Shown here: in pieces, positions 1 through 64,000 of the stretch
Layout: every line of letters starts with the position of its first letter
Numbering within the stretch: the stretch's first letter is position 1
Virus record (IMG/VR): IMGVR_UViG_3300021077_000115
Span: 238,064 to 302,063 of that record
Reading direction: 5' to 3' (one strand)
Origin: a virus
DNA length: 64,000 bases
The notes under the pieces: generated by a model
Seen by the model: only the letters and a program-made list of their open reading frames with translations
Told to the model about the DNA's origin: nothing
The model's database searches: none
Made by a program: the position numbers and the translations under genes

Positions 1-159
1 GAATACTAATCGACAATCCTATATTTAAATTCTTTCCATATTTCTTTGAGGATTTTACTATAGTTATCAATTGATTTTCAAGTTCGTCAAGCGCCACCGA
101 AAGATCTCCGCCAATTGCCCGATTAAGTGCCTCTTCTGCTTTTTTGATATCGTACATAT
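1..159 (-). CDS. hypothetical protein, partial: the ORF starts at ATG 159 and runs off the window start
   Basis: The minus-strand reading frame from the ATG at 157-159 is open to position 1 (MYDIKKAEEALNRAIGGDLSVALDELENQL...). It lies in the same orientation as its neighbours. Confidence 0.35.
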
Positions 160-212
160 TTACTCCTAATATTTAACTTATAATTCTATTATGAACCCAC
201 GGCCATCCTCGA

Positions 213-581
213 TTAGAAGTTCTTAACTAACTTAACTAATGATGTATTGGCATCTTTTACAGTAATCTTCTTTCTAAGTAATCTTGGTATATCAAGCTCT
301 GGTTTCTCAAGCATGCTTAGTAAATGTGGATTATCTAATTGTTTGAGAGCCTCTGCTTCATCTACTGCAAATGTTTGGAAGCGTATCTTGGCAGGAACTA
401 ATCCCTCAACTAATACAATAAACCTTTGTCGAGGTTTTGGAGCCTCCGCCTTCTTTTGAACTGGCCTTTTACTTTCACCTTTCTTTTCTACCATAACTCT
501 CCTATGTTTTAGATTGTCTTCCAGGTCTGACACACGTTCCTTTATATGGACGCCAAGTTTTCCAAATCTTGTACAATTCAA
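213..581 (-). CDS. hypothetical protein (122 aa, Lys/Pro-rich middle)
   Basis: ORF from the six-frame track. The overlapping plus-strand ORF 247..459 has low-complexity Ser/Phe-rich content and looks like a shadow ORF. Confidence 0.45.
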   Translation of the reverse strand: MNCTRFGKLGVHIKERVSDLEDNLKHRRVMVEKKGESKRPVQKKAEAPKPRQRFIVLVEGLVPAKIRFQTFAVDEAEALKQLDNPHLLSMLEKPELDIPRLLRKKITVKDANTSLVKLVKNF

Positions 582-1434
582 ATTTCCTAGATAATGAGAA
601 GTTTGAATTTTCGTATATATGATTCAAAAAAGATAAAGCGTGTCTTCCAACAAAATACACATCAGTTTTACCAACACAACTATTTATATCATACTTATCG
701 CAAAACTTCTCAATATCAAATCTCATAGCATCTGAATATGATGTTATCTTACATCTTGGAGATGTACATCCGAACCAAGGATTTGTAATACTACCATCAC
801 TATCACTCAGCCCCCTAATAAAGTGCCACATTAATTCATCCGGTAGGTTTGGTAAAGATAATGAGTAGCATTTTTTACCAGGAACTATCCTAAGATGACC
901 GCAAATATCTTCTACAATTCTTGTTGAGTTTATTTTCACAGATAGGCAGTTTTCATCAGGTACTATATTGAGTGTCGGCGCAACAAATGATCGTAGTAAA
1001 TTCAAGCTCTCCACATCGTTTTTGTTGGCGTGAAGAGCAATCCGTTTGTTGTCGATGCTGCCATCACCAGCTATCAAACCTAATAGGTAAGCCTTGATTT
1101 CCGAGTCTATTTCTAAGAAACACGTTTCATTCTTTCGGTGTACAAACGCACCATTTCTTTCCCCAACATTCACCGACTTGTTATAGCAGTATGTGCAAAT
1201 ATCTTTATCTTGATTTTTTAATCTAGACTTTACAATCCACCTGTATCCCTTTAAATATCGACCCTTACATTTGATAGAAGATTTTAAGTCACACTCTATC
1301 AGTACCTTAGAATTTGTATTTTTGTAACTAGATAGGTCTACAATAACCATGACATCCCTCACATTTTCCACAAAAGAAACGAAAATATTCAATTTATTGC
1401 TATCCGTAGTTACTACTAAAACACCAAGTACCAT
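502..1434 (-). CDS. free-standing LAGLIDADG homing endonuclease with a Cys-rich N-terminal extension. The true start is probably an internal Met near 1350, because the annotated start overlaps the divergent cca gene.
   Basis: Two LAGLIDADG-type motifs are visible in the translation: YLLGLIAGDGSIDNK and HFIRGLSDSDGSI. A C-x2-C...C-x-C cluster sits N-terminal to them. The gene lies between unrelated genes and is not inside an ORF. Confidence 0.75.
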   Translation of the reverse strand: MVLGVLVVTTDSNKLNIFVSFVENVRDVMVIVDLSSYKNTNSKVLIECDLKSSIKCKGRYLKGYRWIVKSRLKNQDKDICTYCYNKSVNVGERNGAFVHRKNETCFLEIDSEIKAYLLGLIAGDGSIDNKRIALHANKNDVESLNLLRSFVAPTLNIVPDENCLSVKINSTRIVEDICGHLRIVPGKKCYSLSLPNLPDELMWHFIRGLSDSDGSITNPWFGCTSPRCKITSYSDAMRFDIEKFCDKYDINSCVGKTDVYFVGRHALSFLNHIYENSNFSLSRKFELYKIWKTWRPYKGTCVRPGRQSKT

Positions 1435-2941
1435 TCTACGAGTAGCTGGGGGTTATATTAGGGATAAGTTATTATGCCTAGATTCCAATGACATAGATAT
1501 TACCGTTGATAATATGACTGGCGAAGCTTTTGCCAATTTAGTCAGCAACTACATGACTGAACATGGACTCAAAAAGCAGAACGTTACTGTTGTAGGGGCA
1601 AACCCAGATCAATCGAAACATCTAGCTACTGCTATGATCAAACTGTTCGGGCTGCCGATCGACTTCGTGAATCTGCGTACAGAGACATACGCAACAAGCC
1701 GAATCCCAACCATGAAAATGGGCACCCCCGAAGAGGATGCTCAACGTAGAGATCTTACCATCAACTCGCTGTTCTACAATATTAATAATGGCGAAATTGA
1801 GGATTATGTAGGCGGAATCAAAGACCTTCGTGCAGGCATTGCGCGCACCCCTCTCGATCCGATGCAAACATTTCTTGACGATCCTTTGCGCATTCTTCGA
1901 ACGGTTAGGTTTGCGGCTAAGTACGGACTGGAACTTGATCCGGCTATCATTACAGCTGCTCACAAACCAGAAGTCAAAAAATCATTCAAGAACAAGATTT
2001 CAAATGATCGCATCTGGGCTGAGCTTGCCGGCAAGAAAGAAGGCGACAAGTACAAGGCCGGTGCTCTGATTGGCCAAAACCCAACACGCGCCATCGAGCT
2101 GCTAAAAGAGCTTGGCTTGATGGAGGCGATATTTGACCCCACACCAGAAGAGGTCAAGAACCTGGCTCCGCCCCCAAAGCCGCCAGAAGACCCAAACGTC
2201 CCTGTTGAACCACCGCGCGAAGAACGAATGGTTCCATGGGAAACTCCACAGAACAACCCTCATCATCAGTTCGATATTTGGAATCATACTCTGCAAGTGG
2301 TGAAGAATCTAATTGATCAAACACCACAACCAATTCGTGAAGACCAAGAGACGTACCTTGTGCGTAACCTAGCAGCATTGCTGCATGACATAGGAAAACG
2401 ATACACTGGAATTCAACGCACTTCGGAGAACGGCGGTCATACCTCATATCATGGACATGAGGAAACCTCTGCTAGATTGGCTAATGCCGTACTAAACAGA
2501 TTGCGAGTTCCACAGAATATTATCAAAAGAGTTATGGATTTGATTTCTGTGCACTTGCGCCCTCATACCCTATTGGATCAGGGAAGTTCCAGGAACTATC
2601 GAAGATTCGTTCGTGATTATCCTGATTGGGAGCATAGTGTCGATCTTGCTATTGCTGACAATCTTGGGAAGCAAAACTTCACTCAGGAACAAGTAGAAAC
2701 TGAGAAACAAAAGTACGAAGACTTGCGTGGAAAAATCCAAGAATCCATGCAGTGGTCAAACCATAACCCACGACACAACCGGACTATTCCTCGTCCAATT
2801 ACTGGCAATGACCTCATTGCCATTGGTATAAAGCCAGGCCAAATCATGGGTCAGATTATGGCGGCTCTCGACGAAGCCCTGCTGGACAATCCAGGTATGA
2901 GCAAAGAAGAAGCTCTTGATTTAGCAAGAACCTTTATTTGA
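1349..2941 (+). CDS. cca: CCA-adding enzyme / tRNA nucleotidyltransferase (class II polymerase-beta head) with a C-terminal HD phosphohydrolase domain
   Basis: ILRVAGGYIRDKLL...DIDITV matches the GG-x-x-RD / D-x-D head motif. RRDLTINSLFYN matches the class II signature RRDLTIN. LLHDIGK is an HD motif near residue 345. The 530 aa length fits. Confidence 0.85.
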   Translation: MTSLTFSTKETKIFNLLLSVVTTKTPSTILRVAGGYIRDKLLCLDSNDIDITVDNMTGEAFANLVSNYMTEHGLKKQNVTVVGANPDQSKHLATAMIKLFGLPIDFVNLRTETYATSRIPTMKMGTPEEDAQRRDLTINSLFYNINNGEIEDYVGGIKDLRAGIARTPLDPMQTFLDDPLRILRTVRFAAKYGLELDPAIITAAHKPEVKKSFKNKISNDRIWAELAGKKEGDKYKAGALIGQNPTRAIELLKELGLMEAIFDPTPEEVKNLAPPPKPPEDPNVPVEPPREERMVPWETPQNNPHHQFDIWNHTLQVVKNLIDQTPQPIREDQETYLVRNLAALLHDIGKRYTGIQRTSENGGHTSYHGHEETSARLANAVLNRLRVPQNIIKRVMDLISVHLRPHTLLDQGSSRNYRRFVRDYPDWEHSVDLAIADNLGKQNFTQEQVETEKQKYEDLRGKIQESMQWSNHNPRHNRTIPRPITGNDLIAIGIKPGQIMGQIMAALDEALLDNPGMSKEEALDLARTFI

Positions 2942-3109
2942 TGCTTCTGCCTTTGCTTTAGAAAACTCCTCTATAAGTTCTGGCTTGGCAGAAAATACAC
3001 AATTTTCATCACGCGCTGTATCACGGCATCCATTTTCATGTTTACAGTATTCACAAGTCCATGCCCTGTGAAGTTCATATAAAGTTTCTGGTTTCCAGAG
3101 TCCCATCAT
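2921..3109 (-). CDS. small Cys-rich hypothetical protein (62 aa)
   Basis: ORF in operon orientation. Motifs CEYCKHENGC and C..F form a possible zinc-binding arrangement. Confidence 0.3.
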   Translation of the reverse strand: MMGLWKPETLYELHRAWTCEYCKHENGCRDTARDENCVFSAKPELIEEFSKAKAEASNKGSC

Positions 3110-3115
3110 GTTTCC

Positions 3116-3367
3116 TTACTGCGTAGATTGGTTTCGATAATCGCGCAACCTGCGCCTAACGATTCCCAGATACAATTCAACCTCCTCTTCATCCTCAAGT
3201 GGTCCGAAGAGGTACATGACAACAGCCAGACAAGCTGTATGCTCTAGGGTTTTTGTGTCTGGGAATTGCTTTTCGAAGTTTTCGACAAGCTCCACTATAC
3301 GCGGCTTGTATCGACTATCATCATTCCACGATTTATTCTTGCAAATCTCTTCCCATTCTTTAATCAT
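3116..3367 (-). CDS. hypothetical protein (83 aa)
   Basis: ORF in the same orientation; its ATG overlaps the stop of the upstream ORF. Confidence 0.4.
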   Translation of the reverse strand: MIKEWEEICKNKSWNDDSRYKPRIVELVENFEKQFPDTKTLEHTACLAVVMYLFGPLEDEEEVELYLGIVRRRLRDYRNQSTQ

Positions 3368-3621
3368 TTTTCATCTCCAACAATAACTGTCCTAATAGCC
3401 CTAGGATGGCCGGATAATGCGCGAGGATTAATGAACCCAATTCCAATACGCTCAACTATTCTAAATTCTCCACCCAGTAAGTCAGGTAATACTTCTGGCT
3501 TTGGCCCCTTCCAGATATGTCTTTCAGGATTAATTGGAGTCATCTCAATTACAATCTCATTAGCAGGATGAAGATCATCCTCGGTAATATCTGGGTAGCC
3601 TTCTCTTTTAATAACAATCAT
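3364..3621 (-). CDS. hypothetical protein (85 aa)
   Basis: ORF translationally coupled to the guaC stop (4-nt overlap). Confidence 0.4.
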   Translation of the reverse strand: MIVIKREGYPDITEDDLHPANEIVIEMTPINPERHIWKGPKPEVLPDLLGGEFRIVERIGIGFINPRALSGHPRAIRTVIVGDEK

Positions 3622-4652
3622 AGTATGATGCTATGTGGATGTGATTCTTTCAAGCCAGCATTGGATATTACTACAAACTCAGGATCTAATTTCAGTTCTT
3701 TAAGATTGCGCGCACCTTGATATGAGCACCCACTTCTTATACCCTCAGTAAGTTTAATAACAACGTCAGCAACTTTTCCCTTATAGGGGACAAGGGCAAC
3801 AACACCCTCTATATGATTTTGTTTATGGGTAGAGCTACCCTCATACTTCTTGAATTTTGAACCTCCATCTAAGATGCCTGTGGGCCTATAACGATCATCA
3901 ATAACCGAACCTGGCGCTTCATCAGTTCCAGCAAATAGATTGCCAATCATTACCAGATCTGCAAAGGCCAAAGCCTTCACACAATCACCTGCGCTCTTGA
4001 TTCCGCCATCGGCTATAAATATTGGCCATTCGCCATCGTGCTCACCATAGCAACCATTGCATACGTTGTCTAAAGCGCTGAGTTGTGGATATCCATTGCC
4101 AGTCTCAATTCTTGTTGTGCAAAGAGATCCTGGCCCAACACCAATCTTGATAATATCAGCTCCAGCACTCCACAGATGATTGGCCCCGGTCTCAGTAACC
4201 ACATTACCAGCTATAATAAGAATGCTTGGATATTTGGCGCGAATATCTGCAACAAAATCATATACTTTATCATGATCTCCATGGGCAACATCTACGCAAA
4301 TTACATTGCACCCAATGTTATAGAAATCACTTACTAATACTTTATCCTCATCCTTTATACCAACTGAAACCCCAATCAACCCATCAGATACCGAGTTCCT
4401 AGCTGTATCGAAGTTCTTTAGAAGAGTTATATGGTCATCAAACCGATGAAGGATAGGGAGCCCGCCAAGATTGGCTATGGCAATTGTCATCTTAATTTCG
4501 GTAACAGTCTTCATATTTGCCGAAAGAATAGGCAACTTCAAACTATTACCTTTTGGTAACCTAACTGATAAATCTACATCATCGCGAGATTTGAGAGAGC
4601 TGCGTTTGGGGATTAGAAGCACATCGTCAAAAGTATATCCTTGAGTGAACAT
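3618..4652 (-). CDS. guaC: GMP reductase (IMPDH/GMPR family without a CBS subdomain)
   Basis: The N-terminus FDDVLLIPKRSSLKSRDDVDL is nearly identical to E. coli GuaC [21 protein letters not shown]. The catalytic loop IKIGVGPGSLCTTRIETGNGYPQLSAL matches [27 protein letters not shown]. The 344 aa length fits. Confidence 0.9.
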   Translation of the reverse strand: MFTQGYTFDDVLLIPKRSSLKSRDDVDLSVRLPKGNSLKLPILSANMKTVTEIKMTIAIANLGGLPILHRFDDHITLLKNFDTARNSVSDGLIGVSVGIKDEDKVLVSDFYNIGCNVICVDVAHGDHDKVYDFVADIRAKYPSILIIAGNVVTETGANHLWSAGADIIKIGVGPGSLCTTRIETGNGYPQLSALDNVCNGCYGEHDGEWPIFIADGGIKSAGDCVKALAFADLVMIGNLFAGTDEAPGSVIDDRYRPTGILDGGSKFKKYEGSSTHKQNHIEGVVALVPYKGKVADVVIKLTEGIRSGCSYQGARNLKELKLDPEFVVISNAGLKESHPHSIIL

Positions 4653-4701
4653 GTGTACTAAATAGTACGGCGAAAAGTATGCGCTCTCGACGATTCTTAT
4701 A

Positions 4702-4730
4702 TTGACAGCTCTAAATTGATGTGCATATTG
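4702..4730 (+). promoter_or_regulatory. candidate sigma70-like promoter (TTGACA, 17 nt spacer, ATATTG) in the divergent guaC/groES intergenic region
   Basis: TTGACA at 4702-4707 followed 17 nt later by ATATTG. The -10 element is weak. A GAGGAT Shine-Dalgarno sits 6 nt before the ATG at 4813. Confidence 0.2.
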
Positions 4731-4812
4731 AAACCCAACGAGGAATCCAGAAGGGAGCCCTAGGTATGCTTAGAGGTAGCTCGATACCTTATAAATCGAG
4801 ACGAGGATAGTC

Positions 4813-5154
4813 ATGATTATTAAAATGAGAAACGGTAATATAGCTCTCGAAGAGTTAGCTTCTAACGAAAGAACGTCTGGTGGAATTTACATTCCAACAA
4901 CAGCCGCTCGTATAGGAAGTCTACGGCACGGTAAAGTAGTTGAAGTTGGCCCCGGTGAATTGGTTCAGGGTCAGTTCGTAGCGGTAGATTTTGAAAAGGG
5001 ACAAGAAGTAATCTTTGATGTTTCGCGCTCAGAAACCATAGAGGTTGACGGCAGAAAATTGACCATATGTAATATGGTTGATATTATAGCTATCGTAAGC
5101 GCTAAGCACTTGTCAGTAGTTCCGACAGCCACAATCCCAAATGAAACCGCTTAA
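4813..5154 (+). CDS. groES: co-chaperonin GroES-like (Cpn10)
   Basis: ERTSGGIYIPTTAA..GKVVEVGPG matches the GroES pattern (TAGGIVLPdsA...GeVvAVGpG). The 113 aa length is slightly long for Cpn10. Confidence 0.7.
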   Translation: MIIKMRNGNIALEELASNERTSGGIYIPTTAARIGSLRHGKVVEVGPGELVQGQFVAVDFEKGQEVIFDVSRSETIEVDGRKLTICNMVDIIAIVSAKHLSVVPTATIPNETA

Positions 5155-5351
5155 TTAGGCGCTTCATCTGAGACGGCATCTGGCTCTACGGCGTATACTT
5201 CTATCGAACCATCACTGTTAAGTTCGCACGTGATTTCTCCATCGAAATCATCTGGGAGATCTCTATACCAGATTGCAAAGGAAATGTATTCAAGCGCTTC
5301 TTTAACAGAAAGAGTCTTGTGTCGTGTTACTGCCGGCATAACTATCTCCAA
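5151..5351 (-). CDS. hypothetical small acidic protein (66 aa)
   Basis: ORF convergent with groES. Confidence 0.3.
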   Translation of the reverse strand: MEIVMPAVTRHKTLSVKEALEYISFAIWYRDLPDDFDGEITCELNSDGSIEVYAVEPDAVSDEAPN

Positions 5352-5392
5352 TAGTGATCTTGCGTAAGCAAGTGTCTATTAGATATATAACA

Positions 5393-6094
5393 CTATGCCA
5401 AGGAAAGATGTGTCCGCATATTTTTTGCGGCCTCTTCGTCTGACCTAAAATTATTGATATCAAACAATATACCATTATGGTATTCATTACCCATGGTAAT
5501 ATTATCTTGCCTATCATCAAAATACTTTACTTCTCTTCCCCATCCATAATTAATTAAGAAGCTCTGGAAAAACAATCTAGTTGGTTTTCTTGCCCCAACA
5601 TCACAAGAGAAGTGTTGGATACACTTATTAAATATCTTGCAATTATCACGAACGAAATAAGCGTGATCTGGTCCTATATTAGATAGAAGGGCAACATCAT
5701 AATTATTACCAATCAATTCTTCTACAAGATCTATCATTGGTAATGATGGTGAGAATGTTTCCATCCATCTGTCATGAATATCCTGTAGTGTCTTATTTGA
5801 TAGATGTGGATTTAGTTGATAGAAGCTTTGCTTTATATCGTATAACCCAATTTCCTGAGAGTGCTGAAAGCTGCCTCCCATGAACTCATAAGCCAAACTG
5901 GTATTCTCAACTATATTGAGACCAATCAACAGATCTAATAGTGGGGTAAGATCAAAATGAAATAAGACATTCCCAATATCAAATGCGACCTTCCTAACCG
6001 GACTAATCTGAATGTAATCTTTCGTCAAGCTGCCTCCATTTTTGAACAGATAGAGATGGGTGGGGAGCTGAACGCTCGACCTGCCTCTTGACAA
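5393..6094 (-). CDS. hypothetical protein, possibly a HAD-like hydrolase. The annotated start overlaps the upstream gene by 92 nt, so a downstream alternative start is likely.
   Basis: VAFDIGNVLF resembles a degenerate HAD motif I (D-x-D, with the second Asp replaced). SCDVGARKPTRLFF resembles HAD motif III (K-P). Confidence 0.4.
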   Translation of the reverse strand: MSRGRSSVQLPTHLYLFKNGGSLTKDYIQISPVRKVAFDIGNVLFHFDLTPLLDLLIGLNIVENTSLAYEFMGGSFQHSQEIGLYDIKQSFYQLNPHLSNKTLQDIHDRWMETFSPSLPMIDLVEELIGNNYDVALLSNIGPDHAYFVRDNCKIFNKCIQHFSCDVGARKPTRLFFQSFLINYGWGREVKYFDDRQDNITMGNEYHNGILFDINNFRSDEEAAKNMRTHLSLA

Positions 6095-6854
6095 AATCCA
6101 TATTCATTGATCTGCCAATATTAATCGCAACTCCATACCACTGCAACAATTGCGCATTTAGCACTTGTTCAATTTCTGATGGATTGGGACTTATAAAGAA
6201 AGACTTCCCAGAATACAAACAATCTGATACAAAGCTTGTTTCGCCTGTAGTTACCAAAGAGTTTTCAGGAATTAGTCTTTGAATATTTGATATGTCTATT
6301 TCTGATGTCAACTCTTTAGGGCTTGTAGTATATGGTCTTACCCACTCAAAGCCGCGCTTCAATAATGGCCTAGCTGAAATATCACAGAGTGGAGAATACA
6401 CTAGATAAGCGTCACCACGCGGTAGTGATTTGAGATACAGTTTCGTTGTATCCATTATCTTGGTATTCAGCTCTTTTCGTTCATGCTCAATACCAATCAT
6501 CTGGAGCATTGGACTGCAATACCATAGCGGAACTTCCAATACTTTTGCAACCATCGCTGTGAAGAACTCACAATCGCTGATCACTAATTCTGGTCCCCAC
6601 TCCAATAGATCATTGATGATCATGTCTGCCATATCATGATCCACTGGTGGTCCGGCAATCCCATACTTATCTTTGAAGTAGTTCTTCTCACATCGGACAG
6701 ATAGTGCATCCAAACACCAATCTATAGATTGTAGATATATACTATTTCTATAGTAAGCGGCAATGCTAACCTCATGTTCCTGAGCATGCTGAAGAAATCG
6801 AGACAACATGATATTGGAACCTATGTTATTGTTAGCTCCAAACAGAATTTTCAT
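6003..6854 (-). CDS. GT-B fold glycosyltransferase (GT1 / MurG-like C-terminal domain)
   Basis: The C-terminal segment TTGETSFVSDCLYSGKSFFISPNPSEIEQVLNAQLLQWYGVA resembles the GT-B nucleotide-sugar binding motif (hGGxgT..Eal..G.P.i..P...dQ..NA). Confidence 0.5.
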   Translation of the reverse strand: MKILFGANNNIGSNIMLSRFLQHAQEHEVSIAAYYRNSIYLQSIDWCLDALSVRCEKNYFKDKYGIAGPPVDHDMADMIINDLLEWGPELVISDCEFFTAMVAKVLEVPLWYCSPMLQMIGIEHERKELNTKIMDTTKLYLKSLPRGDAYLVYSPLCDISARPLLKRGFEWVRPYTTSPKELTSEIDISNIQRLIPENSLVTTGETSFVSDCLYSGKSFFISPNPSEIEQVLNAQLLQWYGVAINIGRSMNMDFVKRQVERSAPHPSLSVQKWRQLDERLHSD

Positions 6855-7066
6855 GCATTTCCAGTGTCATAGGCATTGAAGATCATGTCATCTTCTATTT
6901 CTACAGAATCACCAGGACATAGCGTTCCTGCACGCTGCATATCACCAACAACTTTGCCTCTGTAAGTTACACTTATGATTCTACTGGGATTATATCCAGC
7001 ACGAGAAAGTATCTCTTCATAAGTAAGTTTCAGTGGTTTTTTATTACCGTTTATTGTAATTTCCAT
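6851..7066 (-). CDS. small beta-grasp (ThiS/MoaD/TGS-like) protein without a C-terminal Gly-Gly
   Basis: MEITINGNKKPLKLTYEEIL...LCPGDSVEIEDDMI resembles the ThiS/MoaD/TGS beta-grasp fold. The protein ends ...DTGNA rather than GG. Confidence 0.35.
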   Translation of the reverse strand: MEITINGNKKPLKLTYEEILSRAGYNPSRIISVTYRGKVVGDMQRAGTLCPGDSVEIEDDMIFNAYDTGNA

Positions 7067-7446
7067 TATTCTTCCTCATTCGCAATCCAAGCTAGAACAT
7101 GACCATGGCATAGCTTAGGGCTACAAAAGCAGCCGAGCACTTTAGATTTCAATTCTCTCTTAATCATAGCCATCATTTCTGGCTGTGATCGTATCCATTC
7201 CTCATATTTTTTTACGGCCTCAGCTCTTGATTCAACTTTGAATTTTGCTAAAGTACCATCTTCATGGGAGAACGGATTTCCATATTTCGAAGGACGTCCA
7301 ATATAGACATCATAAGGTTTTTTACCTTTATTAACTACTAGATGCCAAATTTTTCTAAAATCCATATCGAAGTCCCAGCCCCAAATATCTATCATATCAT
7401 GATCAGATATATACAAACTTTCCTGTAACATATTATTTAAATACAC
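7066..7446 (-). CDS. DUF4326 family protein
   Basis: VYIGRPSKYGNPF ... KVLGCFCSPKLCHGHVL matches the DUF4326 hallmark (GR...GNPF and a C-x-C-x(4)-C-H motif). Confidence 0.6.
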   Translation of the reverse strand: MYLNNMLQESLYISDHDMIDIWGWDFDMDFRKIWHLVVNKGKKPYDVYIGRPSKYGNPFSHEDGTLAKFKVESRAEAVKKYEEWIRSQPEMMAMIKRELKSKVLGCFCSPKLCHGHVLAWIANEEE

Positions 7447-7476
7447 CTAATTTTAGACCATGTGGTCTTACGCGCA

Positions 7477-7644
7477 TTACGCTACCCTCGGATATAACAA
7501 CCAAATGATTTTTTTCTTTATAACCCTTGCCTTAGGAAGCTTGCTCTTATACAGAAAGAATAACCATTCCAACAGCTCATCATTTGCATAGTAAGCCACA
7601 TTGAATATTTTATCACTAATTCTTTCGTATTCTTTGTCAGTCAT
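7477..7644 (-). CDS. possible small ORF (55 aa) in a 220-bp intergenic gap
   Basis: ATG at 7642-7644, frame MTDKEYERISDKIFNVAYYANDELLEW... open to about 7477. It is not in the ORF track because it is under 60 aa. Confidence 0.2.
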   Translation of the reverse strand: MTDKEYERISDKIFNVAYYANDELLEWLFFLYKSKLPKARVIKKKIIWLLYPRVA

Positions 7645-7667
7645 CACTATCAACTATAGTTGTCAAA

Positions 7668-8195
7668 CTACATTTTATGAGCCATCAACTCAGAGCGAAT
7701 TTCCATCCACAACTTCCCCAATTGATTCCTACCATCCCTATTAGGTCCCCAGCCCCAGAAATCATCACGCCAAGAATTCTCCACAAGCTCACGATCGCCA
7801 GTAGCAAGAAGCTTGCGGCGTACATATTCATGCTGGTTGACTTTGGCGCGTAGAATATCTCGCATGATGTCAACCTTAACAAGATCCCAATCAATCAGAC
7901 GTATCGCCTTATTTTTCTCAGCAATTTTGAATGCTTCGTGAGCGCTTGGGGCTGTTTGAATAGCCGCTCGTACAATGATCTCTCCTGGAAATTTCTCCCA
8001 GTGGTAAGCAGCTTCGCTAGTGTCGAATCTCAAGTTCTTCCAACTTAAAGTAAATGCCGAGAAGTTGGATAATACGTAGAAATCTTGCTCGTAAAAGCAA
8101 ATACGCTCGTCAGTATCTAGGCCGTGATTCATATCAATTCCTTTCTGAGTAGGATTCACTAAATGCTGCAATGATTGGATCTTTGAGAACTGCAA
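7668..8195 (-). CDS. NADAR (YbiA / DUF1768) domain protein. The true start is probably the Met near 8132.
   Basis: FYEQDFYVLSNFSAF...FDTSEAAYHWEKF matches the NADAR signature (F...LSNF...F.S.EH/AY...KF). The annotated N-terminus overlaps the exonuclease gene by 62 nt. Confidence 0.75.
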   Translation of the reverse strand: MQFSKIQSLQHLVNPTQKGIDMNHGLDTDERICFYEQDFYVLSNFSAFTLSWKNLRFDTSEAAYHWEKFPGEIIVRAAIQTAPSAHEAFKIAEKNKAIRLIDWDLVKVDIMRDILRAKVNQHEYVRRKLLATGDRELVENSWRDDFWGWGPNRDGRNQLGKLWMEIRSELMAHKM

Positions 8196-8784
8196 TAATC
8201 TTCTCGAATAATTCCTTGGTCATCTTAACGTCACCGTCAGCTCTATGGGCCGTAGCCTTAGTAATGCTGAAGTCTTTGACCAAAGCTCCGAGACCATAAC
8301 GTGCTCGCTTCTTTCCAGTGCAAACATCGATCAGTCGAGCAAGCTGCATCGTATCGATGATGTATCCCTGATTGCGTCTCTTGCCTTTGCCCTCGATCCA
8401 ATATCCGAATGGAAAATCGTCTTCGGAGCCGGCCTTGCGCCACAGAGCAAGAAGGAATTGATAATCGAAGTCAGGATTCTGACCGATGAATACCCGCTCT
8501 TCCGCAGCTGCCCCATCCTCCATCAGCCACATTTCGATCTCTGGAAGAACTTCGCTTGGGAGCCTATATGTTTCCCTTCCCTTTTGAGTTTTACAAAGGA
8601 TATCTTCCAGAAGATGTCCATTGACACGAAGAGCTTCATCTTCGATATTCTCCGGAGATAAAGGCTTAAGACACCAAGTCTTGCTTTCGACGTCACCTAT
8701 ACGCCAAAGGCAAAGTTCAATGACATCGTGTTTTTCTGGATCTGTACCTGTTGTTTCTACGTCACAGACATATTGAACATACAT
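8134..8784 (-). CDS. DEDD-family 3'-5' exonuclease (DnaQ/RNase T-like)
   Basis: The N-terminal exonuclease motif I is VCDVETTGTDPEKHDVIELC. Later there is an H-x-A-x-x-D-like motif (ATAHRADGDVKMT) at the C-terminus. Confidence 0.75.
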   Translation of the reverse strand: MYVQYVCDVETTGTDPEKHDVIELCLWRIGDVESKTWCLKPLSPENIEDEALRVNGHLLEDILCKTQKGRETYRLPSEVLPEIEMWLMEDGAAAEERVFIGQNPDFDYQFLLALWRKAGSEDDFPFGYWIEGKGKRRNQGYIIDTMQLARLIDVCTGKKRARYGLGALVKDFSITKATAHRADGDVKMTKELFEKIIAVLKDPIIAAFSESYSERN

Positions 8785-8967
8785 GTCATTTAGACGGACT
8801 CAGCGAATCGCTCTCGACTGGCTTTGTTGGCGGAGATAAACGATCGAAGTACCGCATAAACCAGATCATTATTTCCTCAGCAACAGGAATATCAATCGTA
8901 GACCCTAGTTCATTAGAGAATCGAAGGAAATGATCATCTCTTATACTTCTTGTTCCTTGGAATATAA

Positions 8968-9321
8968 TCATACCTTTACCTGCAACTGTCTTTTGAATTC
9001 AGAAACAGATTTCCATCCATTTTTAATTCCACTGATGATGAACATCACTCCATCTGTTGTTCGAAGAAATTCTTTTTCCTTAGATGTGAAACGTATTCCC
9101 TTAAGAACAAGAGCTTCTTGTTCGTTTATGAATATCTTCCAATCCTCATGAGAGCTGTTAGCAACTCTCTTTACTCTTACAGAATTACCTGGAATATAAT
9201 CTTCATCATTGAAGAACTCGGAGTCTTGTTTTATAAAAGACCCTTTCTTACCAGCTTTTTCGTCATAGGCAAATTGATCATCATCTGCATATTTATTGTA
9301 AGCACTTTCGCTTCCATTCAT
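8968..9321 (-). CDS. hypothetical protein (117 aa)
   Basis: ORF in operon orientation; its stop overlaps a downstream 61-aa ORF (8786..8971). Confidence 0.4.
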   Translation of the reverse strand: MNGSESAYNKYADDDQFAYDEKAGKKGSFIKQDSEFFNDEDYIPGNSVRVKRVANSSHEDWKIFINEQEALVLKGIRFTSKEKEFLRTTDGVMFIISGIKNGWKSVSEFKRQLQVKV

Positions 9322-10565
9322 CTTGCAGCTCCTTCAGCTGCCACCGCTCCCATAATGCCGGCAGCTGCTATACCTTTAATTCCTGCACATTCTCCAGCGA
9401 CAAATAAACCATCAACCTCGGTTTCTAAGTTGTTAGCTATATTTATCTTGCTTATATTTGTATCAATATCTGGAACATGGAAATATCCTCTATTGATAAT
9501 ATTAGGGAATACTGGCTCAAGAGATTTTAGAACTCCTCCAACCCAAGAGTATTCTGGCATTTCTGCCAAATCTCCAACGCCATGAGTAAAGCTCTTTATC
9601 TTCTCTCTACCTACCCTATCACCAGATAACAAATGTGATAGTTTTGCAATCCTATCCACATGCGCACATGGACTGGTATTCACTTCAATGCTTTTCTGTA
9701 CTGAGAAGAATACCTTGTCTGACTTCCACCTATCTTCATTAGATCTGAAAGCGGCGATAGTCATGTCGTCATGATCTTCTTGTATTACGGAGCCCATCCA
9801 TTGAAGAGGGCCAATATCCAAATCACCTTTTACCAAAGAGCAATGAGATTTATGGAACTCTTTCAAGGCCGATGATGGCATTTCGACTCTGACGCCATAC
9901 CTTGCTATATTATCTTGCTGTAAGAGACCTAGGTTTTTGTAAATGTTATTAACCCAGCGCCAGCCGCTTCTACCAACTCCCAGAATAAGCTTCTTACAAT
10001 TGAAATCTCCTTGAGAAGTATTGACAACGAATTTCTTATCGTTCTTCAGGAAATCGAATACCTCAGTGTCAAAGCTTAGGTATACATTACCAGCGGATTC
10101 AATCTTCTCTGAAGATATCTTTGATAACTGATGTATCTGATCTGGATTCCATTGATCATAATTATGTACAACCAAATCAAATCCATTATCAGCAATAGTC
10201 TTCTTAATAGCCGGAGATGGTTGTTTGGTTTTTATGTTTCGTTGGACATTTACTTCACTCAATTGCAAATCTAGCCAGTCTTTTATTGCACGGACTCGCC
10301 TACCATCAGCAATTTCCAAAACCTTATCAGCATCCTCATCTAAGTAGATCTTACCATCCCCTGTAGGGAAACATCCTAGATATCCTTCTAATTGGCGACG
10401 TCTACGTTTCACATGGATTGGATCTTGGCGCAAACAATTAGGAGGAGGTGGCCCGAACTCGAACACAACAACTTTCAGGCTCTTGTGTCGTTCGGCTAAT
10501 CTTAACGCCGCGAATACGCCAGAAACACCAGCACCAATAATTCCGATATCATAATTATAGTTCAT
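9318..10565 (-). CDS. FAD-dependent oxidoreductase (COG2509-like uncharacterized FAD dehydrogenase)
   Basis: The N-terminal Rossmann motif is DIGIIGAGVSGVFAALRLAE. The C-terminal GECAGIKGIAAAGIMGAVAAEGAA is typical of the FAD-dependent C-terminal domain. Confidence 0.7.
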   Translation of the reverse strand: MNYNYDIGIIGAGVSGVFAALRLAERHKSLKVVVFEFGPPPPNCLRQDPIHVKRRRRQLEGYLGCFPTGDGKIYLDEDADKVLEIADGRRVRAIKDWLDLQLSEVNVQRNIKTKQPSPAIKKTIADNGFDLVVHNYDQWNPDQIHQLSKISSEKIESAGNVYLSFDTEVFDFLKNDKKFVVNTSQGDFNCKKLILGVGRSGWRWVNNIYKNLGLLQQDNIARYGVRVEMPSSALKEFHKSHCSLVKGDLDIGPLQWMGSVIQEDHDDMTIAAFRSNEDRWKSDKVFFSVQKSIEVNTSPCAHVDRIAKLSHLLSGDRVGREKIKSFTHGVGDLAEMPEYSWVGGVLKSLEPVFPNIINRGYFHVPDIDTNISKINIANNLETEVDGLFVAGECAGIKGIAAAGIMGAVAAEGAAR

Positions 10566-11229
10566 AGGAGGATGTGGCGCTCAAATAAGATTGCCTTACA
10601 CAATCATATATCGCGTCTGTTCCTGATATAACATCATCCTGAATATCTTTGATCTTATTCTCTAATTTACCAGATACTCCCAATGGCCACATAAACCAAT
10701 AAGCAGAGCTTTTGAAATATTTGGTATCTATTTTTGTGGCATCCGCAGAGAGTAATTCAGCTATCTTGCTAGGTTGATTTTTTAAGAATTTGAGTTGTGA
10801 GTTCGATACAAACAAACTCATCGCATATGCATCAATCTCAAAATAAGTTCTAAATGGCGCTGGTAATGGAGCTGCACAAACCAAGAATAGCAAAAACCAT
10901 ATAGAAAATGGCGCTAAGAGAGCAAGAATAACCAAGCATTGCGGAAATAAATACAATAGACCAAATAGTATTTTACCATACTTATTAGCTTGCTTCACAT
11001 GAACTAATTCATGAGCTAATAATATAATTGAAGATTGGTCATTATTTTTGACAAAATCTTTACTTGGGAAATATATAGTACTTCCAATAGTTGATACGAA
11101 ATTAGTCATGAAGCTTTTGCTAAAGAATAATAGAGCTCCAAGGAACTTCATAAACAATGATTCATTTTTGTATTTGATATCGAACTTATACAACTTATGC
11201 ATGTTGTCTTCGAAAGCTTTAAAATACAT
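10555..11229 (-). CDS. membrane-associated HExxH protein (putative zinc metallopeptidase)
   Basis: HELVHVKQ HExxH motif followed by two strongly hydrophobic segments (LLYLFPQCLVILALLAPFSIWFLLFLVCAAPL). Confidence 0.45.
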   Translation of the reverse strand: MYFKAFEDNMHKLYKFDIKYKNESLFMKFLGALLFFSKSFMTNFVSTIGSTIYFPSKDFVKNNDQSSIILLAHELVHVKQANKYGKILFGLLYLFPQCLVILALLAPFSIWFLLFLVCAAPLPAPFRTYFEIDAYAMSLFVSNSQLKFLKNQPSKIAELLSADATKIDTKYFKSSAYWFMWPLGVSGKLENKIKDIQDDVISGTDAIYDCVRQSYLSATSSYEL

Positions 11230-11235
11230 AACATC

Positions 11236-12801
11236 CTATGATTTTTCAACAGCAAAACATAGTCTTGTCAGACTAACTTCTGGTGTGATTATATTACCAC
11301 CTTGAGATTCAGCAAAGAATTCTAATGTAGCTGCTGTTAGACCTGTTATTATGACTAGTAATTCGACACCATTTGTTACAGTTGGAATTATAGTCCTTTC
11401 GGTGCTGGCTCCTGGCTGAGAGGTCTTACTTCCACCATCTATTATGTAAGATACTCTGAAATCTAATATATCAGCATTTGGTGAGTTTACATCCAAGCTC
11501 AATCTACAAATCCAAGAATTTGTAGGAACCGACTCTCCTACAATAACGCTATACGCTCCCATGCTTGCCCATGATGGAGCATCTATTAATGTTGGTGTTG
11601 TAATTGAGTAGGATCCTGCATATTTAATATCACTATTGTCATTGCTACAATTTCCCAAAATATGGTTGAAGTATAATACCTCTACAGTATCACCTGGAAT
11701 TAAAGATCCAGAAGTCAGCGTAATAGTATTTCCGACAACTATATAATCTGTCTGCTTGATTCCATCAATAAACAAAAGAACAAAATCATTCCACGCTTCA
11801 TTTGATAGTGTTAATATCATTTGACCAATCATTGTAACTGTCAATGATTCTGTAATTGGCTGCCAGATATCTCCTTCCGTATCTGTAACAGTATAGTAGG
11901 CCTCAACTACATCGCTTGTAATTAATGAAGGAGTGCCTGTCCAAGTAAGACTTTGACCAATCACGGTGTAGCTACTTATTGGTTGTTTTAGGCCGCCAAT
12001 GAATAGGGTAACAAGACCATTTTTTGGTACTAATGATAGTGTAAAGGCAGTCTGACCATTTATCAAAACTGGAAGGACTTCAAGAGTTGGCCTGTATACA
12101 TTTCCTAAGTTAGTATCATGGAAAACTTCATAGAAAACTTCAAAATTATCTGATGTAGAGACGGCTTGTCCAGACCATATTAAGCTGGAACCAGATACAA
12201 TGTAATCATCAACTTCTTGCTTGATTCCATCTATGAAAACCATTACTATGTGGTTGTAAGGGACAAGAGATAAAGTAAAGCTTGTCTGACCATTTGATGT
12301 GACTGGTAATGATTCTTGAATTGGCTGATAACCATCAATACATTTACCAGTACCGCCTCCACAACAAGGAATATGAACATTCACACGGCCATTTATAGCA
12401 AAGTCTATATCTTCGGTTACTGTTACTCCATCTCCGAAGAAATTGATCTGTTTAACTTGAGCATTATCAGTTACTGTTGCCGAATTGTAAAAAACTCCAA
12501 TACCAATAGATGCCCAAATAGAGCAGAGCAATGCCTCCATTGCGTCTAAACGGTCTCTTACAGTTGTATAAGTTCCACTGGGCTGAATTCCCAATTCGCC
12601 TTCAACCGCCAGAATTGACTCTCTATGGCGGTTTACAACTTCAGCTTTTACCGGAGTCTGCAAGTCTACAATTACGGGCAAACCACGGGTATCCGTAGGG
12701 CGCGGGTCATCCTGATCGCACGGATAGCGGGTATAGGTATATGCCGGATTCACCCCGCAAGGTACTGGATTACTAAAATCGCATGGGTTGATAGTTACCA
12801 T
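11236..12801 (-). CDS. virion structural-like protein with three tandem ~70-aa repeats
   Basis: Three repeats of the pattern (L/V)xxNGQTxFTLSLVP.N..V..FIDGIKQ...Y.V.G..L... at residues ~159-227, ~237-306 and ~314-379. A CCGGGTGKC Cys/Gly cluster precedes them. Confidence 0.5.
   Translation of the reverse strand: MVTINPCDFSNPVPCGVNPAYTYTRYPCDQDDPRPTDTRGLPVIVDLQTPVKAEVVNRHRESILAVEGELGIQPSGTYTTVRDRLDAMEALLCSIWASIGIGVFYNSATVTDNAQVKQINFFGDGVTVTEDIDFAINGRVNVHIPCCGGGTGKCIDGYQPIQESLPVTSNGQTSFTLSLVPYNHIVMVFIDGIKQEVDDYIVSGSSLIWSGQAVSTSDNFEVFYEVFHDTNLGNVYRPTLEVLPVLINGQTAFTLSLVPKNGLVTLFIGGLKQPISSYTVIGQSLTWTGTPSLITSDVVEAYYTVTDTEGDIWQPITESLTVTMIGQMILTLSNEAWNDFVLLFIDGIKQTDYIVVGNTITLTSGSLIPGDTVEVLYFNHILGNCSNDNSDIKYAGSYSITTPTLIDAPSWASMGAYSVIVGESVPTNSWICRLSLDVNSPNADILDFRVSYIIDGGSKTSQPGASTERTIIPTVTNGVELLVIITGLTAATLEFFAESQGGNIITPEVSLTRLCFAVEKS
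11665..12327 (-). repeat. three tandem protein-level repeats (~210 nt each) inside CDS 11236..12801
   Basis: The repeat units align: SLPVTSNGQTSFTLSLVPYNHIVMVFIDGIKQ / VLPVLINGQTAFTLSLVPKNGLVTLFIGGLKQ / SLTVTMIGQMILTLSNEAWNDFVLLFIDGIKQ. Confidence 0.6.
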
Positions 12802-12879
12802 TGATCCTCAAAAGCTAGCCATGGTTTCATTTTATATGGCAGATTATGTATACCCGGATCTAACGGATTAAACGAAATA

Positions 12880-12905
12880 ACCCTGGAAGTTTTCACTTCC
12901 AGGGT
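12880..12905 (-). terminator. candidate intrinsic terminator: perfect 10-bp stem, 6-nt loop
   Basis: ACCCTGGAAG-TTTTCA-CTTCCAGGGT. On the minus strand the hairpin is followed by TTATTTCGTTT. It lies 26 nt downstream of the stop of ORF 12931..13239. Confidence 0.45.
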
Positions 12906-12930
12906 CATTTACCACAAATGTTGTCAGCAA

Positions 12931-13239
12931 TTATTCTGCTTGGAACAACGTTTTGATTTGCCGCTGAGTTACTTTGCTCGGATTGATGCGGTAATAGAAC
13001 GTCCTCCGGCTGGTCTTGCGAGCTAGGTCATCAGAGCTTTTACACTCAACCCGGAACCCACCAAATTCAGCCTTTCGCAGATCTCGTACCCTGGCAGTTG
13101 CTGACGGAATCCTACTCAAACGAGAACGTGGGATCCATTCGCCATCAGCTGACAATAGGCGTACACCAACGCGCTGGGTGTTATTGGTTATCTTGGTCAT
13201 CTTCTGAATTGCTTGGATTGTTGTCTTCAATGTTTTCAT
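12931..13239 (-). CDS. Arg-rich hypothetical protein encoded in a GC-rich (~52% GC) islet. It may be a horizontally acquired gene, or the ORF may be spurious over a structured RNA.
   Basis: Hand-counted GC for 12961-13200 is about 50-55%, against about 36% background. The ORF is uninterrupted and Arg-rich (MKTLKTT...GFRVECKSSDDLARKTSRRTFYYRINPSK). Confidence 0.35.
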   Translation of the reverse strand: MKTLKTTIQAIQKMTKITNNTQRVGVRLLSADGEWIPRSRLSRIPSATARVRDLRKAEFGGFRVECKSSDDLARKTSRRTFYYRINPSKVTQRQIKTLFQAE

Positions 13240-13438
13240 TTTGTCTTCCTTGTTGTACGATTGGGCCTGAAACAGACTTCACAGCTTCAATCAATTTTGC
13301 TAATGATACTTCAGCCGAATTTACTAGTAACTCCAGATGATTGTCTGCTTTCCTAACCGCGACTAGCACATGAATATGATGTGCCTTTTTTGATCGCTGA
13401 AGTTCTAAGTACCCACCATCACCGAAAGAAATTCGCAT
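13181..13438 (-). CDS. hypothetical protein (85 aa) with an acidic C-terminal tail
   Basis: ORF that overlaps the start of the GC-rich ORF. The C-terminus is NENIEDNNPSNSEDDQDNQ. Confidence 0.35.
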   Translation of the reverse strand: MRISFGDGGYLELQRSKKAHHIHVLVAVRKADNHLELLVNSAEVSLAKLIEAVKSVSGPIVQQGRQNENIEDNNPSNSEDDQDNQ

Positions 13439-13447
13439 TGCTCGACC

Positions 13448-14251
13448 TCAAAAATCTTTGGCACTTATACCGTGATCAGTAATAATATGCCTGTTTCCAT
13501 CTTCATCAATGGTTACACTATGTTCAAAATGACATCCGATGTCATGAGTTACAACTGTCCATTTATCAACCAATGTTCTTGCCCGAGTATTATTACCAAG
13601 GACAAACATAGGCTCTATTGCAATTGACATTCCTGGTTGAAGCTTCACCCCTTCATTAACTCCAGATTTATTTGATACAAATGGATCTGCGTGCAATTTA
13701 TCATTGTCGATTCCATGACCGCCAAAATCTGTAATTACTCCAAACTTGTCTTGCTTAGATCTTTCCCAAATCGCCTTGCCGAGTTCGCCAATACGCCTAC
13801 CAATCTCTACAAGCTTTATGGCATCATGCAAAGCTTCTTGACAAGATATTAGCATACGGCCAATTTCAGGATTGGTTATCTTACCATATACATATGTTAC
13901 GGCACAGTCTCCAATTGCCCCTTCGAAAGTTGCTCCGATATCTACTTTTAGAACGTCCCCATCCTTCAAATTGATATCTCTGGTGCCAATGCCATGAACA
14001 AGCTCTTTATTCAAAGAGGCACAAATAGAAGCCGGGAATCCTCGATAGTAAAGGAAAGTTGGAGTACAATTATTATATCTAATCAACTCCTCTACTAAGG
14101 AATTAAGCTTGGAAAGCGTTAGGCCACTGGCCGTGCCTTTCAACATAGCATAAATCTCATTATGAGCCTTAGCTACAACACGACCAGCAATCTTCTGCCG
14201 CTCAATCCACTCTTTGTCCTTCAGAACAATTATTTCACTCTTTTGGGTCAT
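13448..14251 (-). CDS. map: methionine aminopeptidase, type I
   Basis: FGGHGIDNDKLHADPFV and VTHDIGCHFEHSVTIDEDG match MetAP metal-binding blocks (H-x-D ... E-x-x-E). The 267 aa length fits. Confidence 0.85.
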   Translation of the reverse strand: MTQKSEIIVLKDKEWIERQKIAGRVVAKAHNEIYAMLKGTASGLTLSKLNSLVEELIRYNNCTPTFLYYRGFPASICASLNKELVHGIGTRDINLKDGDVLKVDIGATFEGAIGDCAVTYVYGKITNPEIGRMLISCQEALHDAIKLVEIGRRIGELGKAIWERSKQDKFGVITDFGGHGIDNDKLHADPFVSNKSGVNEGVKLQPGMSIAIEPMFVLGNNTRARTLVDKWTVVTHDIGCHFEHSVTIDEDGNRHIITDHGISAKDF

Positions 14252-15044
14252 CTTCTTTCTTAGAAACCCTCTTGTTGCTGCGACCTTGCTTCTTTAGTAT
14301 TTCTTTTTGTGCTTTGACGCGCTCGGCAATCAATGCCAACTCAGCCTCTTCGGAATCATCAACCGGCTCGGGTTTGGCCTCTCCCTTGAACTTCTTAACT
14401 GCTTCCTTATCGGCCTCATTCTTGAAATAAAAATCATGAATTTCAGCCTTCTCTTTATCAGTTAGATCTCGACAAAGTTTTTCCTCTAACTTTAGTTCAT
14501 CTTCTCTTTGAGAGTATCTAGCTTCATCAATATATCTTCTAGCTTGCTCATCATCTGGATGATCTGGTGCAGTATCAGCATCTTCCCAAAATCCATCTGA
14601 TGACGATGTATCAAGAGATACAGTTGCCTCATTAAGATCACGGATAGCTGAAGAACCAATCTCTATTGTTGGAATTTCAGTATTGGGAACTATAGTTATA
14701 TTGCCATCCTTATTCAACTCGAATTTGACAATATTGACCGCATTATGAGAGAATATTTTGAAGTCAGGATCTTTTTTTGACTCCTCAAATACCTTTCTCC
14801 AATTCTCAAGATCTATTTGAGTTGGTTTATAATTATCATCGCCAATCTTGACCAGAAGTAATTCATTTGGAAACAAATCATCAATATTTGTTTCTCTTAA
14901 TACTTCAATAAACTTCTTATCAAGCTTAATTCTCATATCATTGAGAGGCCTGAAATCATCTTTGCCAGAAACGCCCTTATCATTCATTACTACATTAATA
15001 TGATTACGTACAGTAACAAGGGCGGCCAGATCAGATATCTTCAT
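14235..15044 (-). CDS. hypothetical acidic protein with a Lys/Glu-rich C-terminus (269 aa)
   Basis: ORF coupled to map. C-terminal EDELKLEEKLCRDLTDKEKAE...KKEDDPKE. Confidence 0.5.
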   Translation of the reverse strand: MKISDLAALVTVRNHINVVMNDKGVSGKDDFRPLNDMRIKLDKKFIEVLRETNIDDLFPNELLLVKIGDDNYKPTQIDLENWRKVFEESKKDPDFKIFSHNAVNIVKFELNKDGNITIVPNTEIPTIEIGSSAIRDLNEATVSLDTSSSDGFWEDADTAPDHPDDEQARRYIDEARYSQREDELKLEEKLCRDLTDKEKAEIHDFYFKNEADKEAVKKFKGEAKPEPVDDSEEAELALIAERVKAQKEILKKQGRSNKRVSKKEDDPKE

Positions 15045-15046
15045 TT

Positions 15047-15415
15047 TTACTCTACCCCTTCAGAAGGTTCAACCTCTACCTTTGGATCTTCGACTACCGC
15101 AACCTTCTTATTACGCTTCTTCTTTTCAGGCTTATCAGCAGGGCCTTGCTCATCATCATCCTCAGTTGCCTTTGGCCATTCAACAGTTCCGGTAGAAACA
15201 TCTACACGACAATTTTGAGCAAGCCCCTTAGCCAAGTACAACTGTTGAATTTGAACCTTAAACTCAAGCTCTGACAATCGAGCATCCTTCAATGCCTTTT
15301 CGGCAACAGAAGCAGCTTCAATAGCCTTTGCTCGTGCAGCGACAATAGGTTCCATGTCTTCTTTGCTAATCTGCGTAACTTTAGTCATTCTCATTCTCCT
15401 CTTGATCAAATACAC
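15047..15415 (-). CDS. hypothetical protein (122 aa) with a Lys-rich tail
   Basis: ORF in operon orientation. Confidence 0.45.
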   Translation of the reverse strand: MYLIKRRMRMTKVTQISKEDMEPIVAARAKAIEAASVAEKALKDARLSELEFKVQIQQLYLAKGLAQNCRVDVSTGTVEWPKATEDDDEQGPADKPEKKKRNKKVAVVEDPKVEVEPSEGVE

Positions 15416-15761
15416 TCCATGTATTTACGACCATCTCATAATAAAGCTTCTTGGCTAATGTTCTCGCCTTAATATCTTTTCGCATGATAAATTTAGGCTT
15501 GAACCATTGAGCTAGTTTAGTATCCTGACAATAGATTTCATATCCTCTATCACCATCTTCTATAATCTCTACTTCTAGTTCACCAAGCAAACCACGTAGT
15601 TTTATCTTTTCTTCTACAGTTAGTAATATATCAGGCCAAATATCTTCTAGAGGAACACCTATCTGTTCTAGTATGCTTTTAATAAAAAGGTTTCTCTCCT
15701 CTTCCTCTACAACCTTTTCGTCTCCTCTATCTAGATAAACCGACCGATTCATTACCCACAT
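15381..15761 (-). CDS. hypothetical protein (126 aa)
   Basis: ORF in operon orientation. It overlaps the nrdJ stop region. Confidence 0.45.
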   Translation of the reverse strand: MWVMNRSVYLDRGDEKVVEEEERNLFIKSILEQIGVPLEDIWPDILLTVEEKIKLRGLLGELEVEIIEDGDRGYEIYCQDTKLAQWFKPKFIMRKDIKARTLAKKLYYEMVVNTWSVFDQEENEND

Positions 15762-18700
15762 CCACTATATGTACACTCCTCGTTGGTACAATTACCACAG
15801 GCAGCTCCAGTCTTTCGATATGTTCGCTTGCCACAAGATGGGCACTTTTCCATAGGGACTGCGTTTTTCCTATCAAAATCTTCAATAGTAGATGTCTTAG
15901 ACTCTTCCTCTTGCTGCTCTTCTGCATAAGTTCGCAAGACACGAGCAATATTAGTTGGCAAAGAGAATATATACTGTCCGCCAATCTTATCCAACTGCTC
16001 ACAGATGAACATGATAGGAACACCATGCCTCAAGTTCATGCTGGTTGTTCTTGCTGTCAGCTCTAGGATTTGAAGATCTTTTTCGCTCAATCCAAAATAC
16101 GGGGCAATCACCAAGACCTCATACGGCTTCTTGGTACCAGGGAAGAAGCTCACTGTAACATAAGCATTTCTCGGTTCACCATTACCAAAATCAATTCGAA
16201 TCTTGTGCGTCTCTGAATCCAGAATCTTGTCACGCTTTGGAGCAAATGCCTGACCGGGCGCATCAAAGATTGGTGTAAACCAACTAAGTACATCTTGCTT
16301 CGTATACTTGGGCAATGATATACCATCTGCCGTTTCCCAATCAAAATTGCCCTGAGCTAAACTCTTAGCCTTGGCAATCTCCTTCAATTCCTTGCTGACA
16401 TCTTCCAGCTTAGAGGCGATGGCATCCCACAGATCAAATCCTTCCTTATCAAAGACTTGACTATAATGTCCGATAAGATAGTTTTCGCACTTCAGCGCCT
16501 GCTTATCGCCTGTTACCAAAACTCCATCGCGAGATCCGTCAACATAAACGGTGACTCCTTTGAGGCCATATTTCCAAGCCTCCATATAGATCTTAGAAAC
16601 AACACTATTGGGAGTTCCTGCAGGTAAATTGATAGTACTACTAATCGAATGATCGATATGCTTCTGCTCAGCAGCCTGGATCATGATTCGCTTTGTCCAG
16701 TCTACCTCATCCGAGTTAACAAAGAATTCAGGAAGTGGTGCGCTCTCATCTAGGCCGAACTTCTCTAGATATGCTCTAGCATTGTGTGAGAACTGCTTGT
16801 ACTCTTGCCATGAATCACCATTGACGTCTGTGAAGTCAACACGTACACCAACATCATTTGGATTCACCTTCTTGCGGCGAATGAAGTAGATACGGAAGAC
16901 TGGTTCAACACCCGAAGAAACATTGAAGTAAGAAAAATTGCCTAGTTTGGAAATGATAGCCACCGAACCAGTTGGGGCTTGCGTCAACATAGAAATGTTG
17001 CGCCTTCCATATATAGCCATATCAGCTAGGATGTCTGCTGGTAGGTCTTTGATGAAAGGATTGTCCTTTTCCAATTCCCAATTGAACTCTGGGAAGGGCC
17101 CACGAATTTTTGCCAACTCTACAGATGTTCTATAGGCCGTTTCTTTGAATGTTCGGTAGATTTTATCTACCATTTCAATAGCAGCATCAGAATCATACCT
17201 AATACGAAGCTGTGCTAAAGCATCGGCTAGCCCATGAGTTCCTAAGCCAGTTCTACGACCATCACGCCCGGCATCATGAAGCTTCTGCCAGATAACAATC
17301 TCCTGATCGACATCCTCTTGGGTAGTGCCAGTGTCTTTGATAACCGTTATGATCTTCTCAATCAATTCCAATTCAAGATCAACAAGGTTATCACCCATCC
17401 TTGCTTGAATAGCAACATCGGCAATGAAGCGATCGAAATCGAACTGGGCTGTTCCCTCAAATGGGTTGTTGACGTAATTCGTTAGATTCAAAGATATCAA
17501 ACGGCAACTATCGCTTGCTGAAAGAATAATCTCTGAACATGGGTTAGTTGAAACTGACTTGAATCTTGGATAGCAATGTGCTGGTAATGTTCGTACGGCG
17601 TTATTCCAGAGAACCAAACCAGGCTCTGCTGACTTGGTTGCAGAATCAACAATAGCATCCCAAACACGGCGCGCAGAAACCTTTCGGCTGATCTTCGGCG
17701 TCTTACTTTCACAAGGCCAACGAACTTCATAATCAGTTCCATCTTCAACAGCCTTGAGGAACTCATCACTCAAGCGCAAGGAGATGTTAGCTCCTGTAAC
17801 TTGAGTTAGGTCATGCTTCATGTTCGTAAACTTGAGCACATCTGGATGATGGACATCCAAAGTTATCATCAAAGCGCCACGCCTCCCGCTGTTATGAACA
17901 TAAAATCCTTCGCACCAAAATAGATGTTCTTCAGGAAGCTCTAAATCGAATGTCTCTTCAACTCCGTCCTCTGTAATTGATGATACGGTCGCCTTTATAA
18001 GCAGACCGCTCTGAGCCAGCTTTTCGCCAGCAGACTTGATCTTCAAATACGCAGTGGCCGATACAAAATGTGAGTTATCAGGTATAAAATCATATTGATT
18101 ATGAGTTACGCCAAGTGACTTTGCTTTGTATGGTGTTGTATAATTGTCTCGCTTAGAAATGAAGCGTTCATATATCTTTTCTGCAGGAAAAGTACCACCA
18201 TCAATACAGGCAACCAATGCCTCTTGTGCATGTGTTCCTGTAATCGCTACAGAGTATAAATCTCTCCACTCTTTTGATGTACGATCTTCTGTGTGAATTT
18301 TACTAATAATTCCATTTGCCATCAACATTATCTGAATATCCTTGGCAAAAGAAAATGAAGTTGTTGAAAAAGAATATCCTTTTTTGGATTTACCGTTAGT
18401 TCCATCGGCGTCAAAGAAACCTGCCAAGAATGACATTTGAATCTCTGATGAGGCTTTTAATATACTAGATGGTACCCTAATTTTGGTTGATTTTTCCTTG
18501 AGTAGTGAATTAGCCTTCAACCAATGACAAACCAACTTACTGTTAATTGTGACCTTATTAACGGCACCATCACCGGGCCTAATTGATGCATCAATACCAA
18601 ATACTCTTTTAATTATCTTACAAGCTTGTGCCTGAACCGCCGGATGTTCATGAGCACATGCTATTGAAATCAATAATGGTTCGTTGAATTTATCATACTC

Positions 18701-19678
18701 AACGCCCCCATCACCATACATTAACCCAAGGATATATGCTAAATCAGTATTTATATTACGCGGTAAATTTACATCTTCATTTAATCTATTTGAATTATTG
18801 TATTGCTTCTTTACGTATTCTGGACAAACCAGATCATCAGTTCCAACGCCAACCCTCCAAGCTCCAGGTATTAATACTACAGAGTCACCCTCTTCAAAAT
18901 CACCTAGGCGCTTTTCTATCAGGACACCATCCTCTTCTGTTAAGAATAGATGATCTTCCGACGCCCGAACAGAGAAACCATACGATGTTTGTAGTTTGTA
19001 AATCTTCTTTGAACCATTAATGAATAAATTAGAAACCCCAATAAATCCATTCTTGGTCCATACAGAATCAATACTAGGCCTTACTTCCTCAATTGGAATT
19101 AGCCCATTTCTAGTAAGAACCCTCTCGCCTTTAGCAATACACTGTCCTATCTTTCTGGTAACTTCAGAGAAGAAATCTGCAAAGCTCCATGCTCCAGTTG
19201 TTGTGCGTGCGGCATTGTTCACCGTCATCCCATCTGGGCGCAGGGATGATAAATCAAACCCAACTCCACAGCGTCTTTTATAGAGTTGGGCAAGATTGTG
19301 AGCGGTCCTAAAAATACCAGAAATTGAATCTTCTGGAGATGCTTCAACGACGCAGTTGGAAGCACTCATTGTTTGGTAGGGATTTCCTACCGCCGCCATA
19401 ACTGAACCTTGTGGTACAATGCGTCCAAATTGAGACATGGCATTGTAATATATAGCTGTTTGATTTGTGTTATCAATAGAATCATCGTATCTAGTATCAA
19501 TACGAGCAAACTCTGTAGCCAGCCTATTGTGCATACTCTCTGGAGTTGGTTCTACAATATCACCATCAGAATCACGCATTGCGTATTTGTTCAGGTATAC
19601 GCTGGCTGATATCTCCTCTCCGTTGAAGTAAGCAAGTGCTAGTTTATGGGCATCTTCGTATGAATACTTTTCCGACAT
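15752..19678 (-). CDS. nrdJ: ribonucleotide reductase class II (adenosylcobalamin-dependent NrdJ), intein-containing, with a C-terminal Cys4 zinc ribbon
   Basis: The N-terminus is YLNKYAMRDSDGDIVEPTPESMHNRLATEFARID (the class II signature LRDRYF..D..G...E). It has no ATP cone. The C-terminus is CPSCGKRTYRKTGAACGNCTNEEC. The extein junction ...RKIGQ | SGRRGALM flanks a 417-aa insertion. Confidence 0.9.
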   Translation of the reverse strand: MSEKYSYEDAHKLALAYFNGEEISASVYLNKYAMRDSDGDIVEPTPESMHNRLATEFARIDTRYDDSIDNTNQTAIYYNAMSQFGRIVPQGSVMAAVGNPYQTMSASNCVVEASPEDSISGIFRTAHNLAQLYKRRCGVGFDLSSLRPDGMTVNNAARTTTGAWSFADFFSEVTRKIGQCIAKGERVLTRNGLIPIEEVRPSIDSVWTKNGFIGVSNLFINGSKKIYKLQTSYGFSVRASEDHLFLTEEDGVLIEKRLGDFEEGDSVVLIPGAWRVGVGTDDLVCPEYVKKQYNNSNRLNEDVNLPRNINTDLAYILGLMYGDGGVEYDKFNEPLLISIACAHEHPAVQAQACKIIKRVFGIDASIRPGDGAVNKVTINSKLVCHWLKANSLLKEKSTKIRVPSSILKASSEIQMSFLAGFFDADGTNGKSKKGYSFSTTSFSFAKDIQIMLMANGIISKIHTEDRTSKEWRDLYSVAITGTHAQEALVACIDGGTFPAEKIYERFISKRDNYTTPYKAKSLGVTHNQYDFIPDNSHFVSATAYLKIKSAGEKLAQSGLLIKATVSSITEDGVEETFDLELPEEHLFWCEGFYVHNSGRRGALMITLDVHHPDVLKFTNMKHDLTQVTGANISLRLSDEFLKAVEDGTDYEVRWPCESKTPKISRKVSARRVWDAIVDSATKSAEPGLVLWNNAVRTLPAHCYPRFKSVSTNPCSEIILSASDSCRLISLNLTNYVNNPFEGTAQFDFDRFIADVAIQARMGDNLVDLELELIEKIITVIKDTGTTQEDVDQEIVIWQKLHDAGRDGRRTGLGTHGLADALAQLRIRYDSDAAIEMVDKIYRTFKETAYRTSVELAKIRGPFPEFNWELEKDNPFIKDLPADILADMAIYGRRNISMLTQAPTGSVAIISKLGNFSYFNVSSGVEPVFRIYFIRRKKVNPNDVGVRVDFTDVNGDSWQEYKQFSHNARAYLEKFGLDESAPLPEFFVNSDEVDWTKRIMIQAAEQKHIDHSISSTINLPAGTPNSVVSKIYMEAWKYGLKGVTVYVDGSRDGVLVTGDKQALKCENYLIGHYSQVFDKEGFDLWDAIASKLEDVSKELKEIAKAKSLAQGNFDWETADGISLPKYTKQDVLSWFTPIFDAPGQAFAPKRDKILDSETHKIRIDFGNGEPRNAYVTVSFFPGTKKPYEVLVIAPYFGLSEKDLQILELTARTTSMNLRHGVPIMFICEQLDKIGGQYIFSLPTNIARVLRTYAEEQQEEESKTSTIEDFDRKNAVPMEKCPSCGKRTYRKTGAACGNCTNEECTYSGCG
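17891..19141 (-). mobile_element. intein (417 aa) with a LAGLIDADG homing-endonuclease domain inside nrdJ
   Basis: It starts at Cys180 (CIAKGERVLTRNG, Hint block A). LAGLIDADG motifs are LAYILGLMYGDGGV and MSFLAGFFDADGT. It ends ...GFYVHN followed by Ser (+1) of SGRRGA. The boundaries were mapped to codons by hand (ACA codon at 19139-19141, GTT at 17891-17893). Confidence 0.8.
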
Positions 19679-19684
19679 AATTCC

Positions 19685-20344
19685 TCAAAACAAGTCTATC
19701 AATTCTCGTTTCAGCGTCTTCTTTGCTTCTGTTAATAACTTTATGCAGCTCATCCTAGAAATACTTAATCTATCGCAAATCTTACCAATAGAATAAAGGT
19801 CTCTGCGATTCTCGGATGCTCCGCCTAGTTCATAATGTAAGGTTATTACCTTACGCTGATCCTCTGGCAATTTATCCACCGCACTCCGAATCAAAGTAAC
19901 CGCTTCGTCTTTAGCAATATGATCGAGAGCACTAATCTCTCCGTCGATAATTATTGGAAGTTGAGATACTTTGTACGGTTGAACATGCTTGGCATGTTTC
20001 AGCGGCACCTTGATAGTAGAGTGGCGATTCGCCTCTCGACTAATCTTGGTTTTGATGTACTTATTTGCCCACCAGTAGAAATCGCCCTTTTCGGGCTTAT
20101 AAGTCTGCAATGCCCTATACAAAGCAATACGGCCATCTTGTTTAAGGTCTTCGTAATTTGCGAATCCCTTATATCTTCTAGTACGTGCATCAACTAAGTA
20201 TTCAAGTTCTTTGGTACATTCTGATTGAATATCTTCAAGTTCTCTTTTTAGATTGTTGCTCTTAGACTTTACACATTTCTTTCTAAGGACAACCATATTA
20301 CTCAAAAGAGCATTAATCCTATCTTGATCAATTACATTATTCAA
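19685..20344 (-). CDS. RNA polymerase sigma factor, sigma-70 family (regions 2 and 4)
   Basis: DLKQDGRIALYRALQTYKPEKGDFYWWANKYIKTKISREANRHSTIKVPLKH matches sigma-70 region 2.1-2.4/3.0 (DLiQeG.lgL..A...fdp.kG.kFstYA.wwIr.aI.R.......iriP.h). A C-terminal HTH (SIGKICDRLSISRMSCIKLLTEAKK) corresponds to region 4. Confidence 0.8.
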   Translation of the reverse strand: MNNVIDQDRINALLSNMVVLRKKCVKSKSNNLKRELEDIQSECTKELEYLVDARTRRYKGFANYEDLKQDGRIALYRALQTYKPEKGDFYWWANKYIKTKISREANRHSTIKVPLKHAKHVQPYKVSQLPIIIDGEISALDHIAKDEAVTLIRSAVDKLPEDQRKVITLHYELGGASENRRDLYSIGKICDRLSISRMSCIKLLTEAKKTLKRELIDLF

Positions 20345-20356
20345 AGTTCTCCTATA

Positions 20357-20620
20357 TTAATCGTTATTGCCGTATAAATTACGAGCAAGCTTTTCATCTT
20401 TTCTAGCCTGACGAGCTATATCTTTCCCTTCTTTCCATAGCTTTTGTACAAGATCTCGACCAGTCAATTCAACTTGAGCAGAAACATTACAAGATATTAA
20501 TCTTTTCACTTGTCCTTCAACTCCACAATTAGGACATGCTGTAGGAATAGGTGCATGTATACTGTATGTATCTTCAAATTCTTGTTGACAAGCTTCGCAC
20601 AAATGATCATAAGTTGGCAT
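20357..20620 (-). CDS. FmdB-family zinc-ribbon protein
   Basis: MPTYDHLCEACQQEFED....CPNCG matches the FmdB CxxC...CxxC pattern at the N-terminus. Confidence 0.55.
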   Translation of the reverse strand: MPTYDHLCEACQQEFEDTYSIHAPIPTACPNCGVEGQVKRLISCNVSAQVELTGRDLVQKLWKEGKDIARQARKDEKLARNLYGNND

Positions 20621-20623
20621 ATA

Positions 20624-20800
20624 TTATCTCCTAATTTCCTTGAGTGTTTTACCAAGGAGTACTAATTCAACATCATCCATCCAATTGTCTCGTACTCTTT
20701 GTTTAAAGCTCTCATCAATAACCTTAAATACCAAATACAAATCACCTGTAATTGGATCAACTTCCATTCTAATGGCTCGTGCAACAGTATCAAAGACCAT
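20624..20800 (-). CDS. small hypothetical protein (58 aa)
   Basis: Its ATG overlaps the dnaB TGA stop (ATGA). Translation MVFDTVARAIRMEVDPITGDLYLVFKVIDESFKQRVRDNWMDDVELVLLGKTLKEIRR. It is not in the ORF track because it is under 60 aa. Confidence 0.35.
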   Translation of the reverse strand: MVFDTVARAIRMEVDPITGDLYLVFKVIDESFKQRVRDNWMDDVELVLLGKTLKEIRR

Positions 20801-22251
20801 CAACTATCCTTTGCCTTATTCTTTGCCTCCTGAATTGATCTAATCAGGTCTGGTATATTGGCAGTTACATCTCCAGGAATTTCTCTCTGATCATATGGTA
20901 CATCTATAAGAGATGCATTGGCAAAATTCTTAATCAAATTACCTTGACCCAATGGACCCTTTCGATTCTTGACTACATGAATCTTCAAATCTGGAAAGCT
21001 CATCTCGTTTTGCCTTGTCTCTATTTGAATACCCAAATTTACGTGATGCATTATCAAAGATGAACGTCCCCATCGATGCATACCAACTGCACGATTCTCA
21101 TCCTTGGATCCTGTTGCGTTCCTCTTGAGATCTGTAAGCTGGGCAGCTGTAATAATTGCATTGTCATAAGCTCTTCCGAACTCATGCAATGATGCAGCTA
21201 TCCCTCCAAGCTTCAACCAATCTTGTTCTTTTGCAAGAGCCGTACTGTGCATCAAACCCATATAATCAACGACTACCACGTCTGGACGATATCGTAACAG
21301 TGCATCATGATATCGCAGCTCAACCTCTTCAATTGTAAGGTTTCGTGGGACATCTACAATGTCAAAATAATAGCCGCTTCCTTGATATGCTTTGATAAAA
21401 TCATAAGCCTTTTGTACTCTCATCTCTTCCTCACGAGATAGAGTGGCTTTGGTCAAGCCTCGCTGTGGAACATTAGCTAAGCTGGCAAGGAACCTAACAA
21501 AGCAGTCCTCATAGGGCATTTCCAGGGAGAAATAGAGGATATTGTAACCCTTCACCATTGAGGTGCTGGCAGACGACTCGATTGTATTTCCCTGAAGCCA
21601 AATCTGCTTGGCCATATTGTTAAGCAACTGCGACTTGCCGGCATTGCTCTCACCACCAATCATAATCAGCTCGCCAGGTGAAATGCCCCCAGAAACGGCA
21701 TCAATCATACTGTAGCCGGTCTTGATTTCTACGGAATCTTCGGGGTTAAGCTTGCGCGCCTCGTAAGAATCAATGAATTCAGGGATATAATCGCCGACAG
21801 GCTTTTGGGTATAGGTTCGTTCAAGCTCTATCGAGGTAATTCGGTTGATAGCCAACGATAGCTTGTTGAAATACTCCTCTGGGTTATCTGGAGAATCAGG
21901 ATCATCAGATGACGCCTGCGCACGGATATCCTCTACCGCCTGTTGTTGAAACCTCTTCTTCAACTGTTCGAGATCATAGGGATATTCGCGAGTGTCGTAT
22001 TCTAGCCCTTCTATCTCACTCCAAGCATCCTCTATATTGGCCACGAGCAGTGGATTGCCACTGTGATGTTCGATAAGGGTTCGTTTGGTAGGGGGCGATC
22101 TGAAGTGTTTGGTATAATCCAGGACTAGTTTGGCGAAACGCTGAACGTCAATATCGAACAGAGTATGATCATAACGAGAAACGAATGTGAGCGCGCTTAC
22201 CTTGTCATGTACAAGGGCTTTAAGAATCTTAAGATCTAGTTCCTCTATCAT
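20800..22251 (-). CDS. dnaB: replicative DNA helicase, DnaB family
   Basis: Walker A in the RecA-like domain is GYSMIDAVSGGISPGELIMIGGESNAGKSQLLNNMA. Walker B is DVVVVDYMGLM. The C-terminal arginine-finger region is typical of DnaB. Confidence 0.85.
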   Translation of the reverse strand: MIEELDLKILKALVHDKVSALTFVSRYDHTLFDIDVQRFAKLVLDYTKHFRSPPTKRTLIEHHSGNPLLVANIEDAWSEIEGLEYDTREYPYDLEQLKKRFQQQAVEDIRAQASSDDPDSPDNPEEYFNKLSLAINRITSIELERTYTQKPVGDYIPEFIDSYEARKLNPEDSVEIKTGYSMIDAVSGGISPGELIMIGGESNAGKSQLLNNMAKQIWLQGNTIESSASTSMVKGYNILYFSLEMPYEDCFVRFLASLANVPQRGLTKATLSREEEMRVQKAYDFIKAYQGSGYYFDIVDVPRNLTIEEVELRYHDALLRYRPDVVVVDYMGLMHSTALAKEQDWLKLGGIAASLHEFGRAYDNAIITAAQLTDLKRNATGSKDENRAVGMHRWGRSSLIMHHVNLGIQIETRQNEMSFPDLKIHVVKNRKGPLGQGNLIKNFANASLIDVPYDQREIPGDVTANIPDLIRSIQEAKNKAKDS

Positions 22252-24017
22252 AATTCTCCCTTTTTAATCATGTCTCGCATATCCTGCCCACCAATAACAG
22301 GAACCAATTTAACCACTTTCATCAAACTTTCAATACTTGCTCGCAAAGGTCCAGAGAAACTTTCCTCAACCTTCACGCTGTTGGTACAGAAGAATAGAGG
22401 TACCTTATTTTGAATTCTGGTCCTCATAATTGGCTCAAGAATGCGGCCAAATAGATCGGCGGCATTCTCACTGCCCATAAAGCGAGCATCGAACTCATCT
22501 ATTACCAAAAAGTCTATAGATAGTAATATCTCTCGCGCCTGAGATTTTACCTCTGGCGAGGAATACAGCATGATATGGATTATGTCCGTCAGATTGACAT
22601 ACAGAGCGCTGTAGCTCTTTTCGACGGCTCGCTTCAGGATGCAGCAGGAAACCATCGTATTGTGCGTTGCGATAAAATTGCGCGTAATCAAAAATAAATG
22701 AGATGGGCTATCAACCGTAAGGCATCTCATTGGCCTTGGATCAATTATAGAAACCTTAGTTATGAACCTGTGAGTTGTTCTGGTTTCCTGTGATTTTTCC
22801 AATCTTATATTTTGAAGTTTTCGAGTAATTCTACAGATTGGTAGTTTTGTAGTAAATGTTACTCGATAACGATCCTGGCATCGCTTACCATTGAGAAAGC
22901 TTTTGTTTTTATTGATTGTTGCCTTTATCCCAAAGCTCAAAATCAATTGTAAAAACCCCCTAGCTAATGGCTCAATAACAGAACAGAACTCACATAGGCC
23001 AGTATCAGTTATATGGCCATCAGTATCCATCAATCCCTGAACTAAAGCAAGTCTCTGTTCAAATGAAGAATGTAAATATTCCCAAGGTATATACTTATTC
23101 TGTATTAGCCCAAATTCTCTCAATTCTTTAGCTAATCTTCCGGTTTTTCTCTTAAACTTTCCAACAGGAATCAATTTACCAATTCTATAAAGAAAAGATT
23201 TTGATTTAGAACTAACTGATGAAGGCTTCAAAAACGCTTCATATCCAATCAGCTCTATATTATGAATAATCTCTATATCTGCAGATTCAATCGATCCCTC
23301 TCTACAAGTCCCATCACCAAGCCAGCAACCCAAAACATAAGGATCTATTAGTAGTGATTTGCTGCTGTAATTTATTGGCCTCGAACACTCAATGGAATGA
23401 TTAGATATTTTTTGCTTACCATTAACCTTTTGAGTTAGGAATATTTCCTTAGTAGTCCTTACTTCTGGAGCTGATTTATCAAGTCTGCTTTTTCTAGTAT
23501 GAGTAAGCCATAAATGATCAGCACAAGCATTTACTTTTAAACCATCATCAAACTCTAGTTCATAAGATTCTGGGCTTATCTGTATTGGGTGTAATTTTAA
23601 TACCTTACAAATATTACCATTTTCATCAAATAAAGAATCTCCTTCGCAAAGATCCTTTAGCTTGATAAATCCGGTTGGTGTTGGCAACTCGGTCTCAAGA
23701 TCTAATTGTTTACCGATTCCATGTTTACCGGCAAAGAATGCCCGCTCACCATTCTTGTAAGTCTCCTTGATGTCTTTTGTAACATCTTGATAGACTTTAC
23801 CCAGAATAGCGGGGCCTGACCAATCCGTCATGTCACGCCACCAGTAATCAACTGGTATATTGGCGTCGTAATAGCGCTGGAATGCAGTTGTAAGAGAAGC
23901 ACCAGCTGTGGTTAGTATGCCATCGTTGGATTGACTATCAAGAAGGTCACTGACGGAATCATCTAGCTTTCTTCTTGGGATGTTTAGGAATGGGTTTTGT
24001 AAATATTGGGTATCCAA
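22248..24017 (-). CDS. AAA+ P-loop ATPase (DnaC/IstB-like putative helicase loader) interrupted by an intein in the Walker A motif
   Basis: The exteins join as ...AFFAGKHGIGK | TMVSCCILK..., which reconstitutes GxxGxGKT. Walker B is FLVIDEFD. The combined extein is about 240 aa. The gene lies immediately upstream of dnaB and is translationally coupled to it. Confidence 0.65.
   Translation of the reverse strand: MDTQYLQNPFLNIPRRKLDDSVSDLLDSQSNDGILTTAGASLTTAFQRYYDANIPVDYWWRDMTDWSGPAILGKVYQDVTKDIKETYKNGERAFFAGKHGIGKQLDLETELPTPTGFIKLKDLCEGDSLFDENGNICKVLKLHPIQISPESYELEFDDGLKVNACADHLWLTHTRKSRLDKSAPEVRTTKEIFLTQKVNGKQKISNHSIECSRPINYSSKSLLIDPYVLGCWLGDGTCREGSIESADIEIIHNIELIGYEAFLKPSSVSSKSKSFLYRIGKLIPVGKFKRKTGRLAKELREFGLIQNKYIPWEYLHSSFEQRLALVQGLMDTDGHITDTGLCEFCSVIEPLARGFLQLILSFGIKATINKNKSFLNGKRCQDRYRVTFTTKLPICRITRKLQNIRLEKSQETRTTHRFITKVSIIDPRPMRCLTVDSPSHLFLITRNFIATHNTMVSCCILKRAVEKSYSALYVNLTDIIHIMLYSSPEVKSQAREILLSIDFLVIDEFDARFMGSENAADLFGRILEPIMRTRIQNKVPLFFCTNSVKVEESFSGPLRASIESLMKVVKLVPVIGGQDMRDMIKKGEL
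22659..23708 (-). mobile_element. intein (~350 aa) with a LAGLIDADG endonuclease domain in the P-loop of the AAA+ ATPase. It lacks an obvious N-terminal Cys or Ser.
   Basis: Hint-like start region LPTPTGFIKLKDLCEGDSLFDENGNICKV. LAGLIDADG-like motifs YVLGCWLGDGTC and LVQGLMDTDGHI. The C-terminus is ...NFIATHN followed by Thr (+1). The residue after GK is Gln, so the upstream boundary is uncertain and a class 3-like mechanism is possible. Confidence 0.6.
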
Positions 24018-24384
24018 ATTCTACCTCGGGAAGTACTTCGATCTTCTGTGATCTTTTCAGCAATTCACGAGCCCGCTTTCTTTCCTCTTCCGCTTTGAGC
24101 TTATGCAACTCTGCCAAATTCTTGGCTCTCATATCCTCTCGGGGATAATAACGGTCAGGCTCGGGCTCTTCTTCTAGAAAGACCTTCCCTGGCTCGCTCG
24201 ACCCCGTTGTTTGATGAGTGATCTTAATTGCCAATACATTCTTAAATGGATCCTGCACAATAAACACAGATCTATCAAACAGTTCAAGAACCATCTGCTC
24301 GTCCGTTAGCTCAATCAGCCTACCCGCCTCAATAACGTTGTTCGCACAAATGATCTTGATAACAGATCCAATCTCAATTTCCAT
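23959..24384 (-). CDS. hypothetical protein with a Lys/Arg-rich C-terminus (141 aa)
   Basis: ORF in operon orientation. Confidence 0.45.
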   Translation of the reverse strand: MEIEIGSVIKIICANNVIEAGRLIELTDEQMVLELFDRSVFIVQDPFKNVLAIKITHQTTGSSEPGKVFLEEEPEPDRYYPREDMRAKNLAELHKLKAEEERKRARELLKRSQKIEVLPEVEFGYPIFTKPIPKHPKKKAR

Positions 24385-25012
24385 CTAGTCTCCCTAAAAC
24401 ACTATCATCGAAGCCAATACTCTTCAGATCATCAAACATCTTTGTATATATCTGAAGTTCGTTATTACCAGGATCATTCTCGACAGCAATTTTAGCAAAT
24501 GCTAAATCACCATATGTACTAACATCAAGATTAAGATTATTAACCACGCTCTTACAATCCTGTGGTAATAAAGTTGATCTTGTAATCTTGGTTTCTTTAC
24601 GGAACTTCTTTTTGAATTCAAATATGAAGTTCGTTGTGAAAAAGTAAGCGATAGAACTTAAAGAAACCTTCTTTGGAACTATATACTGATCAAATACGAA
24701 ATCTATATAGTCCTTTATGGTTTGATTATCATCAACTCCTAGAAATGAAATCATTCTCTTTATACAAAATAACTCAGAGCATTTACTTGGTGGGCCGCTG
24801 TAAGAAAGAGTAAAGTCAATGCCCATGTAGTCTTTGTAGCGCTTCAATATATGGCCAAGGAAATGATGGTCTTTCCATTCCGAAATATCATCAAAACTAT
24901 ACCCGGACAATTTTGATTTGAACTTTAGCCAAGAACTATTCGGCGAGCCATCTTCTTTGAGCCCACTCACCTTTCGAACTTTAGTTGTTGCTACTTTTTT
25001 TCCTGTGGCCAT
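24374..25012 (-). CDS. hypothetical protein (212 aa)
   Basis: ORF in operon orientation. Confidence 0.45.
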   Translation of the reverse strand: MATGKKVATTKVRKVSGLKEDGSPNSSWLKFKSKLSGYSFDDISEWKDHHFLGHILKRYKDYMGIDFTLSYSGPPSKCSELFCIKRMISFLGVDDNQTIKDYIDFVFDQYIVPKKVSLSSIAYFFTTNFIFEFKKKFRKETKITRSTLLPQDCKSVVNNLNLDVSTYGDLAFAKIAVENDPGNNELQIYTKMFDDLKSIGFDDSVLGRLDGN

Positions 25013-26469
25013 GTTACATCGAACTCCGATTCGTATATCTCGCGTCTAATTTCGGCATGCTCTGTAAGATATGGAGCTTGATCTGCAAAGTCTATAATAG
25101 CCGACATGTCTTTTCCCTTGTAGGGACGAATGACTCGACCTATTCTCTGCAAAGCTCTTACAGATGATTTACCAGATCCGGCAATAACAAGTCCTGAAAG
25201 TATTGGTAGGTCAATTCCAATATCGAAGATTTTACTTGCAACCAAGCATTTGATTTTGCCAGCTTCCAATTCATCTTTAATTTTGTCACGCTGTTTTGCG
25301 CTGTCTTTTCCACTAAGAAGACCAGTTGGAACATTTTTCTTCAGCGAATCAAAAAGAACATCCCCATGTTTGATGGTGTGGAAGAGAACCAACGGCACAA
25401 AGCCTTGCTCGACCATACTTGTAGCCGCTCTCAAAATCATAGAGTTGCGTTGTTCGTTCTCTACAACGTATTTGGAATAAACCTTGGGATATTTTCCTGT
25501 TCTGAAAGGATAAGGCTTAGGAGCTAGGAATCGTATATTTGGCTGTACAAGATATCCTTGCTTAATTAATGTTTGTGCAGATATATCAACAATTATCTTA
25601 CCAAGAAATGCTTCAATTAGCATATCTGCGTTATCATCTCTCCATGGACTTGCAGACATACCGTATACGTATTCGGCTTTTATGTTTTTTGAAATAACCT
25701 GAACTGTATCACATGCCGCCAAATGGCATTCATCCATAATATGTACAGAGCTATTCAATAGCATCTCTTTGATCTTGCTAAACTTGTTAGGATCTATTTT
25801 CTTTTCAGTTTCACTAACATCATCAAGAGTGATATTCTTCTTCAGACCTAATGCCTGACCAACACTCCAGATTGTTGCGATATTTATGTTCTTTATCTCG
25901 CACTTACCGTCTCCAATGATTCCAATTTCCTCATCGAATATCTTAGAGAAGAACTCTTGCAACTGGTAAAGAAGATCTTTTCCAATTACGTAAACAATCG
26001 TTGGCTTGCCAAGCTTTGCAGTAATGAGAGCGGCGATCAGGGTCTTTCCGCCACCGGTTGCCAATCTGATGATGCCGCGCTCCGTCCCCACGGCCTGATT
26101 GGCGGCATACTCTTGGTACGGTCGAGGTTCTTTGCCAATCGTACGCAGTTTTTCAGAGACATCAATTGGAGTTGATTTTTCTATTGGCAATCTTTCGTCA
26201 ACAATTAATGGATGGATTCCCTTCTGTGAATAGAAGTCCAAAACTCTTGGAAGAAGCCCAACTGGGAATTTTCCAGATGAAGATAGCAGATGCCTCTTCC
26301 CATCCCAAGAAACGAACTCACCAAGTTCATTTACATATCCCTTATACGCAGGAGAAAATTCGGCACCAAGTATTTGAAATGACAACTCTCGATCCAAATC
26401 ACTAAGGATCTCATCATCATCTTCGTCAACAACCTTGCAGGAGTTTTGGTGCCGAATAATTGCTGTCAT
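24991..26469 (-). CDS. superfamily 2 DEAD/DEAH-box helicase (UvsW / RAD25-like)
   Basis: Motif I is PRPYQEYAANQA...LATGGGKTLIAAL. Motif II is HIMDECHLA (DECH). Motif VI is ALQRIGRVIRP. Confidence 0.8.
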   Translation of the reverse strand: MTAIIRHQNSCKVVDEDDDEILSDLDRELSFQILGAEFSPAYKGYVNELGEFVSWDGKRHLLSSSGKFPVGLLPRVLDFYSQKGIHPLIVDERLPIEKSTPIDVSEKLRTIGKEPRPYQEYAANQAVGTERGIIRLATGGGKTLIAALITAKLGKPTIVYVIGKDLLYQLQEFFSKIFDEEIGIIGDGKCEIKNINIATIWSVGQALGLKKNITLDDVSETEKKIDPNKFSKIKEMLLNSSVHIMDECHLAACDTVQVISKNIKAEYVYGMSASPWRDDNADMLIEAFLGKIIVDISAQTLIKQGYLVQPNIRFLAPKPYPFRTGKYPKVYSKYVVENEQRNSMILRAATSMVEQGFVPLVLFHTIKHGDVLFDSLKKNVPTGLLSGKDSAKQRDKIKDELEAGKIKCLVASKIFDIGIDLPILSGLVIAGSGKSSVRALQRIGRVIRPYKGKDMSAIIDFADQAPYLTEHAEIRREIYESEFDVTWPQEKK

Positions 26470-27005
26470 TCAACCTTCAAAACTTGAACAGCTTCTGTTG
26501 AAAGACCTCTACTTCCAAATAAACAATATAGGCGATCCATATCTTTTTGATCATCAGAAGAAACTGAACCAAAACATCCAAAGAATTCTGGATCTGGTAA
26601 TATCATGCAAACATTATCTTCTATATCATCAATTCCAAATACTCTATTTGATTCTATTTGTTTTTTCAAAGAAGTGCTGCACACGATATTACGATCTTGA
26701 ATTAGATTGAAGTTATACTTATTCATTTTCTTCTCAAGACCTTCATTGATGTAATCATCTATGATAAACTTCAAAAGTTTATTAGCCATCTCAACTATAC
26801 CAAAGATATCAGGATCTATAAGCCTCATCATCAACCTATCTCTGACATCAACTTTTCGCTTACAAATACTACCATCTGCTTGTAGTAAATAATAAGTTGT
26901 TTCATCAGCTTCATAGACAGGTTGATAGTAATTGGATAGCCTCCCTAAACAATCACACACAAATATGCGCTGCAGGCTATCAATCGAGCCATGTTTGAAT
27001 TCCAT
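26466..27005 (-). CDS. hypothetical protein (179 aa)
   Basis: ORF whose start overlaps the stop of the tubulin-like gene. Confidence 0.45.
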   Translation of the reverse strand: MEFKHGSIDSLQRIFVCDCLGRLSNYYQPVYEADETTYYLLQADGSICKRKVDVRDRLMMRLIDPDIFGIVEMANKLLKFIIDDYINEGLEKKMNKYNFNLIQDRNIVCSTSLKKQIESNRVFGIDDIEDNVCMILPDPEFFGCFGSVSSDDQKDMDRLYCLFGSRGLSTEAVQVLKVE

Positions 27006-28399
27006 TACTTCTTTCTCCGGTCATGAACGGCAGCGTTGTGTAGCTTGGTAAAGGAAGATGCCTTCTGCTGAATCCTGCGCTTGATTTCCTCAACCTGATT
27101 GGTGCTCTCTTCTCCAACATCAACCTTAATGGTCATGTTGCGCTCATCGTCCTTGCGCTGAGCAGCTCCCATTTTCAACTGGGCCTCGGTCTTCAATTGA
27201 TTAACTCTTTCCTCTGGTAATCCAAGACCGGAGAACATTGAATAGACCTTTACGCAGTCATCCTCAGACTCTTCTTTGTAAATACCATGGAAGGGCACAA
27301 CGCCTTCACACGTATCAAGAATCATCGATTGTGCAAAGTGTAGGCTGGAACTTGGAATTTTGTTCCACACCCTATCAGGGGCCACAAGCATGAATCCAGC
27401 ATATCTAGCCTGACGAATATTGAATCCTGAAGCCAGCAAATTACCCTTGAGAGACTCTAGAATTGCTGAGGCAATTGCCATCTCATCTTCATAATCCGGG
27501 ACAGTGGTAACGCCATATACCGTGAAGCCTTTGCCGTCCATAAATAGCTTACCAAACTCAGAGGAATCAAGAACCTTGACTCCTTCATCTGGGCGGCGGC
27601 TCATTGTATTGAAAACATCCAAAGGCTCTACAATAGCCTTATTCGAAACCTGGAAGAAGTTGAATGGACCAACATCACTATACAATGACTCAATCTTTGC
27701 GTTATCAACAGCAATGATGTTGTGTATCTTGCCAGCGGTAAAGAGCTTCGTAAACGTGCTTAGTGTCTGCCATGCATTGTGCTTCAGCTGAGCATCTTCG
27801 CTGGCTTTTGGTAGAACCGTAAGTACAGCAATTGGCTTTTCTAGCTGCGACAGAATATCAACGACAACTGGCACAGAACCAGCACCAGAACCACCACCAA
27901 GTGATGTGCAGAAAATGAATACTTCTACATCGCTCAAATGACGCTGAATAAGTTGATTGATAGCTGCTCGATAGGCATCCGCAGCATCATGGCCAATGGT
28001 CAGATCTTTTGCAGCGCCTCCAAGACCAAAGTCAAGCAATAGCTTTTGCCGCTCTGGAAGCTTGATATTCTCCAAATCCTGAGGGGCTGTGTTCATGCAA
28101 ACCGCTGGGTAACCAAGAGCAAAGAATTGTTCTGCCAAGCGGCTTCCTGCCTGACCAGACCCAACAATTCCAAAGCGCAGGCTTCGTTGCTGCTCCTCTA
28201 CAATACGTGGTGGCATAACCTCCTCCTTTACCTCCTCTTTTGTCTCGTTGAGCTTGGCAAGTTCCTTTGCTTCTTCTGCTCTCTTCTGTGCGGCTCGCGC
28301 CTTCAGAGCGGCCAATTTTTCTTCATCAACTTGTGGTGTTTCGATATCGTTCACTATTTCCTCTCGATTTAATTTTTCAATCTTTGATTGAGTTACCAT
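27005..28399 (-). CDS. tubulin/FtsZ-superfamily GTPase (phage PhuZ/TubZ/FtsZ-like) with a ~75-aa charged N-terminal extension and a basic C-terminal tail
   Basis: The T1 loop is FGIVGSGQAGSRLAEQF. The tubulin signature is FIFCTSLGGGSGAGSVPVV (GGGTGSG variant). An FtsZ-like T7 region is LTVLPKASEDAQLKHNAWQ...HNIIAVDNAKIE. The N-terminal ~75 aa are K/E-rich and look like a coiled coil. Confidence 0.7.
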   Translation of the reverse strand: MVTQSKIEKLNREEIVNDIETPQVDEEKLAALKARAAQKRAEEAKELAKLNETKEEVKEEVMPPRIVEEQQRSLRFGIVGSGQAGSRLAEQFFALGYPAVCMNTAPQDLENIKLPERQKLLLDFGLGGAAKDLTIGHDAADAYRAAINQLIQRHLSDVEVFIFCTSLGGGSGAGSVPVVVDILSQLEKPIAVLTVLPKASEDAQLKHNAWQTLSTFTKLFTAGKIHNIIAVDNAKIESLYSDVGPFNFFQVSNKAIVEPLDVFNTMSRRPDEGVKVLDSSEFGKLFMDGKGFTVYGVTTVPDYEDEMAIASAILESLKGNLLASGFNIRQARYAGFMLVAPDRVWNKIPSSSLHFAQSMILDTCEGVVPFHGIYKEESEDDCVKVYSMFSGLGLPEERVNQLKTEAQLKMGAAQRKDDERNMTIKVDVGEESTNQVEEIKRRIQQKASSFTKLHNAAVHDRRKK

Positions 28400-28413
28400 T
28401 ATTTACCTAATTA

Positions 28414-29373
28414 TTACATATTTAGCACATATTTATTGCTAACGTACCACTGGCAAGTTTGGGCAATCCCGTCTCTGAATTTGAATTGCGGATTCCATCC
28501 AAGAGTCTTTATCTTATCATTAGACATAGCTAATCTACGATCAAAATTACTCTCGACGTGTTTGATTAACTCATGACCTTTACCAATGGTATTACAAATC
28601 ATCTGAACAACTTCCAGATTGCTAAATTCCTGCTTAGAAGTTATATTGTATATCTCTCTATCAACCCCATTATCAATGATGCTAAATAACGCAGAGCATG
28701 TATCAAATACATGTGTCCACTCTTTAGTATGAGCACCCGAATCATTGATGTTTATATTTTCTTCACTTATATATCTATCATTCAATATACAATCAATAAT
28801 TCTTGGTATTAGATTAGATGCAGTCTGCCATGGACCATAGTTATCACTCAGACGAACAATATTGTAGTGCAAACCTGATAGCCCATAAAAACTAGAAGCC
28901 TTCACCAACAACTCACCAGCCGCTTTTGTAGCAGCAAAGGTTCCTCGCGGATTTGGAGTATCTAATTCATTATATGGGCTATCGTTCTCAGACTTTAGTT
29001 CGCCATATATATTATTGTCGCTGACATAAACCAATCTAGCATCTATTTTCATGCATTCATTGATAATATTTTGCGTTCCAACAAGATTACTACTTACCAT
29101 GGAGGCTTCATCTTTTGATTCTGCGGCTCCATGGATAACAATATCTGGGCGTTCCTTCTCAAATATTACATGTAGGGTATGAGCATCTCTAACATCTGCA
29201 ATATAAAACGAATGATCGGTATTTACGTAGATGTTATGAATAATATGAGAGTCTCGCACCCTATCCATACTAGAAATGGTGTAGGGCAGTTTCGAATAGA
29301 AAACTTGCCGAATGAAGTTCCCGAAAATAAACCCCCCCGACCCCGTGATCAACAATCGCCTTCTTTTAGCCAT
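28414..29373 (-). CDS. RmlB-like (dTDP-glucose 4,6-dehydratase family) extended SDR protein with substituted catalytic residues. Possibly a pseudo-enzyme.
   Basis: It aligns by eye to RmlB along its whole length (LLITGSGGFIFGN / IVIHGAAESKDEAS / PRGTFAATKAAGELLVKA...NYGP / DRRLAMSNDKIKTLGWNPQFKFRDGIAQTCQWYVSN). The YxxxK catalytic Tyr is replaced by Phe (FAATK). The TDE triad is replaced by SDN (VSDNNIYG). The third Gly of GxxGxxG is replaced by Phe. Confidence 0.65.
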   Translation of the reverse strand: MAKRRRLLITGSGGFIFGNFIRQVFYSKLPYTISSMDRVRDSHIIHNIYVNTDHSFYIADVRDAHTLHVIFEKERPDIVIHGAAESKDEASMVSSNLVGTQNIINECMKIDARLVYVSDNNIYGELKSENDSPYNELDTPNPRGTFAATKAAGELLVKASSFYGLSGLHYNIVRLSDNYGPWQTASNLIPRIIDCILNDRYISEENININDSGAHTKEWTHVFDTCSALFSIIDNGVDREIYNITSKQEFSNLEVVQMICNTIGKGHELIKHVESNFDRRLAMSNDKIKTLGWNPQFKFRDGIAQTCQWYVSNKYVLNM

Positions 29374-29460
29374 TAAATAATCCCTTTTTATACATCTCTC
29401 TTAATGTATCTATACTTCTTCCAAAATATACTGGACATATATCTTTGACGCCTTGATATG

Positions 29461-29523
29461 TCACAATGCTACAACCAAAATACCACCACTGCCAGTTACC
29501 AGAACTTTCTTTCTCTTAGCCAT
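29461..29523 (-). pseudogene. 20-codon stub resembling the 5' end of an SDR epimerase/dehydratase gene, which is a truncated paralogue of the start of the downstream gene
   Basis: ATGGCTAAGAGAAAGAAAGTTCTGGTAACTGGCAGTGGTGGTATT...TGA encodes MAKRKKVLVTGSGGILVVAL*. Compare MAKRRRLLITGSGGFIFGN at the start of 28414..29373. Its ATG overlaps the TAA of the upstream gene (TAATG). Confidence 0.4.
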
Positions 29524-31070
29524 TAGGTCCTTAGTATCTCATCTTTAATTGACTTCAAATGGAACAGTATTTTCTTTAGTTTGCTTATACGTGGCAACTT
29601 TGCCTCAAAGGCTTTCAAATCAGCCAACAGAGATGGTGGTTCCACCAGCTTCGCCATCTTTTCATTTGCCATGAACATAACTTCTACGTCAGTAACATTA
29701 CGAAGTGGAGATGAGAATGGTTGTGTGCTTGGTGTGAAAGCTGAAACACCTCGCTTACCTTTATCATTAGGGTTCAGCCTATTTTGACCAATACCAAAGC
29801 GATTCTCATACGCCTCAATGGCCTTTTTATATTCGGCAACAACCTCGGAAGCTTTCTTGACGAAGCGCGGTTTTATTCCATCCTGTTCTACGCGCCTAAA
29901 ATTGCCAGCATGCTTCTGTTTCCTATATTCAGAAGTAAACTTACTCTGAGATTTCGCATTAAGTTCTTCCTTAATGGTTGGCTGTTTAGTAATTGGCAAA
30001 TCAATATTAGTTATCACGGCCATATTTCTAGCTGATTCAGGATCTATTCCAGCACGAACTAATGATTTTACATACTCATCATTTCCACGTACTGCCACTG
30101 ATACCAGCTTACCACGATCAGGAAAGGTTATTTTTTCAACTACCTTACCATCTGCTGATTTCACCTCTTTAGTATCATTGAATGTCGAGTTGATTTTATT
30201 TGCCAACTCCTTCAAGATGCGAGCCTCTTCTGTTTCAGTGTTTTTTATCGCTCTCTCCAAAACCTCACTTATAAATTTGACATCAATAACCTTAGAGAAT
30301 GCCAAATTATTTTCCACCAAAAGAGCAGATAGCAAGAAGCCAAAATTTCCTTTATGCCCAGCCTTATACTCATCAACTTGTCTCGGATGTGCCGCCATCA
30401 CTTTCATGCATAGAGGAATCAATTTAATCTCTTCCAAGATACGCTCATCTTCGGCATCTCGAATGCTTTCAGCATTTTTGCGAGTTATTTCAGACTTAGA
30501 TAATTGAACGAATTTATATCTGAATTTTGTACACACCCCATCCTTATCTGCAGATGTTGACAAAACTTCATAACGACATCCTGTCAGACCAACCAATACA
30601 TCGCCATTTTGAATTAAACTAGAGGTTGTCCAACCTCCAAACTCAGAATCAAATCTAACTTTTGTGATGCCAAGATTTTTCTCAGACCTAACCACGTTAA
30701 CCGTTTCACCTGCCTTTTCCAAAAGTGAATCCAAATGTTCACGCTCACGCCTGAGGCGAAGCTTATTAGCTTCGGCCTCTGACTTCTCAAAATCAGCACG
30801 CAATTTATCCCTATAAGAAGATGATAATGGCAGCTCTAGTTCTGATATTGGTAGCTGGAATGGATAGAAACCATCCATAAAGGAAAGGCGTGGGTGTTTT
30901 TCAGTAACAATCTTTGGCAAAGAATTAAGATCGGGATAGCTCGCCTTGAGAACTTCCCAGCTAATCTGGACGGTAAGTTTTCCATTACCTTCTATGATAT
31001 TAATGTCTGAAATATTTACGTTGCTAGGTATTGTATTACCAATGACCTGTTTAATAGTTGAAAGATCCAT
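29523..31070 (-). CDS. hypothetical Lys-rich protein (515 aa)
   Basis: Long ORF in operon orientation. I recognised no motifs. Confidence 0.5.
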   Translation of the reverse strand: MDLSTIKQVIGNTIPSNVNISDINIIEGNGKLTVQISWEVLKASYPDLNSLPKIVTEKHPRLSFMDGFYPFQLPISELELPLSSSYRDKLRADFEKSEAEANKLRLRREREHLDSLLEKAGETVNVVRSEKNLGITKVRFDSEFGGWTTSSLIQNGDVLVGLTGCRYEVLSTSADKDGVCTKFRYKFVQLSKSEITRKNAESIRDAEDERILEEIKLIPLCMKVMAAHPRQVDEYKAGHKGNFGFLLSALLVENNLAFSKVIDVKFISEVLERAIKNTETEEARILKELANKINSTFNDTKEVKSADGKVVEKITFPDRGKLVSVAVRGNDEYVKSLVRAGIDPESARNMAVITNIDLPITKQPTIKEELNAKSQSKFTSEYRKQKHAGNFRRVEQDGIKPRFVKKASEVVAEYKKAIEAYENRFGIGQNRLNPNDKGKRGVSAFTPSTQPFSSPLRNVTDVEVMFMANEKMAKLVEPPSLLADLKAFEAKLPRISKLKKILFHLKSIKDEILRT

Positions 31071-31117
31071 ACTTTTGTATATATCTATACTTTCGCCACC
31101 ATTTCAGCTTCATGGCA

Positions 31118-32110
31118 TCATTTTGAGCGTTCGATATGAGCTAATCTGGCCCCATAGAATCTGGCGGCCCTCTGTGACACCTTATACCAATTGATGGTTT
31201 CTATCAGCCCATCAATTAATGACGTCCTGGCTTCAAATCCTAAAATCTCTTTAGCCCTAGACACATCAAGGCATCTACGAGGTTGCCCATCTGGATTTTC
31301 ATAGTCGTAAATAATAGTTCCTTTATATCCAACAATATCACAAACAGCAGTTACGACCTCATGAATGCTGGTCTCCACCCCAGTGCCAAGATTGATTATT
31401 AGATTAGTATTTAGCTCTCGTTGAATTGCAAGCAACAAATAATGACTAACATCCTTTGCAAAAATAAAGTCTCTAGTAGCCTTTCCGGTTCCCCAGATAT
31501 TAACACTATCTTGATTGAGATAATGGGCATCGCATACTTTTTTAACTATAGCCGGTATTACATGAGAGTTCTCTAGATCAAAATGATCTTTTGGCCCAAA
31601 TATATTTGATGGAAGAAAGAACACAGAGTTTAATCCATATTGATCCCTATATTTCTCTCCAAGAACAAGTAATGCCTTTTTGGCAAAAGAATATCCACTA
31701 TTAGAGCGGTCCTCTCTCCCATTCCAAAAATCATCTTCTTTAAATGGAGTTGCGCAATTTAATGGATAACCACAAGCAGATCCGCAATTGTATACATTCT
31801 TAATTCTATCCAAATTAGCTTCAATTCCAGAATATAAATTTATACCCATCAACAAGTTTGTATGAGTTAAATTTGCTGGTCTGCGTTTATTCAATCCAAT
31901 CCCACCAACAAAGGCAGCTAAATGTAAGATAGTATCGAAATCATTGCTCTTGAAATAGTCAAGAACGCCACCAACATTTGTAAGGTCCAATTCCTTTGAT
32001 GATGGTGTTAAAATATCCAAACCATTATTAACAGCTTCTTCAACGACATGCTGCCCAAGAAAGCCAGAGGCTCCAGTAATTAATATTTTCACATCACCTC
32101 CATATTCCAT
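31118..32110 (-). CDS. fcl: GDP-L-fucose synthase (GDP-4-keto-6-deoxy-D-mannose 3,5-epimerase/4-reductase)
   Basis: VKILITGASGFLGQHV Rossmann motif. CGSACGYP matches Fcl GSSCIYP. YSFAKKALLVLGEKYRDQYGLNSVFFLPSNIFGPKDHFDLENSHVIPAIV matches Fcl [20 protein letters not shown]...PTNLYGPHDNF...SHVIPAL. Confidence 0.75.
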   Translation of the reverse strand: MEYGGDVKILITGASGFLGQHVVEEAVNNGLDILTPSSKELDLTNVGGVLDYFKSNDFDTILHLAAFVGGIGLNKRRPANLTHTNLLMGINLYSGIEANLDRIKNVYNCGSACGYPLNCATPFKEDDFWNGREDRSNSGYSFAKKALLVLGEKYRDQYGLNSVFFLPSNIFGPKDHFDLENSHVIPAIVKKVCDAHYLNQDSVNIWGTGKATRDFIFAKDVSHYLLLAIQRELNTNLIINLGTGVETSIHEVVTAVCDIVGYKGTIIYDYENPDGQPRRCLDVSRAKEILGFEARTSLIDGLIETINWYKVSQRAARFYGARLAHIERSK

Positions 32111-33042
32111 GCATCTAATATTTCCAACTCTCTTTCACTTACAATTCCATTATTTACCAAAGATATATATATATGATTCATGTTTTGAACCTTATTTTCT
32201 CCCAAATGGCACCTGTCCAATATCTCTACTGTTCTTTCCACATCGGAATACATCTGGATTTCATCCACAAAATCCTTCATATAATCTTGCCTAAATCTAT
32301 TTTGATAGACTATAGATTTAGAAAATCCCAAATACAAATTGTCCTGTCTTAGTAATCTTTGTGCGATGTAAGATCTGAGTATATCAGCGAATCTCCAAGA
32401 TACAGTTGACGGGAAATACATATATTGGAAACATTCTTTATTCCAGAATGTACTTTGAGAATTGAATGGGGCATAAGAATTACTATCCAATACAAATGGA
32501 TATTTTACATCAAAATTCAATTGATGATTGAAAACCAATCGGTAGATAGCATCGACATCAGGGTCCTGGTCTATTAGTGTTTGCCATATACCAACCTTTT
32601 TACTATCTCTATTCGACATAGTGTATGTAATGTTTTTATTGATATAACTTAATGGAAATCCCCTATTCCAAATTTTCTCATTTGAAAGATATCCATATAT
32701 ATTGGCAAATTTCTCAGAGCTTGATAATACATTATCGCACACAAATCCAGTATCAAAATTCCATGAGTCGTATGGAATGTTATCATCATCTGTTTCGTAA
32801 ATTATGTCGCTACCACAGCGCATAGCCATTAGATATCCTAAGTTCTTTCGACTATAGCGATTTGGCCCAATCATATTTGATAGTTTTGAATTTTCTTCAT
32901 AACGCAAAAATTCAATTTGTGCATCATTATATTCTGGAGTTTTCTTATCACCAACAAGAATAAGCTTCCAATTAGGGATATTCTTGAACTTATAAATTGA
33001 TTCTGTTTCAGAGTTTATTGTGGTTATGATTGTGCTATTCAT
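32089..33042 (-). CDS. hypothetical protein, possibly a DXD-type glycosyltransferase
   Basis: It has a DDD motif (IIYETDDDNIPYDSW) and lies inside the glycosyltransferase cluster. I cannot assign a family. Confidence 0.35.
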   Translation of the reverse strand: MNSTIITTINSETESIYKFKNIPNWKLILVGDKKTPEYNDAQIEFLRYEENSKLSNMIGPNRYSRKNLGYLMAMRCGSDIIYETDDDNIPYDSWNFDTGFVCDNVLSSSEKFANIYGYLSNEKIWNRGFPLSYINKNITYTMSNRDSKKVGIWQTLIDQDPDVDAIYRLVFNHQLNFDVKYPFVLDSNSYAPFNSQSTFWNKECFQYMYFPSTVSWRFADILRSYIAQRLLRQDNLYLGFSKSIVYQNRFRQDYMKDFVDEIQMYSDVERTVEILDRCHLGENKVQNMNHIYISLVNNGIVSERELEILDAWNMEVM

Positions 33043-33370
33043 TGTATATTTTTACGCTATCCTCAAATAGCGATTTACCTTCTATGATAGATTTTTCAAT
33101 CAATTTATTAATGGCCTCTACTAACCTTGGTCGCTTTTGTTTGAAACAGATATCTATTTTTCTTTTCAATGCCCCTAATTCCTGATCTGATATGTCTTTA
33201 TGAATCAAATCTTCAAGCATCCAGGTTCGAATGTGAACTATAATTAGCTTGTCAAGAACTTCCCCTAAACTATCAGTCTCAATATATTCTTTAGCTTCAG
33301 GAATCTCTTTCTTACCACAGATTTCTGCAACATACTCTTTTATCCGCAAATCTATAATGTCCTTTGGCAT
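33035..33370 (-). CDS. hypothetical protein (111 aa)
   Basis: ORF in operon orientation. Confidence 0.4.
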   Translation of the reverse strand: MPKDIIDLRIKEYVAEICGKKEIPEAKEYIETDSLGEVLDKLIIVHIRTWMLEDLIHKDISDQELGALKRKIDICFKQKRPRLVEAINKLIEKSIIEGKSLFEDSVKIYNE

Positions 33371-33375
33371 ATAAA

Positions 33376-34185
33376 TTACAATCCTTTTATTTCTTGTTTG
33401 ATCATTTCAGGAGATACGAGTTTTATTTTTAGATTACTAAATGTAACACTTGATGAAAAAAACAGAGGATGCCGTTCACAAAGACATGCACAGTTTTTTA
33501 TGAGCAATAGCTTTGAATCACAACAAATCTGGCAAACTGCACCACCTCCACTTGCTGGTGAAATAATTACATTGCATAAAGGATGATGCATAACAGATGC
33601 CCAATCTTGCAAGTTATCAAGATATGTTACGCCTTTGTCTTTCCAAACCCTTTCAGATCCAATTCCAAAAACAAATACCTGGCTATATTTTGATTTAAGC
33701 ATATCTATAACTGATCGATAATAATAATCATTTAGATTTCTATCAGAACACCAATTTCTAATTCTAATCAAAACTCCTGCAAATTTTTTGGAAATATGAT
33801 ATTTTTCTTCAACATTTGAATAGTCAACTTTCAAAATATCATCTTTACATTCTGGATATTTGTAATGATCAATTTTACCGCAACTATATTCGTCATGTAA
33901 TTCCCCAAGATCTTCAAATTTACAAACACGATCTTCTGTATATTTAAAGACATCTTCTGTATCCGGTAGGTCTTCAATCCCAATAACATTCTTGGCTATT
34001 TTTGTATATAGGAATTTTCTATCGGCTATGGTAACGACAACATCATCTGGAGTCCATATCCCTTTATGCAAATCTCTAATATACGCCAATCTAGAGACCA
34101 TAAGTTCCCAGCCGAGTTCAGTATAGTTTTCTGTTGTTCCAATATCAGATTTTTGGCCAGTACCAGTTATTATATATGTCATCAA
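33376..34185 (-). CDS. hypothetical protein (269 aa), Cys-rich C-terminal region
   Basis: ORF in operon orientation within the glycan island. Confidence 0.45.
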   Translation of the reverse strand: MMTYIITGTGQKSDIGTTENYTELGWELMVSRLAYIRDLHKGIWTPDDVVVTIADRKFLYTKIAKNVIGIEDLPDTEDVFKYTEDRVCKFEDLGELHDEYSCGKIDHYKYPECKDDILKVDYSNVEEKYHISKKFAGVLIRIRNWCSDRNLNDYYYRSVIDMLKSKYSQVFVFGIGSERVWKDKGVTYLDNLQDWASVMHHPLCNVIISPASGGGAVCQICCDSKLLLIKNCACLCERHPLFFSSSVTFSNLKIKLVSPEMIKQEIKGL

Positions 34186-35265
34186 TTACCTCGAATCTGC
34201 TAAGCTCTCAACCATAGTTACTAATTTATCAGTCAGGAAATTCCAATCATTATCCTTGCGATCAAGATGAGTTTGAATTAGTTCTTGTCTTATTTTGTAA
34301 TACTCATCTTTGAAATCATTACTCAAAAGTCTCTTTAGATTGGCTAGATTTTGATCTTGGCGCGCAGGGTCATATGTCCACTTCAGGATATCGTGACCAT
34401 ATGGATCCCACCACTCTTCGTGGCCAAATAGCGGAAGTCCTTGGCAAAGGAACTCATTAGCAAAGTATGGAAACCCTTCTGAATATGAGGTGTGTGCCAA
34501 ATATGCAAAATCGGATAATATCTCTCTAACCGCTCTGTCTGTTTTGTAAATGTGACTTATCACATTATACGATGAACTGTCAAAGTTGTTTGACTTTAGC
34601 ATATCTATGAGCTGTTCTGCATTTTTGCCACCAGCATCTTTCCCACCTCTATTATAGATTAGCATTTTCAATTTAGATAATCTAATATTTCTATTATAGA
34701 ATGTAGAGAAATAGGCTTTGTCTATTGGGTGCGGAACTAGCTCTATATTTTGTATGCTTGATACTAGTAATTGTTTCGTTTCAAGCACATCAATATTATC
34801 TGAATTCCATTTGCGTATTGCTACATCATTAGTTTTGAAGATTGCGCCATAAAGCCCTTCAAGTAAAGATGGGTGAGTGGGATATGTATTAGATCCTATT
34901 CCATACTTATTGAATTTACCATACTTCCACTTATCAACTTCAAAATTATCGTTGTCAATAATAATTGAGCGCTCAGGAAACTTTTTCAATTGGTAAGAGG
35001 GGCGTGCAGAAATGAATACATCTTTATTTGTCATTTGTATTTCATTTTTAGGTAATACAAACTCTTCAGTTGGCCCATTTTTCCAATTGGTATATATTGT
35101 ATTCTTTGGAAATTTTGCTAATATAGAATTGTATACAAAATATGTTATCTGATCCCATGAACATCTTCTGCCATGCAAATAACCATTTGGATTTTCTGGA
35201 GGTAATGATATGTAGATATTCATAACCTTATCCACTCTGGAGGTGCTAGGTCTGTTGTTGACCAT
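34186..35265 (-). CDS. hypothetical protein (359 aa)
   Basis: ORF in operon orientation within the glycan island. Confidence 0.45.
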   Translation of the reverse strand: MVNNRPSTSRVDKVMNIYISLPPENPNGYLHGRRCSWDQITYFVYNSILAKFPKNTIYTNWKNGPTEEFVLPKNEIQMTNKDVFISARPSYQLKKFPERSIIIDNDNFEVDKWKYGKFNKYGIGSNTYPTHPSLLEGLYGAIFKTNDVAIRKWNSDNIDVLETKQLLVSSIQNIELVPHPIDKAYFSTFYNRNIRLSKLKMLIYNRGGKDAGGKNAEQLIDMLKSNNFDSSSYNVISHIYKTDRAVREILSDFAYLAHTSYSEGFPYFANEFLCQGLPLFGHEEWWDPYGHDILKWTYDPARQDQNLANLKRLLSNDFKDEYYKIRQELIQTHLDRKDNDWNFLTDKLVTMVESLADSR

Positions 35266-36005
35266 GCGCTATAAGCGGGACCAAACCAATTGCTAGGCGC
35301 AACAACTACCTTATCTTCTGCCTTACTTAACCACGCCGCCCACCAAGAAAAAGAACTATTTGCTATAATGAAATCGGAACAACTAACCATTTTACTGAAA
35401 TCAGAAATTGTAGAAGATGTCTCGTTTATAGTAAACTCATTGCCCTTGAAGTTTTGTTTGCACCATTCAGTATCATCAGAAAATACCATGAATTTCTTCG
35501 TTGGAATCTTTTCTGCTGCACTCATATAATATTGCATCGTTTGAGTTGGATGATGCTTTGGATAGTTTAAATAATCTCCACGGCGAACATGAATACAACA
35601 ATAATCCTTCATGTCTTCAACTGGAATTGGCGATAATATTTCTTTGATGTAATCCTTGCAATTATCAAAGTATCTCCAGCTTTGAAAATAACCAGATAAT
35701 GAACAGTTATTCTGAAATGGTATCTCTACATAATGATACCCAGATTCTTTGTATTGTGTAGATATCTTAATAGAAGACTTATCAATAAAATACTCGTCTG
35801 GTATGTTTGTCCAACTTTGAAATTCCCATTTTGGAAAGCAAAACTGAACATTGTATCTCTTCGCATATCCAATAGTTGCAGCTATCTGAAATAAGGAATT
35901 ACCAAATCGACCATGATGCCCAAGTTCAATAAATGTAGCTGTCATATCATCTATCCATGATTCTCTTGTATGGAAGCATCGACCTGATTCTTCTTTCTGT
36001 TTCAA
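35220..36005 (-). CDS. alpha-1,2-fucosyltransferase-like glycosyltransferase (GT11 family)
   Basis: CIHVRRGDYLNY carries the HxRRxD motif I that is diagnostic of GT11 fucosyltransferases. The conserved C-terminal hydrophobic/aromatic region is also present. Confidence 0.65.
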   Translation of the reverse strand: MKQKEESGRCFHTRESWIDDMTATFIELGHHGRFGNSLFQIAATIGYAKRYNVQFCFPKWEFQSWTNIPDEYFIDKSSIKISTQYKESGYHYVEIPFQNNCSLSGYFQSWRYFDNCKDYIKEILSPIPVEDMKDYCCIHVRRGDYLNYPKHHPTQTMQYYMSAAEKIPTKKFMVFSDDTEWCKQNFKGNEFTINETSSTISDFSKMVSCSDFIIANSSFSWWAAWLSKAEDKVVVAPSNWFGPAYSAWSTTDLAPPEWIRL

Positions 36006-36705
36006 TTTGCAAACTTCGGTCTACTTTCGCTTCATTAATTGGCGATGTATAATTGTATACATATAATACATCTGGTATAAATGATTGCTTAGGACCGGCA
36101 AGCTCAAGCATTGGGAACATAGTAGCCAAATCTCCAGCCGCCCTAAACCAATCACCTTTGTACATCAAATCTTCTTTGCGTATCATCTTGTAAAGCCAAG
36201 CATAATGAGTTCTTAAGTGAGATGAACACCATTGATAGCGCCTAAACATATTGGAATCAATTATGTTCTTAGGTATCTCACACGAAAATCCATGACTATT
36301 ATCTGAATATGATATCCATTGACCATAGGTAATCCATATATCTTTTTCATTGTACTCTCTATTTACACGAGTCAATACATCATTGTTTGCAAGCCAATCA
36401 TCACCATCTAACAGAACAACAATCTCGTCATCATCACAACTATGTATCATGTTGTATGTATTACCAATTGGTAATAGACGTTTAGTATTTCTAGTCAGAA
36501 TAATTTTATGATTATTGTCATGCTTGGAGATAATGCGTTCTACCTCATCGGCGGTCCCATCAGTTGAACAATCATCTGCATAAATAATCCTAAAGTCTGG
36601 ATAATTCTGGTTCAAGGCAGAAAGAAGATTCTTCTCGCACCAATCTATATTTTGATAGCTTGGAATTACAATAACAAATCGATTAACTTTTGACATACAA
36701 AGCAT
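35947..36705 (-). CDS. glycosyltransferase family 2
   Basis: VIVIPSYQNIDWCEKNLLSALNQNYPDFRIIYADDCSTDGT is the GT2 N-terminal motif. The DxD is VLLDGDDW. Confidence 0.7.
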   Translation of the reverse strand: MLCMSKVNRFVIVIPSYQNIDWCEKNLLSALNQNYPDFRIIYADDCSTDGTADEVERIISKHDNNHKIILTRNTKRLLPIGNTYNMIHSCDDDEIVVLLDGDDWLANNDVLTRVNREYNEKDIWITYGQWISYSDNSHGFSCEIPKNIIDSNMFRRYQWCSSHLRTHYAWLYKMIRKEDLMYKGDWFRAAGDLATMFPMLELAGPKQSFIPDVLYVYNYTSPINEAKVDRSLQIETERRIRSMLPYKRIMDR

Positions 36706-37366
36706 CTCCCCAAGTCATACCATCCCACCAGGTACCAACTCTCTTGAATCCATAGCTACCCAGAAAGCCATCTATCTCACCAACTAAAGCACAGTTTTTG
36801 TATAACTCTGCTCTATTAACCTCAGCATATACATAATCTATGCCCTTCAAAGTATCAATTCCACCTTTAAAAACCTCCAACTCATATCCCTGTACATCAA
36901 TATTTATGAAGTTGTACAAAGCACAATCAAATGGCAACAAATCAAGCTTTGTAACACCAACCTTAATCTTGCCGTTGAATATTATATCTGGATACTGACT
37001 TAGGTGCTGATGTGGCTGTAATAAAGACGATGATTGACCTTGATTGGCAACTTCAGTAAACATATCTGCTTCGCCTTCAAAATTGCCAAGAGCAACATTG
37101 AATAATGTGCACTCGCTCCCAACATTTTTTGAAAGAATGTTGAAGTTGTCTAGTTGTGGCTCTACAAATATTATATTAGTCAGTCCGATGTCTTTGTAAT
37201 AAACATACTCCTGACCACGGTGGCCTCCTATGTGAATTACACCGCGAATATTCAAATCAAAATCAGAAATAAGATTCGGAAGAGGTTTTAGCATATAAAC
37301 CCATATATAACACGATATATTTGCAATTATGGATATTAATATTGTATACGACGCTATCAAAACCAC
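36683..37366 (-). CDS. FkbM-family methyltransferase. It probably starts at the Met near 37294.
   Basis: VIHIGGHRGQEYVYY...ALGNFEGEADMF...IDVQGYELEVFKG matches Methyltransf_21 (FkbM). The annotated N-terminal 24 aa are hydrophobic and overlap the divergent GT10 gene. Confidence 0.6.
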   Translation of the reverse strand: MVLIASYTILISIIANISCYIWVYMLKPLPNLISDFDLNIRGVIHIGGHRGQEYVYYKDIGLTNIIFVEPQLDNFNILSKNVGSECTLFNVALGNFEGEADMFTEVANQGQSSSLLQPHQHLSQYPDIIFNGKIKVGVTKLDLLPFDCALYNFINIDVQGYELEVFKGGIDTLKGIDYVYAEVNRAELYKNCALVGEIDGFLGSYGFKRVGTWWDGMTWGDALYVKS

Positions 37367-38252
37367 CGAGATTTTATATGAAGGACCAGAGGGGAAGGTA
37401 TATTATTCGCCTACTAGAAAAGAAAGAATGCCAAATATTTTTCAAAGCCTATGCAACAACCCAAACCCAAATGATAGCGCTCTTATGGCTGAACCAATAG
37501 TAGTCTCACCAGGAAACTACGATGTTAATTATCTGTCAAGGTTCAGGAAAGTATTTGGATGTTTTGAAAAAGCTTTCGAAAACACCAAAATCAAAGAAAA
37601 ATATGTGTGCGTAAATTATGGATATGATTTGAAAATTCACTCTCCATTATTGCAAATAGATGCAGAATCTATAAGAGAAAATTGGAAATCATGGAACCAA
37701 CGCAACGGAATGATTGTTATTGCCGGTGGTAGTAAGAATTCCACACATCAGGCATCAATTTATTGCCTAAGATTAATGATTGCAGATTTGTTCTATCAAA
37801 ACAATTTTGAAGTAGCATGGTATGGTCAGCAACACTGCAATAGACCATATTACAAAGGAGCGGTTCACGACAAAATTAGTGAAATAGGCAAATACAAGTT
37901 TGTAATATGTTCTGAAAATACATATGACCCAATTTATTCACATAATTATCTAACAGAAAAATTACCTCATGCTATTTACGGAGGAGCTCTTCCTCTTTAT
38001 ATTGGCTGCTATAATATAGATGACCTTGCACCTAAACATACATTTTTTGATCTGAGAAATTTTGTCTTACAAAATTACGGCCAAGTAACACTATTAAAAG
38101 AACCATTGCTAGAAGCTATAAAATCATTTAGTCAAGAAAATTTCGAACGATATCAAGAGGCAGCATATCAATTCATAAAAGATCCTCTTGGTATTAATTA
38201 TCATATGGATCCTAATAGAGTTTACAAAAAAATGTTAGATACATTACAATAG
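37329..38252 (+). CDS. alpha-1,3-fucosyltransferase-like glycosyltransferase (GT10 family)
   Basis: KYKFVICSENTYDPIYSHNYLTEKLPHAIYGGALPLYIG matches the GT10 signature YKFYLAFENS..pDYiTEKlw.nal.aGaVPVvlG. Confidence 0.7.
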   Translation: MDINIVYDAIKTTEILYEGPEGKVYYSPTRKERMPNIFQSLCNNPNPNDSALMAEPIVVSPGNYDVNYLSRFRKVFGCFEKAFENTKIKEKYVCVNYGYDLKIHSPLLQIDAESIRENWKSWNQRNGMIVIAGGSKNSTHQASIYCLRLMIADLFYQNNFEVAWYGQQHCNRPYYKGAVHDKISEIGKYKFVICSENTYDPIYSHNYLTEKLPHAIYGGALPLYIGCYNIDDLAPKHTFFDLRNFVLQNYGQVTLLKEPLLEAIKSFSQENFERYQEAAYQFIKDPLGINYHMDPNRVYKKMLDTLQ

Positions 38253-38969
38253 ATTGAATATCTTATTCAATTCATTGTTATACTTCGAATATGGCCTAAC
38301 CGAATGAATATCATAATAGTAACCTTTGCTAACCAATTTTCTATCGTATCTCCAAGTTGAGCGATCTATCCTGTGCCCATTCTGACCGCCATCTCGCTGA
38401 ATGAAATGAAACAGTGACTTATACTCATAATTATTTATTAGCATTGTTGAAGATACTTCATCAACAGACCAATGCTCATTACCATCATGGTTAGTATTAA
38501 TTCCATTTGAGGATATAATTGCTTTATCTATATACATATCAAAATCAACATTCCCAAGAACCTTGCTGTAAGTATTCCCAGATGCAATATGATAGCAAGC
38601 CGGGATATTGTTTGCACATGGGTTTATGTGAACGTATTTATCGTTCGAGATCTGCTCTAGTTGAGTATTGAAGTAAAAATTTGACAGCGGATACATATCA
38701 ATATCAGAAATAATACCAATCTTATTTCCAAGTTGTGTCGCATACCAATACCTAACAATTTGACATTGTAAAGATATTGAAAATCTTGGAATTGGCTTTA
38801 TTCTAATTACATTACCATATTCTTCTGATATATTAATACTCTCGTTATCTTCTATATAAAGCAATATAGGGTTTATATTCAATCTTCTCCATGCTTTAGA
38901 CACAGAAGGCCAAAAATCCAAATAGAATGAATTTGAGTTAGAACTATTTATAGCAACATCTATTTTCAT
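38244..38969 (-). CDS. hypothetical protein (241 aa)
   Basis: ORF coupled (ATGA-type overlap) to the UDP-xylose synthase gene. Confidence 0.45.
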   Translation of the reverse strand: MKIDVAINSSNSNSFYLDFWPSVSKAWRRLNINPILLYIEDNESINISEEYGNVIRIKPIPRFSISLQCQIVRYWYATQLGNKIGIISDIDMYPLSNFYFNTQLEQISNDKYVHINPCANNIPACYHIASGNTYSKVLGNVDFDMYIDKAIISSNGINTNHDGNEHWSVDEVSSTMLINNYEYKSLFHFIQRDGGQNGHRIDRSTWRYDRKLVSKGYYYDIHSVRPYSKYNNELNKIFNLL

Positions 38970-39901
38970 TACAAGATTTTCCTAAAATAAGATATAGTCT
39001 CCTTAAGCCCATCATCTATATTTACGGATGGCTCCCAAGAAAGTTTGTTCTTAGCCAAGCTAATATCTGGTTTACGTTGCTTTGGATCATCCTGCGGAAG
39101 AGATTTGAATATCAGTTTCGACTTAGCTTTAGTCTGAGTCAATATCTTCTCTGCTAGCTCTAACATCGTAAACTCACCAGGATTTCCCAGATTGATTGGT
39201 CCGGTAAAGCCAGCCTCTGTATCCATCATGCGCAACATGCCTTCCACCAAATCATCAACATAACAGAAAGAACGTGTCTGCCTGCCATCTCCATAGATTG
39301 TGATGTCCTCACCACGTAAGGCCTGCACAATGAAATTGGAAACTACGCGCCCATCGTTTGGATGCATTCGAGGCCCATAGGTATTGAATATCCTAATCAC
39401 TTTGATATCAAGGTTATGCTGCCTGTGATAATCGAAAAACAATGTCTCGGCACAGCGCTTACCCTCATCATAACAACTGCGAATGCCAATCGGATTAACT
39501 CGGCCCCAATAACTTTCAGGCTGGGGATGTACCTCAGGATCACCATAGACTTCTGAGGTTGAAGCCTGAATAATGCGTGCTTTGACTCGTTTAGCCAGGC
39601 CAAGCATGTTGATGGCCCCGTGTACGGATGTTTTGGTCGTTTGCACAGGGTCAAACTGGTAGTGCACTGGGGATGCTGGGCAGGCTAGATTGAAAATTCG
39701 CTCAACTTCAACATACAGAGGAAATGTCACATCGTGTCGCATCATTTCAAAAAGTGGATTATTAAGCAGATGAGCAATGTTCTTCTTGGTACCCGTGAAG
39801 TAATTGTCCACGCAAAGAACTTCGTTCCCAGACTTCAACAGACGTTCACATAGATGCGAGCCAATAAATCCAGCGCCGCCAGTGACCAAAACTTTATTCA
39901 T
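38969..39901 (-). CDS. UDP-glucuronate decarboxylase (UDP-xylose synthase, UXS/ArnA-like SDR)
   Basis: [37 protein letters not shown] is highly characteristic of UXS. The catalytic Y-x-x-x-K is [15 protein letters not shown] is also present. Confidence 0.85.
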
Positions 39902-39903
39902 AA

Positions 39904-40731
39904 TTATCCTTTGAATGGAATATGGATTGGCTTAAAGTGATTCATATACAATCCACAATTCTTCTTGAAAGCATCTACAAGCTCATCATGTTGCTGAGTT
40001 TTGAATTTACGATATTCATTTACCTCACCATTATCCTCACCCAAATGAATGCCCATCTTTTCAACGTATCCCATCTTAAAGTTGGCAACTCTGGCGCGAA
40101 TTCCAAAATCGCTGTCCTCAAGGCCATACTTATTGTACTCAGTATTGAAGAAGCCTATCATTTGGTGTAGCTGTTTGCGAAACACCATACAGGCCGTTCC
40201 CAAATTACCAGCTGGCTTATCCTGGAAGACGCAGCCATTATGAGTTACCAAAGGATAGGATTTTGGTTCGAAGTTTACCCCAATAGCGCCATAGCCTTTA
40301 TTGGACTCCAGAATTTTGATGCTGTCCTCTAACCATCCATTTGGTAGTTGAACATCATTATCAATAGTGCAATACCAAGTTGGCTTCAATTCATCAGCCT
40401 TCTTTAGGGCTAGATTGCGACCAATGGCAATACCCTTATTCTCTGGGAGCAGAATCAACTCTACTTCTTTCAATGGGTCTTTGTCGCGGCCAGGGGCCAT
40501 CATTGAGCTGGCAAGTTTTAACTTCTTGAGATATTCCGGGGTTCCATCACTTGATCCGTTATCTACTATTACAAGAGAAAATGGATGTTTCGTGCTACTA
40601 GATAAAGCAGCTACCGTCTTTTTGGTAAGATCAAGCCGATCATATGTTACCATCATTAAAACAGTGTCAGTTTTCATTATTTTTCCTTTCATGCGGACAA
40701 TAACCATAGGATCCGCGAGATACAGCGGCAT
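39904..40731 (-). CDS. glycosyltransferase family 2
   Basis: [40 protein letters not shown]. The DxD is TIDNDVQL. Confidence 0.7.
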
Positions 40732-40734
40732 CTG

Positions 40735-41694
40735 TCATAAGCCCTCGCAAATCCCAAACACATCTATCGGAGATACATGTCGATCTGTAAATATATCATT
40801 GTTCACCCCAAGAAATTCGGCATTTTTAAACAAACTATACTGATTGTCCAGGTGTCTCGAAATAAGTTTGGCATCTGATATAATAAGAGAAATCAACAAC
40901 CAATTAATATCATTTGATAATACCATCCAAGACTTCTTGATTGTTTGTAATATGTTTCTTAGACTATATTCAATTGCCAATATATTTGTTCCATAAAAGG
41001 CGCTGGTTTTATGTGTAAACACAATAACTTTCCAACCCTTATGAGATGCCAGTTGAGAAAATTCTTTGATGTTCTGTAAGTTCCATCTTAGGATATCTTT
41101 ATTGGTATTGCTTAAGACAATAGATATAACTTTGGTAGTTTGCCTAACTCTACCAGTGTTATGCAGCTCATCAAAGAATTCTGTTCCAAGACCACGAAGC
41201 TTTGGGACATAATTTCTCCAAGGAATCATGATATTTCCAGACATCTGTTCTAAAACAGGAGCCTTAACGACATCCGGATACTTTCCCCAATAACTTTTGC
41301 GAACCAGATAGTTGTTCAGGATGTTTAGGTAGGCATTACCACCGTTATCTAAGAATAACGGAACTGGATACTGCTTCAATATCTCTGGCGTTAGTTTGAC
41401 CGGACTGATCTTGCATAATCCCTGAGCCCTAACAAAAAACGAATACTCAGGATTGCCAAGCCAATAAATCTTGTGAGAAGAATCAAAAGATACAAGAGCT
41501 TCAGCTGCGCTCAAAGAGAAAAACGATTCTAACAAACCGCCGAATGCAGCAATTATAATCTCACGACCATCCAGAACTTTATGCCAAGTTTCGAAATCAA
41601 TTTCTGGAATAATATACTTTCCATTACTCAATTTCCAGGGAATTCCTGGTGAAAATGGAAAGAACCTAGACCTGTATTTCTTTTTCGGCTTCAT
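40735..41694 (-). CDS. putative glycosyltransferase (GT9/heptosyltransferase-like fold?)
   Basis: The N-terminal REIIIAAFGGLLESFFSLSAAEAL and the central ISIVLSNTNK...W...FSQLASHKGWKVIVFT loosely resemble GT9 blocks. This is a weak call. Confidence 0.3.
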   Translation of the reverse strand: MKPKKKYRSRFFPFSPGIPWKLSNGKYIIPEIDFETWHKVLDGREIIIAAFGGLLESFFSLSAAEALVSFDSSHKIYWLGNPEYSFFVRAQGLCKISPVKLTPEILKQYPVPLFLDNGGNAYLNILNNYLVRKSYWGKYPDVVKAPVLEQMSGNIMIPWRNYVPKLRGLGTEFFDELHNTGRVRQTTKVISIVLSNTNKDILRWNLQNIKEFSQLASHKGWKVIVFTHKTSAFYGTNILAIEYSLRNILQTIKKSWMVLSNDINWLLISLIISDAKLISRHLDNQYSLFKNAEFLGVNNDIFTDRHVSPIDVFGICEGL

Positions 41695-42485
41695 TAGTCG
41701 TCATACTTGTAAATCCCAGACCATTTACTTCGAAATAACTTTGCATTAGTACCCATCATTAATTTGTGCATTGGGTTCTTCTTTAAAGTTGCGCTTTCCT
41801 CATGGAATACATTGGTCTTACCACAATACATAATCTTCTTATTCATGCCATACTTTACAGATAAGCAGGCATCGATGTCTTCGAATGACCAGAAGAAGCC
41901 CTCGTCCATTCCAACTCTACCGCTCTTGTTTGAAATGCAGATCCTCCTATAATCGCCAGCCCGAATCAAGACCAATGCTCCAGTTACGGCTTGGAATTCA
42001 CGATTCTTCTTAGCACTTTCATCGGCCACTTCTTGATGCCGATAATGGTATGGGAAATAGTTATACTTCTTGGAAAAATACACACCAGCATGCTGAAGCT
42101 TTTGCCCATCCGGATACAATATCCTAGCGCCAACCATACCTACATCATCAGTTAGCAACTTGAACATTTCCACAACCGAATTCTTGTCATTGAACCACAA
42201 ATCATTGTTGAGCAGCATGATAACGTCATCATCAGCCGGCTTGGTTCGTTCAAATAGAACGTTCATTCCACCAGCAAATGAATCTGTATTGTGGCCACAG
42301 AAAAATGTATCCACTCTATCGCTTTGTATTGACGACAGATACTCAGCCGATCCATCCTTTGAACCATTATCCTTGATCCACCATTTGTAATCATACATCT
42401 CAACGGCTGGTATGAGAGATTTGTAAAGGCGCTCTATTTTTTCCTTAGCGTTCCAATGAAGCGTAAATATCATCAATTTGCTCAT
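41694..42485 (-). CDS. glycosyltransferase, GT2-like
   Basis: The N-terminal Rossmann-like region WIKDNGSKDGSAEYL is followed by the DxD-type motif VIMLLNNDLWF. Confidence 0.5.
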   Translation of the reverse strand: MSKLMIFTLHWNAKEKIERLYKSLIPAVEMYDYKWWIKDNGSKDGSAEYLSSIQSDRVDTFFCGHNTDSFAGGMNVLFERTKPADDDVIMLLNNDLWFNDKNSVVEMFKLLTDDVGMVGARILYPDGQKLQHAGVYFSKKYNYFPYHYRHQEVADESAKKNREFQAVTGALVLIRAGDYRRICISNKSGRVGMDEGFFWSFEDIDACLSVKYGMNKKIMYCGKTNVFHEESATLKKNPMHKLMMGTNAKLFRSKWSGIYKYDD

Positions 42486-43477
42486 AAAGAAACCCTCTCT
42501 GTAATTTTACATTGCTTTTCGTGACAATGAGGACACCAAGTCCCAATATTCCTGACGCTGTGCATTGTAGCCAGCCATTCATGGCCTGACTTACATTTCC
42601 ATCGCAACTTTTTATTTGCCGAGACGTATTCATCGGACAAACAAAACCCACCTCGATTAGAGGCCACAAACTTAGCATCGTCTAATGTTAGTTTCTTCAA
42701 ACCGCAACAAGACGGACACCAACTTCCATTTTCTATAGAATACCCAACCGCACTCCATGTGTGGCCATGTTCACATTGCCAAACCAATGGCTCATGAAAA
42801 TTAATATACGCATCAGATAAACACTTACCATATCTTTCAGACGCCAAATCCTTGTAATAACCAAGCCTATCAAAACCACCTTGAAGCTTAGACATATCTA
42901 CATGTATATTGTTAATGCTTGCTGGCAATGATATCCTCAACCTTTCGCACTCTTTGACCAAAAATTCACCAAGATCCTTTAGCTTAATTTCTCTAAATAT
43001 CTCGGGTATAATCATCAGCTTAACTCCAAGTTCTCTGCATTTATTGGCCTTGAACAAATCTCTCGACTTTTGCTTATTCAACGAAGATCCGTCGCGATGA
43101 AAGTATGGTACATTTGTATTGTGCTGAACTCCATTGTGTTCAAAAGCAATGGCCAACTCATGACAATATCCGTCAAGCTCTAAATTATATTTGCTGTGTT
43201 TCAGCCAAGCTGGCCGTATCTTTACAAATGGCTTTCCGAATATAGCCTCTAAATACAATCTACAAATACCCTCCCCAATATTTGAATTGCATTGGTTGCA
43301 CCAAGACTTATAATATTGGATATGCTTCCAAGCCAGAGAAAACGCATGTCCAAATTCACACTCCCACATCAATGGCTTATTTGCGTTTATATAAATGCTA
43401 CTAAGGCACTTGCCGTTTTTGGATTTGGCAAGTTCATTACAGTCGTTGATTGTTATCTTCCTATATTGATTAGACAT
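42482..43477 (-). CDS. protein with three tandem zinc-ribbon repeats (DUF4379-like 'probable zinc-ribbon' domain)
   Basis: Three repeats: KCLSSIYINANKPLMWECEFGHAFSLAWKHIQYYKSWCNQC / KCLSDAYINFHEPLVWQCEHGHTWSAVGYSIENGSWCPSCC / FCLSDEYVSANKKLRWKCKSGHEWLATMHSVRNIGTWCPHC. Confidence 0.55.
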   Translation of the reverse strand: MSNQYRKITINDCNELAKSKNGKCLSSIYINANKPLMWECEFGHAFSLAWKHIQYYKSWCNQCNSNIGEGICRLYLEAIFGKPFVKIRPAWLKHSKYNLELDGYCHELAIAFEHNGVQHNTNVPYFHRDGSSLNKQKSRDLFKANKCRELGVKLMIIPEIFREIKLKDLGEFLVKECERLRISLPASINNIHVDMSKLQGGFDRLGYYKDLASERYGKCLSDAYINFHEPLVWQCEHGHTWSAVGYSIENGSWCPSCCGLKKLTLDDAKFVASNRGGFCLSDEYVSANKKLRWKCKSGHEWLATMHSVRNIGTWCPHCHEKQCKITERVSL

Positions 43478-43510
43478 AGCATTCCTATCAGTAAGAATAT
43501 ATAATTATGC

Positions 43511-44191
43511 CTATTTATTGCCCCATATTTCTATAAACGTTTTCTTAGACTTCAAATACAGATCTGATAATACTTTCTTCCCGGTAACTCTGCCAATGTG
43601 TCTGACAGGCACATCAACAACTTTAAACTCAATACCAAGGCCCTTAGCTCTAAAGGATAGGTCAGTATCCTCGAAGTAAGATATGAACTTAGTAGAAAAT
43701 GGACCAACATCGCCTTCTAGAATCAAACGATCCCAAGTAGCAACAGAGGCAGTGATATTCCATCCGCTTAGGTAGAAAAGAAACCCAGTCGTAGGAAGCT
43801 TGTTCATCTCACGAACAAAGTTCAAATGAATATCTAACAGCCCAATGGTTGGACCTACAAGGAACCCATTTTGAGCCTCACGAATAATAGGCTCTGTCCA
43901 CACAGAATTTTCCTCGGCAATACGAATATCATTGTTGAGGAACATTATGTTTTCATAACCGAGACTGACAGCCCTTTCGTAACCAGTATTGCACCCCTTA
44001 GCAAACCCAAGATTCTTGGAATGTCGTACGACAGACAATCTGGCTGATGATTGTAGTTGTTTGGTACTGTCTGTGCTTCCATTATCCACTACAACAAACC
44101 CATGGTCTTGTGGAAGATGGGATAGATCTGATAATGCGCGCTTTGTATATGCCCAATTGTTCCAGGCCGGAATAACGATAGCTAAACTCAT
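43511..44191 (-). CDS. glycosyltransferase family 2
   Basis: LAIVIPAWNNWAYTKRALSDLSHLPQDHGFVVVDNGSTDST. The DxD is FLNNDIRI. Confidence 0.65.
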   Translation of the reverse strand: MSLAIVIPAWNNWAYTKRALSDLSHLPQDHGFVVVDNGSTDSTKQLQSSARLSVVRHSKNLGFAKGCNTGYERAVSLGYENIMFLNNDIRIAEENSVWTEPIIREAQNGFLVGPTIGLLDIHLNFVREMNKLPTTGFLFYLSGWNITASVATWDRLILEGDVGPFSTKFISYFEDTDLSFRAKGLGIEFKVVDVPVRHIGRVTGKKVLSDLYLKSKKTFIEIWGNK

Positions 44192-44203
44192 TTATTTCTC
44201 CAT

Positions 44204-45325
44204 TCAAGGTACGCACATGTCTATAATTTTTTGGGCTGCATTATTCCAAGTGAACTTGCTAGCAGTATCTGTCATATTTTGAGCAAACCCAGCTTTCAAT
44301 GAATCTAATTCAAATACAGCCCTTCGAAGTTTTTGGGCAGCGTCATCAGTATCAATCTCAAAATGAACAGCAAATGGATTGAATGCCCAATATTGATGAT
44401 CTCTTGGTGCCCTTGTGATTGTGCCATCTATAAGAATAGAATTCTCATCATTACAGAAATCTAGTTGTCCACCATATCTAGGAACTACATTAACAATTCC
44501 AGAAGCTAGAGCTTCCAATGATGGTAGATGCCAACACTCAGCATAAGTAGCAGAGAAATTTATATCACAAGACTTATAGATGTCTGCGATATTTGTTATA
44601 TATGAATGGACAAACTCTACTTCGGCGTGCTGTGGAAACTTAGATTGAAAAGTTTTAAACAACGCAGTGAAGTCTATGTCAAATGGATGGTCTTTCTTGT
44701 TATGCTTGAATACTTTAGCTATCAAACATACATCATCATCCTTGGTAAAAGCTTTACCAAAAGCCTTAAGAGCTAAATGTAATGCTTTGCGCCGATGTGG
44801 CTGGGCAATATTAAGAAGTATCTTCTTTGTCTTCCTAGTATTTAGCTTGAATGTATTATCACTCTTGAAATCTTCAAGATTTATTCCATGAGGAACTACC
44901 ATCATCTTTTCTATGGGGATACCCATACTAATAAATACATCTCTAGAGAAATTAGATGAAGGAAGAACAAGGTCAGTTGATTTGTAAAACTTAGAAAAAC
45001 CTTGAAGTAATGCTAAGTACTTATCATCTGACCTTTTATTGTTGTATTCGTAATTCCAAATACCAAATCTATTCTTTGTACCCCATTTAAGATAATTTGG
45101 CCAATTATGAGGTGCTGTGTAGCTAATTTGGCAGTCATATAATCCAGATGGTTCTTGTTTAACAAATGGCATTATATCCTCTGGTATAAATCTCTTTTCA
45201 AGTCCATCTGTAGAAATAAACTCTACATTATGTCCTAACTTAATAAGTGATCTGCCTAAATTCTGCCCAACCACACTCCAACTATGATTTTGGCCAAATA
45301 GAAATTGTTGGATTTTTATTCTCAT
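44204..45325 (-). CDS. GT-B glycosyltransferase (GT4-like C-terminal domain)
   Basis: The C-terminal ECWHLPSLEALASGIVNVVPRYGGQLDFCNDENSILIDG resembles the GT4 E-x7-E region. Confidence 0.5.
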   Translation of the reverse strand: MRIKIQQFLFGQNHSWSVVGQNLGRSLIKLGHNVEFISTDGLEKRFIPEDIMPFVKQEPSGLYDCQISYTAPHNWPNYLKWGTKNRFGIWNYEYNNKRSDDKYLALLQGFSKFYKSTDLVLPSSNFSRDVFISMGIPIEKMMVVPHGINLEDFKSDNTFKLNTRKTKKILLNIAQPHRRKALHLALKAFGKAFTKDDDVCLIAKVFKHNKKDHPFDIDFTALFKTFQSKFPQHAEVEFVHSYITNIADIYKSCDINFSATYAECWHLPSLEALASGIVNVVPRYGGQLDFCNDENSILIDGTITRAPRDHQYWAFNPFAVHFEIDTDDAAQKLRRAVFELDSLKAGFAQNMTDTASKFTWNNAAQKIIDMCVP

Positions 45326-45363
45326 ATACTATATGAGATATTGAATTACATATCCTCGACTTA

Positions 45364-45498
45364 TTACTCGCAATCACCTGCATCGCAAGCTACCGCTCCG
45401 GCATCCGAAACAGATGCATCAGCTTGGTGATTTGGCTTGTTGGTACAAGAGACTAATAAAACCGACAAAAACAAAAACAATGCAACGAACCCTTTCAT
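45364..45498 (-). CDS. small lipoprotein (44 aa precursor; an alternative start at 45510 gives 48 aa)
   Basis: Translation MKGFVALFLFLSVLLVSC|TNKPNHQADASVSDAGAVACDAGDCE. The signal peptide is classical with lipobox L-V-S-C. A GGAGAA Shine-Dalgarno lies upstream. The gene sits in a 250-bp gap directly downstream of the 999-aa fibre-like gene. It is not in the ORF track because it is under 60 aa. Confidence 0.5.
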   Translation of the reverse strand: MKGFVALFLFLSVLLVSCTNKPNHQADASVSDAGAVACDAGDCE

Positions 45499-45574
45499 TT
45501 TATTCTCCATTTTAAAGCAGCAATACCCAGTCACTCATAAATGAATGGCATTAGGTAACTACTGTTTTAGTTTT

Positions 45575-48574
45575 TTATGTTACGCCAGAAGCGAACAAAC
45601 CAGCAACTTGATTTGATGGAATCACCAATGGTGTATTATTCCATCCGGCTTTCTTGAGATATACCGTGATCATGATCTTGGTTCTCAATTCGTTATACAA
45701 GGCACTATTTGATATATCATTCATCGTAAGCGTCATCAAGCCAGTAGCCTGGTCCATATTTACGCCAATGATATTATCTACAATAATACCGTAGCCATCC
45801 TGATCCATTCCATCCTGATTTGGGAATATTGATTGAATCGACACACCAAATCTCACTTGATTTTTAACAAATGCATCAAGTTTTACAGTAGTACAATCAG
45901 AAAACCTAGCCGCCGGATATCCAGCTGAAGTAAAACCATCTCCATCGTCTACAACAAGTTTCTGGAACACGTTGATTATAGCGTGATTGAACATTACCTC
46001 TTGCGGAAGTTCCAAGACAATAAAATGAATGTCAACGTCTTGCTTGAAATAGTTGCCATCCTTATCGATGATTTGCCCTTTGCCAATAATAAGATTATCC
46101 GGAACGAAGAAATCATTTCTTCCAGGATCGCATGCGCCTCCGAATTCAAATGGATCTATGCAAACAACAGGAGTTGTATTTGAGCACTGACCAGTTATTT
46201 GATCTACCAAGCTAGCAGTTGAGCTGGGAAATGTAAATGTCGCAGGAACAAGCCTGGCATTACTACTAACTTGAAGCATGTAGTCTTTCCAGAACAATAT
46301 TGGGTTTACAACAAATGGTAGTGGGATAAATGGCACTGCAAGGAAAGCAGGATCATCAGCTGAAATATCCGGTATGCTATTATAACCGTAGTATTGTAGC
46401 TCAATACTAGACAAATTAGATATATCTACTACATTTAGACTATCACCATTGATTCTAATATACCCATCGCAATTGTTGTATCCATCATAACGACAGCAAT
46501 CATAATAACCATCATAACGACCGGTTGGGTTTTGAACCTCTATTTCAAGGTGCGTAAAGCTAGAGCCTGCTGGGAATGAGTGATAGCCGTCCTTAGAAAC
46601 ATATGCTGAAATCCTATCAACATCTGCATGCGTAATATAGCCATCTCCATCAACATCAGCTCGAATGATCTCTAGAGTATCAAAAACCCCAGCATTAATT
46701 AGAGCCTGCGTTGATTCTAAAGATAACGATTGCCCAAGGAGAGCTGTGGCACGATCTATATCGCTTGAGTCAATAACTCCATCGCCATTAACATCTCCAT
46801 ACCCATCTGTGCACAATCGTACGTTAGAAATGGTGTAACCAATACCTGCGCAATTATTATTTGGAATTAGTTTGCTACCAATAAGCTGCTGCGAAATCAA
46901 ATCAGGATTTGGATTTATTACAATAAACTTATTGCCCTTAGCTAATCCAGGGAAGATTTGAGTACCAGAAATTATGTTGTTCACTTTGGCATTGACATCT
47001 CGCGCACAGCCAATGATCAAAGGATCATTAGATTCACTCAATGTAGCCAAGTTGGCATTGGTAACGAAACTAAAACTTGGTTCGAACTGCTGGCGTGAAA
47101 AAACTGGATTGCCAGTACGCTCATCTTGTTGCTGTTGAGATTGTGATTCAATAGCTTCTACTACAGCAGTGTTTAGAGTGTTTTGCCCGGTATCTGCAAA
47201 TGGGTTTTGGCCAAATGAATAATCTACAACCGCACCCAGTTCATTGACTATGGTCTTTGTAATCTGGACACCATTACCAGCATCATAGGCCATACCATCA
47301 GCAACCTTGGCGGCATCTGACCATACTTGATACCAAATATCTTCTTCTGTAACATCTGTCCATTCACTGGTGAATATGGAAAGACGATCATCTGTACTCT
47401 GACTGTTTCCTATTCCCGTAAACAAAGTACCAACGCTACTGTCTCCGGCACGTCCAATTGAAATGGCATAATATTTACCTGGTACAATAACAGGATTTGA
47501 TGCGTTACCAAGAATTGAATTGTTGTATATCAGGTCAATTGGTTGAAGAACATCAGTAAGAATGTAACCTAGATTCTGCAAGCTTTGCTTGTTGATGCTA
47601 AACTGAGTTATCGGAATAGGATTTGGATCAAATTCAATTGCCAACCCAGGCACCAATTCATTTGGAGAAGTAATGGTGCTTTGAAGCTCGTATACACTAA
47701 CTACAAGCTCTCCACTCCAATCGAAATAATTGGCTATAACCGAACCATTCTTACGAACGCCAAGTAGAACGGTAATCTTCTGGATATTATTGCATTTGGC
47801 CAAAAACTTTTCAGCTACACGCGTTGTAACATCTCCAGTAGCAAATTCAAAATCTCGCTTCACAGTTGTATTGATTTGAAGAGCATCAACATTATATTGA
47901 GGCCCAATACCTGCCTGAATCGTTTGAGCTAAGGTAACCGCTGGGTTTGGAGATGAGTTTTTGAAATCTCTGAAAAATAAGTTCGGTTGCACATCTTGTG
48001 CAATCATAATAGGATCGCGAGACAACTCAAGTGCCGTTGTTTCTCGGATAACTACACGTCCCCCTAGAGCACGAGAACAATTGTCATTACCAAGAAAGTC
48101 ATTAAAGAATACCGAAAGTATTCGGGTGTAGTGTTTCTTGGTAACTTGCTTCTCTTTCTTGTAAAAGTAAAAACTATCGTATTGTATGTTTTCCTGGAAA
48201 TCCAAACCAATAATCAATACCTTGGTACTGAGACGGCCTCCAACATTCGAAAACCCATTAGCATCAGAATCAGATAGTTCTACTTCAAGTTGATTTCCCA
48301 ACTTACTATCACTCGGTTGCGCTAATGGCCTCAGACCAGTACCATCTAAATCGTGAGATGCTATCAGTGCCTCTTGATCAGAGAACATATTATCAGTATC
48401 AAAAACTACATTTTGAGCCGATGCAGATGGAAGTACGCCCGAGCCAAAGTGATTTTGTATAATCGAAGCATCAATCTTGACATTCCGATCTTGCTCTGTA
48501 GTCATATCGGTCTGATCGACTTGCTGACCGTCGTACCAAAGAACTTGAATTTGTGATACTGGATTTTGGTTCAT
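45575..48574 (-). CDS. tail fibre / virion structural-like protein (999 aa) with a dockerin-like calcium-binding pair
   Basis: It contains DVNGDGVIDSSDIDRATALL and DVDGDGYITHADVDRISAYV (DxNxDGxIxxxD F-hand pair). Multiple DGY tripeptides. Cys-rich RYDGYYDCCRYDGYNNCDGY. Confidence 0.5.
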   Translation of the reverse strand: MNQNPVSQIQVLWYDGQQVDQTDMTTEQDRNVKIDASIIQNHFGSGVLPSASAQNVVFDTDNMFSDQEALIASHDLDGTGLRPLAQPSDSKLGNQLEVELSDSDANGFSNVGGRLSTKVLIIGLDFQENIQYDSFYFYKKEKQVTKKHYTRILSVFFNDFLGNDNCSRALGGRVVIRETTALELSRDPIMIAQDVQPNLFFRDFKNSSPNPAVTLAQTIQAGIGPQYNVDALQINTTVKRDFEFATGDVTTRVAEKFLAKCNNIQKITVLLGVRKNGSVIANYFDWSGELVVSVYELQSTITSPNELVPGLAIEFDPNPIPITQFSINKQSLQNLGYILTDVLQPIDLIYNNSILGNASNPVIVPGKYYAISIGRAGDSSVGTLFTGIGNSQSTDDRLSIFTSEWTDVTEEDIWYQVWSDAAKVADGMAYDAGNGVQITKTIVNELGAVVDYSFGQNPFADTGQNTLNTAVVEAIESQSQQQQDERTGNPVFSRQQFEPSFSFVTNANLATLSESNDPLIIGCARDVNAKVNNIISGTQIFPGLAKGNKFIVINPNPDLISQQLIGSKLIPNNNCAGIGYTISNVRLCTDGYGDVNGDGVIDSSDIDRATALLGQSLSLESTQALINAGVFDTLEIIRADVDGDGYITHADVDRISAYVSKDGYHSFPAGSSFTHLEIEVQNPTGRYDGYYDCCRYDGYNNCDGYIRINGDSLNVVDISNLSSIELQYYGYNSIPDISADDPAFLAVPFIPLPFVVNPILFWKDYMLQVSSNARLVPATFTFPSSTASLVDQITGQCSNTTPVVCIDPFEFGGACDPGRNDFFVPDNLIIGKGQIIDKDGNYFKQDVDIHFIVLELPQEVMFNHAIINVFQKLVVDDGDGFTSAGYPAARFSDCTTVKLDAFVKNQVRFGVSIQSIFPNQDGMDQDGYGIIVDNIIGVNMDQATGLMTLTMNDISNSALYNELRTKIMITVYLKKAGWNNTPLVIPSNQVAGLFASGVT
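46600..46800 (-). repeat. dockerin-like duplicated Ca-binding loop segment inside the 999-aa gene
   Basis: Two 12-residue D-x-[ND]-G-D-G-x-I-x-x-x-D loops are separated by about 25 residues. I mapped them to 46771-46795 and 46612-46665 by reverse translation. Confidence 0.5.
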
Positions 48575-48576
48575 AT

Positions 48577-51500
48577 TTACTTCACATATTTAATACCAAC
48601 CGTAGAAACGGCCGGCTTGAGGGCATTGATCAAGGCCTCCAACACGGTTTGGATACGAAGATCTCCTGTAACTATGTTAAAAGAATCAATGATATTGATG
48701 TCAAAATTGAAAATGCCGAAAGTTGGATCGTAAATTACCGCGAAATCATCTGTTTTTTGTACAGATTTATCGAAGTCAAGCAAGAAAGTTGTGAAAGCAT
48801 CCGTAATAGATGGGTAGATGAAGTCCGTATTACTGTTGAAGTAAACGTCTCGCGGCTGTCCTGCTATTACAATAGGATCAATTGCTTTGTTCGAAATCTT
48901 CAAGTTATCAAATCTCGCCTGAGCTCCAAAGTTTCCTGCGAAATCTTGTCCAACCGAGAACTGCTGTACAGTATCAGTAAAGTTTATATCAGATCTGAAG
49001 ATTTGGCTTCCCACTCCACCGACAGCCGCCTGGCCCCAGATGACACCTTGCCCGAACAACATATTGCCTTGTCCGAATAGTTGCGCCCCTCGTTCCTCTC
49101 CATCTACGAATAGACGAATCTCATCGTTATTGTCTTTACGATTGAACTTGAATGACGCACGAATTCTATGCCATGTATCGCGAGGCCAGAACACAGGCTG
49201 TCGAACTTGATATTCTTTGCTATTGGCATTTATGGTGAAGCAAATAAAGCCCTGTGGATCTTTGGAGATTGTCAACCTATCTCCACGAACACCAGTTGGA
49301 ATATATGCAACTTTTACCGGAGTGTTCTGATATGGCAATGGAGTATTCAAGATGAGAGTTCTTCCATCACTGGCAATACTTCCACCATTGAAATATTCAG
49401 TTCCCTGCAAAGTTGTATCGTTAACCAAGCGCACATACAATACGCTACTGGCTCGTCTAGATAGTTTAACACGACCCTTCGTGATGCTTACGTCTTCTTC
49501 GATGATATTAGCAGCGGCATCGAAGTATATTCTAACTCCAGGATCATTATAGGTATCATATCTTGGGCTTATCCAGAACTCAATCAAACCTTCGCTGGCT
49601 GTGTTAAGCAAACCGCCATTATCAAATATAAGGCCTCTATCTTTGATTACTATACTGTGACCAAATTTTGAATTGACACTGCTGCCAGATTGAACGTATT
49701 CCTTACTTGCAAAGGTATAGAAATCGCTATCATTAATTAGCGGTAGAGATTCACAATGGAACAAAGCTAGCGTATCTATATTCTTAACAAACGGAGATAT
49801 CTTGGTTGCTCCGGTTGTGATAGATTCCTCATTGTTACCAATCGTTTCGCCAATACGAGTATCCGTAAGTTGTCTGTTCAGAATTCTAATCTCATCAAGA
49901 ATACCCTTTACTGGATTTTGTAATGTGATATCATTTCCAATTATTCCAGTTTCCTTTGTCAAAGGATCAAATGGTACGGATAGATAAGAGGCAAAGTCAA
50001 TATCATACCATCCTGGCGGCAACATAAAGGCAGAATCGGTGAAGCCTGCTATCTCCAAAAATATGAATCCGTTTTGGAATCCACTACGCCCAATGCTGAT
50101 ATTGTACGCAGCATAAGATCCATTGGTGAAGTACCCATCAACACTATGATCTAGTTGAATCGTATAGTTATCTATTTTGTCTATTATCTTGTAGATACCA
50201 GCCGAAGATGGCGGCGAGGTAATTTTGAGCAAGTTACCAACAATAGATGCTGGGAAGTAGCCTTGTAGATCCCTAACTATGGTATAGCCACCATAGCCAT
50301 CAGATTCCAAAGAGCCACCAGACTGAGTTTGGTATGCGAACCTAATAACCGGATACAGGTTGTTTCCGTTAGGCTGTGTAATTGTGTATGCCTCTTTTAT
50401 TTCAACGGCTATACTATCGTCGTAGCCATCAATTGGAGCCACATCTACAATAATCGAATCAACTTCTTGCCATTTATTTACTGTAAGTTTCTTACCAGGA
50501 TATGTAAATGTAAGTGTTTCGCTTGTTACGGATCCCAAGGCAGCATATCCATCTAGCTTCACAGTTACTGGAACTGAGAAATTAACATTATCTCCAGTAA
50601 TACGCACTTCCAATATGCGGCCTTCTGTAAGTAAAGCATTTGAATTTTGCAAGAATGTACTTGGTTGTGTGATATCGGCATTCTCTCCTGGTCCTGTTCC
50701 GAAAATTAAATTATCCCCATAACCGTCAACTAGGAAATTTCCAAAATCATCAATTAAGTAGATAAAACTAGTACCTCCAAAAGTTGCCTCAAAAATATAT
50801 CCATCTATCACGGCTGAATTTTCTGGACCGATTGAAGTCAATGGCAATACAACAGTCTTAATAGACACATCATCCAGATTGATTGGAGGAGGAAGCCCAG
50901 TTTTAAGTAGAGAATTATTACTCCACAGGAATACCCTATCCTTAGATCGCCTATGGTTCAAACCAAACGTTTTGATAAGCACAGTATCGCCGGCTAGGGT
51001 GTTATCAAAAATTGTCAGAATCCTCTGGTTAAGAGTGTTCCTATCAATTGAGTAAGAAGGGACTCCAGCTCTTGTTCCTGGAATTTCACGTTCATTTCCA
51101 TATCCGTCTACAATAAATACACCTATGTTCTTGTAGATATCAATCTCAGTTCCGACAATAAACTGTGGCGGATTAATGATAAATCTAGCATCATTCAAAG
51201 AAGCTGACATATTGGCACTCAAGGTCATCTGAGTCCCCGATGCATTGGATATTACATACTTACCAAACCCTTGTTCCATGATGTCAATAGTGTACCCATC
51301 ATCAAGCGCAGATAGACTTAAGGATGGAGATATTACAATATTAGATCCTTGGGTTGTTATAAGGTCATTGCCAGTTATTGAATTTGCAAATACAACCCCA
51401 ACGATCTGTTCTGGAACCACTGTTCTAAATCTATTATAAGATGCAACATCTGGAATATTACCATAGCGCGCAAGGTTTGGAGTTTCAAAACCGTCAACAT

Positions 51501-54500
51501 ACAGGTGCATTTCATCTCTACGATCTGAGGAGTTTAGACTCCAAGAGATACCAATAGTATGCTTTTGTCCAGAGCCCCAATTTTGTATATCGGCGCTTAC
51601 TTGGTATACATTTTTTCGGTCTGGTTGTACCAATCCAAAGCCACCACGATCCCATACTTCGAAGACCAAATACCCTCGGCCGTCCTTGTATAAAGAGAAT
51701 CGATTCTGAGTTTCATTCTTACCAAAATCGAAGAAATAATGTCGATCGTCTGACATTAATTGAATGCCATCAAACGAAACACCTGGGATATATCCATCGC
51801 CATATTCATACCCATCAGGGCTGAGAACATCATAGCCATCCAGATGGAATTCAAATTCTACTGTCGAAAGCCCAGACCGTAAAATGTCAGTATCCTCTGC
51901 AAGCCCAGGAACAAAATTCACATCATAGAATGAACCAGATGTGGTAACCGTACCCGAATATACATATCCGTCAGGAACATCCTTGGCAAGAATCTTCCAA
52001 TGTTTGATATCAGTGTCATAATAAATGAATATGCCATTTCTGATAAAGATCAAAGCTGGAAGGCCCTCTGGGCTATTCTCATCTGTTCTATTGACAGAGA
52101 ATGTCCCATTCGCAATGGTTGGGTTATAACATCTAGATCCAATATAAATGTTTTCTGCTGGAACTACATAGCCATCTTTGAATAGCTCAAAGGTCAAGGT
52201 GGCATCATTGTCGATACCATCCCAATCAGTAATAACTGACAACTCAAGAGTTCCTTCTTCCAGTCTCAAGTTGTTGGAAATTGGAAGGGTTGCTCCATCT
52301 CCAGCTTTCAAAACTGCCAAACCCTGATCGAAGAATCCGGCAGATAAATATGGCGTTCCAAAAACGGAAGATGGTACCTTTGACAAGAAACTAACGCCTA
52401 AAGACCAAAATGCTGCCTCTACAATTTTAGGATCAATTTGGGTTACGCTGGAAATCAGTTCCTTCATTGCCGGTATTGTTGGACCTTGCGTAAATGTCTG
52501 CAAAGCTCCCTGAAGGATATCGCGGTAGATTTCACGATCCAATTCCTCATCAAATACTTGAAGCTCTGGAATTTGAACTAAAGTTCCGAAGTTCTGAAGC
52601 AAGGAGTTGCGCAAAGCTCCAATAGAATACGTTGTGTAATAAGTATCTCCTTCTTTGAATGTATTACTGGTACGATGATCAATAACATTATCGCCCCATT
52701 CATACGAGACTAAAAGTTCATCTGTTACACTTGAATAATCAACAAAAAAATCTCCACGGTTGTAATCTACAATTGGAGTTGCCTCTCCATTCATTATAAC
52801 GGTGTATTGGACATTAACAACATCACCAGAAACTGCAAATGCGTTACTTAGATAAATGACGTTACCAAGAGAATATGTATATCCATCGACAAGCTGATAT
52901 CCATCACTTACTCTGATAACACTTGTGACTTCTCCTACTTCAATGCCCGCTGATATAAATGGTACAGTAATTGTTAGAGTACCACTTACCACCTCTTGTG
53001 ATGTTTGAGCAATTCCTCCAAGGGTAATTACATTGGCCGAGATGGTTGCCGAATCTGCAAAGTTTATTGGGCTTACATGATTGTTTAGATCGTACGCGTC
53101 ATACAGACTACGAAGCGTATCGATATCATCAGTTACCGTAATCGTGTTCTCAAAAACGAAATAAGGATTCGTTGGGTCTTTGTTTGTGAAGCGCTCATCC
53201 GAAACGTCCATGAGGCTTGGTGTTGGGGTTATGGCCGCTTCTCCAAATGAAATGTAATCCAAAATCTTCGAAGGCCCAAAGTTTGGATTTATACTGTTGT
53301 AGACTTGAGAAACTGAGACAACATGAGGATTTACAGGAGAGATAACAGGAATCTTGTAAGAGACCGTTCCAATGCTAAGGCTTTGATTATTCGTAACTCC
53401 TACATATATAATACCATCGCGATAATTTATTTGATACTGACCAATAGATAGCCTGTTGGTATTAATTATCTCTGATAATTCTTGAGAATCATAATATACC
53501 TCAGTAACAAAAACATCATTCTGACTAAAACCAACGCTAGTATTAAAGCTAGACCCAATCACATCATCGGTGTTACCCATGATATTTTGGTTCATGACTC
53601 TTATTTTTAGCACGCGAACGCTAAAGGCATTGACAAGCTCATTCTCAAGAATCAATGACTCATTCAAAACAGAAGCAAAAGACGCCCTCTCTAGAGTGAT
53701 ATTGGTAATTTTTGGTGGAGTTCTTGAATCAAAGAATATCTTGTTATCAGTGATTCTTCTGAGCGTATATATTTCTCCAGTTGTTTCGTTGTAGATTCTA
53801 AAAACATCTGTAATTGGTGCGTTTATAGTATATAGCGAATCCAATGTTGCAAGGCGATTTTGAACTCGCTCATTCAAACTCTCAACATGTACATTGGCTA
53901 CATAGTCAATACCAGGGACATAGGTTTGCTCAAAAAGATAGTTGATCTTTGCTGTTTGTGTCACCAATTCTCGAAGAGGGGATGCGACAAGATCTCTAAA
54001 CTCAGGAACATAGGTATAGTCTAAACGAGAAATATATGTTTTTCGGTAGTAGTAATTCATGGCCGGAGGGAAATCTCCAGTTCCATCATTTTTAATCGCT
54101 CCGTAAACGAAAACACGACCGGTTGTATAATCAACCGAATATTCTCCAGGATAATTTGGCAGACCGCCTTCACGATACGGAATTTCATTCGAGAAAGCTG
54201 GATGAGTATCAATGAACGGAGTCGCTGAATAAGGATCTAAGAACTGAACACCGCCAGATGTTGGTATTTTATCTCCGGCCGTAACTACCGGAGCATTTTG
54301 CAGCGAAAACATCGTGGTAATTGCAGGAGCAACTTCTCTGATAACCTGATTTACCTGAACAACAGAAACGCTAGTATCATCGATGATACGACCCAACGAT
54401 TTGTATTCGTAAGAAACTACAATCTTATCATTACCGCTAGGGAGCACAAAGGTTGGATCGTCTTTTAGAGTGTCATTAAGTTTGATTTGGTTATTGGCAA

Positions 54501-55374
54501 GTGTAATCAAACGACGACCGAATGCAGTATCATATTTAGGATCACTGATTTGGTATCCTAGCGTTCTAATATCGTAGGCAAAGGTATAGCCATCTGAATA
54601 TTTTATTGTAACTGAAGTTAATTTGGTAACTGGAAGCTTATTCAGCGTCAACGTCAAATCATTATATGTTCCCTTTCCAATACCAAGTACTAAAATCTCA
54701 TTGGTAACAACATCCCGTTGTAGAGTTATTGGGTCTGATGGGAAACTATCGAAAGCAATTACCCCTTGTATTGTTTCGTCTGTTGGGGTTAGTCCAACAC
54801 GCCAAACTTGAAAAGCTCCCTCTTGATTAAGGCGATCCCAAGGACCAAAATTACGAGTTTTCAACTCATCTTTTACGAGAATTTCAAGATAATTAGCTGA
54901 CTTTGCCTGGCCAACATCAGCTTGGGCTTTATTCAATAAATTTGAAGTCTGATTTAATATAGTGCGTACGAATGTTTCACGAGATAGATTGTAAACACTT
55001 TGAGGACCACCCAATAATGTTACTAGGTTATCGCGAGTTGGGTTGTAATCATTCTCGGCTCCTAAGACTCTGGCAACGTTGGCACGCCCATCTTCAAGCA
55101 AGAACTGACGATTGTCTAAGCTTCTGAACTTTACAGCATTTGTAGATTGAAAAACTACCTTGTATCTAGCATATGGAGTTTGAGGTAATGTGCTAATAAT
55201 GAAGATATCATCAGCGACCTCAACTGTAAGAACTTCAACATCTGGAACATTTACAACCTCAGACAACACCAATACATTTGATTGCCCAATATCAACTGCT
55301 AGCGCGGCTGAAAACCTTACCTTAATCGTTCTGCTATCGGCCGCATTTATGTCCAATATTCTAAGATTTGCCAT
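48577..55374 (-). CDS. giant virion structural-like protein (2265 aa), DGY-motif rich
   Basis: Single uninterrupted 6.8 kb ORF. It has more than 15 occurrences of [LIV]DGY (VDGYG, LDGY, IDGY, SDGY). I see no catalytic motif. It has the Thr/Ser/Asn-rich beta-rich composition typical of fibre or baseplate proteins. Confidence 0.5.
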   Translation of the reverse strand: MANLRILDINAADSRTIKVRFSAALAVDIGQSNVLVLSEVVNVPDVEVLTVEVADDIFIISTLPQTPYARYKVVFQSTNAVKFRSLDNRQFLLEDGRANVARVLGAENDYNPTRDNLVTLLGGPQSVYNLSRETFVRTILNQTSNLLNKAQADVGQAKSANYLEILVKDELKTRNFGPWDRLNQEGAFQVWRVGLTPTDETIQGVIAFDSFPSDPITLQRDVVTNEILVLGIGKGTYNDLTLTLNKLPVTKLTSVTIKYSDGYTFAYDIRTLGYQISDPKYDTAFGRRLITLANNQIKLNDTLKDDPTFVLPSGNDKIVVSYEYKSLGRIIDDTSVSVVQVNQVIREVAPAITTMFSLQNAPVVTAGDKIPTSGGVQFLDPYSATPFIDTHPAFSNEIPYREGGLPNYPGEYSVDYTTGRVFVYGAIKNDGTGDFPPAMNYYYRKTYISRLDYTYVPEFRDLVASPLRELVTQTAKINYLFEQTYVPGIDYVANVHVESLNERVQNRLATLDSLYTINAPITDVFRIYNETTGEIYTLRRITDNKIFFDSRTPPKITNITLERASFASVLNESLILENELVNAFSVRVLKIRVMNQNIMGNTDDVIGSSFNTSVGFSQNDVFVTEVYYDSQELSEIINTNRLSIGQYQINYRDGIIYVGVTNNQSLSIGTVSYKIPVISPVNPHVVSVSQVYNSINPNFGPSKILDYISFGEAAITPTPSLMDVSDERFTNKDPTNPYFVFENTITVTDDIDTLRSLYDAYDLNNHVSPINFADSATISANVITLGGIAQTSQEVVSGTLTITVPFISAGIEVGEVTSVIRVSDGYQLVDGYTYSLGNVIYLSNAFAVSGDVVNVQYTVIMNGEATPIVDYNRGDFFVDYSSVTDELLVSYEWGDNVIDHRTSNTFKEGDTYYTTYSIGALRNSLLQNFGTLVQIPELQVFDEELDREIYRDILQGALQTFTQGPTIPAMKELISSVTQIDPKIVEAAFWSLGVSFLSKVPSSVFGTPYLSAGFFDQGLAVLKAGDGATLPISNNLRLEEGTLELSVITDWDGIDNDATLTFELFKDGYVVPAENIYIGSRCYNPTIANGTFSVNRTDENSPEGLPALIFIRNGIFIYYDTDIKHWKILAKDVPDGYVYSGTVTTSGSFYDVNFVPGLAEDTDILRSGLSTVEFEFHLDGYDVLSPDGYEYGDGYIPGVSFDGIQLMSDDRHYFFDFGKNETQNRFSLYKDGRGYLVFEVWDRGGFGLVQPDRKNVYQVSADIQNWGSGQKHTIGISWSLNSSDRRDEMHLYVDGFETPNLARYGNIPDVASYNRFRTVVPEQIVGVVFANSITGNDLITTQGSNIVISPSLSLSALDDGYTIDIMEQGFGKYVISNASGTQMTLSANMSASLNDARFIINPPQFIVGTEIDIYKNIGVFIVDGYGNEREIPGTRAGVPSYSIDRNTLNQRILTIFDNTLAGDTVLIKTFGLNHRRSKDRVFLWSNNSLLKTGLPPPINLDDVSIKTVVLPLTSIGPENSAVIDGYIFEATFGGTSFIYLIDDFGNFLVDGYGDNLIFGTGPGENADITQPSTFLQNSNALLTEGRILEVRITGDNVNFSVPVTVKLDGYAALGSVTSETLTFTYPGKKLTVNKWQEVDSIIVDVAPIDGYDDSIAVEIKEAYTITQPNGNNLYPVIRFAYQTQSGGSLESDGYGGYTIVRDLQGYFPASIVGNLLKITSPPSSAGIYKIIDKIDNYTIQLDHSVDGYFTNGSYAAYNISIGRSGFQNGFIFLEIAGFTDSAFMLPPGWYDIDFASYLSVPFDPLTKETGIIGNDITLQNPVKGILDEIRILNRQLTDTRIGETIGNNEESITTGATKISPFVKNIDTLALFHCESLPLINDSDFYTFASKEYVQSGSSVNSKFGHSIVIKDRGLIFDNGGLLNTASEGLIEFWISPRYDTYNDPGVRIYFDAAANIIEEDVSITKGRVKLSRRASSVLYVRLVNDTTLQGTEYFNGGSIASDGRTLILNTPLPYQNTPVKVAYIPTGVRGDRLTISKDPQGFICFTINANSKEYQVRQPVFWPRDTWHRIRASFKFNRKDNNDEIRLFVDGEERGAQLFGQGNMLFGQGVIWGQAAVGGVGSQIFRSDINFTDTVQQFSVGQDFAGNFGAQARFDNLKISNKAIDPIVIAGQPRDVYFNSNTDFIYPSITDAFTTFLLDFDKSVQKTDDFAVIYDPTFGIFNFDINIIDSFNIVTGDLRIQTVLEALINALKPAVSTVGIKYVK

Positions 55375-55385
55375 TACTACCTAAT

Positions 55386-58300
55386 TTATCTAGTATCAAG
55401 TTTAGCTAAAACATTGTTCGCTTGTATGTATTGATTACTCTGTGCCGTAATACTTAGTACCTGGCCAGCAGCTCCATCCTTGTTGAATTCTAAGATTCGA
55501 ACACGGTCAACTCCATTTACTGTATAAGCCACATTAATAAAATCTGAAGAATCTATGGTCGTAGCCAATGCAGTTGAGTTCAATGAATTAGTGACTGCAT
55601 CCTCTACATTTTGAAGAACAACAGCACTAGAAGTATCAAAACCAGGAGAAACGACAATTGCCAAAGTGATATTAACTAAGATTGGTACGGCGGCCTTGAC
55701 TAAAACATCAGCTCCGATAGGTCTTGTTCTTTCGATGTTGAATGTATTGTCCGTAATTACTTGATTTGCATTATAGTGTATAGTGATTCTTTCATTTGGC
55801 TTAGGAGCTAAATAATCATAATATGCAGTATACCTTGTGCCCTGTACCGGCTGATTCTGAGGCGCAATAGAAAGCGTTGCTGACTGCGAAGTGGTGGAAG
55901 TAAATCCGCTGGAAATTGACACAACATCAACAAATGCAAATCTCTTTTGAGTATACAGAGTCCCACTCTTGCTGAATGATACGTTTTCTATATCGCTGGT
56001 CTTGCTAATATAGAATGTAACTCTGATCTTATCACCAATCTTTGGCAAATTAGCATTGTTACCAACGGTGTTAGGAATTGCTATTTGCGTAGGAGTTAGG
56101 CTTGAGTTGCTAGTAGCCTCAAATTTAGAAAAACTATTATCACGAATCGAATATCCAAATACATCATAGACATGATCTATAGAAATCACTTCCGTACCAG
56201 ATAGTTCCACCTTTTCAAAACCTACCAAACTTATTATTGTAAGATTGGATGGAATTGACTGATTGCTGTTCAAACCCAAAGCTGTTCGTATCAGGGATGA
56301 AAAATCTTGAACCAAACCATTCGCGGTGGCAGTTAATATTTTATCAAAAACTCCCTGGATTGTTGTGCCGGAAACAGTGATTACGCCTGGAGAAATAGTT
56401 CCAGCAATTGTTAGCTTCAACCTAGTTGGAGCCTTTCTAAGATTGAATTCAATTGGAAGAGCTGTGTTTGGTATCGGCGAAGGATTTGGAAAGTATATAT
56501 GAGTTGTCGGTTGAGTTCCAAATATATTACCTGTTCCAAAATAAAACCCATTGTCATTTCTAAAAATTGGCAATGTAGACAATGCTGTCGAAGGAACAAG
56601 TTGATTGATGTTAGCCAAATAATTGACCTCAACAATCGTCCCGGCAACAACATTGGTTGATGATGGAAGGGTGATTACATTATCACTAAAGCTTCCAGAA
56701 ATACCATTGCTTATGAATTGATCAATGGCATTATACCTTATATTTACTAAATCTCCAATCTGCGCAGTTGTGTCCGTTGGTAAATAAACAGTAAATCCGC
56801 TAAAACTTCCATCTTTGGTACCGGTGTTGAAAACCTCGTCATTATTAGAAGACTCAACTACCGAGACAACATTTGATACCAAGCCGGTCACAACAACAGC
56901 CAACCTATTGCTGATAAGCTGTACAAAGCCATACCCATCAGTAAACACATTAATAGATACAACTGCATTTACCGGATGAGTAACTGTAACTGTTTTTGTG
57001 TTAACTCCAGTTACCACAGACTCTTCTCTGCGCACAACGTTTGAATATCCCCAATCAATACTATCTACAACGTCACGGATGTTATCAGAGGATACTTTAT
57101 TATCAAAATCCCAATTTAGATCATAATTGAAAATCCAAACGTAGTCTACTTGAAGAATATCACTTACAGCTGGAAGGGTAGAACCTGAAATTGTAATGCG
57201 GCCGGTGGTGTTTTGGCTCCCTCCGTCTGGATTTTGATTTGTAACTATGTAGCGCTCTCCAGTTGTCTGGTTGAAAACTCTGGTAACCGCAGTGATTGGG
57301 GAGTGAGATAATTGAATGGATGACCGATCTGCCGGACTTACATTGCTATTTTCGTTAACTATTTGAATGTTTTGATTAACTGCACTAATCAAAGTAACAT
57401 CAGAAAAATTGGTAGAGTCCTGGCTATTGAATTTACCCTTAGTAATATCCTCTGCTAAATCTCTAATCCTATCATCGACCCAATGCAAACGATCAAATCC
57501 CCATGGGCTTCCAGCGTACACACCGGTGTCTCGCAGCAATTCATAGTTTCCAGATACAACTCTAGATGCATCTACACTCTTTAGAGCGAAGTTAGAACCG
57601 CTAGAAGATCCGGTAATGCTAATGATATTGGTAACTGGCTGATTTGGCAGTTGTTGATTATTGATATCATCAATTCTCTTTCTAGAGACCGTCTTGTTGG
57701 CATCTGTGGTAATTTGCCCAAGAACAAAGTCATTCGAAGGATCAGTTGGATCATCTTTGTTGCTATGATCAAAGTATATGAATCCGTCTATAATTTCAAC
57801 CAAACGGAAGCCATAAGCGTAAAGGTCTACTTTCCCACCAGTCCCTTCAGACACAATCGTCTTGGTGCCATCTGCCGCCGTGAATACCTGTGTTCCATCG
57901 CGAGTCATTAAAGGATCGCCGGGGCCAACCACTAAACAGTCTATGACATCCGAATCTGCTATAATTGTATTCTTATAGCCAAGAGCAGTTCCGGTATTTG
58001 ATCCGCTGAAAATACCAAGAATTCTACGTTTGAAAGACGAATCAGTCTCGGCTGAAGCTCCACCTTGAAAGGAAGCTGCATTTGTGACATTTGAAACTCC
58101 AGGAATCGTAGTATTATTCAGCGAATAACTGGAAATATTTCCATTACTTCCAGTAGATGTGGCTGTTACCTGGGCCTCAACGGCATACTGATCTGTGATT
58201 GCTGCGAAAGCTAAAGCTGCAGAATACTTCGAGGCAGTGGCTCGATAGGTGTTCTTATTGTTCACAGCTACCGTAAAGGAATTGATGACTGTAAACGAAG

Positions 58301-58643
58301 CTCCATTACTTGCCGTTACCACTCCGCCGGCATTAATTGGAATATCAGCCTCAATTGAATTGAAGGTAAGGATTGCAGTACCAATCGATGGAGACCCTTG
58401 CTTACGAGACGCGCCAAAATTGGATGCTAAGGCGTCCAATTCTGAACCTAAAGACAGGAATAGCGATTGAGCTGATTGAACGCTCTGCAATTCTTCATAC
58501 AAGCTTCCCAATTGAACAGCTGGGCCGTCAATAAGAAGATCACGAGCCACCTGACCAGGTTGTAGGTCAAGTTGTGGCTGCGCAGTTCTGTAAAAATCTA
58601 TACTTCCGAGAACAATATCATTTGCAGTCCTAACCCGTGCCAT
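55386..58643 (-). CDS. large virion structural-like protein (1085 aa)
   Basis: Long ORF with Thr/Ser/Asn/Gly/Val-rich composition (VFTDGYGFVQ, many TGxxxT). It is in the tail module directly downstream of the gp25-like gene. Confidence 0.5.
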   Translation of the reverse strand: MARVRTANDIVLGSIDFYRTAQPQLDLQPGQVARDLLIDGPAVQLGSLYEELQSVQSAQSLFLSLGSELDALASNFGASRKQGSPSIGTAILTFNSIEADIPINAGGVVTASNGASFTVINSFTVAVNNKNTYRATASKYSAALAFAAITDQYAVEAQVTATSTGSNGNISSYSLNNTTIPGVSNVTNAASFQGGASAETDSSFKRRILGIFSGSNTGTALGYKNTIIADSDVIDCLVVGPGDPLMTRDGTQVFTAADGTKTIVSEGTGGKVDLYAYGFRLVEIIDGFIYFDHSNKDDPTDPSNDFVLGQITTDANKTVSRKRIDDINNQQLPNQPVTNIISITGSSSGSNFALKSVDASRVVSGNYELLRDTGVYAGSPWGFDRLHWVDDRIRDLAEDITKGKFNSQDSTNFSDVTLISAVNQNIQIVNENSNVSPADRSSIQLSHSPITAVTRVFNQTTGERYIVTNQNPDGGSQNTTGRITISGSTLPAVSDILQVDYVWIFNYDLNWDFDNKVSSDNIRDVVDSIDWGYSNVVRREESVVTGVNTKTVTVTHPVNAVVSINVFTDGYGFVQLISNRLAVVVTGLVSNVVSVVESSNNDEVFNTGTKDGSFSGFTVYLPTDTTAQIGDLVNIRYNAIDQFISNGISGSFSDNVITLPSSTNVVAGTIVEVNYLANINQLVPSTALSTLPIFRNDNGFYFGTGNIFGTQPTTHIYFPNPSPIPNTALPIEFNLRKAPTRLKLTIAGTISPGVITVSGTTIQGVFDKILTATANGLVQDFSSLIRTALGLNSNQSIPSNLTIISLVGFEKVELSGTEVISIDHVYDVFGYSIRDNSFSKFEATSNSSLTPTQIAIPNTVGNNANLPKIGDKIRVTFYISKTSDIENVSFSKSGTLYTQKRFAFVDVVSISSGFTSTTSQSATLSIAPQNQPVQGTRYTAYYDYLAPKPNERITIHYNANQVITDNTFNIERTRPIGADVLVKAAVPILVNITLAIVVSPGFDTSSAVVLQNVEDAVTNSLNSTALATTIDSSDFINVAYTVNGVDRVRILEFNKDGAAGQVLSITAQSNQYIQANNVLAKLDTR

Positions 58644-58698
58644 GTTACCTCAAAGCTACAAAATAGCATATATCCACTGCTTTCTGAATACCGGATTA

Positions 58699-59127
58699 TT
58701 AGCTAGTTACTACAGCAAAGGAAATAGGCACACTCTGGAAAGCTTTATTGATAACCGTCAGATTCACGAAGTAATATCGAGGATCATCCTTAGCTTGAAC
58801 AATGGAGACGTTTTGGACTGCAGAAATTTGCTCTTCAGCTGTTACAATTTGATTGCTCTTTATTTGGTTCTGTTGGAGATCCTTCAGGCGTTCAATGCTG
58901 GCTCGCAATTGCTGAGTTGCAACATCTTGTGCAAAATCTACATCACTAGTTCCAATCAAAACCTGGCTTACTGGAGACCCATACGCCGGAAAGAAAGGAT
59001 TAGACCCCAATTGAGTGCTGACCAGCTTCAGAATATCCTGGGTTAGCTTGTCAGAATCCTCTACAATAGCCAAATCTCCATTTTGGATAACTAAATCTCC
59101 ACCAAAAAGCTTCAAATCAAATGACAT
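58699..59127 (-). CDS. baseplate wedge protein gp25 / GpW-like (GPW_gp25 family)
   Basis: LTQDILKLVSTQLGSNPFFPAYGSPVSQVL matches the gp25/GpW signature (i..nil.T..GeR...P.fGs.l). Its downstream length and hydrophobicity pattern parallel T4 gp25. The 142 aa length fits. Confidence 0.45.
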   Translation of the reverse strand: MSFDLKLFGGDLVIQNGDLAIVEDSDKLTQDILKLVSTQLGSNPFFPAYGSPVSQVLIGTSDVDFAQDVATQQLRASIERLKDLQQNQIKSNQIVTAEEQISAVQNVSIVQAKDDPRYYFVNLTVINKAFQSVPISFAVVTS

Positions 59128-59141
59128 ACACTTATACTCAA

Positions 59142-60779
59142 TTATCCCTTATTTCTTACATCCCCAATTCCGCCATCCTTGGGAGATCCCTTTAGACGAT
59201 CAAATATATAATCACCATATTGTAGCAAGCTGGAAACTGCCGATGTTAGCGTTTCATAAGCGGTAACAGAGTTTCCTGGACTATTAACTCGATTCTGAGT
59301 TGCGTCATTTGCAAGTTCAGTGATACTATTTAACCTAGCCGCAGCGGAGTCATCAATCAAATTAAGTAGTGTTGGAACGTCCAATGCCCAAAGAGAAAGG
59401 TAAATGGCAATAATATCAATGAGGCCAAGCCCACTTACTTCGCCACCAATAATTTCGATTATTCTTAGAGCATCACTACCCTGTGCTTCCAATGAAGATC
59501 TTTTTGAGTTTTCATCAGCTAAATCATTCTCAAAAGTATTAGCCACATTGCTAAATTCAGATATTGTAAAATCGCCATACACTAAAGATGAATTATCATC
59601 ATTGGTTCCAATATCAACTTGTGTCTTTGCAAGAAGAGATTTAACTTTCAATTCAGATAATCTGCGTTCAATTTCCCAAGAATCTAGGTAATAGCTTGGG
59701 ACAACAAACGTAGAATTAACCACAGAACCAGATTCTGGCCCGCCCTCATTAGGCATTGGAATCCAAATTATATCTTTGCCGATATCAGCAATTGTCTTCA
59801 CTGCATTGTAATATACATTAATAAGACCTTTGTATGTCTTGAATAAATCATTTACTGTATATACATCTATCAATCCCTCTTGGAATAGTCTAGCAGCGTC
59901 ATCTTCGCTAATTCCAACACCAATCAAACCAGCTTGTGTACTAATATTTGGTACCACTGTTTGAGCAGCTGTAAGCAAACTCTGTAAAACATTACTTTCA
60001 CGAAGTTTAGTTCGTATGATAAATTCCAAACCTGGGCGTTTTGCATACTTACCAGATTCATATTCCAAATCTTTTTTATCTAGAAATGGCTGACCAACTA
60101 GCACACTATTAGACCCTGATTTTGGTTCTACATTCGATGTAATAACCAAATCAGTAATGAACGGTGCAAGTGGATGTGATACGGTCTCGAACTTATTGAC
60201 TATTGCAGATCCATCTGAATTCTGGAAAAATCTATTTATATATTGAGTGCGAGCCGGAATTGCCTGTGGTGTTAGCGTAATATCATCAAGTGATCCAACA
60301 TCAATGGAAAATTTACGCTGACCATTCGGAGTTGCTAGCGAAAGCCCAAAAACAGAGGTGTCGCCATTACGTGCTGAAAATAGATTGGTCCTATATTGAG
60401 CCCCATTCTCCCTATCAGAAATAGCCTTCTTGACACTATCAGGTATTTTGCCATCTATGCTTTTCTGATGGTCTTTATCCTTGAGTGGAAAGCCTGGACT
60501 AATTAAACTACCATCAGGAGAAATGGTGGGAAGACCAAGCATTCTATAGAACGTATGACATCTGCTTTCCGAAGGTGAGCTAGATGTGGATAGGTCAGCC
60601 TGAATTAAATCACCATTTACAACCGGAGAAACATGACTTCTATACAAATCAATTGGGCGCATAAATTTGGCCACCAAATCATTGATGTCTAAATCAATAG
60701 CCCTAATATCATCTAATGGATCTTTTGGAAAATGATCCCCGACATTATTAAACCATGTATCTTTGGTAACAGTTACCAT
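59142..60779 (-). CDS. hypothetical virion/baseplate-module protein (545 aa)
   Basis: ORF coupled to flanking structural genes. I recognised no motifs. Confidence 0.45.
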   Translation of the reverse strand: MVTVTKDTWFNNVGDHFPKDPLDDIRAIDLDINDLVAKFMRPIDLYRSHVSPVVNGDLIQADLSTSSSPSESRCHTFYRMLGLPTISPDGSLISPGFPLKDKDHQKSIDGKIPDSVKKAISDRENGAQYRTNLFSARNGDTSVFGLSLATPNGQRKFSIDVGSLDDITLTPQAIPARTQYINRFFQNSDGSAIVNKFETVSHPLAPFITDLVITSNVEPKSGSNSVLVGQPFLDKKDLEYESGKYAKRPGLEFIIRTKLRESNVLQSLLTAAQTVVPNISTQAGLIGVGISEDDAARLFQEGLIDVYTVNDLFKTYKGLINVYYNAVKTIADIGKDIIWIPMPNEGGPESGSVVNSTFVVPSYYLDSWEIERRLSELKVKSLLAKTQVDIGTNDDNSSLVYGDFTISEFSNVANTFENDLADENSKRSSLEAQGSDALRIIEIIGGEVSGLGLIDIIAIYLSLWALDVPTLLNLIDDSAAARLNSITELANDATQNRVNSPGNSVTAYETLTSAVSSLLQYGDYIFDRLKGSPKDGGIGDVRNKG

Positions 60780-62905
60780 TATGTACCATCCTCGGCAACA
60801 TCAGCATCTCCGAATCTCTGCTTATAGCTACCACCCTCTGCGCGATACGAGTAAGATGTCTTATCAATGAATTCATAGGTAAGAACACTATCGATAATCG
60901 CAGTTGGTAATGTATCACTATCTCTATTAACAACTGTAGCAATAGACTCATTATTAACGTAAGCTGTTATCTGGCCACTGCCGGCCAAATCACTGGTAAG
61001 TGACGCAATAAAATCTCCATACCCATCATAAGTAAAGTTAGAGATAGTACCAAATGTTGGAATGGCTTTTATTAAAGCACTTAATGCTGTAGCAGCATCT
61101 GGTGTCACATTCACCGCTAATTGATTGCCTGATTTATCTCTCAATTGAACTGTTACCTGAATATCATTTTTGATAAACTGAATGCTTGGATATAGCGAAA
61201 AACTACTAGAATATCGATCCGTTGCAGCAATCGTACCCGTGGTATAAAAGTCCAAAGACTGATTCTTCAAAGAATTAAGGCAATCTGTAATTTCATTTTG
61301 GAATATTACTGCGGTATCCTCATTTAGATTTCCACGGAATTTTGCAAGGGCCTGTGTCAAACAAGCTATCGCTCCATCAACATCCGGCAATGGCCCAACC
61401 TTATCTAGAACGCTTCTCATATCATTATATTCGGCATTCAATACTGCTGATTCTGAAGCAGTATCAGGTTGGCACATCAAACCAATGAGCCCATATTGAA
61501 TCAGTACCTCGTGATTTATTTTCAGGTTATAGCTAACATCTAAGAAATTGTATCCGTCATCATTTGATGGTAATTGAGATAAATTCTGAGTCGGTTTGGA
61601 TACTAATGTTTGGAGAGTGGCCTGAACTCCATTGATGTAATATGGAACATAGCCATCTGGAGTAATCTCAAATACTGAACCACCCACTAAGTTCAAAGAC
61701 CCAGAAGTAATACTAGTATCAAGACTATTATTCCAAGCCGTAGGATATACATTTGGCTTTGTTGTTACGATTACATTTTGAACGCTCATATGGCGCTCTA
61801 TTCCTAAATCAGAAGGATTTCCAAAATTGCTAGGCTTGATAAATATGTTCATATCAAGCGTGTATGGAATTCGAATCAAAGCTGAGTTGTGATCAAACAC
61901 ATCATTGTTTGGCCAATAAATAAACCCATATTGTGGCGATGGGGTAATGATATCCAAGAATTTAAATTCTGTTGGATGATCATCGACAAATTGCCATCGT
62001 TGAGGCCTGAGAACAAATGCAGCGGATGATCTCAAGAAATCAAACAAAGGATCTAGTGGAACAATTGAGTCAATTTCCCGCTGGTAAATTAGGCGACCAG
62101 TTTTCAGTATCAAACCATCTGGATTATTACGAATGAATGGCGGGCAAAAATCTGGAGTACAACAATCTTCAGCACCATTACCATTCCTATCTCCGCCATT
62201 ACATACAGAGCGGCCCAAAATTCCCATGAGTGGCTGAATAATGGCAAGTAACGCACTGATGCCCATTAGAATCGTGAATAATTGCTCAATTAGACATAAT
62301 AGAAATGATATCTTTTGAACTGCGGCGAGAGTAGCGTCACTATCATGTACCTGTATTGCACGTAAAAGGATTTTGATATTATTTACTATCTGTTTGATGT
62401 AGGCAATGATTACTTTGATGATGTATTCTATCAATGCAATGAGAAGTAATATCAACGCCAATATCATAATCAGCAATGCCAACCATGGAAACATGGATAG
62501 GAAATCTGGTAAGCATCTCTTAAATAAACGCCTAATGGCCTTCAAGGTTGACCATGGATTCATCAGAGCGCAGAAGACATCTATGATACAAAGTATCATA
62601 TTCAACAATGCCTGAATGAATTTGTAGATACCTAAGAATGGAGCTATCTGATTGAATAAGCTGGCCAAGGCATCCCAAATGCCTTTGGTCATAGCATCTG
62701 TATTTGGCTGCAATTTAATCCCACCAGGGAACATGGCAAAGATTGTTTCAATCAGATTTATCAGATCTTCTGGAACGCCAGCTGGAAGGGACAGATCGCC
62801 AAATGGATTCTTTGGTACTGAAAATGGCAAACCAAGGCCTGGGATCTGTGGGCTAGGTCCCGGTGGTCCAATCGTAATGTTAGTATCAGCTGGATTGCAA
62901 ACCAT
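60779..62905 (-). CDS. structural-module protein (708 aa) with an N-terminal Pro/Gly-rich region and several predicted transmembrane helices
   Basis: Hydrophobic helices: FPWLALLIMILALILLLIALIEYIIKVIIAYI, ISFLLCLIEQLFTILMGISALLAIIQPLMGIL and ILCIIDVFCALM. The C-terminal 450 aa are soluble and beta-rich and carry DGY motifs (ITPDGYVPYY, NDDGYNFLD, NFTYDGYGDF). Confidence 0.45.
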   Translation of the reverse strand: MVCNPADTNITIGPPGPSPQIPGLGLPFSVPKNPFGDLSLPAGVPEDLINLIETIFAMFPGGIKLQPNTDAMTKGIWDALASLFNQIAPFLGIYKFIQALLNMILCIIDVFCALMNPWSTLKAIRRLFKRCLPDFLSMFPWLALLIMILALILLLIALIEYIIKVIIAYIKQIVNNIKILLRAIQVHDSDATLAAVQKISFLLCLIEQLFTILMGISALLAIIQPLMGILGRSVCNGGDRNGNGAEDCCTPDFCPPFIRNNPDGLILKTGRLIYQREIDSIVPLDPLFDFLRSSAAFVLRPQRWQFVDDHPTEFKFLDIITPSPQYGFIYWPNNDVFDHNSALIRIPYTLDMNIFIKPSNFGNPSDLGIERHMSVQNVIVTTKPNVYPTAWNNSLDTSITSGSLNLVGGSVFEITPDGYVPYYINGVQATLQTLVSKPTQNLSQLPSNDDGYNFLDVSYNLKINHEVLIQYGLIGLMCQPDTASESAVLNAEYNDMRSVLDKVGPLPDVDGAIACLTQALAKFRGNLNEDTAVIFQNEITDCLNSLKNQSLDFYTTGTIAATDRYSSSFSLYPSIQFIKNDIQVTVQLRDKSGNQLAVNVTPDAATALSALIKAIPTFGTISNFTYDGYGDFIASLTSDLAGSGQITAYVNNESIATVVNRDSDTLPTAIIDSVLTYEFIDKTSYSYRAEGGSYKQRFGDADVAEDGT

Positions 62906-62913
62906 GATTCACC

Positions 62914-64000
62914 TTAGACAGTCCTTCCTGCAGCACCTTCGGTGGCCCTTAATACCAACCTTCCAGTAGCAGGATCTGTTGTATAGAAATAAACGCTTTC
63001 AGCATCGAAATATATATTGCTATTCACTGACTTAAATCTCATACTACCCTCAGACACTATATCAATGTTCTGTGGGGTATGAATCTTTATTCCCTGAGGA
63101 TCAATTCTAATCGTATGAAAACTTCCAGAGTTCCATACTCGGATGTCAATAGTTCCATCCCTGGCTTCATTATTGAAAGTGACTGATGGAAATCTGGAAT
63201 CATCAACAATGGTTGGGCCGCCAACCTGCATTAAAATATCACCATCCAATGTGGCGGCTAATGAACGATTGAACTTATCCCGCCCAACTGCTGCCACCAT
63301 CCCACCAGCACAATCTAACCACAAACTTTGGCGATCTGCGGTATTCGCTCCAATACTCACAGACAACATACCATCCAATGATATTGTTCCACTTCGGCCA
63401 CCAGCATTTGCCCCAGCGCCAGATACTATCAATTTAGAAGACACAACATCTGTAACCGGGGATACAAAGTTTATAAGACTGTTTTCATAGCCAGCGTTAC
63501 CAGAGGATGAATAAGGTTTATCTACCTTGTGGAGGAATAATACATTACTTATATCATGAAATCCTGTTCCGAGTTTTATGACGCTTCCATCTAGCCTATT
63601 TACTGGGGCTGCAAAGTTCTTGAGAGTATCTTCAGTGCTTACGAGAGATACAGCGCCTTTCCCGTGTGGTTCTAGTTGCAAATCTGTATTGTTGGTAACA
63701 TTATACAGAAGCTGACCACGATCCGTCTTATCTATAAACCCTTTGAGATTGGAAAAGTTTTCGTGGCGAACCAACACCGGAACATTACCCGTCTCACTTG
63801 AGGCTGGAACATTCCATTTGAATTGTCCTTCTTTATCTATATCAAAGAAGAACCTGCTACGATTACGAGCATAATCACTTACATCTGAATAATTAGGCAA
63901 ATCCAATCCAGGTTTTCTGGCATTGAGTTCGAAGTGATAAGCTATACTCTTTCGAAGTTGCGTTAGCAGGTTTGTAAATGCTACATTTTGATCATCTGAA
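62914..64000 (-). CDS. structural-module protein, probably 5'-partial. The frame stays open upstream of the first Met at 63906 to the window end.
   Basis: The minus-strand frame continues without a stop from 64000 through the Met at 63906 (...FELNARKPGLDLPNYSDVS...), so the true start is probably outside the window. Confidence 0.45.
   Translation of the reverse strand, partial: SDDQNVAFTNLLTQLRKSIAYHFELNARKPGLDLPNYSDVSDYARNRSRFFFDIDKEGQFKWNVPASSETGNVPVLVRHENFSNLKGFIDKTDRGQLLYNVTNNTDLQLEPHGKGAVSLVSTEDTLKNFAAPVNRLDGSVIKLGTGFHDISNVLFLHKVDKPYSSSGNAGYENSLINFVSPVTDVVSSKLIVSGAGANAGGRSGTISLDGMLSVSIGANTADRQSLWLDCAGGMVAAVGRDKFNRSLAATLDGDILMQVGGPTIVDDSRFPSVTFNNEARDGTIDIRVWNSGSFHTIRIDPQGIKIHTPQNIDIVSEGSMRFKSVNSNIYFDAESVYFYTTDPATGRLVLRATEGAAGRTV

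Follow-up and report, generated by a model that had tools for sequence, protein, structure and literature searches.

In this study we describe an intein of the canonical class 1 type that has kept its double-motif LAGLIDADG homing endonuclease intact and is located in loop 2 of the ribonucleotide reductase (RNR) NrdJ of an uncultured jumbo phage, a reading to which we give a probability of about 88%. The window, that is the whole stretch of viral DNA analyzed here, comprises 64,000 nucleotides of a genome of ∼390 kb and has a GC content of 39%; the phage had been called AT-rich in a first-pass annotation, which holds in a moderate sense but no further. The identical precursor protein (P0001) is present on 7 contigs, the places shown coming from three samples, and the longest contig on record measures 391,957 bp. 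No cultured phage was found that shares the nrdJ gene at more than 60% identity. NrdJ as such is common in phages, since our search matched 1107 phage records.

Table 1. Features of the nrdJ locus and the other LAGLIDADG elements in window coordinates (a slash marks a point of insertion)
Feature	Coordinates	Strand	Remarks
Precursor ORF: NrdJ (class II RNR alpha chain) with in-frame intein	15752..19678	-	1308 aa and stop
N-extein, aa 1-179	19142..19678	-	C-terminal end ...SFADFFSEVTRKIGQ; holds redox Cys109
Class 1 intein, 417 aa, precursor aa 180-596	17891..19141	-	Hint splicing domain and double-motif LAGLIDADG homing endonuclease
Intein block B, S-E-D-H (intein S61..H64)	18950..18961	-	fits (T/S)xxH; Asp-His invariant in family
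LAGLIDADG motif 1, LAYILGLMYGDGG	18704..18742	-	G-D-G invariant in 9 family members
LAGLIDADG motif 2, FLAGFFDADGT	18398..18430	-	F-D-A-D-G invariant
Intein blocks F/G, EHLFWCEGFYVHN	17891..17929	-	last two residues are the penultimate His and terminal Asn
C-extein, aa 597-1308 and stop	15752..17890	-	first residue is the Ser+1 nucleophile
NPC thiyl-radical Cys in C-extein	17531..17551	-	
Six-Cys C-terminal domain in C-extein	15755..15844	-	
665-nt tract with zero substitutions versus relative L004	17880..18544	.	background ∼86%
DnaC-like helicase loader ORF hosting the second (P-loop) intein	22248..24017	-	
Second intein, 350 aa, with LAGLIDADG domain	22659..23708	-	in Walker A motif (GKHGIGK/T)
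Free-standing LAGLIDADG homing endonuclease gene	502..1434	-	Pfam 23.0 bits (borderline); phrog_4645 E 9e-22

Judged by its sequence, the host protein is a dimeric-type class II, adenosylcobalamin-dependent RNR. The product obtained by removing the intein in silico (891 aa) scored 448 bits against the NrdJ equivalog model TIGR02504 (cut-off 399.95 bits), covering model positions 3-604 of 606, whereas the class I model TIGR02506 (NrdE_NrdA) gave 206 bits and thus stayed under its cut-off of 341 bits. All catalytic RNR residues are kept, namely C109, N-P-C-S-E, C725 and the six-Cys tail, and in the alignment C109, STNPCSE and SDSC pair with C134, NPCGE (C322) and C333 of T. maritima NrdJ. Besides C725, the second redox cysteine, the C-extein holds a Pfam TSCPD domain upstream of the tail, whose six cysteines lie in CPSCGKRTYRKTGAACGNCTNEECTYSGCG. 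Such a cysteine-rich six-Cys zinc domain occurs in ∼70% of NrdJ sequences, and in sequence it does not resemble the C-terminus of class I (PMC5704485). An NrdB/NrdF domain was not found in the 33 scanned ORFs of the window. These results, together with the Pfam intein domains described below, bear out the first-pass identification of a class II NrdJ with a LAGLIDADG intein at Q/SGRRGA. Most likely the phage makes its own oxygen-independent dNTP supply; the further suggestion that NrdJ points to an anaerobic-tolerant or B12-replete host is speculation without support.

Where exactly has the element been inserted? In the precursor the Pfam domain Ribonuc_red_lgC is split into two stretches, and upon removal of the intein it becomes a single match over positions 1-523 of 523. 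The residues SGRRGALM at the start of the C-extein provide the remainder of loop 2, and the resulting junction ...VTRKIGQ/SGRRGALM... is identical in the intein-less homologues P0002-P0004 and in L007, so that the expected restoration of the SGRRGA segment was indeed observed. The spliced product aligns without a break, junction included, to residues 134-636 of T. maritima NrdJ (1xjk), the insertion point Q179/S180 (spliced numbering) corresponding to Q203 and S205. In E. coli R1 the match (query 76-180 versus R1 195-295) stops at the junction, which places it at about R1 residues 294-295. As these lie among the residues named for loop 2 (C292, R298, G299 and A301; PMC8772380), the insertion point is, by this alignment, the RNR allosteric specificity loop 2. 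Serine is found at +1 in every intein-bearing allele, while intein-less alleles have S, G, E, H, K or N.

The intein begins with CIAKGERV and finishes with FYVHN, followed by the Ser of SGRRGALM. Position 1 is a Cys in 9/9 family members, and the block B Asp-His pair, the terminal His-Asn and Ser+1 are likewise present and invariant in all nine, as are the acidic residues of both LAGLIDADG motifs (LGLMYGDGG and LAGFFDADGT). The description given earlier, a 417-aa intein of the form C1...HN with Ser+1 and two LAGLIDADG motifs, was therefore recovered in every part. On the precursor Pfam Intein_splicing scored 36.7 bits (cut-off 35.8 bits) and LAGLIDADG_3 57.5 bits. An AlphaFold2 model of the intein was confident (pLDDT 87, pTM 0.90) and its predicted fold is that of a Hint domain: Foldseek matched it to bifunctional intein-endonuclease structures, namely TliVMA (7qss; E 3.6e-25, TM 0.68), PI-PkoII, PI-PfuI (1dq3), PI-SceI and I-DmoI, the top matches of a profile search agreed with these, and the mini-inteins gp41-1 and NpuDnaB superpose on the model with an rmsd of ∼2 Å. 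For residues ∼142-324 the predicted secondary structure follows the pseudo-dimeric alpha-beta-beta-alpha-beta-beta-alpha pattern of LAGLIDADG enzymes, and Foldseek gave matches to I-DmoI (TMt 0.62-0.72), I-SceI and enzymes of the I-OnuI family. The composition of the intein differs from that of its host gene as well (GC3 29% versus 41% in the extein).

Intein-less alleles are found among the closest relatives. P0002, a NrdJ with 91% identity, has no intein, P0003-6 (73-76% identical) lack the insert, and in L007 (93% identical) the loop-2 site is empty while another intein occupies the catalytic cysteine; the empty site of L007 differs from the window flanks by 6 synonymous changes within 15 nt on either side. 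Among the nearest 120 homologues about a quarter bear inteins, distributed over four or five active-site positions, with the loop-2 site occupied in 10 of them. The comparison proposed in the first-pass annotation hence confirmed the insertion site, and the segment is absent from P0002 and L007. That the 417 residues are a native domain or lineage-specific insertion of NrdJ which is never excised can be practically dismissed: this idea has nothing but the uninterrupted reading frame in its favor, and it is already refuted by close homologues that lack the segment exactly at Q/S, by the full set of intein splicing blocks with a predicted Hint and LAGLIDADG fold, and by the interruption of a loop that must contact substrate and effector.

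Several observations suggest that the element has moved recently. Relatives with 86-93% identity show a mosaic presence and absence of inteins, with both empty and occupied alleles at at least four sites (two in nrdJ, one in dnaB and one in the helicase loader). The similarity of the intein does not follow that of the extein: in P0123 the intein is 57% and the N-extein 45% identical, whereas in P0120 the values are 33% for the intein and 60% for the extein. Compared with L004 the DNA identity is 96.7% in the intein and 88% in the exteins (Fisher p = 2e-21). The substitution-free tract of 665 nt takes in the 3' half of the intein and runs across the C-terminal splice junction for 11 nt into the C-extein, beyond which identity drops off gradually; no other stretch of the 12.5 kb syntenic with this relative (∼14% diverged) is 100% identical. 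The tract points to recent gene conversion. As it covers the 3' half of the intein with its flank and not the whole element, a homing event need not be its origin: ordinary homologous recombination between two intein-bearing phages or a chimeric L004 assembly from the metagenome could account for it as well. Together with the mosaic of inteins the tract argues in favor of the exchange with a pool of related phages that had been proposed for this segment. The NrdJ intein is a real selfish element, and apparently one of recent mobility.

A real intein might also have become fixed and immobile, its endonuclease being inactive or no empty targets being left, and be kept only since imprecise loss would destroy an essential loop. 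Inteins often outlast the decay of their endonuclease, and since P0028, a member of the loop-2 family with a shorter intein of 339 aa at the same site, has degraded LAGLIDADG motifs, endonuclease loss does occur in this family. In comparison with P0008, P0014 and P0084 conservation is lower in the intein than in the extein, a pattern that long vertical residence would produce. However, the two catalytic Asp residues and the motifs around them do not vary among 9 members, the empty sites of the 91-93% relatives show that targets are available, and the substitution-free tract and the decoupled similarities speak for recent movement. We therefore consider an immobile intein unlikely.

Two further ideas ascribe a function to the element. 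The loop-2 intein and the variable inteins of nrdJ, dnaB and the helicase loader might serve as interference weapons against co-infecting relatives, whose essential replication genes would be cut, or as a conditional switch gating dNTP synthesis after infection; this broader proposal we regard as quite doubtful. In its narrower form, splicing would depend on redox state, temperature or nucleotides, and the intein would thereby switch dNTP synthesis post-translationally in the course of infection. With the intein in loop 2 the precursor is bound to be inactive, other inteins in proteins of replication and repair such as RadA are documented to splice conditionally (PMC4513877, PMC11409957), and iron loading profits from the Aquifex R2 intein (PMC8772380). 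The subfamily moreover has a specific Cys in block F/G (FWCEGFYVHN) that could in principle pair with Cys1. Against this, homing endonucleases that target conserved DNA account fully for the preference for such sites, and the intein-less alleles of close relatives show that a switch is dispensable, which makes such regulation very improbable.

A decaying pseudogene, with an intein that has lost splicing and a phage that depends on the RNR of the host or on another one, is more improbable still. In L004 nrdJ is divided into three ORFs, and Campylobacter phages are known to have degenerating, intein-laden nrdA genes (PMC3653736). The copy of L004 is broken by two 1-nt insertions, however, one of them in a homopolymer as is typical of long-read error; these are probably sequencing errors, with real decay as the alternative. 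The nrdJ of the window has an unbroken 3.9-kb frame with all catalytic and splicing residues conserved, and the same sequence recurs on the seven contigs.

Returning to a mobile, splicing intein, we infer splicing, endonuclease activity and the direction of transfer, the splicing steps being taken from the established class 1 pathway. Translation would yield the 1308-aa precursor, which could not be active with its loop 2 and barrel interrupted. Cys1 (aa 180) would undergo an N-S acyl shift, and attack of Ser+1 (aa 597) on the thioester would give a branched intermediate. Asn417 of the intein (aa 596) would then cyclize with the help of the penultimate His and release the intein, and an O-N shift would complete the 891-aa NrdJ with its native ...IGQ-SGRRGA... 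loop. Intein-less nrdJ alleles of co-infecting relatives may be cut site-specifically by the released intein or by the precursor, upon which recombinational repair would copy the intein and adjoining extein DNA into the cut allele (homing).

The NrdJ intein is not alone in the window. As stated before, the segment contains three LAGLIDADG elements: besides the NrdJ intein these are the P-loop intein and the free-standing gene (Table 1). The helicase-loader intein has Gln as its first residue together with the W/C/T class-3 signature, and is accordingly class-3-like; an empty-site allele, GKHGIGKTMVSCC, is present in L004. No relatedness was found among the three elements of the window.

Annotation should accordingly split the 1308-aa ORF into an 891-aa NrdJ and a 417-aa mobile element. 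For the dynamics of inteins in uncultured jumbo phages the locus offers a clean natural case, including a dated-looking gene-conversion tract. The intein-encoded enzyme can be listed as a candidate new meganuclease; its defined target measures ∼20-30 bp and lies within a conserved RNR motif.

RNR ranks second by frequency among the intein hosts of bacteria (PMC4760082), and InBase names RNR intein alleles rir1-b, -g, -k, -l and -m (PMC4071816). Full-length homologues of the phage intein are found in cellular class II RNRs (RIR1/NrdJ) of Anaerolineae/Chloroflexota MAGs, Paenibacillus arenilitoris, P. tarimensis and Sulfobacillus, with 25-35% identity over query intein residues 9-436. Like the phage intein they are class 1, bear LAGLIDADG motifs, use Ser+1 and reside in loop 2. 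However, they are inserted at ...EQGG/C...SN/SRRGALM, an offset of 1-2 residues relative to the phage site owing to one additional residue in the cellular loop, and their last two residues are Ser-Asn, whereas the phage subfamily has the C-terminus FWCEGFYVHN with His-Asn. In the structure and profile searches no close sequence relative of the phage intein with a solved structure was found. The Pyrococcus furiosus RNR intein PI-PfuI (1dq3), which we take to come likewise from a class II RNR, and TliVMA/PhoVMA (7qss, 7qst) share the architecture of a Hint domain with an inserted two-motif LAGLIDADG endonuclease (E 1.5e-16 for the phage model against 1dq3 in Foldseek; TM 0.58-0.68 across 1dq3/7qss), but they have 14-17% identity to the phage intein, other insertion sites and archaeal thermophile hosts.

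Selfish elements in phage RNR genes are also known from the SPbeta nrdE intein, Aeh1 nrdA, Corynebacterium phage P1201 nrdE and the NrdJm of Thermus phage g20c, inteins and introns that lie at conserved motifs and vary among close relatives (PMC3653736; PMC6459318). Most of the four named elements are found in genes of class I or III or in a monomeric NrdJm, whereas the present intein interrupts a dimeric-type NrdJ bearing the cysteine-rich domain in an uncultured phage. Mycobacteriophages and Jug/crAss-like gut phages carry several inteins and homing endonucleases in genes of replication and nucleotide metabolism, again as mosaics that vary between close relatives and with class 3 inteins in P-loops (PMC5050341; PMC12880540). 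Jug phages, however, have nrdD instead of nrdJ and belong to another phage lineage, and the intein alleles reported in those two studies differ from ours. In conclusion, the NrdJ intein is an ordinary example of a well-known selfish element and not a new kind of system, and it leaves the present understanding of inteins unchanged.

The nrdJ precursor gene is the longest ORF over its interval and encodes 1308 aa, in which Pfam finds the barrel domain of ribonucleotide reductase (RNR) in two pieces, Intein_splicing and LAGLIDADG_3 between them, and TSCPD near the C-terminus. Even unspliced, the protein passes the NCBIfam equivalog for adenosylcobalamin-dependent RNR, TIGR02504 (429 bits, cut-off 400). 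The insert begins with Cys180 and ends with Asn596, and Ser597 comes next. This bears out the 417-aa intein of the first-pass annotation, with a Cys start, an HN end, Ser at +1 and two LAGLIDADG motifs (LAYILGLMYGDGG and FLAGFFDADGT); block B reads S-E-D-H and blocks F/G read EHLFWCEGFYVHN. With the family alignment as input, AlphaFold2 gave a confident model of the intein (pLDDT 87, pTM 0.90). Its top match in the PDB is TliVMA (7qss, E 3.6e-25, TM 0.68), and the further best matches are PhoVMA, PI-PkoII, PI-PfuI (1dq3) and PI-SceI, all of them bifunctional intein-endonucleases. The central domain of the model resembles I-DmoI and I-SceI, and the top matches of a profile search of PDB sequences agree with the structure-based ones. 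In base composition the intein stands apart from its host gene (GC 37.8% and GC3 29%, versus 43.9% and 41% in the exteins).

Deleting aa 180-596 in silico gave a spliced product of 891 aa that is covered in a single stretch by both Ribonuc_red_lgC (1-523/523) and TIGR02504 (3-604/606). The latter scores 448 bits against its cut-off of 400 and the class I RNR model stays below its own (206 vs 341), in agreement with the class II assignment made from sequence. The product aligns without a break to the sequence of the T. maritima NrdJ crystal structure (residues 134-636), with the junction pairs Q179/Tm Q203 and S180/Tm S205, and its redox cysteines are conserved, as is the thiyl-radical motif N-P-C-x-E. 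With the spliced extein as query, a search of 5.8 billion proteins found the identical precursor (P0001), on which the automated JGI annotation already recognises the element, together with an intein-less NrdJ of 890 aa and 91% identity (P0002) and four further intein-less relatives at 73-76%. On L007, the contig of a sister phage (extein 93% identical), the loop-2 site is empty and reads AGAAAGATAGGGCAAAGTGGTCGCCGTGGAGCC. The 417-aa segment might have been a native domain of NrdJ kept by its homologues; since P0002, the four relatives at 73-76% and L007 all lack it, this is ruled out and the intein reading stands. The intein-minus alleles that had been proposed for a metagenome search do exist. 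Their junction is continuous, ...T(R/K)xxGQ^(S/G)GRRGALM... (^ marks the junction), which places the insertion site at GQ^(S/G)GRRGA.

This site lies in specificity loop 2 of RNR, the element that links the allosteric specificity site with the substrate site (PMC6459318, PMC9669993). Alignment to E. coli R1 (query 76-180, R1 195-295) stops at the junction, at about R1 residues 294-295, and loop 2 of R1 comprises C292, R298, G299 and A301 according to the Aquifex RNR paper (PMC8772380). With loop 2 interrupted, the precursor cannot work as an enzyme, so that activity depends on splicing. By its sequence features this element in loop 2 of the phage's class II RNR is a class 1 LAGLIDADG intein, genuine, intact and probably still mobile.

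Features of the window, with positions and strands
Feature	Position (nt)	Strand	Remarks
Free-standing LAGLIDADG endonuclease	502..1434	-	phrog_4645, E 9e-22
CCA-adding-enzyme/poly(A)-polymerase-family gene	1349..2941	+	HD domain
GMP reductase/IMPDH-family protein	3618..4652	-	
NADAR domain protein	7668..8195	-	
M24 methionine-aminopeptidase-like protein	13448..14251	-	
nrdJ precursor	15752..19678	-	
Loop-2 intein	17891..19141	-	within nrdJ
Sigma-70-family factor	19685..20344	-	directly upstream of nrdJ
DnaB	20800..22251		no intein; equivalent site ~21,630
DnaC/IstB-like helicase loader	22248..24017	-	phrog_50
P-loop intein	22659..23708	-	within helicase loader
TubZ/PhuZ-like tubulin	27005..28399	-	Pfam Tubulin, TubZ-like_C
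Nucleotide-sugar epimerase	28414..29373	-	
Nucleotide-sugar epimerase	31118..32110	-	

About 30 of the 120 best NrdJ homologues carry inteins. These sit at LYKRR^C…HN^CGVGF (site 1), at the loop-2 site of the window, IGQ^C…HN^SGRRGA (site 2), after or before the radical Cys (STNPC^C…GN^SEI, site 3a; STNP^C…HN^CSEI, site 3b) and at HSISS^C…HN^TINLP (site 4). Loop 2 is occupied in 10 of the 120, and eight of these ten inteins are 35-67% identical to that of the window. In a 9-member intein alignment C1, the block B Asp-His, a Lys and H-N-S-G-R-R are invariant, as are the endonuclease motifs G-D-G and F-D-A-D-G; purifying selection on the splicing and nuclease functions would produce such invariance. 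The +1 residue is Ser in all intein-bearing alleles and S, G, E, H, K or N in empty ones. The NrdJ of the sister phage (L007:3001-6801) bears another LAGLIDADG intein of 376 aa directly after the thiyl-radical Cys, with the junctions STNPC^CFDK…VISGN^SEIIL and a penultimate Gly, not His. A more distant NrdJ (metagenome proteins P0123 / P0122) has two inteins within one loop region: a loop-2 intein 57% identical to that of the window and, only 12 residues past it, the start of another (…VHN^SGRRGALMMVIS^CFEGSTQILTENG…).

When the family alignment of the loop-2 intein was scanned over 185,579 species genomes, full-length homologues of 25-35% identity were found in NrdJ of many Anaerolineae/Chloroflexota MAGs, and also in NrdJ of Paenibacillus arenilitoris, P. 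tarimensis (complete chromosome), Sulfobacillus and one Acidobacteriaceae MAG. All of them sit at ...EQGG^C…SN^SRRGALM, which is the same loop, shifted by 1-2 residues because the loop is longer by one residue. Hence neither the insertion site nor the intein lineage is phage-specific or new. LAGLIDADG inteins with about 23-25% identity to the loop-2 family also occur at six loci (L091, L093, L100, L101, L104 and L116) of DPANN-type archaeal MAGs and one Paceibacterota MAG. Their host protein is presumably a peptide-chain release factor, judged by its GGQ motif alone. The putative release-factor site reads …RAGGQ^C…LIVHN^SAQRF…, and its GQ^S resembles the IGQ^S of phage NrdJ, a likeness that may be coincidental or may stem from ectopic transfer.

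Occupancy of the intein sites is a mosaic. The loop-2 site is filled in the window and in L004, a relative with the same intein, and empty in L007 and P0002; the catalytic-Cys site is filled in L007 and empty in the window, L004 and P0002. The P-loop of dnaB is occupied in L004 and L007 and empty in the window, and the P-loop of the helicase loader is occupied in the window and empty in L004. Across 12.5 kb of synteny L004 is about 86% identical to the window, with a sole fully identical stretch at 17880..18544 (665 nt, 0 substitutions, about 80 expected). It reaches from about intein residue 200 to the C-terminal junction, after which differences climb gradually into the C-extein; DNA identity is 96.7% in the intein versus 88% in the exteins (Fisher p = 2e-21). 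The identical stretch is probably a gene-conversion tract. As it takes in only part of the intein, it could also be the product of ordinary recombination between two intein-bearing phages, or else an assembly chimera. The nrdJ of L004 (L004:6001-9932, with intein, 91% DNA identity) is broken into three ORFs by two 1-nt insertions (AA to AAA; CT to CTCT), one in a homopolymer. These are probably long-read assembly errors, though the split may be real decay; other genes on this contig look fragmented too. A check for co-conversion against L007 was uninformative, the exteins being 79% identical in DNA without a local peak at the site. In P0123 the intein is 57% and the N-extein 45% identical to those of the window, in P0120 the intein 33% and the extein 60%, so that intein and extein histories are decoupled. 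Together with the mosaic occupancy, the identical stretch and the composition of the intein, this supports the exchange with related phages that the first-pass annotation had suspected.

The window does hold three LAGLIDADG elements, as had been noted. Compared with one another they show no significant similarity outside the motif, which rules out intragenomic duplication as their source; being mutually unrelated, they were acquired independently. The helicase-loader intein has Gln as residue 1 (not Cys/Ser/Thr), Trp at B:12 (ADHLW), Cys at F:4 (MRCLTVD) and Thr at G:5 (ATHN), and by these residues it carries the W-C-T signature that defines class 3 inteins (PMC5050341). Its boundaries are confirmed by the empty-site allele of L004 (GKHGIGK^TMVSCC). 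The Walker A intein of DnaB (about 1.1 kb; L007:5-1879, L004:~2938-4056; junctions …GK^A…PTHN^S…) also looks like class 3 (GGHLW, VQCLQV, PTHN). It is 37.5% identical to the helicase-loader intein (E 7e-74), which indicates that in sister phages one intein family occupies the P-loops of two different ATPases encoded side by side. The free-standing endonuclease ORF shares 86 nt, head to head, with the start of the CCA-adding-enzyme-family gene; the endonuclease itself probably starts at an internal Met. Neither the Rfam scan nor the tRNA scan gave a match in the window, hence the inteins there have no group I introns beside them.

The nrdJ gene had no megablast match among 50,697 phage records, and its best tblastn matches (crAss-like, Bacteroides and Leptolyngbya phages) reached only 33-42%; no cultured relative of the phage is therefore identifiable among them. 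An IMG/VR scan with the spliced extein found only distant relatives (26-43%), and the UvsW-like helicase and tubulin as queries gave only remote ones (25-37%, Bacillus phages including phage G). The tubulin had a single match in the phage records, Bacillus phage G at 25% identity, and suggests a cytoskeletal function in the phage. The first-pass hint at an anaerobic-tolerant or B12-replete host is speculative: NrdJ-like genes match 1107 phage records, with hosts of every lifestyle. The phage had been called AT-rich, which holds in moderation and no further (window GC 39%). The gene content of the window fits an uncultured jumbo phage, with its tubulin, UvsW-like helicase, DnaB, sigma factor and baseplate wedge beside many auxiliary genes; so does the contig of 391,957 bp that bears the identical NrdJ precursor. 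Samples that contain the phage are JGI 3300046484, SRR35912072, SRR13557796, ERZ25039473 and Ga0210377. Six of the auxiliary genes (the GMP reductase/IMPDH, NADAR, M24, sigma-70 and two epimerase entries of the table) are unusual for a phage. The phage is not one of the Jug jumbo phages of the gut, which are 360-402 kb and intein-rich (PMC12880540): Jug phages carry nrdD, whereas this phage carries nrdJ, and they show no link to the window.

In conclusion, the NrdJ locus is useful as a clear case of intein turnover at the population level, and the endonuclease of the loop-2 intein is a candidate meganuclease. The intein itself is one more of a well-known kind and will not surprise the specialist: inteins and introns in RNR genes of phages have long been known (PMC3653736), and RNR is the second most frequent bacterial intein host, with 211 inteins counted (PMC4760082).

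What the first reader, a model, noticed from the sequence alone, without database searches (positions are those of the whole stretch)
22248..24017. Intein inserted in the Walker A P-loop of a DnaC-like AAA+ ATPase, apparently without an N-terminal Cys or Ser nucleophile
Joining the flanks gives ...FFAGKHGIGK|TMVSCC..., a canonical GxxGxGKT P-loop, with Walker B FLVIDEFD about 50 aa later. The 350-aa insert has a Hint-like start (LPTPTGFIKLKDLCEGDSLFDENG), two LAGLIDADG-like motifs and ends in HN followed by Thr. The residue after GK is Gln rather than Cys or Ser. Either the N-terminal splice junction lies a few residues away from the obvious site, or this is a class 3-type intein that uses an internal Cys. 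Such inteins are rare and were first found in phage helicase and terminase genes. The host protein lies immediately upstream of dnaB and is translationally coupled to it, which makes it the probable helicase loader. Until the intein splices, neither ATP binding nor loading is possible.
Basis: seen in the sequence. Interest (0 to 1): 0.6.

Follow-up and report, generated by a model that had tools for sequence, protein, structure and literature searches.

The report
Class 3 intein splitting phage helicase-loader P-loop
A self-splicing protein element of the known "class 3" type, which uses an internal cysteine instead of a first-residue nucleophile, sits in the ATP-binding loop of a DnaC-like helicase-loader gene of an uncultured large phage; it is a clean example of a known kind, not a new mechanism.

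Summary
It lies on the minus strand: ORF 22248..24017, 589 aa. A 350-aa insert (window 22659..23708) splits the Walker A motif GKHGIGK|T. Removing it in silico gives a 239-aa protein that matches intein-free homologues end to end without gaps (best 97% identity, reading G(R/K)HGIGKTMVSCC). The junctions are therefore K103|Q104 and N453|T454, not shifted.

The insert is a class 3 intein with a LAGLIDADG homing endonuclease:
- It has no nucleophile at position 1 (Gln).
- It has the full WCT triplet (Trp67 B:12, Cys329 F:4, Thr348 G:5), plus His65, His349-Asn350 and Thr+1.
- It aligns in register with the crystallised class 3 DnaB inteins (E 4e-13).
- The AlphaFold model (pLDDT 96.6) matches PI-SceI and those mini-inteins.

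Gln1 is the commonest first residue in the 120 closest relatives (54 of 120). Of these, 69 occupy the same GK|T site of homologous DnaC-like proteins.

A cultured precedent exists: Clostridium phage phi8074-B1 gp42, which is mis-annotated.

The host protein is an IstB/DnaC/DnaI-type AAA+ protein overlapping dnaB by ATGA.

Splicing itself was not tested. Verdict: new member of a known kind, modest interest.

The parts
22248..24017 (-). Precursor gene, 589 aa: DnaC/DnaI/IstB-like AAA+ protein interrupted by an intein. TTG start with GAGG 7 nt upstream. The first 59 nt overlap the upstream 141-aa ORF.
   Evidence: An identical protein, P0121, is found on contigs up to 118 kb.
23709..24017 (-). 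N-extein, aa 1-103. It ends in the first part of Walker A, GKHGIGK (23709..23729).
   Evidence: It is collinear with residues 1-103 of intein-free P0001-P0010.
22659..23708 (-). Class 3 intein with an embedded LAGLIDADG homing endonuclease. It is 350 aa, Gln104 to Asn453 of the precursor. GC is 0.35 (GC3 0.26) against 0.44 (GC3 0.45) for the exteins.
23667..23708 (-). Intein block A, QLDLETELPTPTGF. Residue 1 is Gln, which is not a nucleophile.
   Evidence: It aligns with A-LALYTPLPTPTGW of MchDnaB1 in register 2-70. Residue 1 in 120 relatives: Q 54, A 33, M 22, L 3, R 2, K 1.
23508..23528 (-). Intein block B, ACADHLW: Cys62 (B:7), His65 (B:10), Trp67 (B:12, the W of WCT).
   Evidence: (H65 and W67 are invariant in the alignment A1)
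23307..23339 (-). LAGLIDADG motif 1, YVLGCWLGDGT. Asp132 is the presumed catalytic residue.
   Evidence: Pfam LAGLIDADG_3 and Hom_end. G131, D132 and G133 are conserved in at least 90% of sequences. Foldseek matches PI-SceI and I-DmoI.
23013..23045 (-). LAGLIDADG motif 2, LVQGLMDTDGH. Asp230 is the presumed catalytic residue.
   Evidence: D228 and G231 are invariant and D230 is conserved in at least 90% of sequences.
22710..22733 (-). Intein block F, PMRCLTVD. Cys329 (F:4) is the predicted class 3 nucleophile.
   Evidence: It aligns with VRCVEVD of MchDnaB1 and Msm DnaBi1. C329 is invariant in A1 and present in 111 of 115 relatives that cover the position.
22659..22676 (-). Intein block G, FIATHN: Thr348 (G:5, the T of WCT), His349, Asn350.
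22248..22658 (-). C-extein, aa 454-589 plus the stop codon. Thr454 is both the +1 splice nucleophile and the Walker A Thr. Walker B FLVIDEFD lies at 22488..22511, sensor-I-like FFCTNS at 22377..22394, and a candidate Arg finger LRASIESL at 22323..22346.
   Evidence: (D157, E158, T195 and N196 are invariant)
20800..22251 (-). DnaB-like replicative helicase, 483 aa. Its start overlaps the loader stop codon as ATGA.
   Evidence: Pfam DnaB_C 83 bits. PHROG 19 E 3e-54. TIGR00665 E 1e-23 but below its cut-off. The same gene order is found in L001-L005.

Best explanation
The 1050-nt insert encodes a bifunctional class 3 intein: a Hint splicing domain with a LAGLIDADG homing endonuclease nested in it. 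It sits between the Lys and Thr of the Walker A P-loop of a phage DnaC/DnaI/IstB-type AAA+ protein, the probable loader of the DnaB-like helicase encoded next to it.

The proposed mechanism is inferred from the family and was not tested here.
1. Cys329 (block F:4), positioned by His65 and Trp67, attacks the Lys103-Gln104 peptide bond. This gives an internal thioester branch.
2. The N-extein is passed to the side chain of Thr454 (+1).
3. Asn350 cyclises and releases the intein.
4. An O-N shift restores the peptide bond, giving the 239-aa protein with an intact GKHGIGKT loop.

Gln at position 1 plays no nucleophilic role.

At the DNA level, the endonuclease is expected to cut intein-free alleles at the GGxATxGGxAAr|ACn site. 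This would copy the intein in by homing. It would account for the patchy presence of the intein among otherwise syntenic phage genomes and for its lower GC content.
For: Junctions:
- In-silico excision gives a 239-aa protein that matches intein-free homologues of exactly 239 aa over 100% of their length. The best is P0001 at 97% identity, reading GRHGIGKTMVSCC.
- The spliced DNA aligns without gaps to L001 (82.5%) and L004 (80%), which have the same gene neighbours.

Class 3 signature:
- Gln1, His65, Trp67, Cys329, Thr348, His349, Asn350 and Thr+1 are all present.
- W is present in 120 of 120 relatives. C is present in 111 of 115, T in 113 of 114 and N in 112 of 114 relatives that cover those positions. 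The +1 residue is Thr or Ser in 111 of 114.
- phmmer aligns the intein in register with the solved class 3 inteins 6rix/6riy (MchDnaB1) and 6bs8 (Msm DnaBi1) at E 4e-13 to 5e-11.

Fold:
- The AlphaFold2 model has pLDDT 96.6 and pTM 0.93.
- Foldseek gives PI-SceI at E 1.9e-19 with TMq 0.74-0.77.
- The class 3 mini-inteins cover the Hint part at TMt 0.80-0.85.

Endonuclease:
- Pfam LAGLIDADG_3 is above its cut-off.
- Both motif aspartates and other endonuclease residues are conserved across 58 sequences.

Mobility:
- Intein GC is 0.35 against 0.44 for the exteins.
- The nearest extein relative lacks the intein, and the nearest intein relative is only 62% identical.
- Intein identity and extein identity are uncorrelated over 49 alleles (rho 0.09).

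Literature:
- The definition and mechanism of class 3 inteins, and tolerance at residue 1, are in PMC2807308.
- The GK|T P-loop is described as the classic site in PMC5050341.
Against: - No experiment or proteomic data show that this precursor splices. The mechanism is transferred from homologues that are 30-40% identical over the Hint blocks.
- Pfam Intein_splicing scores only 13.9 bits against a cut-off of 35.8. This may reflect how far class 3 inteins lie from that model, but it is a failed test.
- Block B:7 is Cys here rather than the Asp or Ser of the studied class 3 inteins. Its effect on splicing is unknown.
- No paper I could search describes a class 3 intein with Gln1.
- Endonuclease activity and the helicase-loader function of the host protein are inferred, not shown.
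Confidence: 0.88

Rival explanations
1. It is an ordinary class 1 intein whose true N-terminal junction lies a few residues away, at a Cys or Ser. A few extra residues would then be left in, or removed from, the P-loop.
For: Many relatives have Ser or Cys at intein position 3, reading QLS or QLC (37 and 17 of 120). On its own this could suggest a nucleophile near the junction.
Against: - This intein has Asp at position 3, and no Cys, Ser or Thr occurs before Thr6.
- Intein-free alleles read GK|T or GK|S with no extra residues and are exactly 239 aa.
- The alignment to the crystallised class 3 inteins is in register from residue 2, and those inteins have Ala1.
- The WCT triplet co-varies with the absence of an N-terminal nucleophile (PMC2807308).
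Confidence: 0.02
2. [quoted passage not shown]
For: Like class 2 inteins, it lacks a nucleophile at position 1.
Against: - The known class 2 inteins are the archaeal KlbA orthologues that begin with Ala1, and in Mja KlbA the attacking C-extein residue is Cys+1 (PMC2807308); that paper separates them from the WCT-triplet inteins that have the block F Cys.
- This intein has Thr+1 and the full WCT triplet.
- It is homologous to experimentally proven class 3 inteins.
Confidence: 0.04
3. It is a decayed or non-splicing Hint/LAGLIDADG insertion. The gene would then be a dead allele, or a permanently inactivated loader, like the Arthrobacter FB24 Arth_1007 intein pseudogene.
For: - Splicing was not tested.
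- Such dead class-3-like inteins exist (PMC3196547).
- Pfam Intein_splicing is below its cut-off.
Against: - Every residue known to be needed (H65, W67, C329, T348, N350, T+1) is intact, unlike the WDT/Gly1 FB24 case.
- The reading frame is open for all 589 codons.
- Exteins and intein are both conserved across dozens of alleles.
- The AlphaFold model is very confident.
Confidence: 0.05
4. The interruption is removed at the RNA level by a group I or group II intron carrying a LAGLIDADG ORF, rather than at the protein level.
For: LAGLIDADG endonucleases are also carried by group I introns. Phage replication genes often contain such introns.
Against: - The insert is in frame with both exteins and has no stop codon.
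- Its two ends fold as the halves of a Hint domain and carry intein blocks A, B, F and G.
- An E-value-threshold Rfam scan of 20000..26500 finds no intron family.
Confidence: 0.01

Closest known systems
Class 3 DnaB inteins of mycobacteria: Mycobacterium chimaera MchDnaB1 (PDB 6rix/6riy) and M. smegmatis DnaBi1 (PDB 6bs8)
   Same: - The Hint domains are homologous (E 4e-13, in register).
- The catalytic positions have the same numbering: H65, W67, Cys at F:4, T-H-N, Thr+1.
- MchDnaB1's native N-extein likewise ends ...GK directly before intein residue 1.
   Different: - Those are mini-inteins of 139-145 aa without an endonuclease, and they start with Ala1 and have Asp at B:7.
- This one is 350 aa with a LAGLIDADG domain, Gln1 and Cys at B:7.
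- The host protein here is the loader, not the helicase.
Mycobacteriophage Bethlehem DnaB intein, the prototype class 3 intein (PMC2807308)
   Same: - It is phage-borne and of similar size (341 aa), and the toxicity of its clones in E. coli was attributed to an intein homing endonuclease.
- It has the WCT triplet, Thr+1 and a non-nucleophilic residue 1.
   Different: - It begins with Pro1 after Gln-1, whereas this one begins with Gln1 after Lys-1.
- The host gene differs.
Clostridium phage phi8074-B1 gp42 (NC_019924 27880..29583), annotated 'DarB-like antirestriction'
   Same: - It is a class-3-type intein: GNGK|AQPLY...HLW...CQCIMV...VTHN|T.
- It sits at the GK|T site of a DnaA/IstB-type AAA+ protein, directly upstream of a DnaB-like helicase.
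- The arrangement is therefore the same, in a cultured phage.
   Different: - It begins with Ala1.
- The whole protein is only 26% identical to this one.
- The exteins cannot be aligned by BLASTP (E 1.2), so this is probably an independent invasion.
- The record does not annotate it as an intein.
Class 3 inteins in the P-loop of phage large terminases, such as mycobacteriophage TerL1-a and Rhodobacter phage RcKickapoo (PMC5050341)
   Same: - They use the same 'classic' Lys|Thr P-loop site.
- They are about 35% identical to this intein over its full length, with the same WCT triplet.
- Residue 1 is variable: Ala, Arg or Gly.
   Different: The host protein is a packaging ATPase, not a replication protein.
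PI-SceI (VMA1 intein) and PI-PfuI, full-length inteins with LAGLIDADG endonucleases
   Same: They have the same two-domain architecture. They are the best structural matches to the whole model (TMq 0.64-0.77).
   Different: They are class 1 inteins with Cys1, and sequence identity is only 12-16%.

Membership tests
Class 3 intein | No Cys, Ser or Thr nucleophile at intein position 1 | tested here: met
   Residue 1 is Gln104. The junction is fixed by intein-free alleles that read GK|T.
Class 3 intein | WCT triplet: Trp at block B:12, Cys at block F:4, Thr at block G:5 | tested here: met
   W67, C329 and T348 align to the same positions of 6rix and 6bs8. They are invariant in the 58-sequence alignment.
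Class 3 intein | [quoted passage not shown] | tested here: met
   Thr454 (+1), His65, His349 and Asn350 are present.
Class 3 intein | Hint (Hedgehog/intein) fold formed by the N- and C-terminal parts of the insert | tested here: met
   The AlphaFold2 model has pLDDT 96.6. Foldseek gives TMt 0.80-0.85 to MchDnaB1 and Msm DnaBi1, and also matches PI-SceI and Hedgehog Hh-C. Pfam Intein_splicing is below its cut-off (13.9 against 35.8 bits).
Class 3 intein | Precise excision that restores a functional host protein | tested here: met
   This was tested in silico only. The spliced sequence is collinear, residue for residue, with 239-aa homologues up to 97% identical and restores GxxGxGKT.
Class 3 intein | Splicing proceeds through a thioester branch on the block F cysteine | not testable with these tools
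   This needs expression of the precursor and of C329A, N350A and T+1A mutants.
LAGLIDADG homing endonuclease (intein-borne) | Two LAGLIDADG motifs, each with the catalytic acidic residue, in a pseudo-dimeric alpha-beta fold | tested here: met
   The motifs are VLGCWLGDG (D132) and VQGLMDTDG (D230). The fold matches the endonuclease domains of PI-SceI and PI-PfuI, and I-DmoI.
LAGLIDADG homing endonuclease (intein-borne) | Presence/absence polymorphism at one site among homologous genes, the signature of homing | tested here: met
   More than 100 intein-free homologues and 69 intein-bearing ones share the same GK|T site. Intein and extein identities are uncorrelated. The intein has lower GC.
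LAGLIDADG homing endonuclease (intein-borne) | Cleaves the intein-free allele | not testable with these tools
   This needs an in-vitro cleavage assay on the empty site, for example L001 4001..4720.
DnaC/DnaI/IstB-type AAA+ ATPase (initiator clade) | AAA+ core with Walker A, Walker B and sensor I; family-level HMM match | tested here: met
   - For the spliced extein, Pfam IstB_IS21 scores 26.3 bits against a 24.1 cut-off.
- PHROG 50 'DnaC-like helicase loader' gives E 4e-13.
- PDB DnaI 4m4w gives E 2e-6.
- The top Foldseek hits are IstB, DnaC (6qem), DnaI and DnaA.
Replicative helicase loader DnaC (E. coli) or DnaI (B. subtilis), as orthologue | Score above the NCBIfam equivalog cut-off | tested here: not met
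   DnaC NF005931 scores 17.6 bits against 357. DnaI NF006505 scores 20.9 bits against 228. The protein is DnaC-like, not an orthologue of either.
Replicative helicase loader, as function | Encoded next to the DnaB-type helicase and loads it | tested here: inconclusive
   Adjacency and the ATGA overlap with the DnaB-like gene are conserved in L001-L005. Loading activity cannot be tested here.
Class 1 intein | Cys or Ser at intein position 1 | tested here: not met
   Residue 1 is Gln.
Group I intron with LAGLIDADG ORF | Conserved intron RNA structure; the ORF is not required to be in frame with the exons | tested here: not met
   There is no Rfam hit at E <= 1 in 20000..26500. The insert is in frame and its ends form a Hint domain.

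The most novel reading that the evidence does not exclude
The Gln1/Cys-B:7 inteins may form a distinct sub-lineage of class 3 inteins tied to the helicase-loader P-loop of large phages. A second active-site cysteine (Cys62, block B:7) sits near the catalytic Cys329. This could make splicing redox-sensitive or otherwise conditional. If so, the intein would act as a post-translational switch on helicase loading, and thus on the timing of phage replication, rather than as a purely selfish element. The oxidative-stress sensitivity reported for the class 3 Msm DnaBi1 intein (PMC6195587, abstract seen) is a precedent for conditional splicing. Nothing here tests the idea for this intein.
Probability: 0.08. 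Interest if true: 0.55.

Novelty: new member of a known kind. Interest (0 to 1): 0.25.

Why it matters
The finding adds a well-defined allele to a known class of inteins: a DnaC-like helicase loader as host, with Gln at position 1 and Cys at block B:7. This allele is common in a family of uncultured large phages. It has a precedent in a cultured phage, where it was mis-annotated.

Practical value:
- Annotation. The 589-aa gene should be called an intein-containing DnaC-like loader. Clostridium phage phi8074-B1 gp42 should not be called DarB-like.
- Protein engineering. This is a natural class 3 intein that tolerates Lys at -1 and Thr at +1, with many natural residue-1 variants (Gln, Ala, Met, Leu, Arg, Lys).

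It does not open a new mechanism or resolve an open question.

Tried and rejected
- Megablast of 20800..26469 against GenBank phages gave no match. The phage is uncultured, and only protein-level relatives exist.
- The contig of the 97%-identical intein-free allele P0001 has no DNA on file. The empty site was therefore shown with L001 and L004, whose encoded proteins P0002 and P0003 are 89% and 86% identical to the spliced product.
- A plain MAFFT DNA alignment placed the 1050-nt gap 130 nt too far upstream. I replaced it with a codon-guided gapless comparison.
- Pfam Intein_splicing did not reach its cut-off. Class assignment rests instead on the PDB sequence match, the block residues and the fold.
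- I looked for published class 3 inteins with Gln1. The supplementary tables of PMC2807308 are not held, and a full-text search for inteins + Gln1 + class 3 found nothing. Whether Gln1 has been described in print remains open. Empirically it is the commonest residue 1 in this clade.
- A literature search for intein + DnaC + helicase loader found no paper describing an intein in a loader.
- PHROG 50 ('DnaC-like helicase loader') contains intein-like columns: the intein matches profile positions 93-250. These do not lie at the P-loop position of that profile, so I do not use this as evidence for the same site.
- Four rival readings were considered and rejected: a shifted junction, a class 2 intein, a dead intein and a group I intron (see rival explanations).


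Full report
**Observation**

The coordinates 22248..24017 are one open reading frame on the minus strand. It has a TTG start with a GAGG Shine-Dalgarno-like sequence upstream and encodes 589 aa.
- The N-terminal part ends ...FFAGKHGIGK (aa 97-103).
- The insert begins QLDLETELPTPTGF and contains YVLGCWLGDGT and LVQGLMDTDGH.
- The insert ends ...FIATHN and is followed by TMVSCC.
- Walker B FLVIDEFD lies 49 residues further on.
- The stop codon overlaps the ATG of a 483-aa DnaB-like gene as ATGA, with AGGGAG just upstream.

**Where the junctions are**

The in-silico spliced protein (239 aa) was searched against the large protein collection. It found 254 relatives. The 120 listed are nearly all 175-270 aa and carry no insert. 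The best is 97% identical over 100% of its length and reads GRHGIGKTMVSCC.

At the DNA level, the gene minus 1050 nt (window 22659..23708) aligns without a single gap to two intein-free alleles at 82.5% and 80% identity. Those alleles lie in the same gene neighbourhood: UvsW-like helicase, two small genes, the loader, DnaB, a zinc ribbon and a sigma factor.

The insert is therefore exactly Gln104 to Asn453. The idea that the real junction lies a few residues away at a Cys or Ser is excluded.

**What the insert is**

Sequence evidence:
- phmmer against all PDB sequences returns the class 3 mini-inteins of Mycobacterium chimaera DnaB (6rix/6riy) and M. smegmatis DnaB (6bs8) as the three best hits, at E 4e-13 to 5e-11.
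- These align residue 2-70 to residue 2-70, and the last 27-28 residues align to the C-terminal block.
- In that register, the catalytic positions of class 3 inteins are all occupied as the definition requires: His65 (B:10), Trp67 (B:12), Cys329 (F:4), Thr348 (G:5), His349, Asn350 and Thr+1. Residue 1 is the non-nucleophile Gln.
- The definition comes from Tori et al. (PMC2807308). It requires a non-nucleophilic first residue co-varying with the Trp-Cys-Thr triplet, and Thr or Ser at +1.

Conservation in the 120 closest intein relatives from metagenomes:
- Trp is present in all 120.
- Cys F:4 is present in 111 of the 115 that cover the position.
- Thr G:5 is present in 113 of 114, and Asn in 112 of 114.
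- The +1 residue is Thr or Ser in 111 of 114.

Structure evidence:
- An AlphaFold2 model built on 58 sequences is very confident, with pLDDT 96.6.
- Its best structural matches are the full-length endonuclease-bearing inteins PI-SceI (E 1.9e-19, TMq up to 0.77) and PI-PfuI.
- The class 3 mini-inteins cover the Hint part at TMt 0.80-0.85, and I-DmoI covers the endonuclease part.

The endonuclease looks intact. Pfam LAGLIDADG_3 is above its threshold, and both motif aspartates (D132, D230) and flanking glycines are conserved.

An Rfam scan at E <= 1 finds no intron RNA. The frame is open throughout, so removal at the RNA level is not supported.

**Is Gln1 odd?**

In class 3 inteins residue 1 is not a nucleophile. 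The prototype starts with Pro1, and its P1A, P1S and P1C mutants still splice (PMC2807308).

Residue 1 in the 120 relatives is Gln in 54, Ala in 33, Met in 22, Leu in 3, Arg in 2 and Lys in 1. Among GenBank phage relatives I read Ala (most), Arg, Gly and Cys.

So Gln1 is the usual state in this clade. I found no paper that mentions it, and the relevant supplementary tables were not available.

One further difference from the studied class 3 inteins is Cys at block B:7 (Cys62). It is present in 81 of the 120 relatives, where the others have Asp. I did not resolve what this means.

**Host protein**

Evidence for an IstB/DnaC/DnaI-type AAA+ protein:
- The spliced extein passes Pfam IstB_IS21 narrowly, at 26.3 bits against a 24.1 cut-off.
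- It matches PHROG 50 'DnaC-like helicase loader' at E 4e-13.
- It matches B. subtilis DnaI in PDB 4m4w at E 2e-6.
- A model of its 97%-identical intein-free homologue (pLDDT 88.5) is closest to IstB, E. coli DnaC in the DnaBC complex, DnaI and DnaA. These belong to the initiator clade of AAA+ proteins.

It is far below the NCBIfam equivalog cut-offs for DnaC and DnaI. It is therefore DnaC-like, not an orthologue of either.

Its position directly upstream of the DnaB-like helicase, overlapping it, is conserved in related contigs. This supports a role as helicase loader but does not prove it.

That the precursor cannot bind ATP is an inference from the 350-residue interruption between the P-loop Lys and Thr.

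**Mobility and distribution**

- The intein is AT-richer than its host gene: GC 0.35 against 0.44, and GC3 0.26 against 0.45.
- Of the 120 closest intein relatives, 69 sit at the same GK|T site of homologous DnaC-like exteins, which are 24-74% identical to this one. The others sit at GK|S or GK|T sites of dCTP deaminases, terminases and DNA methylases.
- The nearest extein relative (97%) has no intein. The nearest intein relative, apart from the identical protein P0121, is only 62% identical.
- Across 49 full-length alleles, intein identity and extein identity are uncorrelated (rho 0.09, p 0.56).

This is the pattern expected of a homing element that moves among alleles.

**Comparison with what is known**

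- Class 3 inteins were defined in 2010 on a phage DnaB intein. Most of the original set sat in P-loops of helicase-like proteins and terminases.
- By 2020, 1701 had been counted in nr, and 82.5% of these carried LAGLIDADG motifs (PMC7891396).
- The Lys|Thr P-loop position is called the 'classic' intein site (PMC5050341).
- A cultured phage already carries the same arrangement. Clostridium phage phi8074-B1 gp42 reads GNGK|AQPLY...HLW...CQCIMV...VTHN|T. Its spliced extein scores as Bac_DnaA/IstB, and it lies directly upstream of a DnaB-like helicase. The RefSeq record labels it 'DarB-like antirestriction'. Its exteins are not alignable to ours, so it is probably an independent invasion.
- I found no paper describing an intein in a helicase loader.

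**Verdict**

The element is a new member of a known kind: a new host allele with Gln1 and Cys at B:7. It is not a new mechanism. Splicing, endonuclease activity and loader function remain inferred. Interest is modest at 0.25.

**Context**

The window belongs to an uncultured tailed phage of the large-genome type:
- a TubZ/PhuZ-like tubulin at 27005..28399;
- baseplate J at 55386..58643;
- a ribonucleotide reductase at 15752..19678, which carries a second intein of the ordinary class 1 kind.

Related contigs reach 450-460 kb.

Noticed in passing
window 17891..19141 (-), inside the ORF 15752..19678: There is a second intein in the same window. It is a 417-aa class 1 intein (...RKIGQ|CIAKGER...GFYVHN|SGRR) with a LAGLIDADG domain, inside a ribonucleotide reductase large subunit. 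The orthologue on the related contig L004 is 1683 aa and, by its Pfam hits, carries two inteins.
   Followed up: partly
NC_019924.1 27880..29583 (locus L007 2911..4614): Clostridium phage phi8074-B1 gp42 is annotated 'DarB-like antirestriction' in RefSeq and 'hypothetical' in GenBank. It is in fact a DnaA/IstB-type AAA+ protein with a class-3-type intein at GK|T, directly upstream of the DnaB-like helicase gp43.
   Followed up: yes
intein residue 62, window 23523..23525 (-): Block B:7 is Cys in this intein and in 81 of 120 relatives. The Ala1 relatives and the crystallised class 3 inteins have Asp there. This puts a second cysteine close to the catalytic centre, and its role is unknown.
   Followed up: no
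relatives P0204-P0238: The same intein clade (35-40% identical, Ala1, WCT) occurs in about 30 dCTP deaminase proteins at ...ARLEGK|SSLGRLGL. This is a GK|S site that is not a Walker A loop. It also occurs in DNA methylases at RRAYGK|SH. Every host site in the clade shares GK followed by Ser or Thr.
   Followed up: no
contig of P0001, compared with window 24991..25012: The genome with the 97%-identical intein-free loader has a 251-aa GIY-YIG endonuclease gene between the UvsW-like helicase and the next gene. This window has none there. The two genomes therefore differ by at least two mobile endonuclease elements.
   Followed up: no
window 27005..28399 (-): A tubulin/FtsZ-family protein (Pfam Tubulin, E 2.5e-13) is encoded here; its counterpart on L001 also hits TubZ_C weakly. 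This is typical of large 'jumbo' phages. Homologous loader genes lie on contigs of 446-463 kb, one of them labelled 'Candidatus Pacearchaeota archaeon', which may be a mis-binned phage.
   Followed up: partly
window 23959..24017: The loader's TTG start overlaps the end of the upstream 141-aa ORF by 59 nt. Gene calls on related contigs show the same overlap (55-59 nt) and the same N-terminus (MDTQ/LDTQ).
   Followed up: partly
window 1349..2941 (+): This ORF is a 530-aa protein with a PolyA_pol head domain and an HD domain, resembling a CCA-adding enzyme. It is one of the few large plus-strand ORFs (at least 120 aa) in a window where such ORFs are almost all on the minus strand.
   Followed up: no
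window 45575..55374 (-): Two very large ORFs lie next to the baseplate J gene: one of 999 aa with a dockerin-type repeat, and one of 2265 aa. They were not examined further.
   Followed up: no

Follow-up and report, generated by a model that had tools for sequence, protein, structure and literature searches.

Phage-encoded tubulins are at present understood through two paradigms, that is PhuZ spindles, which position the chimallin nucleus, and TubZRC systems, which partition plasmid prophages. The locus described here raises the question of where a phage GTPase belongs that has a TubZ-like fold and apparently neither set of partners, and what its task in the infected cell may be. The gene (27005..28399, ATG start, 464 aa) lies in a 64-kb stretch of viral DNA, called the window below, from a genome of more than 200 kb; like all other features located in this text, it is found on the minus strand. 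An initial annotation, made from the sequence alone, presented the product as a phage-encoded tubulin/FtsZ homologue, placed in a replication module and different from PhuZ, and this part of the interpretation stands. Its T7 label had to be given up, and no support was obtained for its coiled coil, its argument about filament architecture or its adaptor candidates.

Gene, fold and subfamily

The open reading frame is as annotated, and every string originally quoted from it (GIVGSGQAGSRL, GGGSGAGS, NIIAVDNAKIE and the C-terminal RRKK) is found in the protein. Homology to tubulin/FtsZ, which had been called bona fide, is borne out by Pfam (PF00091 Tubulin, 51.2 bits vs a cutoff of 33, E=2.5e-13, residues 81-237), by the best PDB sequence match (E=3e-14) and by fold (Foldseek E~1e-23). 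The AF2 model (pLDDT 78.7 overall, 80-98 in the core) contains the two-domain tubulin fold. Foldseek returned 1,102 PDB matches at E<=1e-3, the 50 best of which are TubZ, FtsZ or CetZ throughout; the protein is thus inside the tubulin/FtsZ fold, with TubZ ranked first. Chance can be dismissed as a source of these superfamily matches.

Sequence, profile and fold comparisons alike put plasmid TubZ nearest, FtsZ/CetZ next and PhuZ far behind. Foldseek ranks 1-22 are occupied by TubZ-Bt or B. cereus TubZ (E=1e-23 to 6e-21), hhalign against TubZ-Bt gives 98.8% (E=8e-17), and the best PDB sequence matches are RepX/TubZ and the TubZ of phage c-st. For FtsZ the hhalign value is 96% (E=2e-9), and similarity to FtsZ/CetZ amounts to E=1e-8 to 1e-10 in sequence and 1e-18 to 1e-20 in fold. 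The type of the C-terminal domain was judged by Pfam PF22453 and PF21493. TubZ-like_C scores 22.1 bits in the window protein, below the cutoff of 26 (E=1.6e-4), and exceeds this cutoff in the relatives P0013 (26.9), P0085 (28.4), P0264 (34.9) and P0281 (38.0 bits); PF21493 TubZ_C is a precomputed annotation on many homologues. It can be said that the window tubulin is an uncharacterised variant of the known TubZ kind.

Likeness to TubZ-Bt, pXO1 RepX and B. cereus TubZ is the best structural and profile match. Common to the Bacillus plasmid TubZs and the window tubulin are a long helix near the C-terminus and, behind it, a flexible basic tail that ends in K/R, as well as T6 (DNxK) and T7 (D-x-x-[DE]) motifs; the C-domain, too, is probably of TubZ type. 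Nevertheless, identity is only 19-25%, the N-terminal extension has about 72 aa as against about 22 aa, and the plasmid genes reside in a par/rep locus, whereas the window gene resides in a phage replication operon without tubR or tubC nearby. The TubZ of phage c-st (TubZRC plus TubY) is likewise phage-encoded and TubZ-like (PDB sequence E=3e-11), but its alignment with the window tubulin extends over no more than the GTPase domain and a portion of the C-domain. Together with TubR and a centromere, it partitions a plasmid prophage of Clostridium botulinum (PMC7950403), whereas neither is adjacent to the window tubulin. Another huge phage, the Bacillus megaphage G, encodes gp138 (“putative FtsZ-like cell division protein”), which has a basic tail and matches the family at E=2e-25; it is, however, a protein of 376 aa without the N-extension and in a different neighbourhood. 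The gene directly upstream of gp138 encodes gp137 (98 aa, wHTH-like in sequence), so that phage G has the canonical order of tubR and tubZ. The same family with full-length architecture is represented in UniProt by A0A6J5RW92, “FtsZ Cell division GTPase” of an uncultured Caudovirales phage (452 aa, 47% identity, Foldseek E=3e-54), where the annotation is automatic; the searchable literature yielded no study of this protein.

Nucleotide-binding and catalytic motifs

Conservation was read from an alignment (A1) of 34 sequences reaching down to 52% identity. In the T1 phosphate-binding loop GIVGSGQAGSRL (residues 77-88, 28136..28171) G77, S81, G82 and G85 are invariant, as is the core GSGQAG (residues 80-85). 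The T4 tubulin signature SLGGGSGAGS (27875..27904) is invariant from S166 to S175, with GGGSGAGS at residues 168-175, and the residues of the T2 motif NTAxQDL do not vary across the 34 sequences. The T1 loop and the signature variant GGGSGAGS had therefore been recognised correctly in the initial annotation. Its reading of NIIAVDNAKIE as a T7/synergy loop was wrong: by the Pfam boundary, the alignments and the model, this segment (residues 227-237, 27689..27721) is the S6 strand with T6/H6, the region of the base-contact Asn. It closes the Pfam GTPase domain (residues 81-237); its counterparts are NDNTQ in TubZ-Bt, LIDNAKL in RepX and IPNDKLL in E. coli FtsZ; and the AF2 model shows a strand (227-232) followed by a helix (233-239), both before H7 at 248-266. 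The T7/H8 catalytic motif is KVLD278SSE281FGK284 (27548..27577, beginning at K275), in which D278 and K284 never vary and E281 is kept in at least 90% of the sequences. It is paired by hhalign (LD278ssE281fgK) with YD266psD269liK of TubZ-Bt, and forms in the model the loop after H7 and the beginning of helix 279-287.

Inteins with homing endonucleases typically occupy indispensable sites of important genes. In the relatives L007 and L006 an intein is inserted in T1 exactly at GSGQAG^S, and three distant relatives (P0264, P0269, P0283) have T4 inteins inside the signature motif; those at T1 (L007) and at T4 (all three) carry homing endonucleases. Because such elements sit exactly there, the T1 and T4 GTP-binding loops are considered to be under constraint. 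Both appear to be intein insertion sites previously unreported in a cytoskeletal GTPase; a literature search, with subscription journals outside its coverage, gave no specific description of the family or of inteins in FtsZ/tubulin.

Terminal extensions

The core is preceded by an extension of residues 1-72 (28184..28399), delimited by alignment A1 and the AF2 model. A K/E-rich, coiled-coil-like extension of ~75 aa had been proposed, of which the extension itself stands (~72 aa), but the K/E part proves to be a short variable linker (28220-28264). A coiled coil is unlikely because this segment varies in length (2-25 aa) and is poorly conserved, with a majority frequency of 0.16 in the per-region statistics. 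On its N-terminal side stand an acidic motif at the tip, EEIVNDIE (28340-28363), and the conserved, basic helix EKLAALKARAAQK (28265-28321); on its C-terminal side VMPPRIVE (28196-28219) is conserved. The elements kept among homologues are EEIVNDI, KLAALKA and MPPRIVE; L32, A34, K39 and P63 reach at least 90% conservation, and a helix at 26-56 is modelled by AF2 at pLDDT 58-78.

At the other end, the AF2 model contains a long H11-like helix (residues 396-423, 27131..27214), and the Foldseek alignment with TubZ-Bt, of about 400 columns, includes the C-terminal helix of the latter. Then comes a conserved basic tail (residues 424-464, 27008..27130; IKVDV ... IKRRIQQKASSFTKLH ... DRRKK). The initial annotation had counted ~65 aa of basic tail ending in RRKK; the basic character and the RRKK end are right, but part of the length is structured, and since the TubZ-type helix H11 (396-423) is included in that count, the unstructured tail is about 41 aa. 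Majority frequency in the tail is 0.67 vs 0.72-0.74 in the core, the spacer is fixed at 15-16 aa, and K425, D427, I443, S448, F450, D460, R461, R462 and K463 are conserved in alignment A1. Distant relatives keep the tail motif [S/T]-Phi-G-[K/R]-Phi and a basic cluster. The pLDDT of the tail is low, and it is therefore not docked in cis.

The C-terminal tail of TubZ links the filament to complexes of TubR with the centromere (overview in PMC7950403). The net charge of the tail is +4 in the window tubulin, +6 in TubZ-Bt (ending ...NPFKKR) and +6 in phage G gp138. The proposal that the tails imply a distinct filament architecture finds no support at this point, as a long C-terminal helix with a basic, K/R-ending tail is the classical TubZ layout. 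Homology of the tail to that of TubZ-Bt was considered separately; the local alignment score was matched by 11 of 500 shuffles, which is no more than suggestive, and it was not used.

Distribution of the family

More than 1,212 homologues were found, and 303 representatives at E<=1e-30. In IMG/VR the family occurs on at least 110 contigs, the longest of 480 kb. Outside viruses it was noticed on one 4.5-kb contig among 185,579 species genomes; the family is phage-restricted. Within phages it is a core gene of a huge-phage clade (about 200-480 kb) whose members appear to use phage sigma factors and replication proteins of T4 type. Among 50,697 deposited phage genomes, megablast with the 4 kb around the gene gave no match, no cultured member of the clade was found, and phage G gp138 was the sole family match (25% identity, E=3e-17). 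No relevant tubulin or PhuZ assignment was found in the supplements of Al-Shayeb 2020.

Genomic neighbourhood

The order sugar epimerase, tubulin, UvsW-like helicase, o212, DnaC-like loader and DnaB is shared by related loci (n=86); it is retained in 63-84 of them, and also in a 312-kb contig with a much more distant tubulin homologue. Upstream lies an NAD-dependent sugar epimerase/dehydratase-like gene (28414..29373; Pfam Epimerase, E=2.7e-30), separated from the tubulin by 14 nt in the window. The downstream neighbour, a UvsW-like SF2 helicase (24991..26469; phrog_16 DNA helicase, E=1e-69), is present in 77 of the 86 loci, and ResIII, Helicase_C and UvsW_N domains are seen in the helicases of relatives. 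Further on are o212 (24374-25012; conserved in 68/86 loci), o141 (23959-24384; detectable in 10/86), a DnaC-like loader with an intein (22248-24017; 66/86) and the DnaB helicase (20800-22251; 63/86), a stretch that gave PHROG matches. In this part of the replication operon (20800..25012) start and stop codons overlap throughout, and all the way from the epimerase to DnaB the coding regions overlap or nearly abut. The location within the replication module, between the UvsW-like helicase and a glycan island with the epimerase, had been given correctly. A scan for promoters and terminators at 19.5-34.5 kb produced counts not above the shuffled expectation and was therefore uninformative.

Between the tubulin and the helicase the window has a non-conserved 179-aa ORF (26466..27005) which overlaps the tubulin stop (ATGA) and occupies a variable insertion hotspot; in related loci the insert is occupied by ORFs for a lysozyme, Sm-like proteins or GIY-YIG endonucleases. 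The fixed synteny could reflect the gene order of one phage clade and not functional coupling. Distant relatives in other contexts (L090, L092) adjoin glycosyltransferases, and in a single case (P0239) the tubulin is fused to Glycos_transf_1, which could be a gene-calling read-through because an internal Met stands at the junction and only one fusion is known. Judged from sequence, the conservation of the epimerase, the fusion and the glycan neighbours hint at a different association than replication.

Search for partition partners

It might be assumed that the protein serves canonical type III (TubZRC) partition, the phage being a low-copy plasmid prophage or pseudolysogen whose TubR-like adaptor and centromere are situated in another part of its genome (>200 kb). 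The nearest characterised relatives are indeed partition TubZs, those of Bacillus plasmids and of the plasmid prophage c-st (PMC7950403), the basic C-terminal tail resembles that of TubZ-Bt, and the window brings only 64 kb of the genome into view. In known systems, however, tubR stands immediately upstream of tubZ, as in the pBtoxis-like plasmid, and here this position is taken by the epimerase, so the arrangement is not that of a TubZ operon; the epimerase is upstream in 84 of the 86 loci, with a gap of no more than 60 nt in 50 of the 84. TubR-Bt and phage G gp137, used as tblastn queries, matched neither the window nor the 1.43 Mb of related loci. Scans for direct and inverted repeats at 20-34 kb, where iterons or a centromere were looked for, gave two-copy matches at chance level only, and TRF detected no repeat array anywhere in the window. 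The regions examined showed neither an integrase nor lysogeny genes, and the tubulin itself is inside a replication operon.

No support was obtained for the ORFs that the initial annotation had put forward as centromere-binding adaptors. The 179-aa ORF, rejected as an adaptor, has a homologue in 1 of the 86 loci (L007, 30% identity) and no match in Pfam, PHROG or NCBIfam. The well-conserved o212 (68/86) is placed beyond the helicase, among the replication genes; its AF2 model (pLDDT 87) is all-helical, without a wHTH, and no Pfam, PDB-sequence or PDB-fold match was obtained (best E=0.73). For o141 (10/86) there was no match in Pfam, NCBIfam or PDB. On this evidence canonical partition is considered unlikely, although it is the most probable of the alternatives.

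Proposed function

We lean towards a TubR-independent, cytomotive filament of TubZ type that is coupled to phage DNA replication. The observations behind it are the fold, the catalytic motifs, the conservation of core and tails, the restriction to phages, the synteny, and the lack of an adjacent TubR or iterons; polymerisation, treadmilling, what the tails do, and a cargo of DNA or replisome are parts of the model that we infer. The tubulin would be co-expressed with the UvsW-like helicase, the helicase loader and DnaB from the tightly packed operon, and would, with GTP, form filaments that are polar and probably treadmill. The globular core (residues 73-395) is predicted to provide the GTPase and the longitudinal contacts: T1-T6 would bind GTP, and D278/E281 in T7 of the next subunit would activate hydrolysis. 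H11 with the basic tail (396-464), and the N-terminal motifs on their flexible linker, may act as docking peptides for a cargo adaptor and/or the adjacent subunits. Such filaments would most likely serve to place, distribute or segregate the very large phage genomes during replication, or a replication factory, within the host, and they would do so without a classical adjacent TubR/tubC module.

A more ambitious version is offered tentatively. Among phage tubulins the protein may represent a third functional class: a TubZ derivative that has no TubR, is independent of chimallin and became a core replication-module gene of a globally distributed huge-phage clade, and whose conserved terminal peptides would tether treadmilling filaments directly to the replisome, DNA or a phage partner, giving a replication factory without a shell.

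Other explanations

In the literature a tubulin of a huge or jumbo phage is often equated with PhuZ and a nucleus, and the genome here is huge. PhuZ of the Chimalliviridae is likewise a tubulin-superfamily GTPase of large phages with a functionally important C-terminal tail, and a weak match to phrog_4733 (PhuZ) was found (E=1e-5, residues 139-219 only). That the protein forms a spindle of the kind known from phiKZ-like jumbo phages, where the nucleus inside its chimallin shell is centred and rotated, is nevertheless very improbable. PhuZ has about 315-330 aa and is accompanied by chimallin and multisubunit RNAPs, and similarity to it is marginal: phiKZ PhuZ is non-significant by tblastn (E~0.5) and gives 72% in hhalign (E=3e-5), viral PhuZ models score E~1e-11 to 1e-12 in Foldseek where TubZ reaches 1e-23, and PhuZ is absent from the 50 best PDB fold matches. 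The phiKZ PhuZ tail is acidic (ending ...DVDDQATSSGLVFD), whereas the tail of the window tubulin is basic and ends in DRRKK; the distinction from PhuZ drawn at the outset is well founded. Checked for as a chimallin-like shell gene, phiKZ chimallin (gp54) had no tblastn match in the window or in 1.43 Mb of the relatives' +/-10-kb flanks, no multisubunit RNAP was present among the scanned window ORFs, and sigma-70-like genes are conserved in the clade.

Very unlikely, too, is an FtsZ mimic which co-assembles or competes with the host's FtsZ or with FtsZ anchors, so that division is blocked or the cell grows large enough for a huge virion. The JGI and UniProt label on homologues is “cell division GTPase FtsZ”, FtsZ ranks second among the relatives, FtsZ and archaeal CetZ have the GTPase fold and the T1-T7 logic in common with the window tubulin, and a conserved C-terminal peptide with a basic cluster loosely recalls the FtsZ peptide and variable region. 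However, the NCBIfam FtsZ equivalog TIGR00065 scores 43.6 bits vs a cutoff of 295.2, which places the protein outside FtsZ proper, and its C-terminal domain is probably of TubZ type. The C-terminal peptide differs from that of FtsZ/CetZ; mimicry of the FtsZ peptide was considered and rejected, the tail having no P-x-F-L-[RK]. Co-polymerisation with FtsZ is unlikely because identity is about 20%.

A function in the glycan island, with the filament as a scaffold on which, in place of DNA, sugar-modifying enzymes or their products are organised or transported, could be read from the epimerase as the most conserved neighbour (84/86), from the glycosyltransferases next to L090 and L092 and from the P0239 fusion, but it is given very little credence, as adjacency may merely mark the boundary of two conserved modules, the idea is without precedent and the window epimerase has lost the catalytic Tyr (FAATK).

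Significance

There is apparently a large, unstudied lineage of phage tubulins which has a TubZ-like fold, shows the partners of neither paradigm in the regions searched and is tied to T4-like replication genes. The conserved terminal peptides are concrete handles on the cargo. The lineage also cautions against a common shortcut, which takes any tubulin of a jumbo phage as a sign of PhuZ and a nucleus. If the TubZ-type filaments do organise replication, the phage cytoskeleton would be far more widespread in huge phages than the nucleus-forming family, and very large phage genomes in general would be served by cytoskeletal organisation, which would then be no peculiarity of nucleus-forming phages.

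Assignment to the TubZ type

The tubulin gene (27005-28399, minus strand) starts with ATG and encodes 464 aa, with GIVGSGQAGSRL at residues 77-88, GGGSGAGS at residues 168-175, NIIAVDNAKIE at residues 227-237 and RRKK at the C-terminal end; ORF position, strand, length and these strings were found exactly as the initial annotation had given them, and its claim of a tubulin/FtsZ homologue was also borne out. The Pfam Tubulin/FtsZ GTPase domain was matched with 51.2 bits against a curated threshold of 33 (E=2.5e-13). The Pfam TubZ-like C-terminal domain scored 22.1 bits (threshold 26), relatives exceed that threshold (26.9-38 bits), and a match to PF21493 'TubZ_C' is precomputed for many homologues. 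Among PDB sequences the best match was RepX/TubZ of pXO1 (E=3e-14, residues 71-404), followed by TubZ of phage c-st (E=3e-11) and CetZ/FtsZ (E=1e-8 to 1e-10). An AlphaFold2 model built from a 34-sequence alignment has a confident core (pLDDT 80-98, residues 68-420), and in the Foldseek comparison with the PDB ranks 1-22 were taken by TubZ of B. thuringiensis and B. cereus (E=1e-23 to 6e-21, alignments of about 400 columns), FtsZ and CetZ came next (1e-20 to 1e-18) and PhuZ was absent from the top 50 matches. The order of the sequence and fold searches was repeated by hhalign, a profile-to-sequence comparison of the family with single references: TubZ-Bt (98.8%, E=8e-17), E. coli FtsZ (96%, E=2e-9; a reference serving for the motif map only) and phiKZ PhuZ (72%, E=3e-5). 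On these sequence and model comparisons the protein is a true member of the tubulin-superfamily GTPases and belongs to the TubZ type. FtsZ identity was rejected, as the FtsZ equivalog model failed widely (43.6 vs 295.2 bits) and TubZ ranks ahead of FtsZ; PhuZ identity was rejected on the hhalign value and the Foldseek top 50, in agreement with the difference from PhuZ-like proteins noticed earlier.

Reviews divide phage tubulins into two groups, the TubZ of c-st, whose partners are TubR and a centromere, and PhuZ (PMC7950403); Iyer et al. refer to 'two distinct representatives' of the family among jumbo phages. A 2026 jumbo-phage review treats PhuZ alone, and metagenomic papers tend to read any phage tubulin as PhuZ plus a nucleus. 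Neither a description of the present lineage nor a study of the family was found in literature searches, whose coverage leaves out most subscription journals.

GTPase motifs and terminal regions

NIIAVDNAKIE had been taken for the T7/synergy loop, a placement with which alignments and model disagree. The Pfam GTPase match stops at residue 237, so that this string closes the N-terminal GTPase domain; it is aligned to 'NDNTQ' of TubZ-Bt, 'LIDNAKL' of RepX and 'IPNDKLL' of FtsZ, and in the model it forms a strand (227-232) and a short helix upstream of core helix H7 (248-266). Because of the domain end, the alignments and the position before H7, it is better regarded as the T6/base-contact region. 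By conservation and hhalign, the T7/H8 motif is K275-V-L-D278-S-S-E281-F-G-K284 (nt 27548-27577, minus strand). The 34-sequence alignment shows no variation at D278, at K284 or in the residues of T1, T2 (NTAxQDL), T3, T4 and T5, and a conservation of at least 90% at E281; hhalign pairs D278 and E281 with D266 and D269 of TubZ-Bt, D269A being the classical hydrolysis-deficient TubZ mutant. Judged by its residues, the catalytic machinery is complete.

Conservation of the extensions was measured over 34 homologues (52-92% identity). By alignment and per-region conservation the N-terminal 72 residues comprise four parts. An acidic tip (EEIVNDI) of moderate conservation comes first, then a basic amphipathic helix, KLAALKARxAxK, which is conserved (at least 90% at L32, A34 and K39). 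A K/E/A-rich linker of 2-25 residues follows, poorly conserved with a majority frequency of 0.16, and a conserved MPPRIVE motif lies immediately ahead of strand S1. Owing to its variable length and poor conservation the K/E-rich segment appears to be a flexible spacer and not a conserved structural element, and the coiled-coil-like extension proposed earlier was not upheld. At the C-terminal end a long helix (396-423), corresponding to TubZ helix H11, leads into a 41-residue tail of net charge +4 with a spacer of fixed length (15-16 residues), conserved almost as the core (0.67 vs 0.72-0.74), above all at K425, D427, I443, S448, F450 and D460-R461-R462-K463. The pLDDT of the tail is low, therefore no docking in cis is predicted. 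The basic tail ending in RRKK is thus present as described, but the distinct architecture attributed to it did not stand: the tails of TubZ-Bt (...NPFKKR, charge +6) and phage G gp138 (charge +6) are basic too, whereas the tail tip of phiKZ PhuZ is acidic, which makes the basic tail a TubZ-type feature. A C-terminal peptide of the form '[S/T]-Phi-G-[K/R]-Phi plus basic cluster' is retained in far more distant, core-only relatives, the N-termini of which are very different (0 to about 260 aa); two of these begin with CxxC...CxxC and one is a fusion with a glycosyltransferase.

Distribution of the family and inteins

The word-indexed search returned more than 1,212 homologues, the best 120 of which are all full length (436-492 aa, 49-96% identity) and lie on contigs reaching 454 kb. 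In the exhaustive profile search, covering 1.84 billion representatives, 4,793 matches were obtained at E<=1e-3, 1,027 at E<=1e-10 and 303 at E<=1e-30, the whole architecture being kept in ~45 clusters at the 50% identity level. IMG/VR contigs with a family member number at least 110, and many of them span 200-480 kb. Close relatives are absent from deposited phage genomes, where Bacillus megaphage G gp138 is the sole match (25% identity); plasmid matches are Bacillota TubZ only (24-27% identity), and BFVD holds one member, UniProt A0A6J5RW92, auto-annotated 'FtsZ cell division GTPase'. Among prokaryotes (one genome each, 185,579 species) the sole match was a 4.5-kb contig. The family is phage-restricted, environmental and uncultured. 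The 4.5-kb contig (L006, JBBACM010000090.1), binned into a 'Candidatus Paceibacterota' MAG, carries the epimerase and an intein-containing tubulin in phage order and is most likely a piece of a huge-phage genome that was wrongly binned with a CPR organism; P0129, a homologue labelled Pacearchaeota yet located on a 463-kb contig, is likewise read as phage.

Inteins were found in phage tubulin genes at two independent sites. A relative with 80% identity (L007:8504-11293, IMGVR_UViG_3300014205_006828) encodes a 930-aa protein with a canonical T1-loop intein at GSGQAG^S, as does L006; the intein starts with Cys, ends with His-Asn followed by Ser (GSGQAG^C...THN^S) and has Intein_splicing, Hom_end and LAGLIDADG domains. 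In the distant relatives P0264, P0269 and P0283 inteins occupy the T4 signature at GGGG^[T/S]G (GGGG^C...HN^[T/S]G), and in the exhaustive profile search several other proteins of 800-980 aa also gave a split match. Inteins usually occupy those functional sites of important genes that are conserved best, and since they lodge here in T1 and T4, this supports the view that GTP binding by the tubulin matters to the phage. No report of inteins in FtsZ, tubulin or TubZ was found in literature searches. The clade appears to be rich in inteins in general: the ribonucleotide reductase of the window (15752-19678, minus strand; 1308 aa, endonuclease PHROG match at residues 302-485) and the DnaC-like loader (22248-24017, minus strand; 589 aa) look intein-interrupted, the reductase of locus L004 has Intein_splicing and LAGLIDADG domains, and matches of the loader to 'terminase' PHROGs probably reflect shared intein sequence.

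Gene neighbourhood

The window is phage-like in its one-strand layout, a single strand carrying almost all genes, and in its gene content: a T4-type baseplate wedge protein, a DnaB-like helicase, a DnaC-like loader, a ribonucleotide reductase, a UvsW-like helicase and, upstream of the tubulin gene, a run of sugar-nucleotide enzyme genes. Three metabolic or translation genes lie at 1349-2941 (+), 3618-4652 (-) and 13448-14251 (-); the CCA-adding/poly(A) polymerase-like nucleotidyltransferase with an HD domain, the GMP reductase/IMPDH-family enzyme and the M24 methionine aminopeptidase belong to the additional translation and nucleotide-metabolism functions that huge phages typically carry. Two very large ORFs (45575-55374, minus strand), of 999 aa with a dockerin-like repeat and of 2265 aa with a ConA-like lectin domain, adjoin the baseplate-wedge-like protein (55386-58643, 1085 aa) and are presumably tail-fibre or host-recognition proteins.

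From the epimerase to DnaB the coding gaps are 14, -1, -4, -22, -11, -59 and -4 nt, and because coding regions overlap or almost abut, a single transcription unit is implied. Across 86 related loci the order is epimerase (84 loci), tubulin, UvsW-like helicase (77), the 212-aa ORF o212 (68), DnaC-like loader (66), DnaB (63) and sigma-like factor (52), counts below 86 mostly reflecting contig ends; the location between glycan island and UvsW-like helicase, in the replication module, is a kept feature, and on a 312-kb contig a far more distant homologue again has the glycan island on one side and the UvsW-like helicase, followed by DnaB, on the other. Epimerase and tubulin are separated by <=60 nt in 50 of 84 loci, tubulin and helicase by <=100 nt in 18 of 77; apart from epimerase and helicase no gene is a universal neighbour. 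The tubulin-helicase interval (26466-27005 in the window) is an insertion hotspot of 0-4.2 kb with contents unrelated between sublineages: 29 loci have a GH25-like lysozyme there, 21 have small Sm-like proteins that are paralogous, 13 have GIY-YIG homing endonucleases (on either side of the tubulin), and there are many singletons. The 179-aa ORF, formerly a candidate adaptor, is such an occupant with a homologue in a single locus of the 86, which speaks against that role.

The sigma-70-like factor (19685-20344, minus strand; Sigma70_r2 and r4) ends the replication module, and its conservation suggests that the clade has no multisubunit RNAP of its own and, unlike Chimalliviridae, relies on the core of the host RNA polymerase, which it would redirect. 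The window epimerase (28414-29373, minus strand) has FAATK at the SDR catalytic YxxxK position and may be catalytically impaired; most orthologues of related loci keep the Tyr (for instance YSASK in 37, YSATK in 16).

Proposed mechanism and alternatives

The proposed mechanism is based on the TubZ-like fold, the completeness of the GTPase and T7 motifs, the conservation of the terminal peptides, phage restriction and an operon shared with replication genes, with neither adjacent TubR or tubC nor a PhuZ or chimallin signature. The protein would assemble in a GTP-dependent manner into polar filaments, in which D278 and E281 of the next subunit would trigger GTP hydrolysis; H11, the tail and the N-terminal motifs could act as docking peptides, and the cargo may be the replicating phage genome or replication factory. 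A filament-forming TubZ-type GTPase is very probable; the full statement, with DNA or replisome as cargo, is favoured only slightly.

By descent the tubulin is TubZ-like, its mechanism is probably TubZ-like as well, and the likeliest alternative is a canonical TubZRC partition system with partners encoded elsewhere in the genome. In phage G (L087:4692-6119) a 98-aa protein with a wHTH-like sequence, gp137, lies directly upstream of gp138, a layout that suggests a canonical tubR-tubZ pair, whereas the window tubulin is preceded by the epimerase; the published phage G annotation makes no mention of such a pair. Two defining features of TubZRC, adjacent tubR and centromere, are missing beside the window tubulin, which differs also in its family-specific conserved terminal motifs. 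The centromere-binding adaptor expected nearby did not emerge: TubR-Bt and gp137 queries gave no match in the window or across the 1.43 Mb of flanks from related loci, and no iteron array was found near the gene or in the whole 64 kb. Canonical partition is accordingly considered unlikely. The clade-specific o212 (24374-25012, minus strand), with a basic N-terminus and encoded between the UvsW-like helicase and the helicase loader, has a confident all-helical AlphaFold2 model (pLDDT 87) and no match in Pfam, NCBIfam, PDB sequences or PDB folds; it may represent an accessory replication protein of novel fold.

Nucleus positioning in the manner of PhuZ is much less probable; the phiKZ gp54 (chimallin) query returned nothing in the window and the 1.43 Mb of flanks, sequence that covers part of each genome. 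Interference with host division is improbable to the same degree. A role tied to the adjacent glycan island, least probable of all, draws on the very conserved epimerase neighbour, on glycan genes repeatedly beside the tubulin, also in distant homologues of otherwise different context that adjoin glycosyltransferases or epimerases (L090:9643-14606; L092:1-7818), and on one Glycos_transf_1-tubulin fusion (P0239, 812 aa); the association may reflect either a border between modules or a functional connection. For the preferred TubZ-type filament, the superfamily assignment itself is ordinary, and the interest lies in a large uncharacterised clade, in its missing partners, in the coupling to replication genes and in the inteins.
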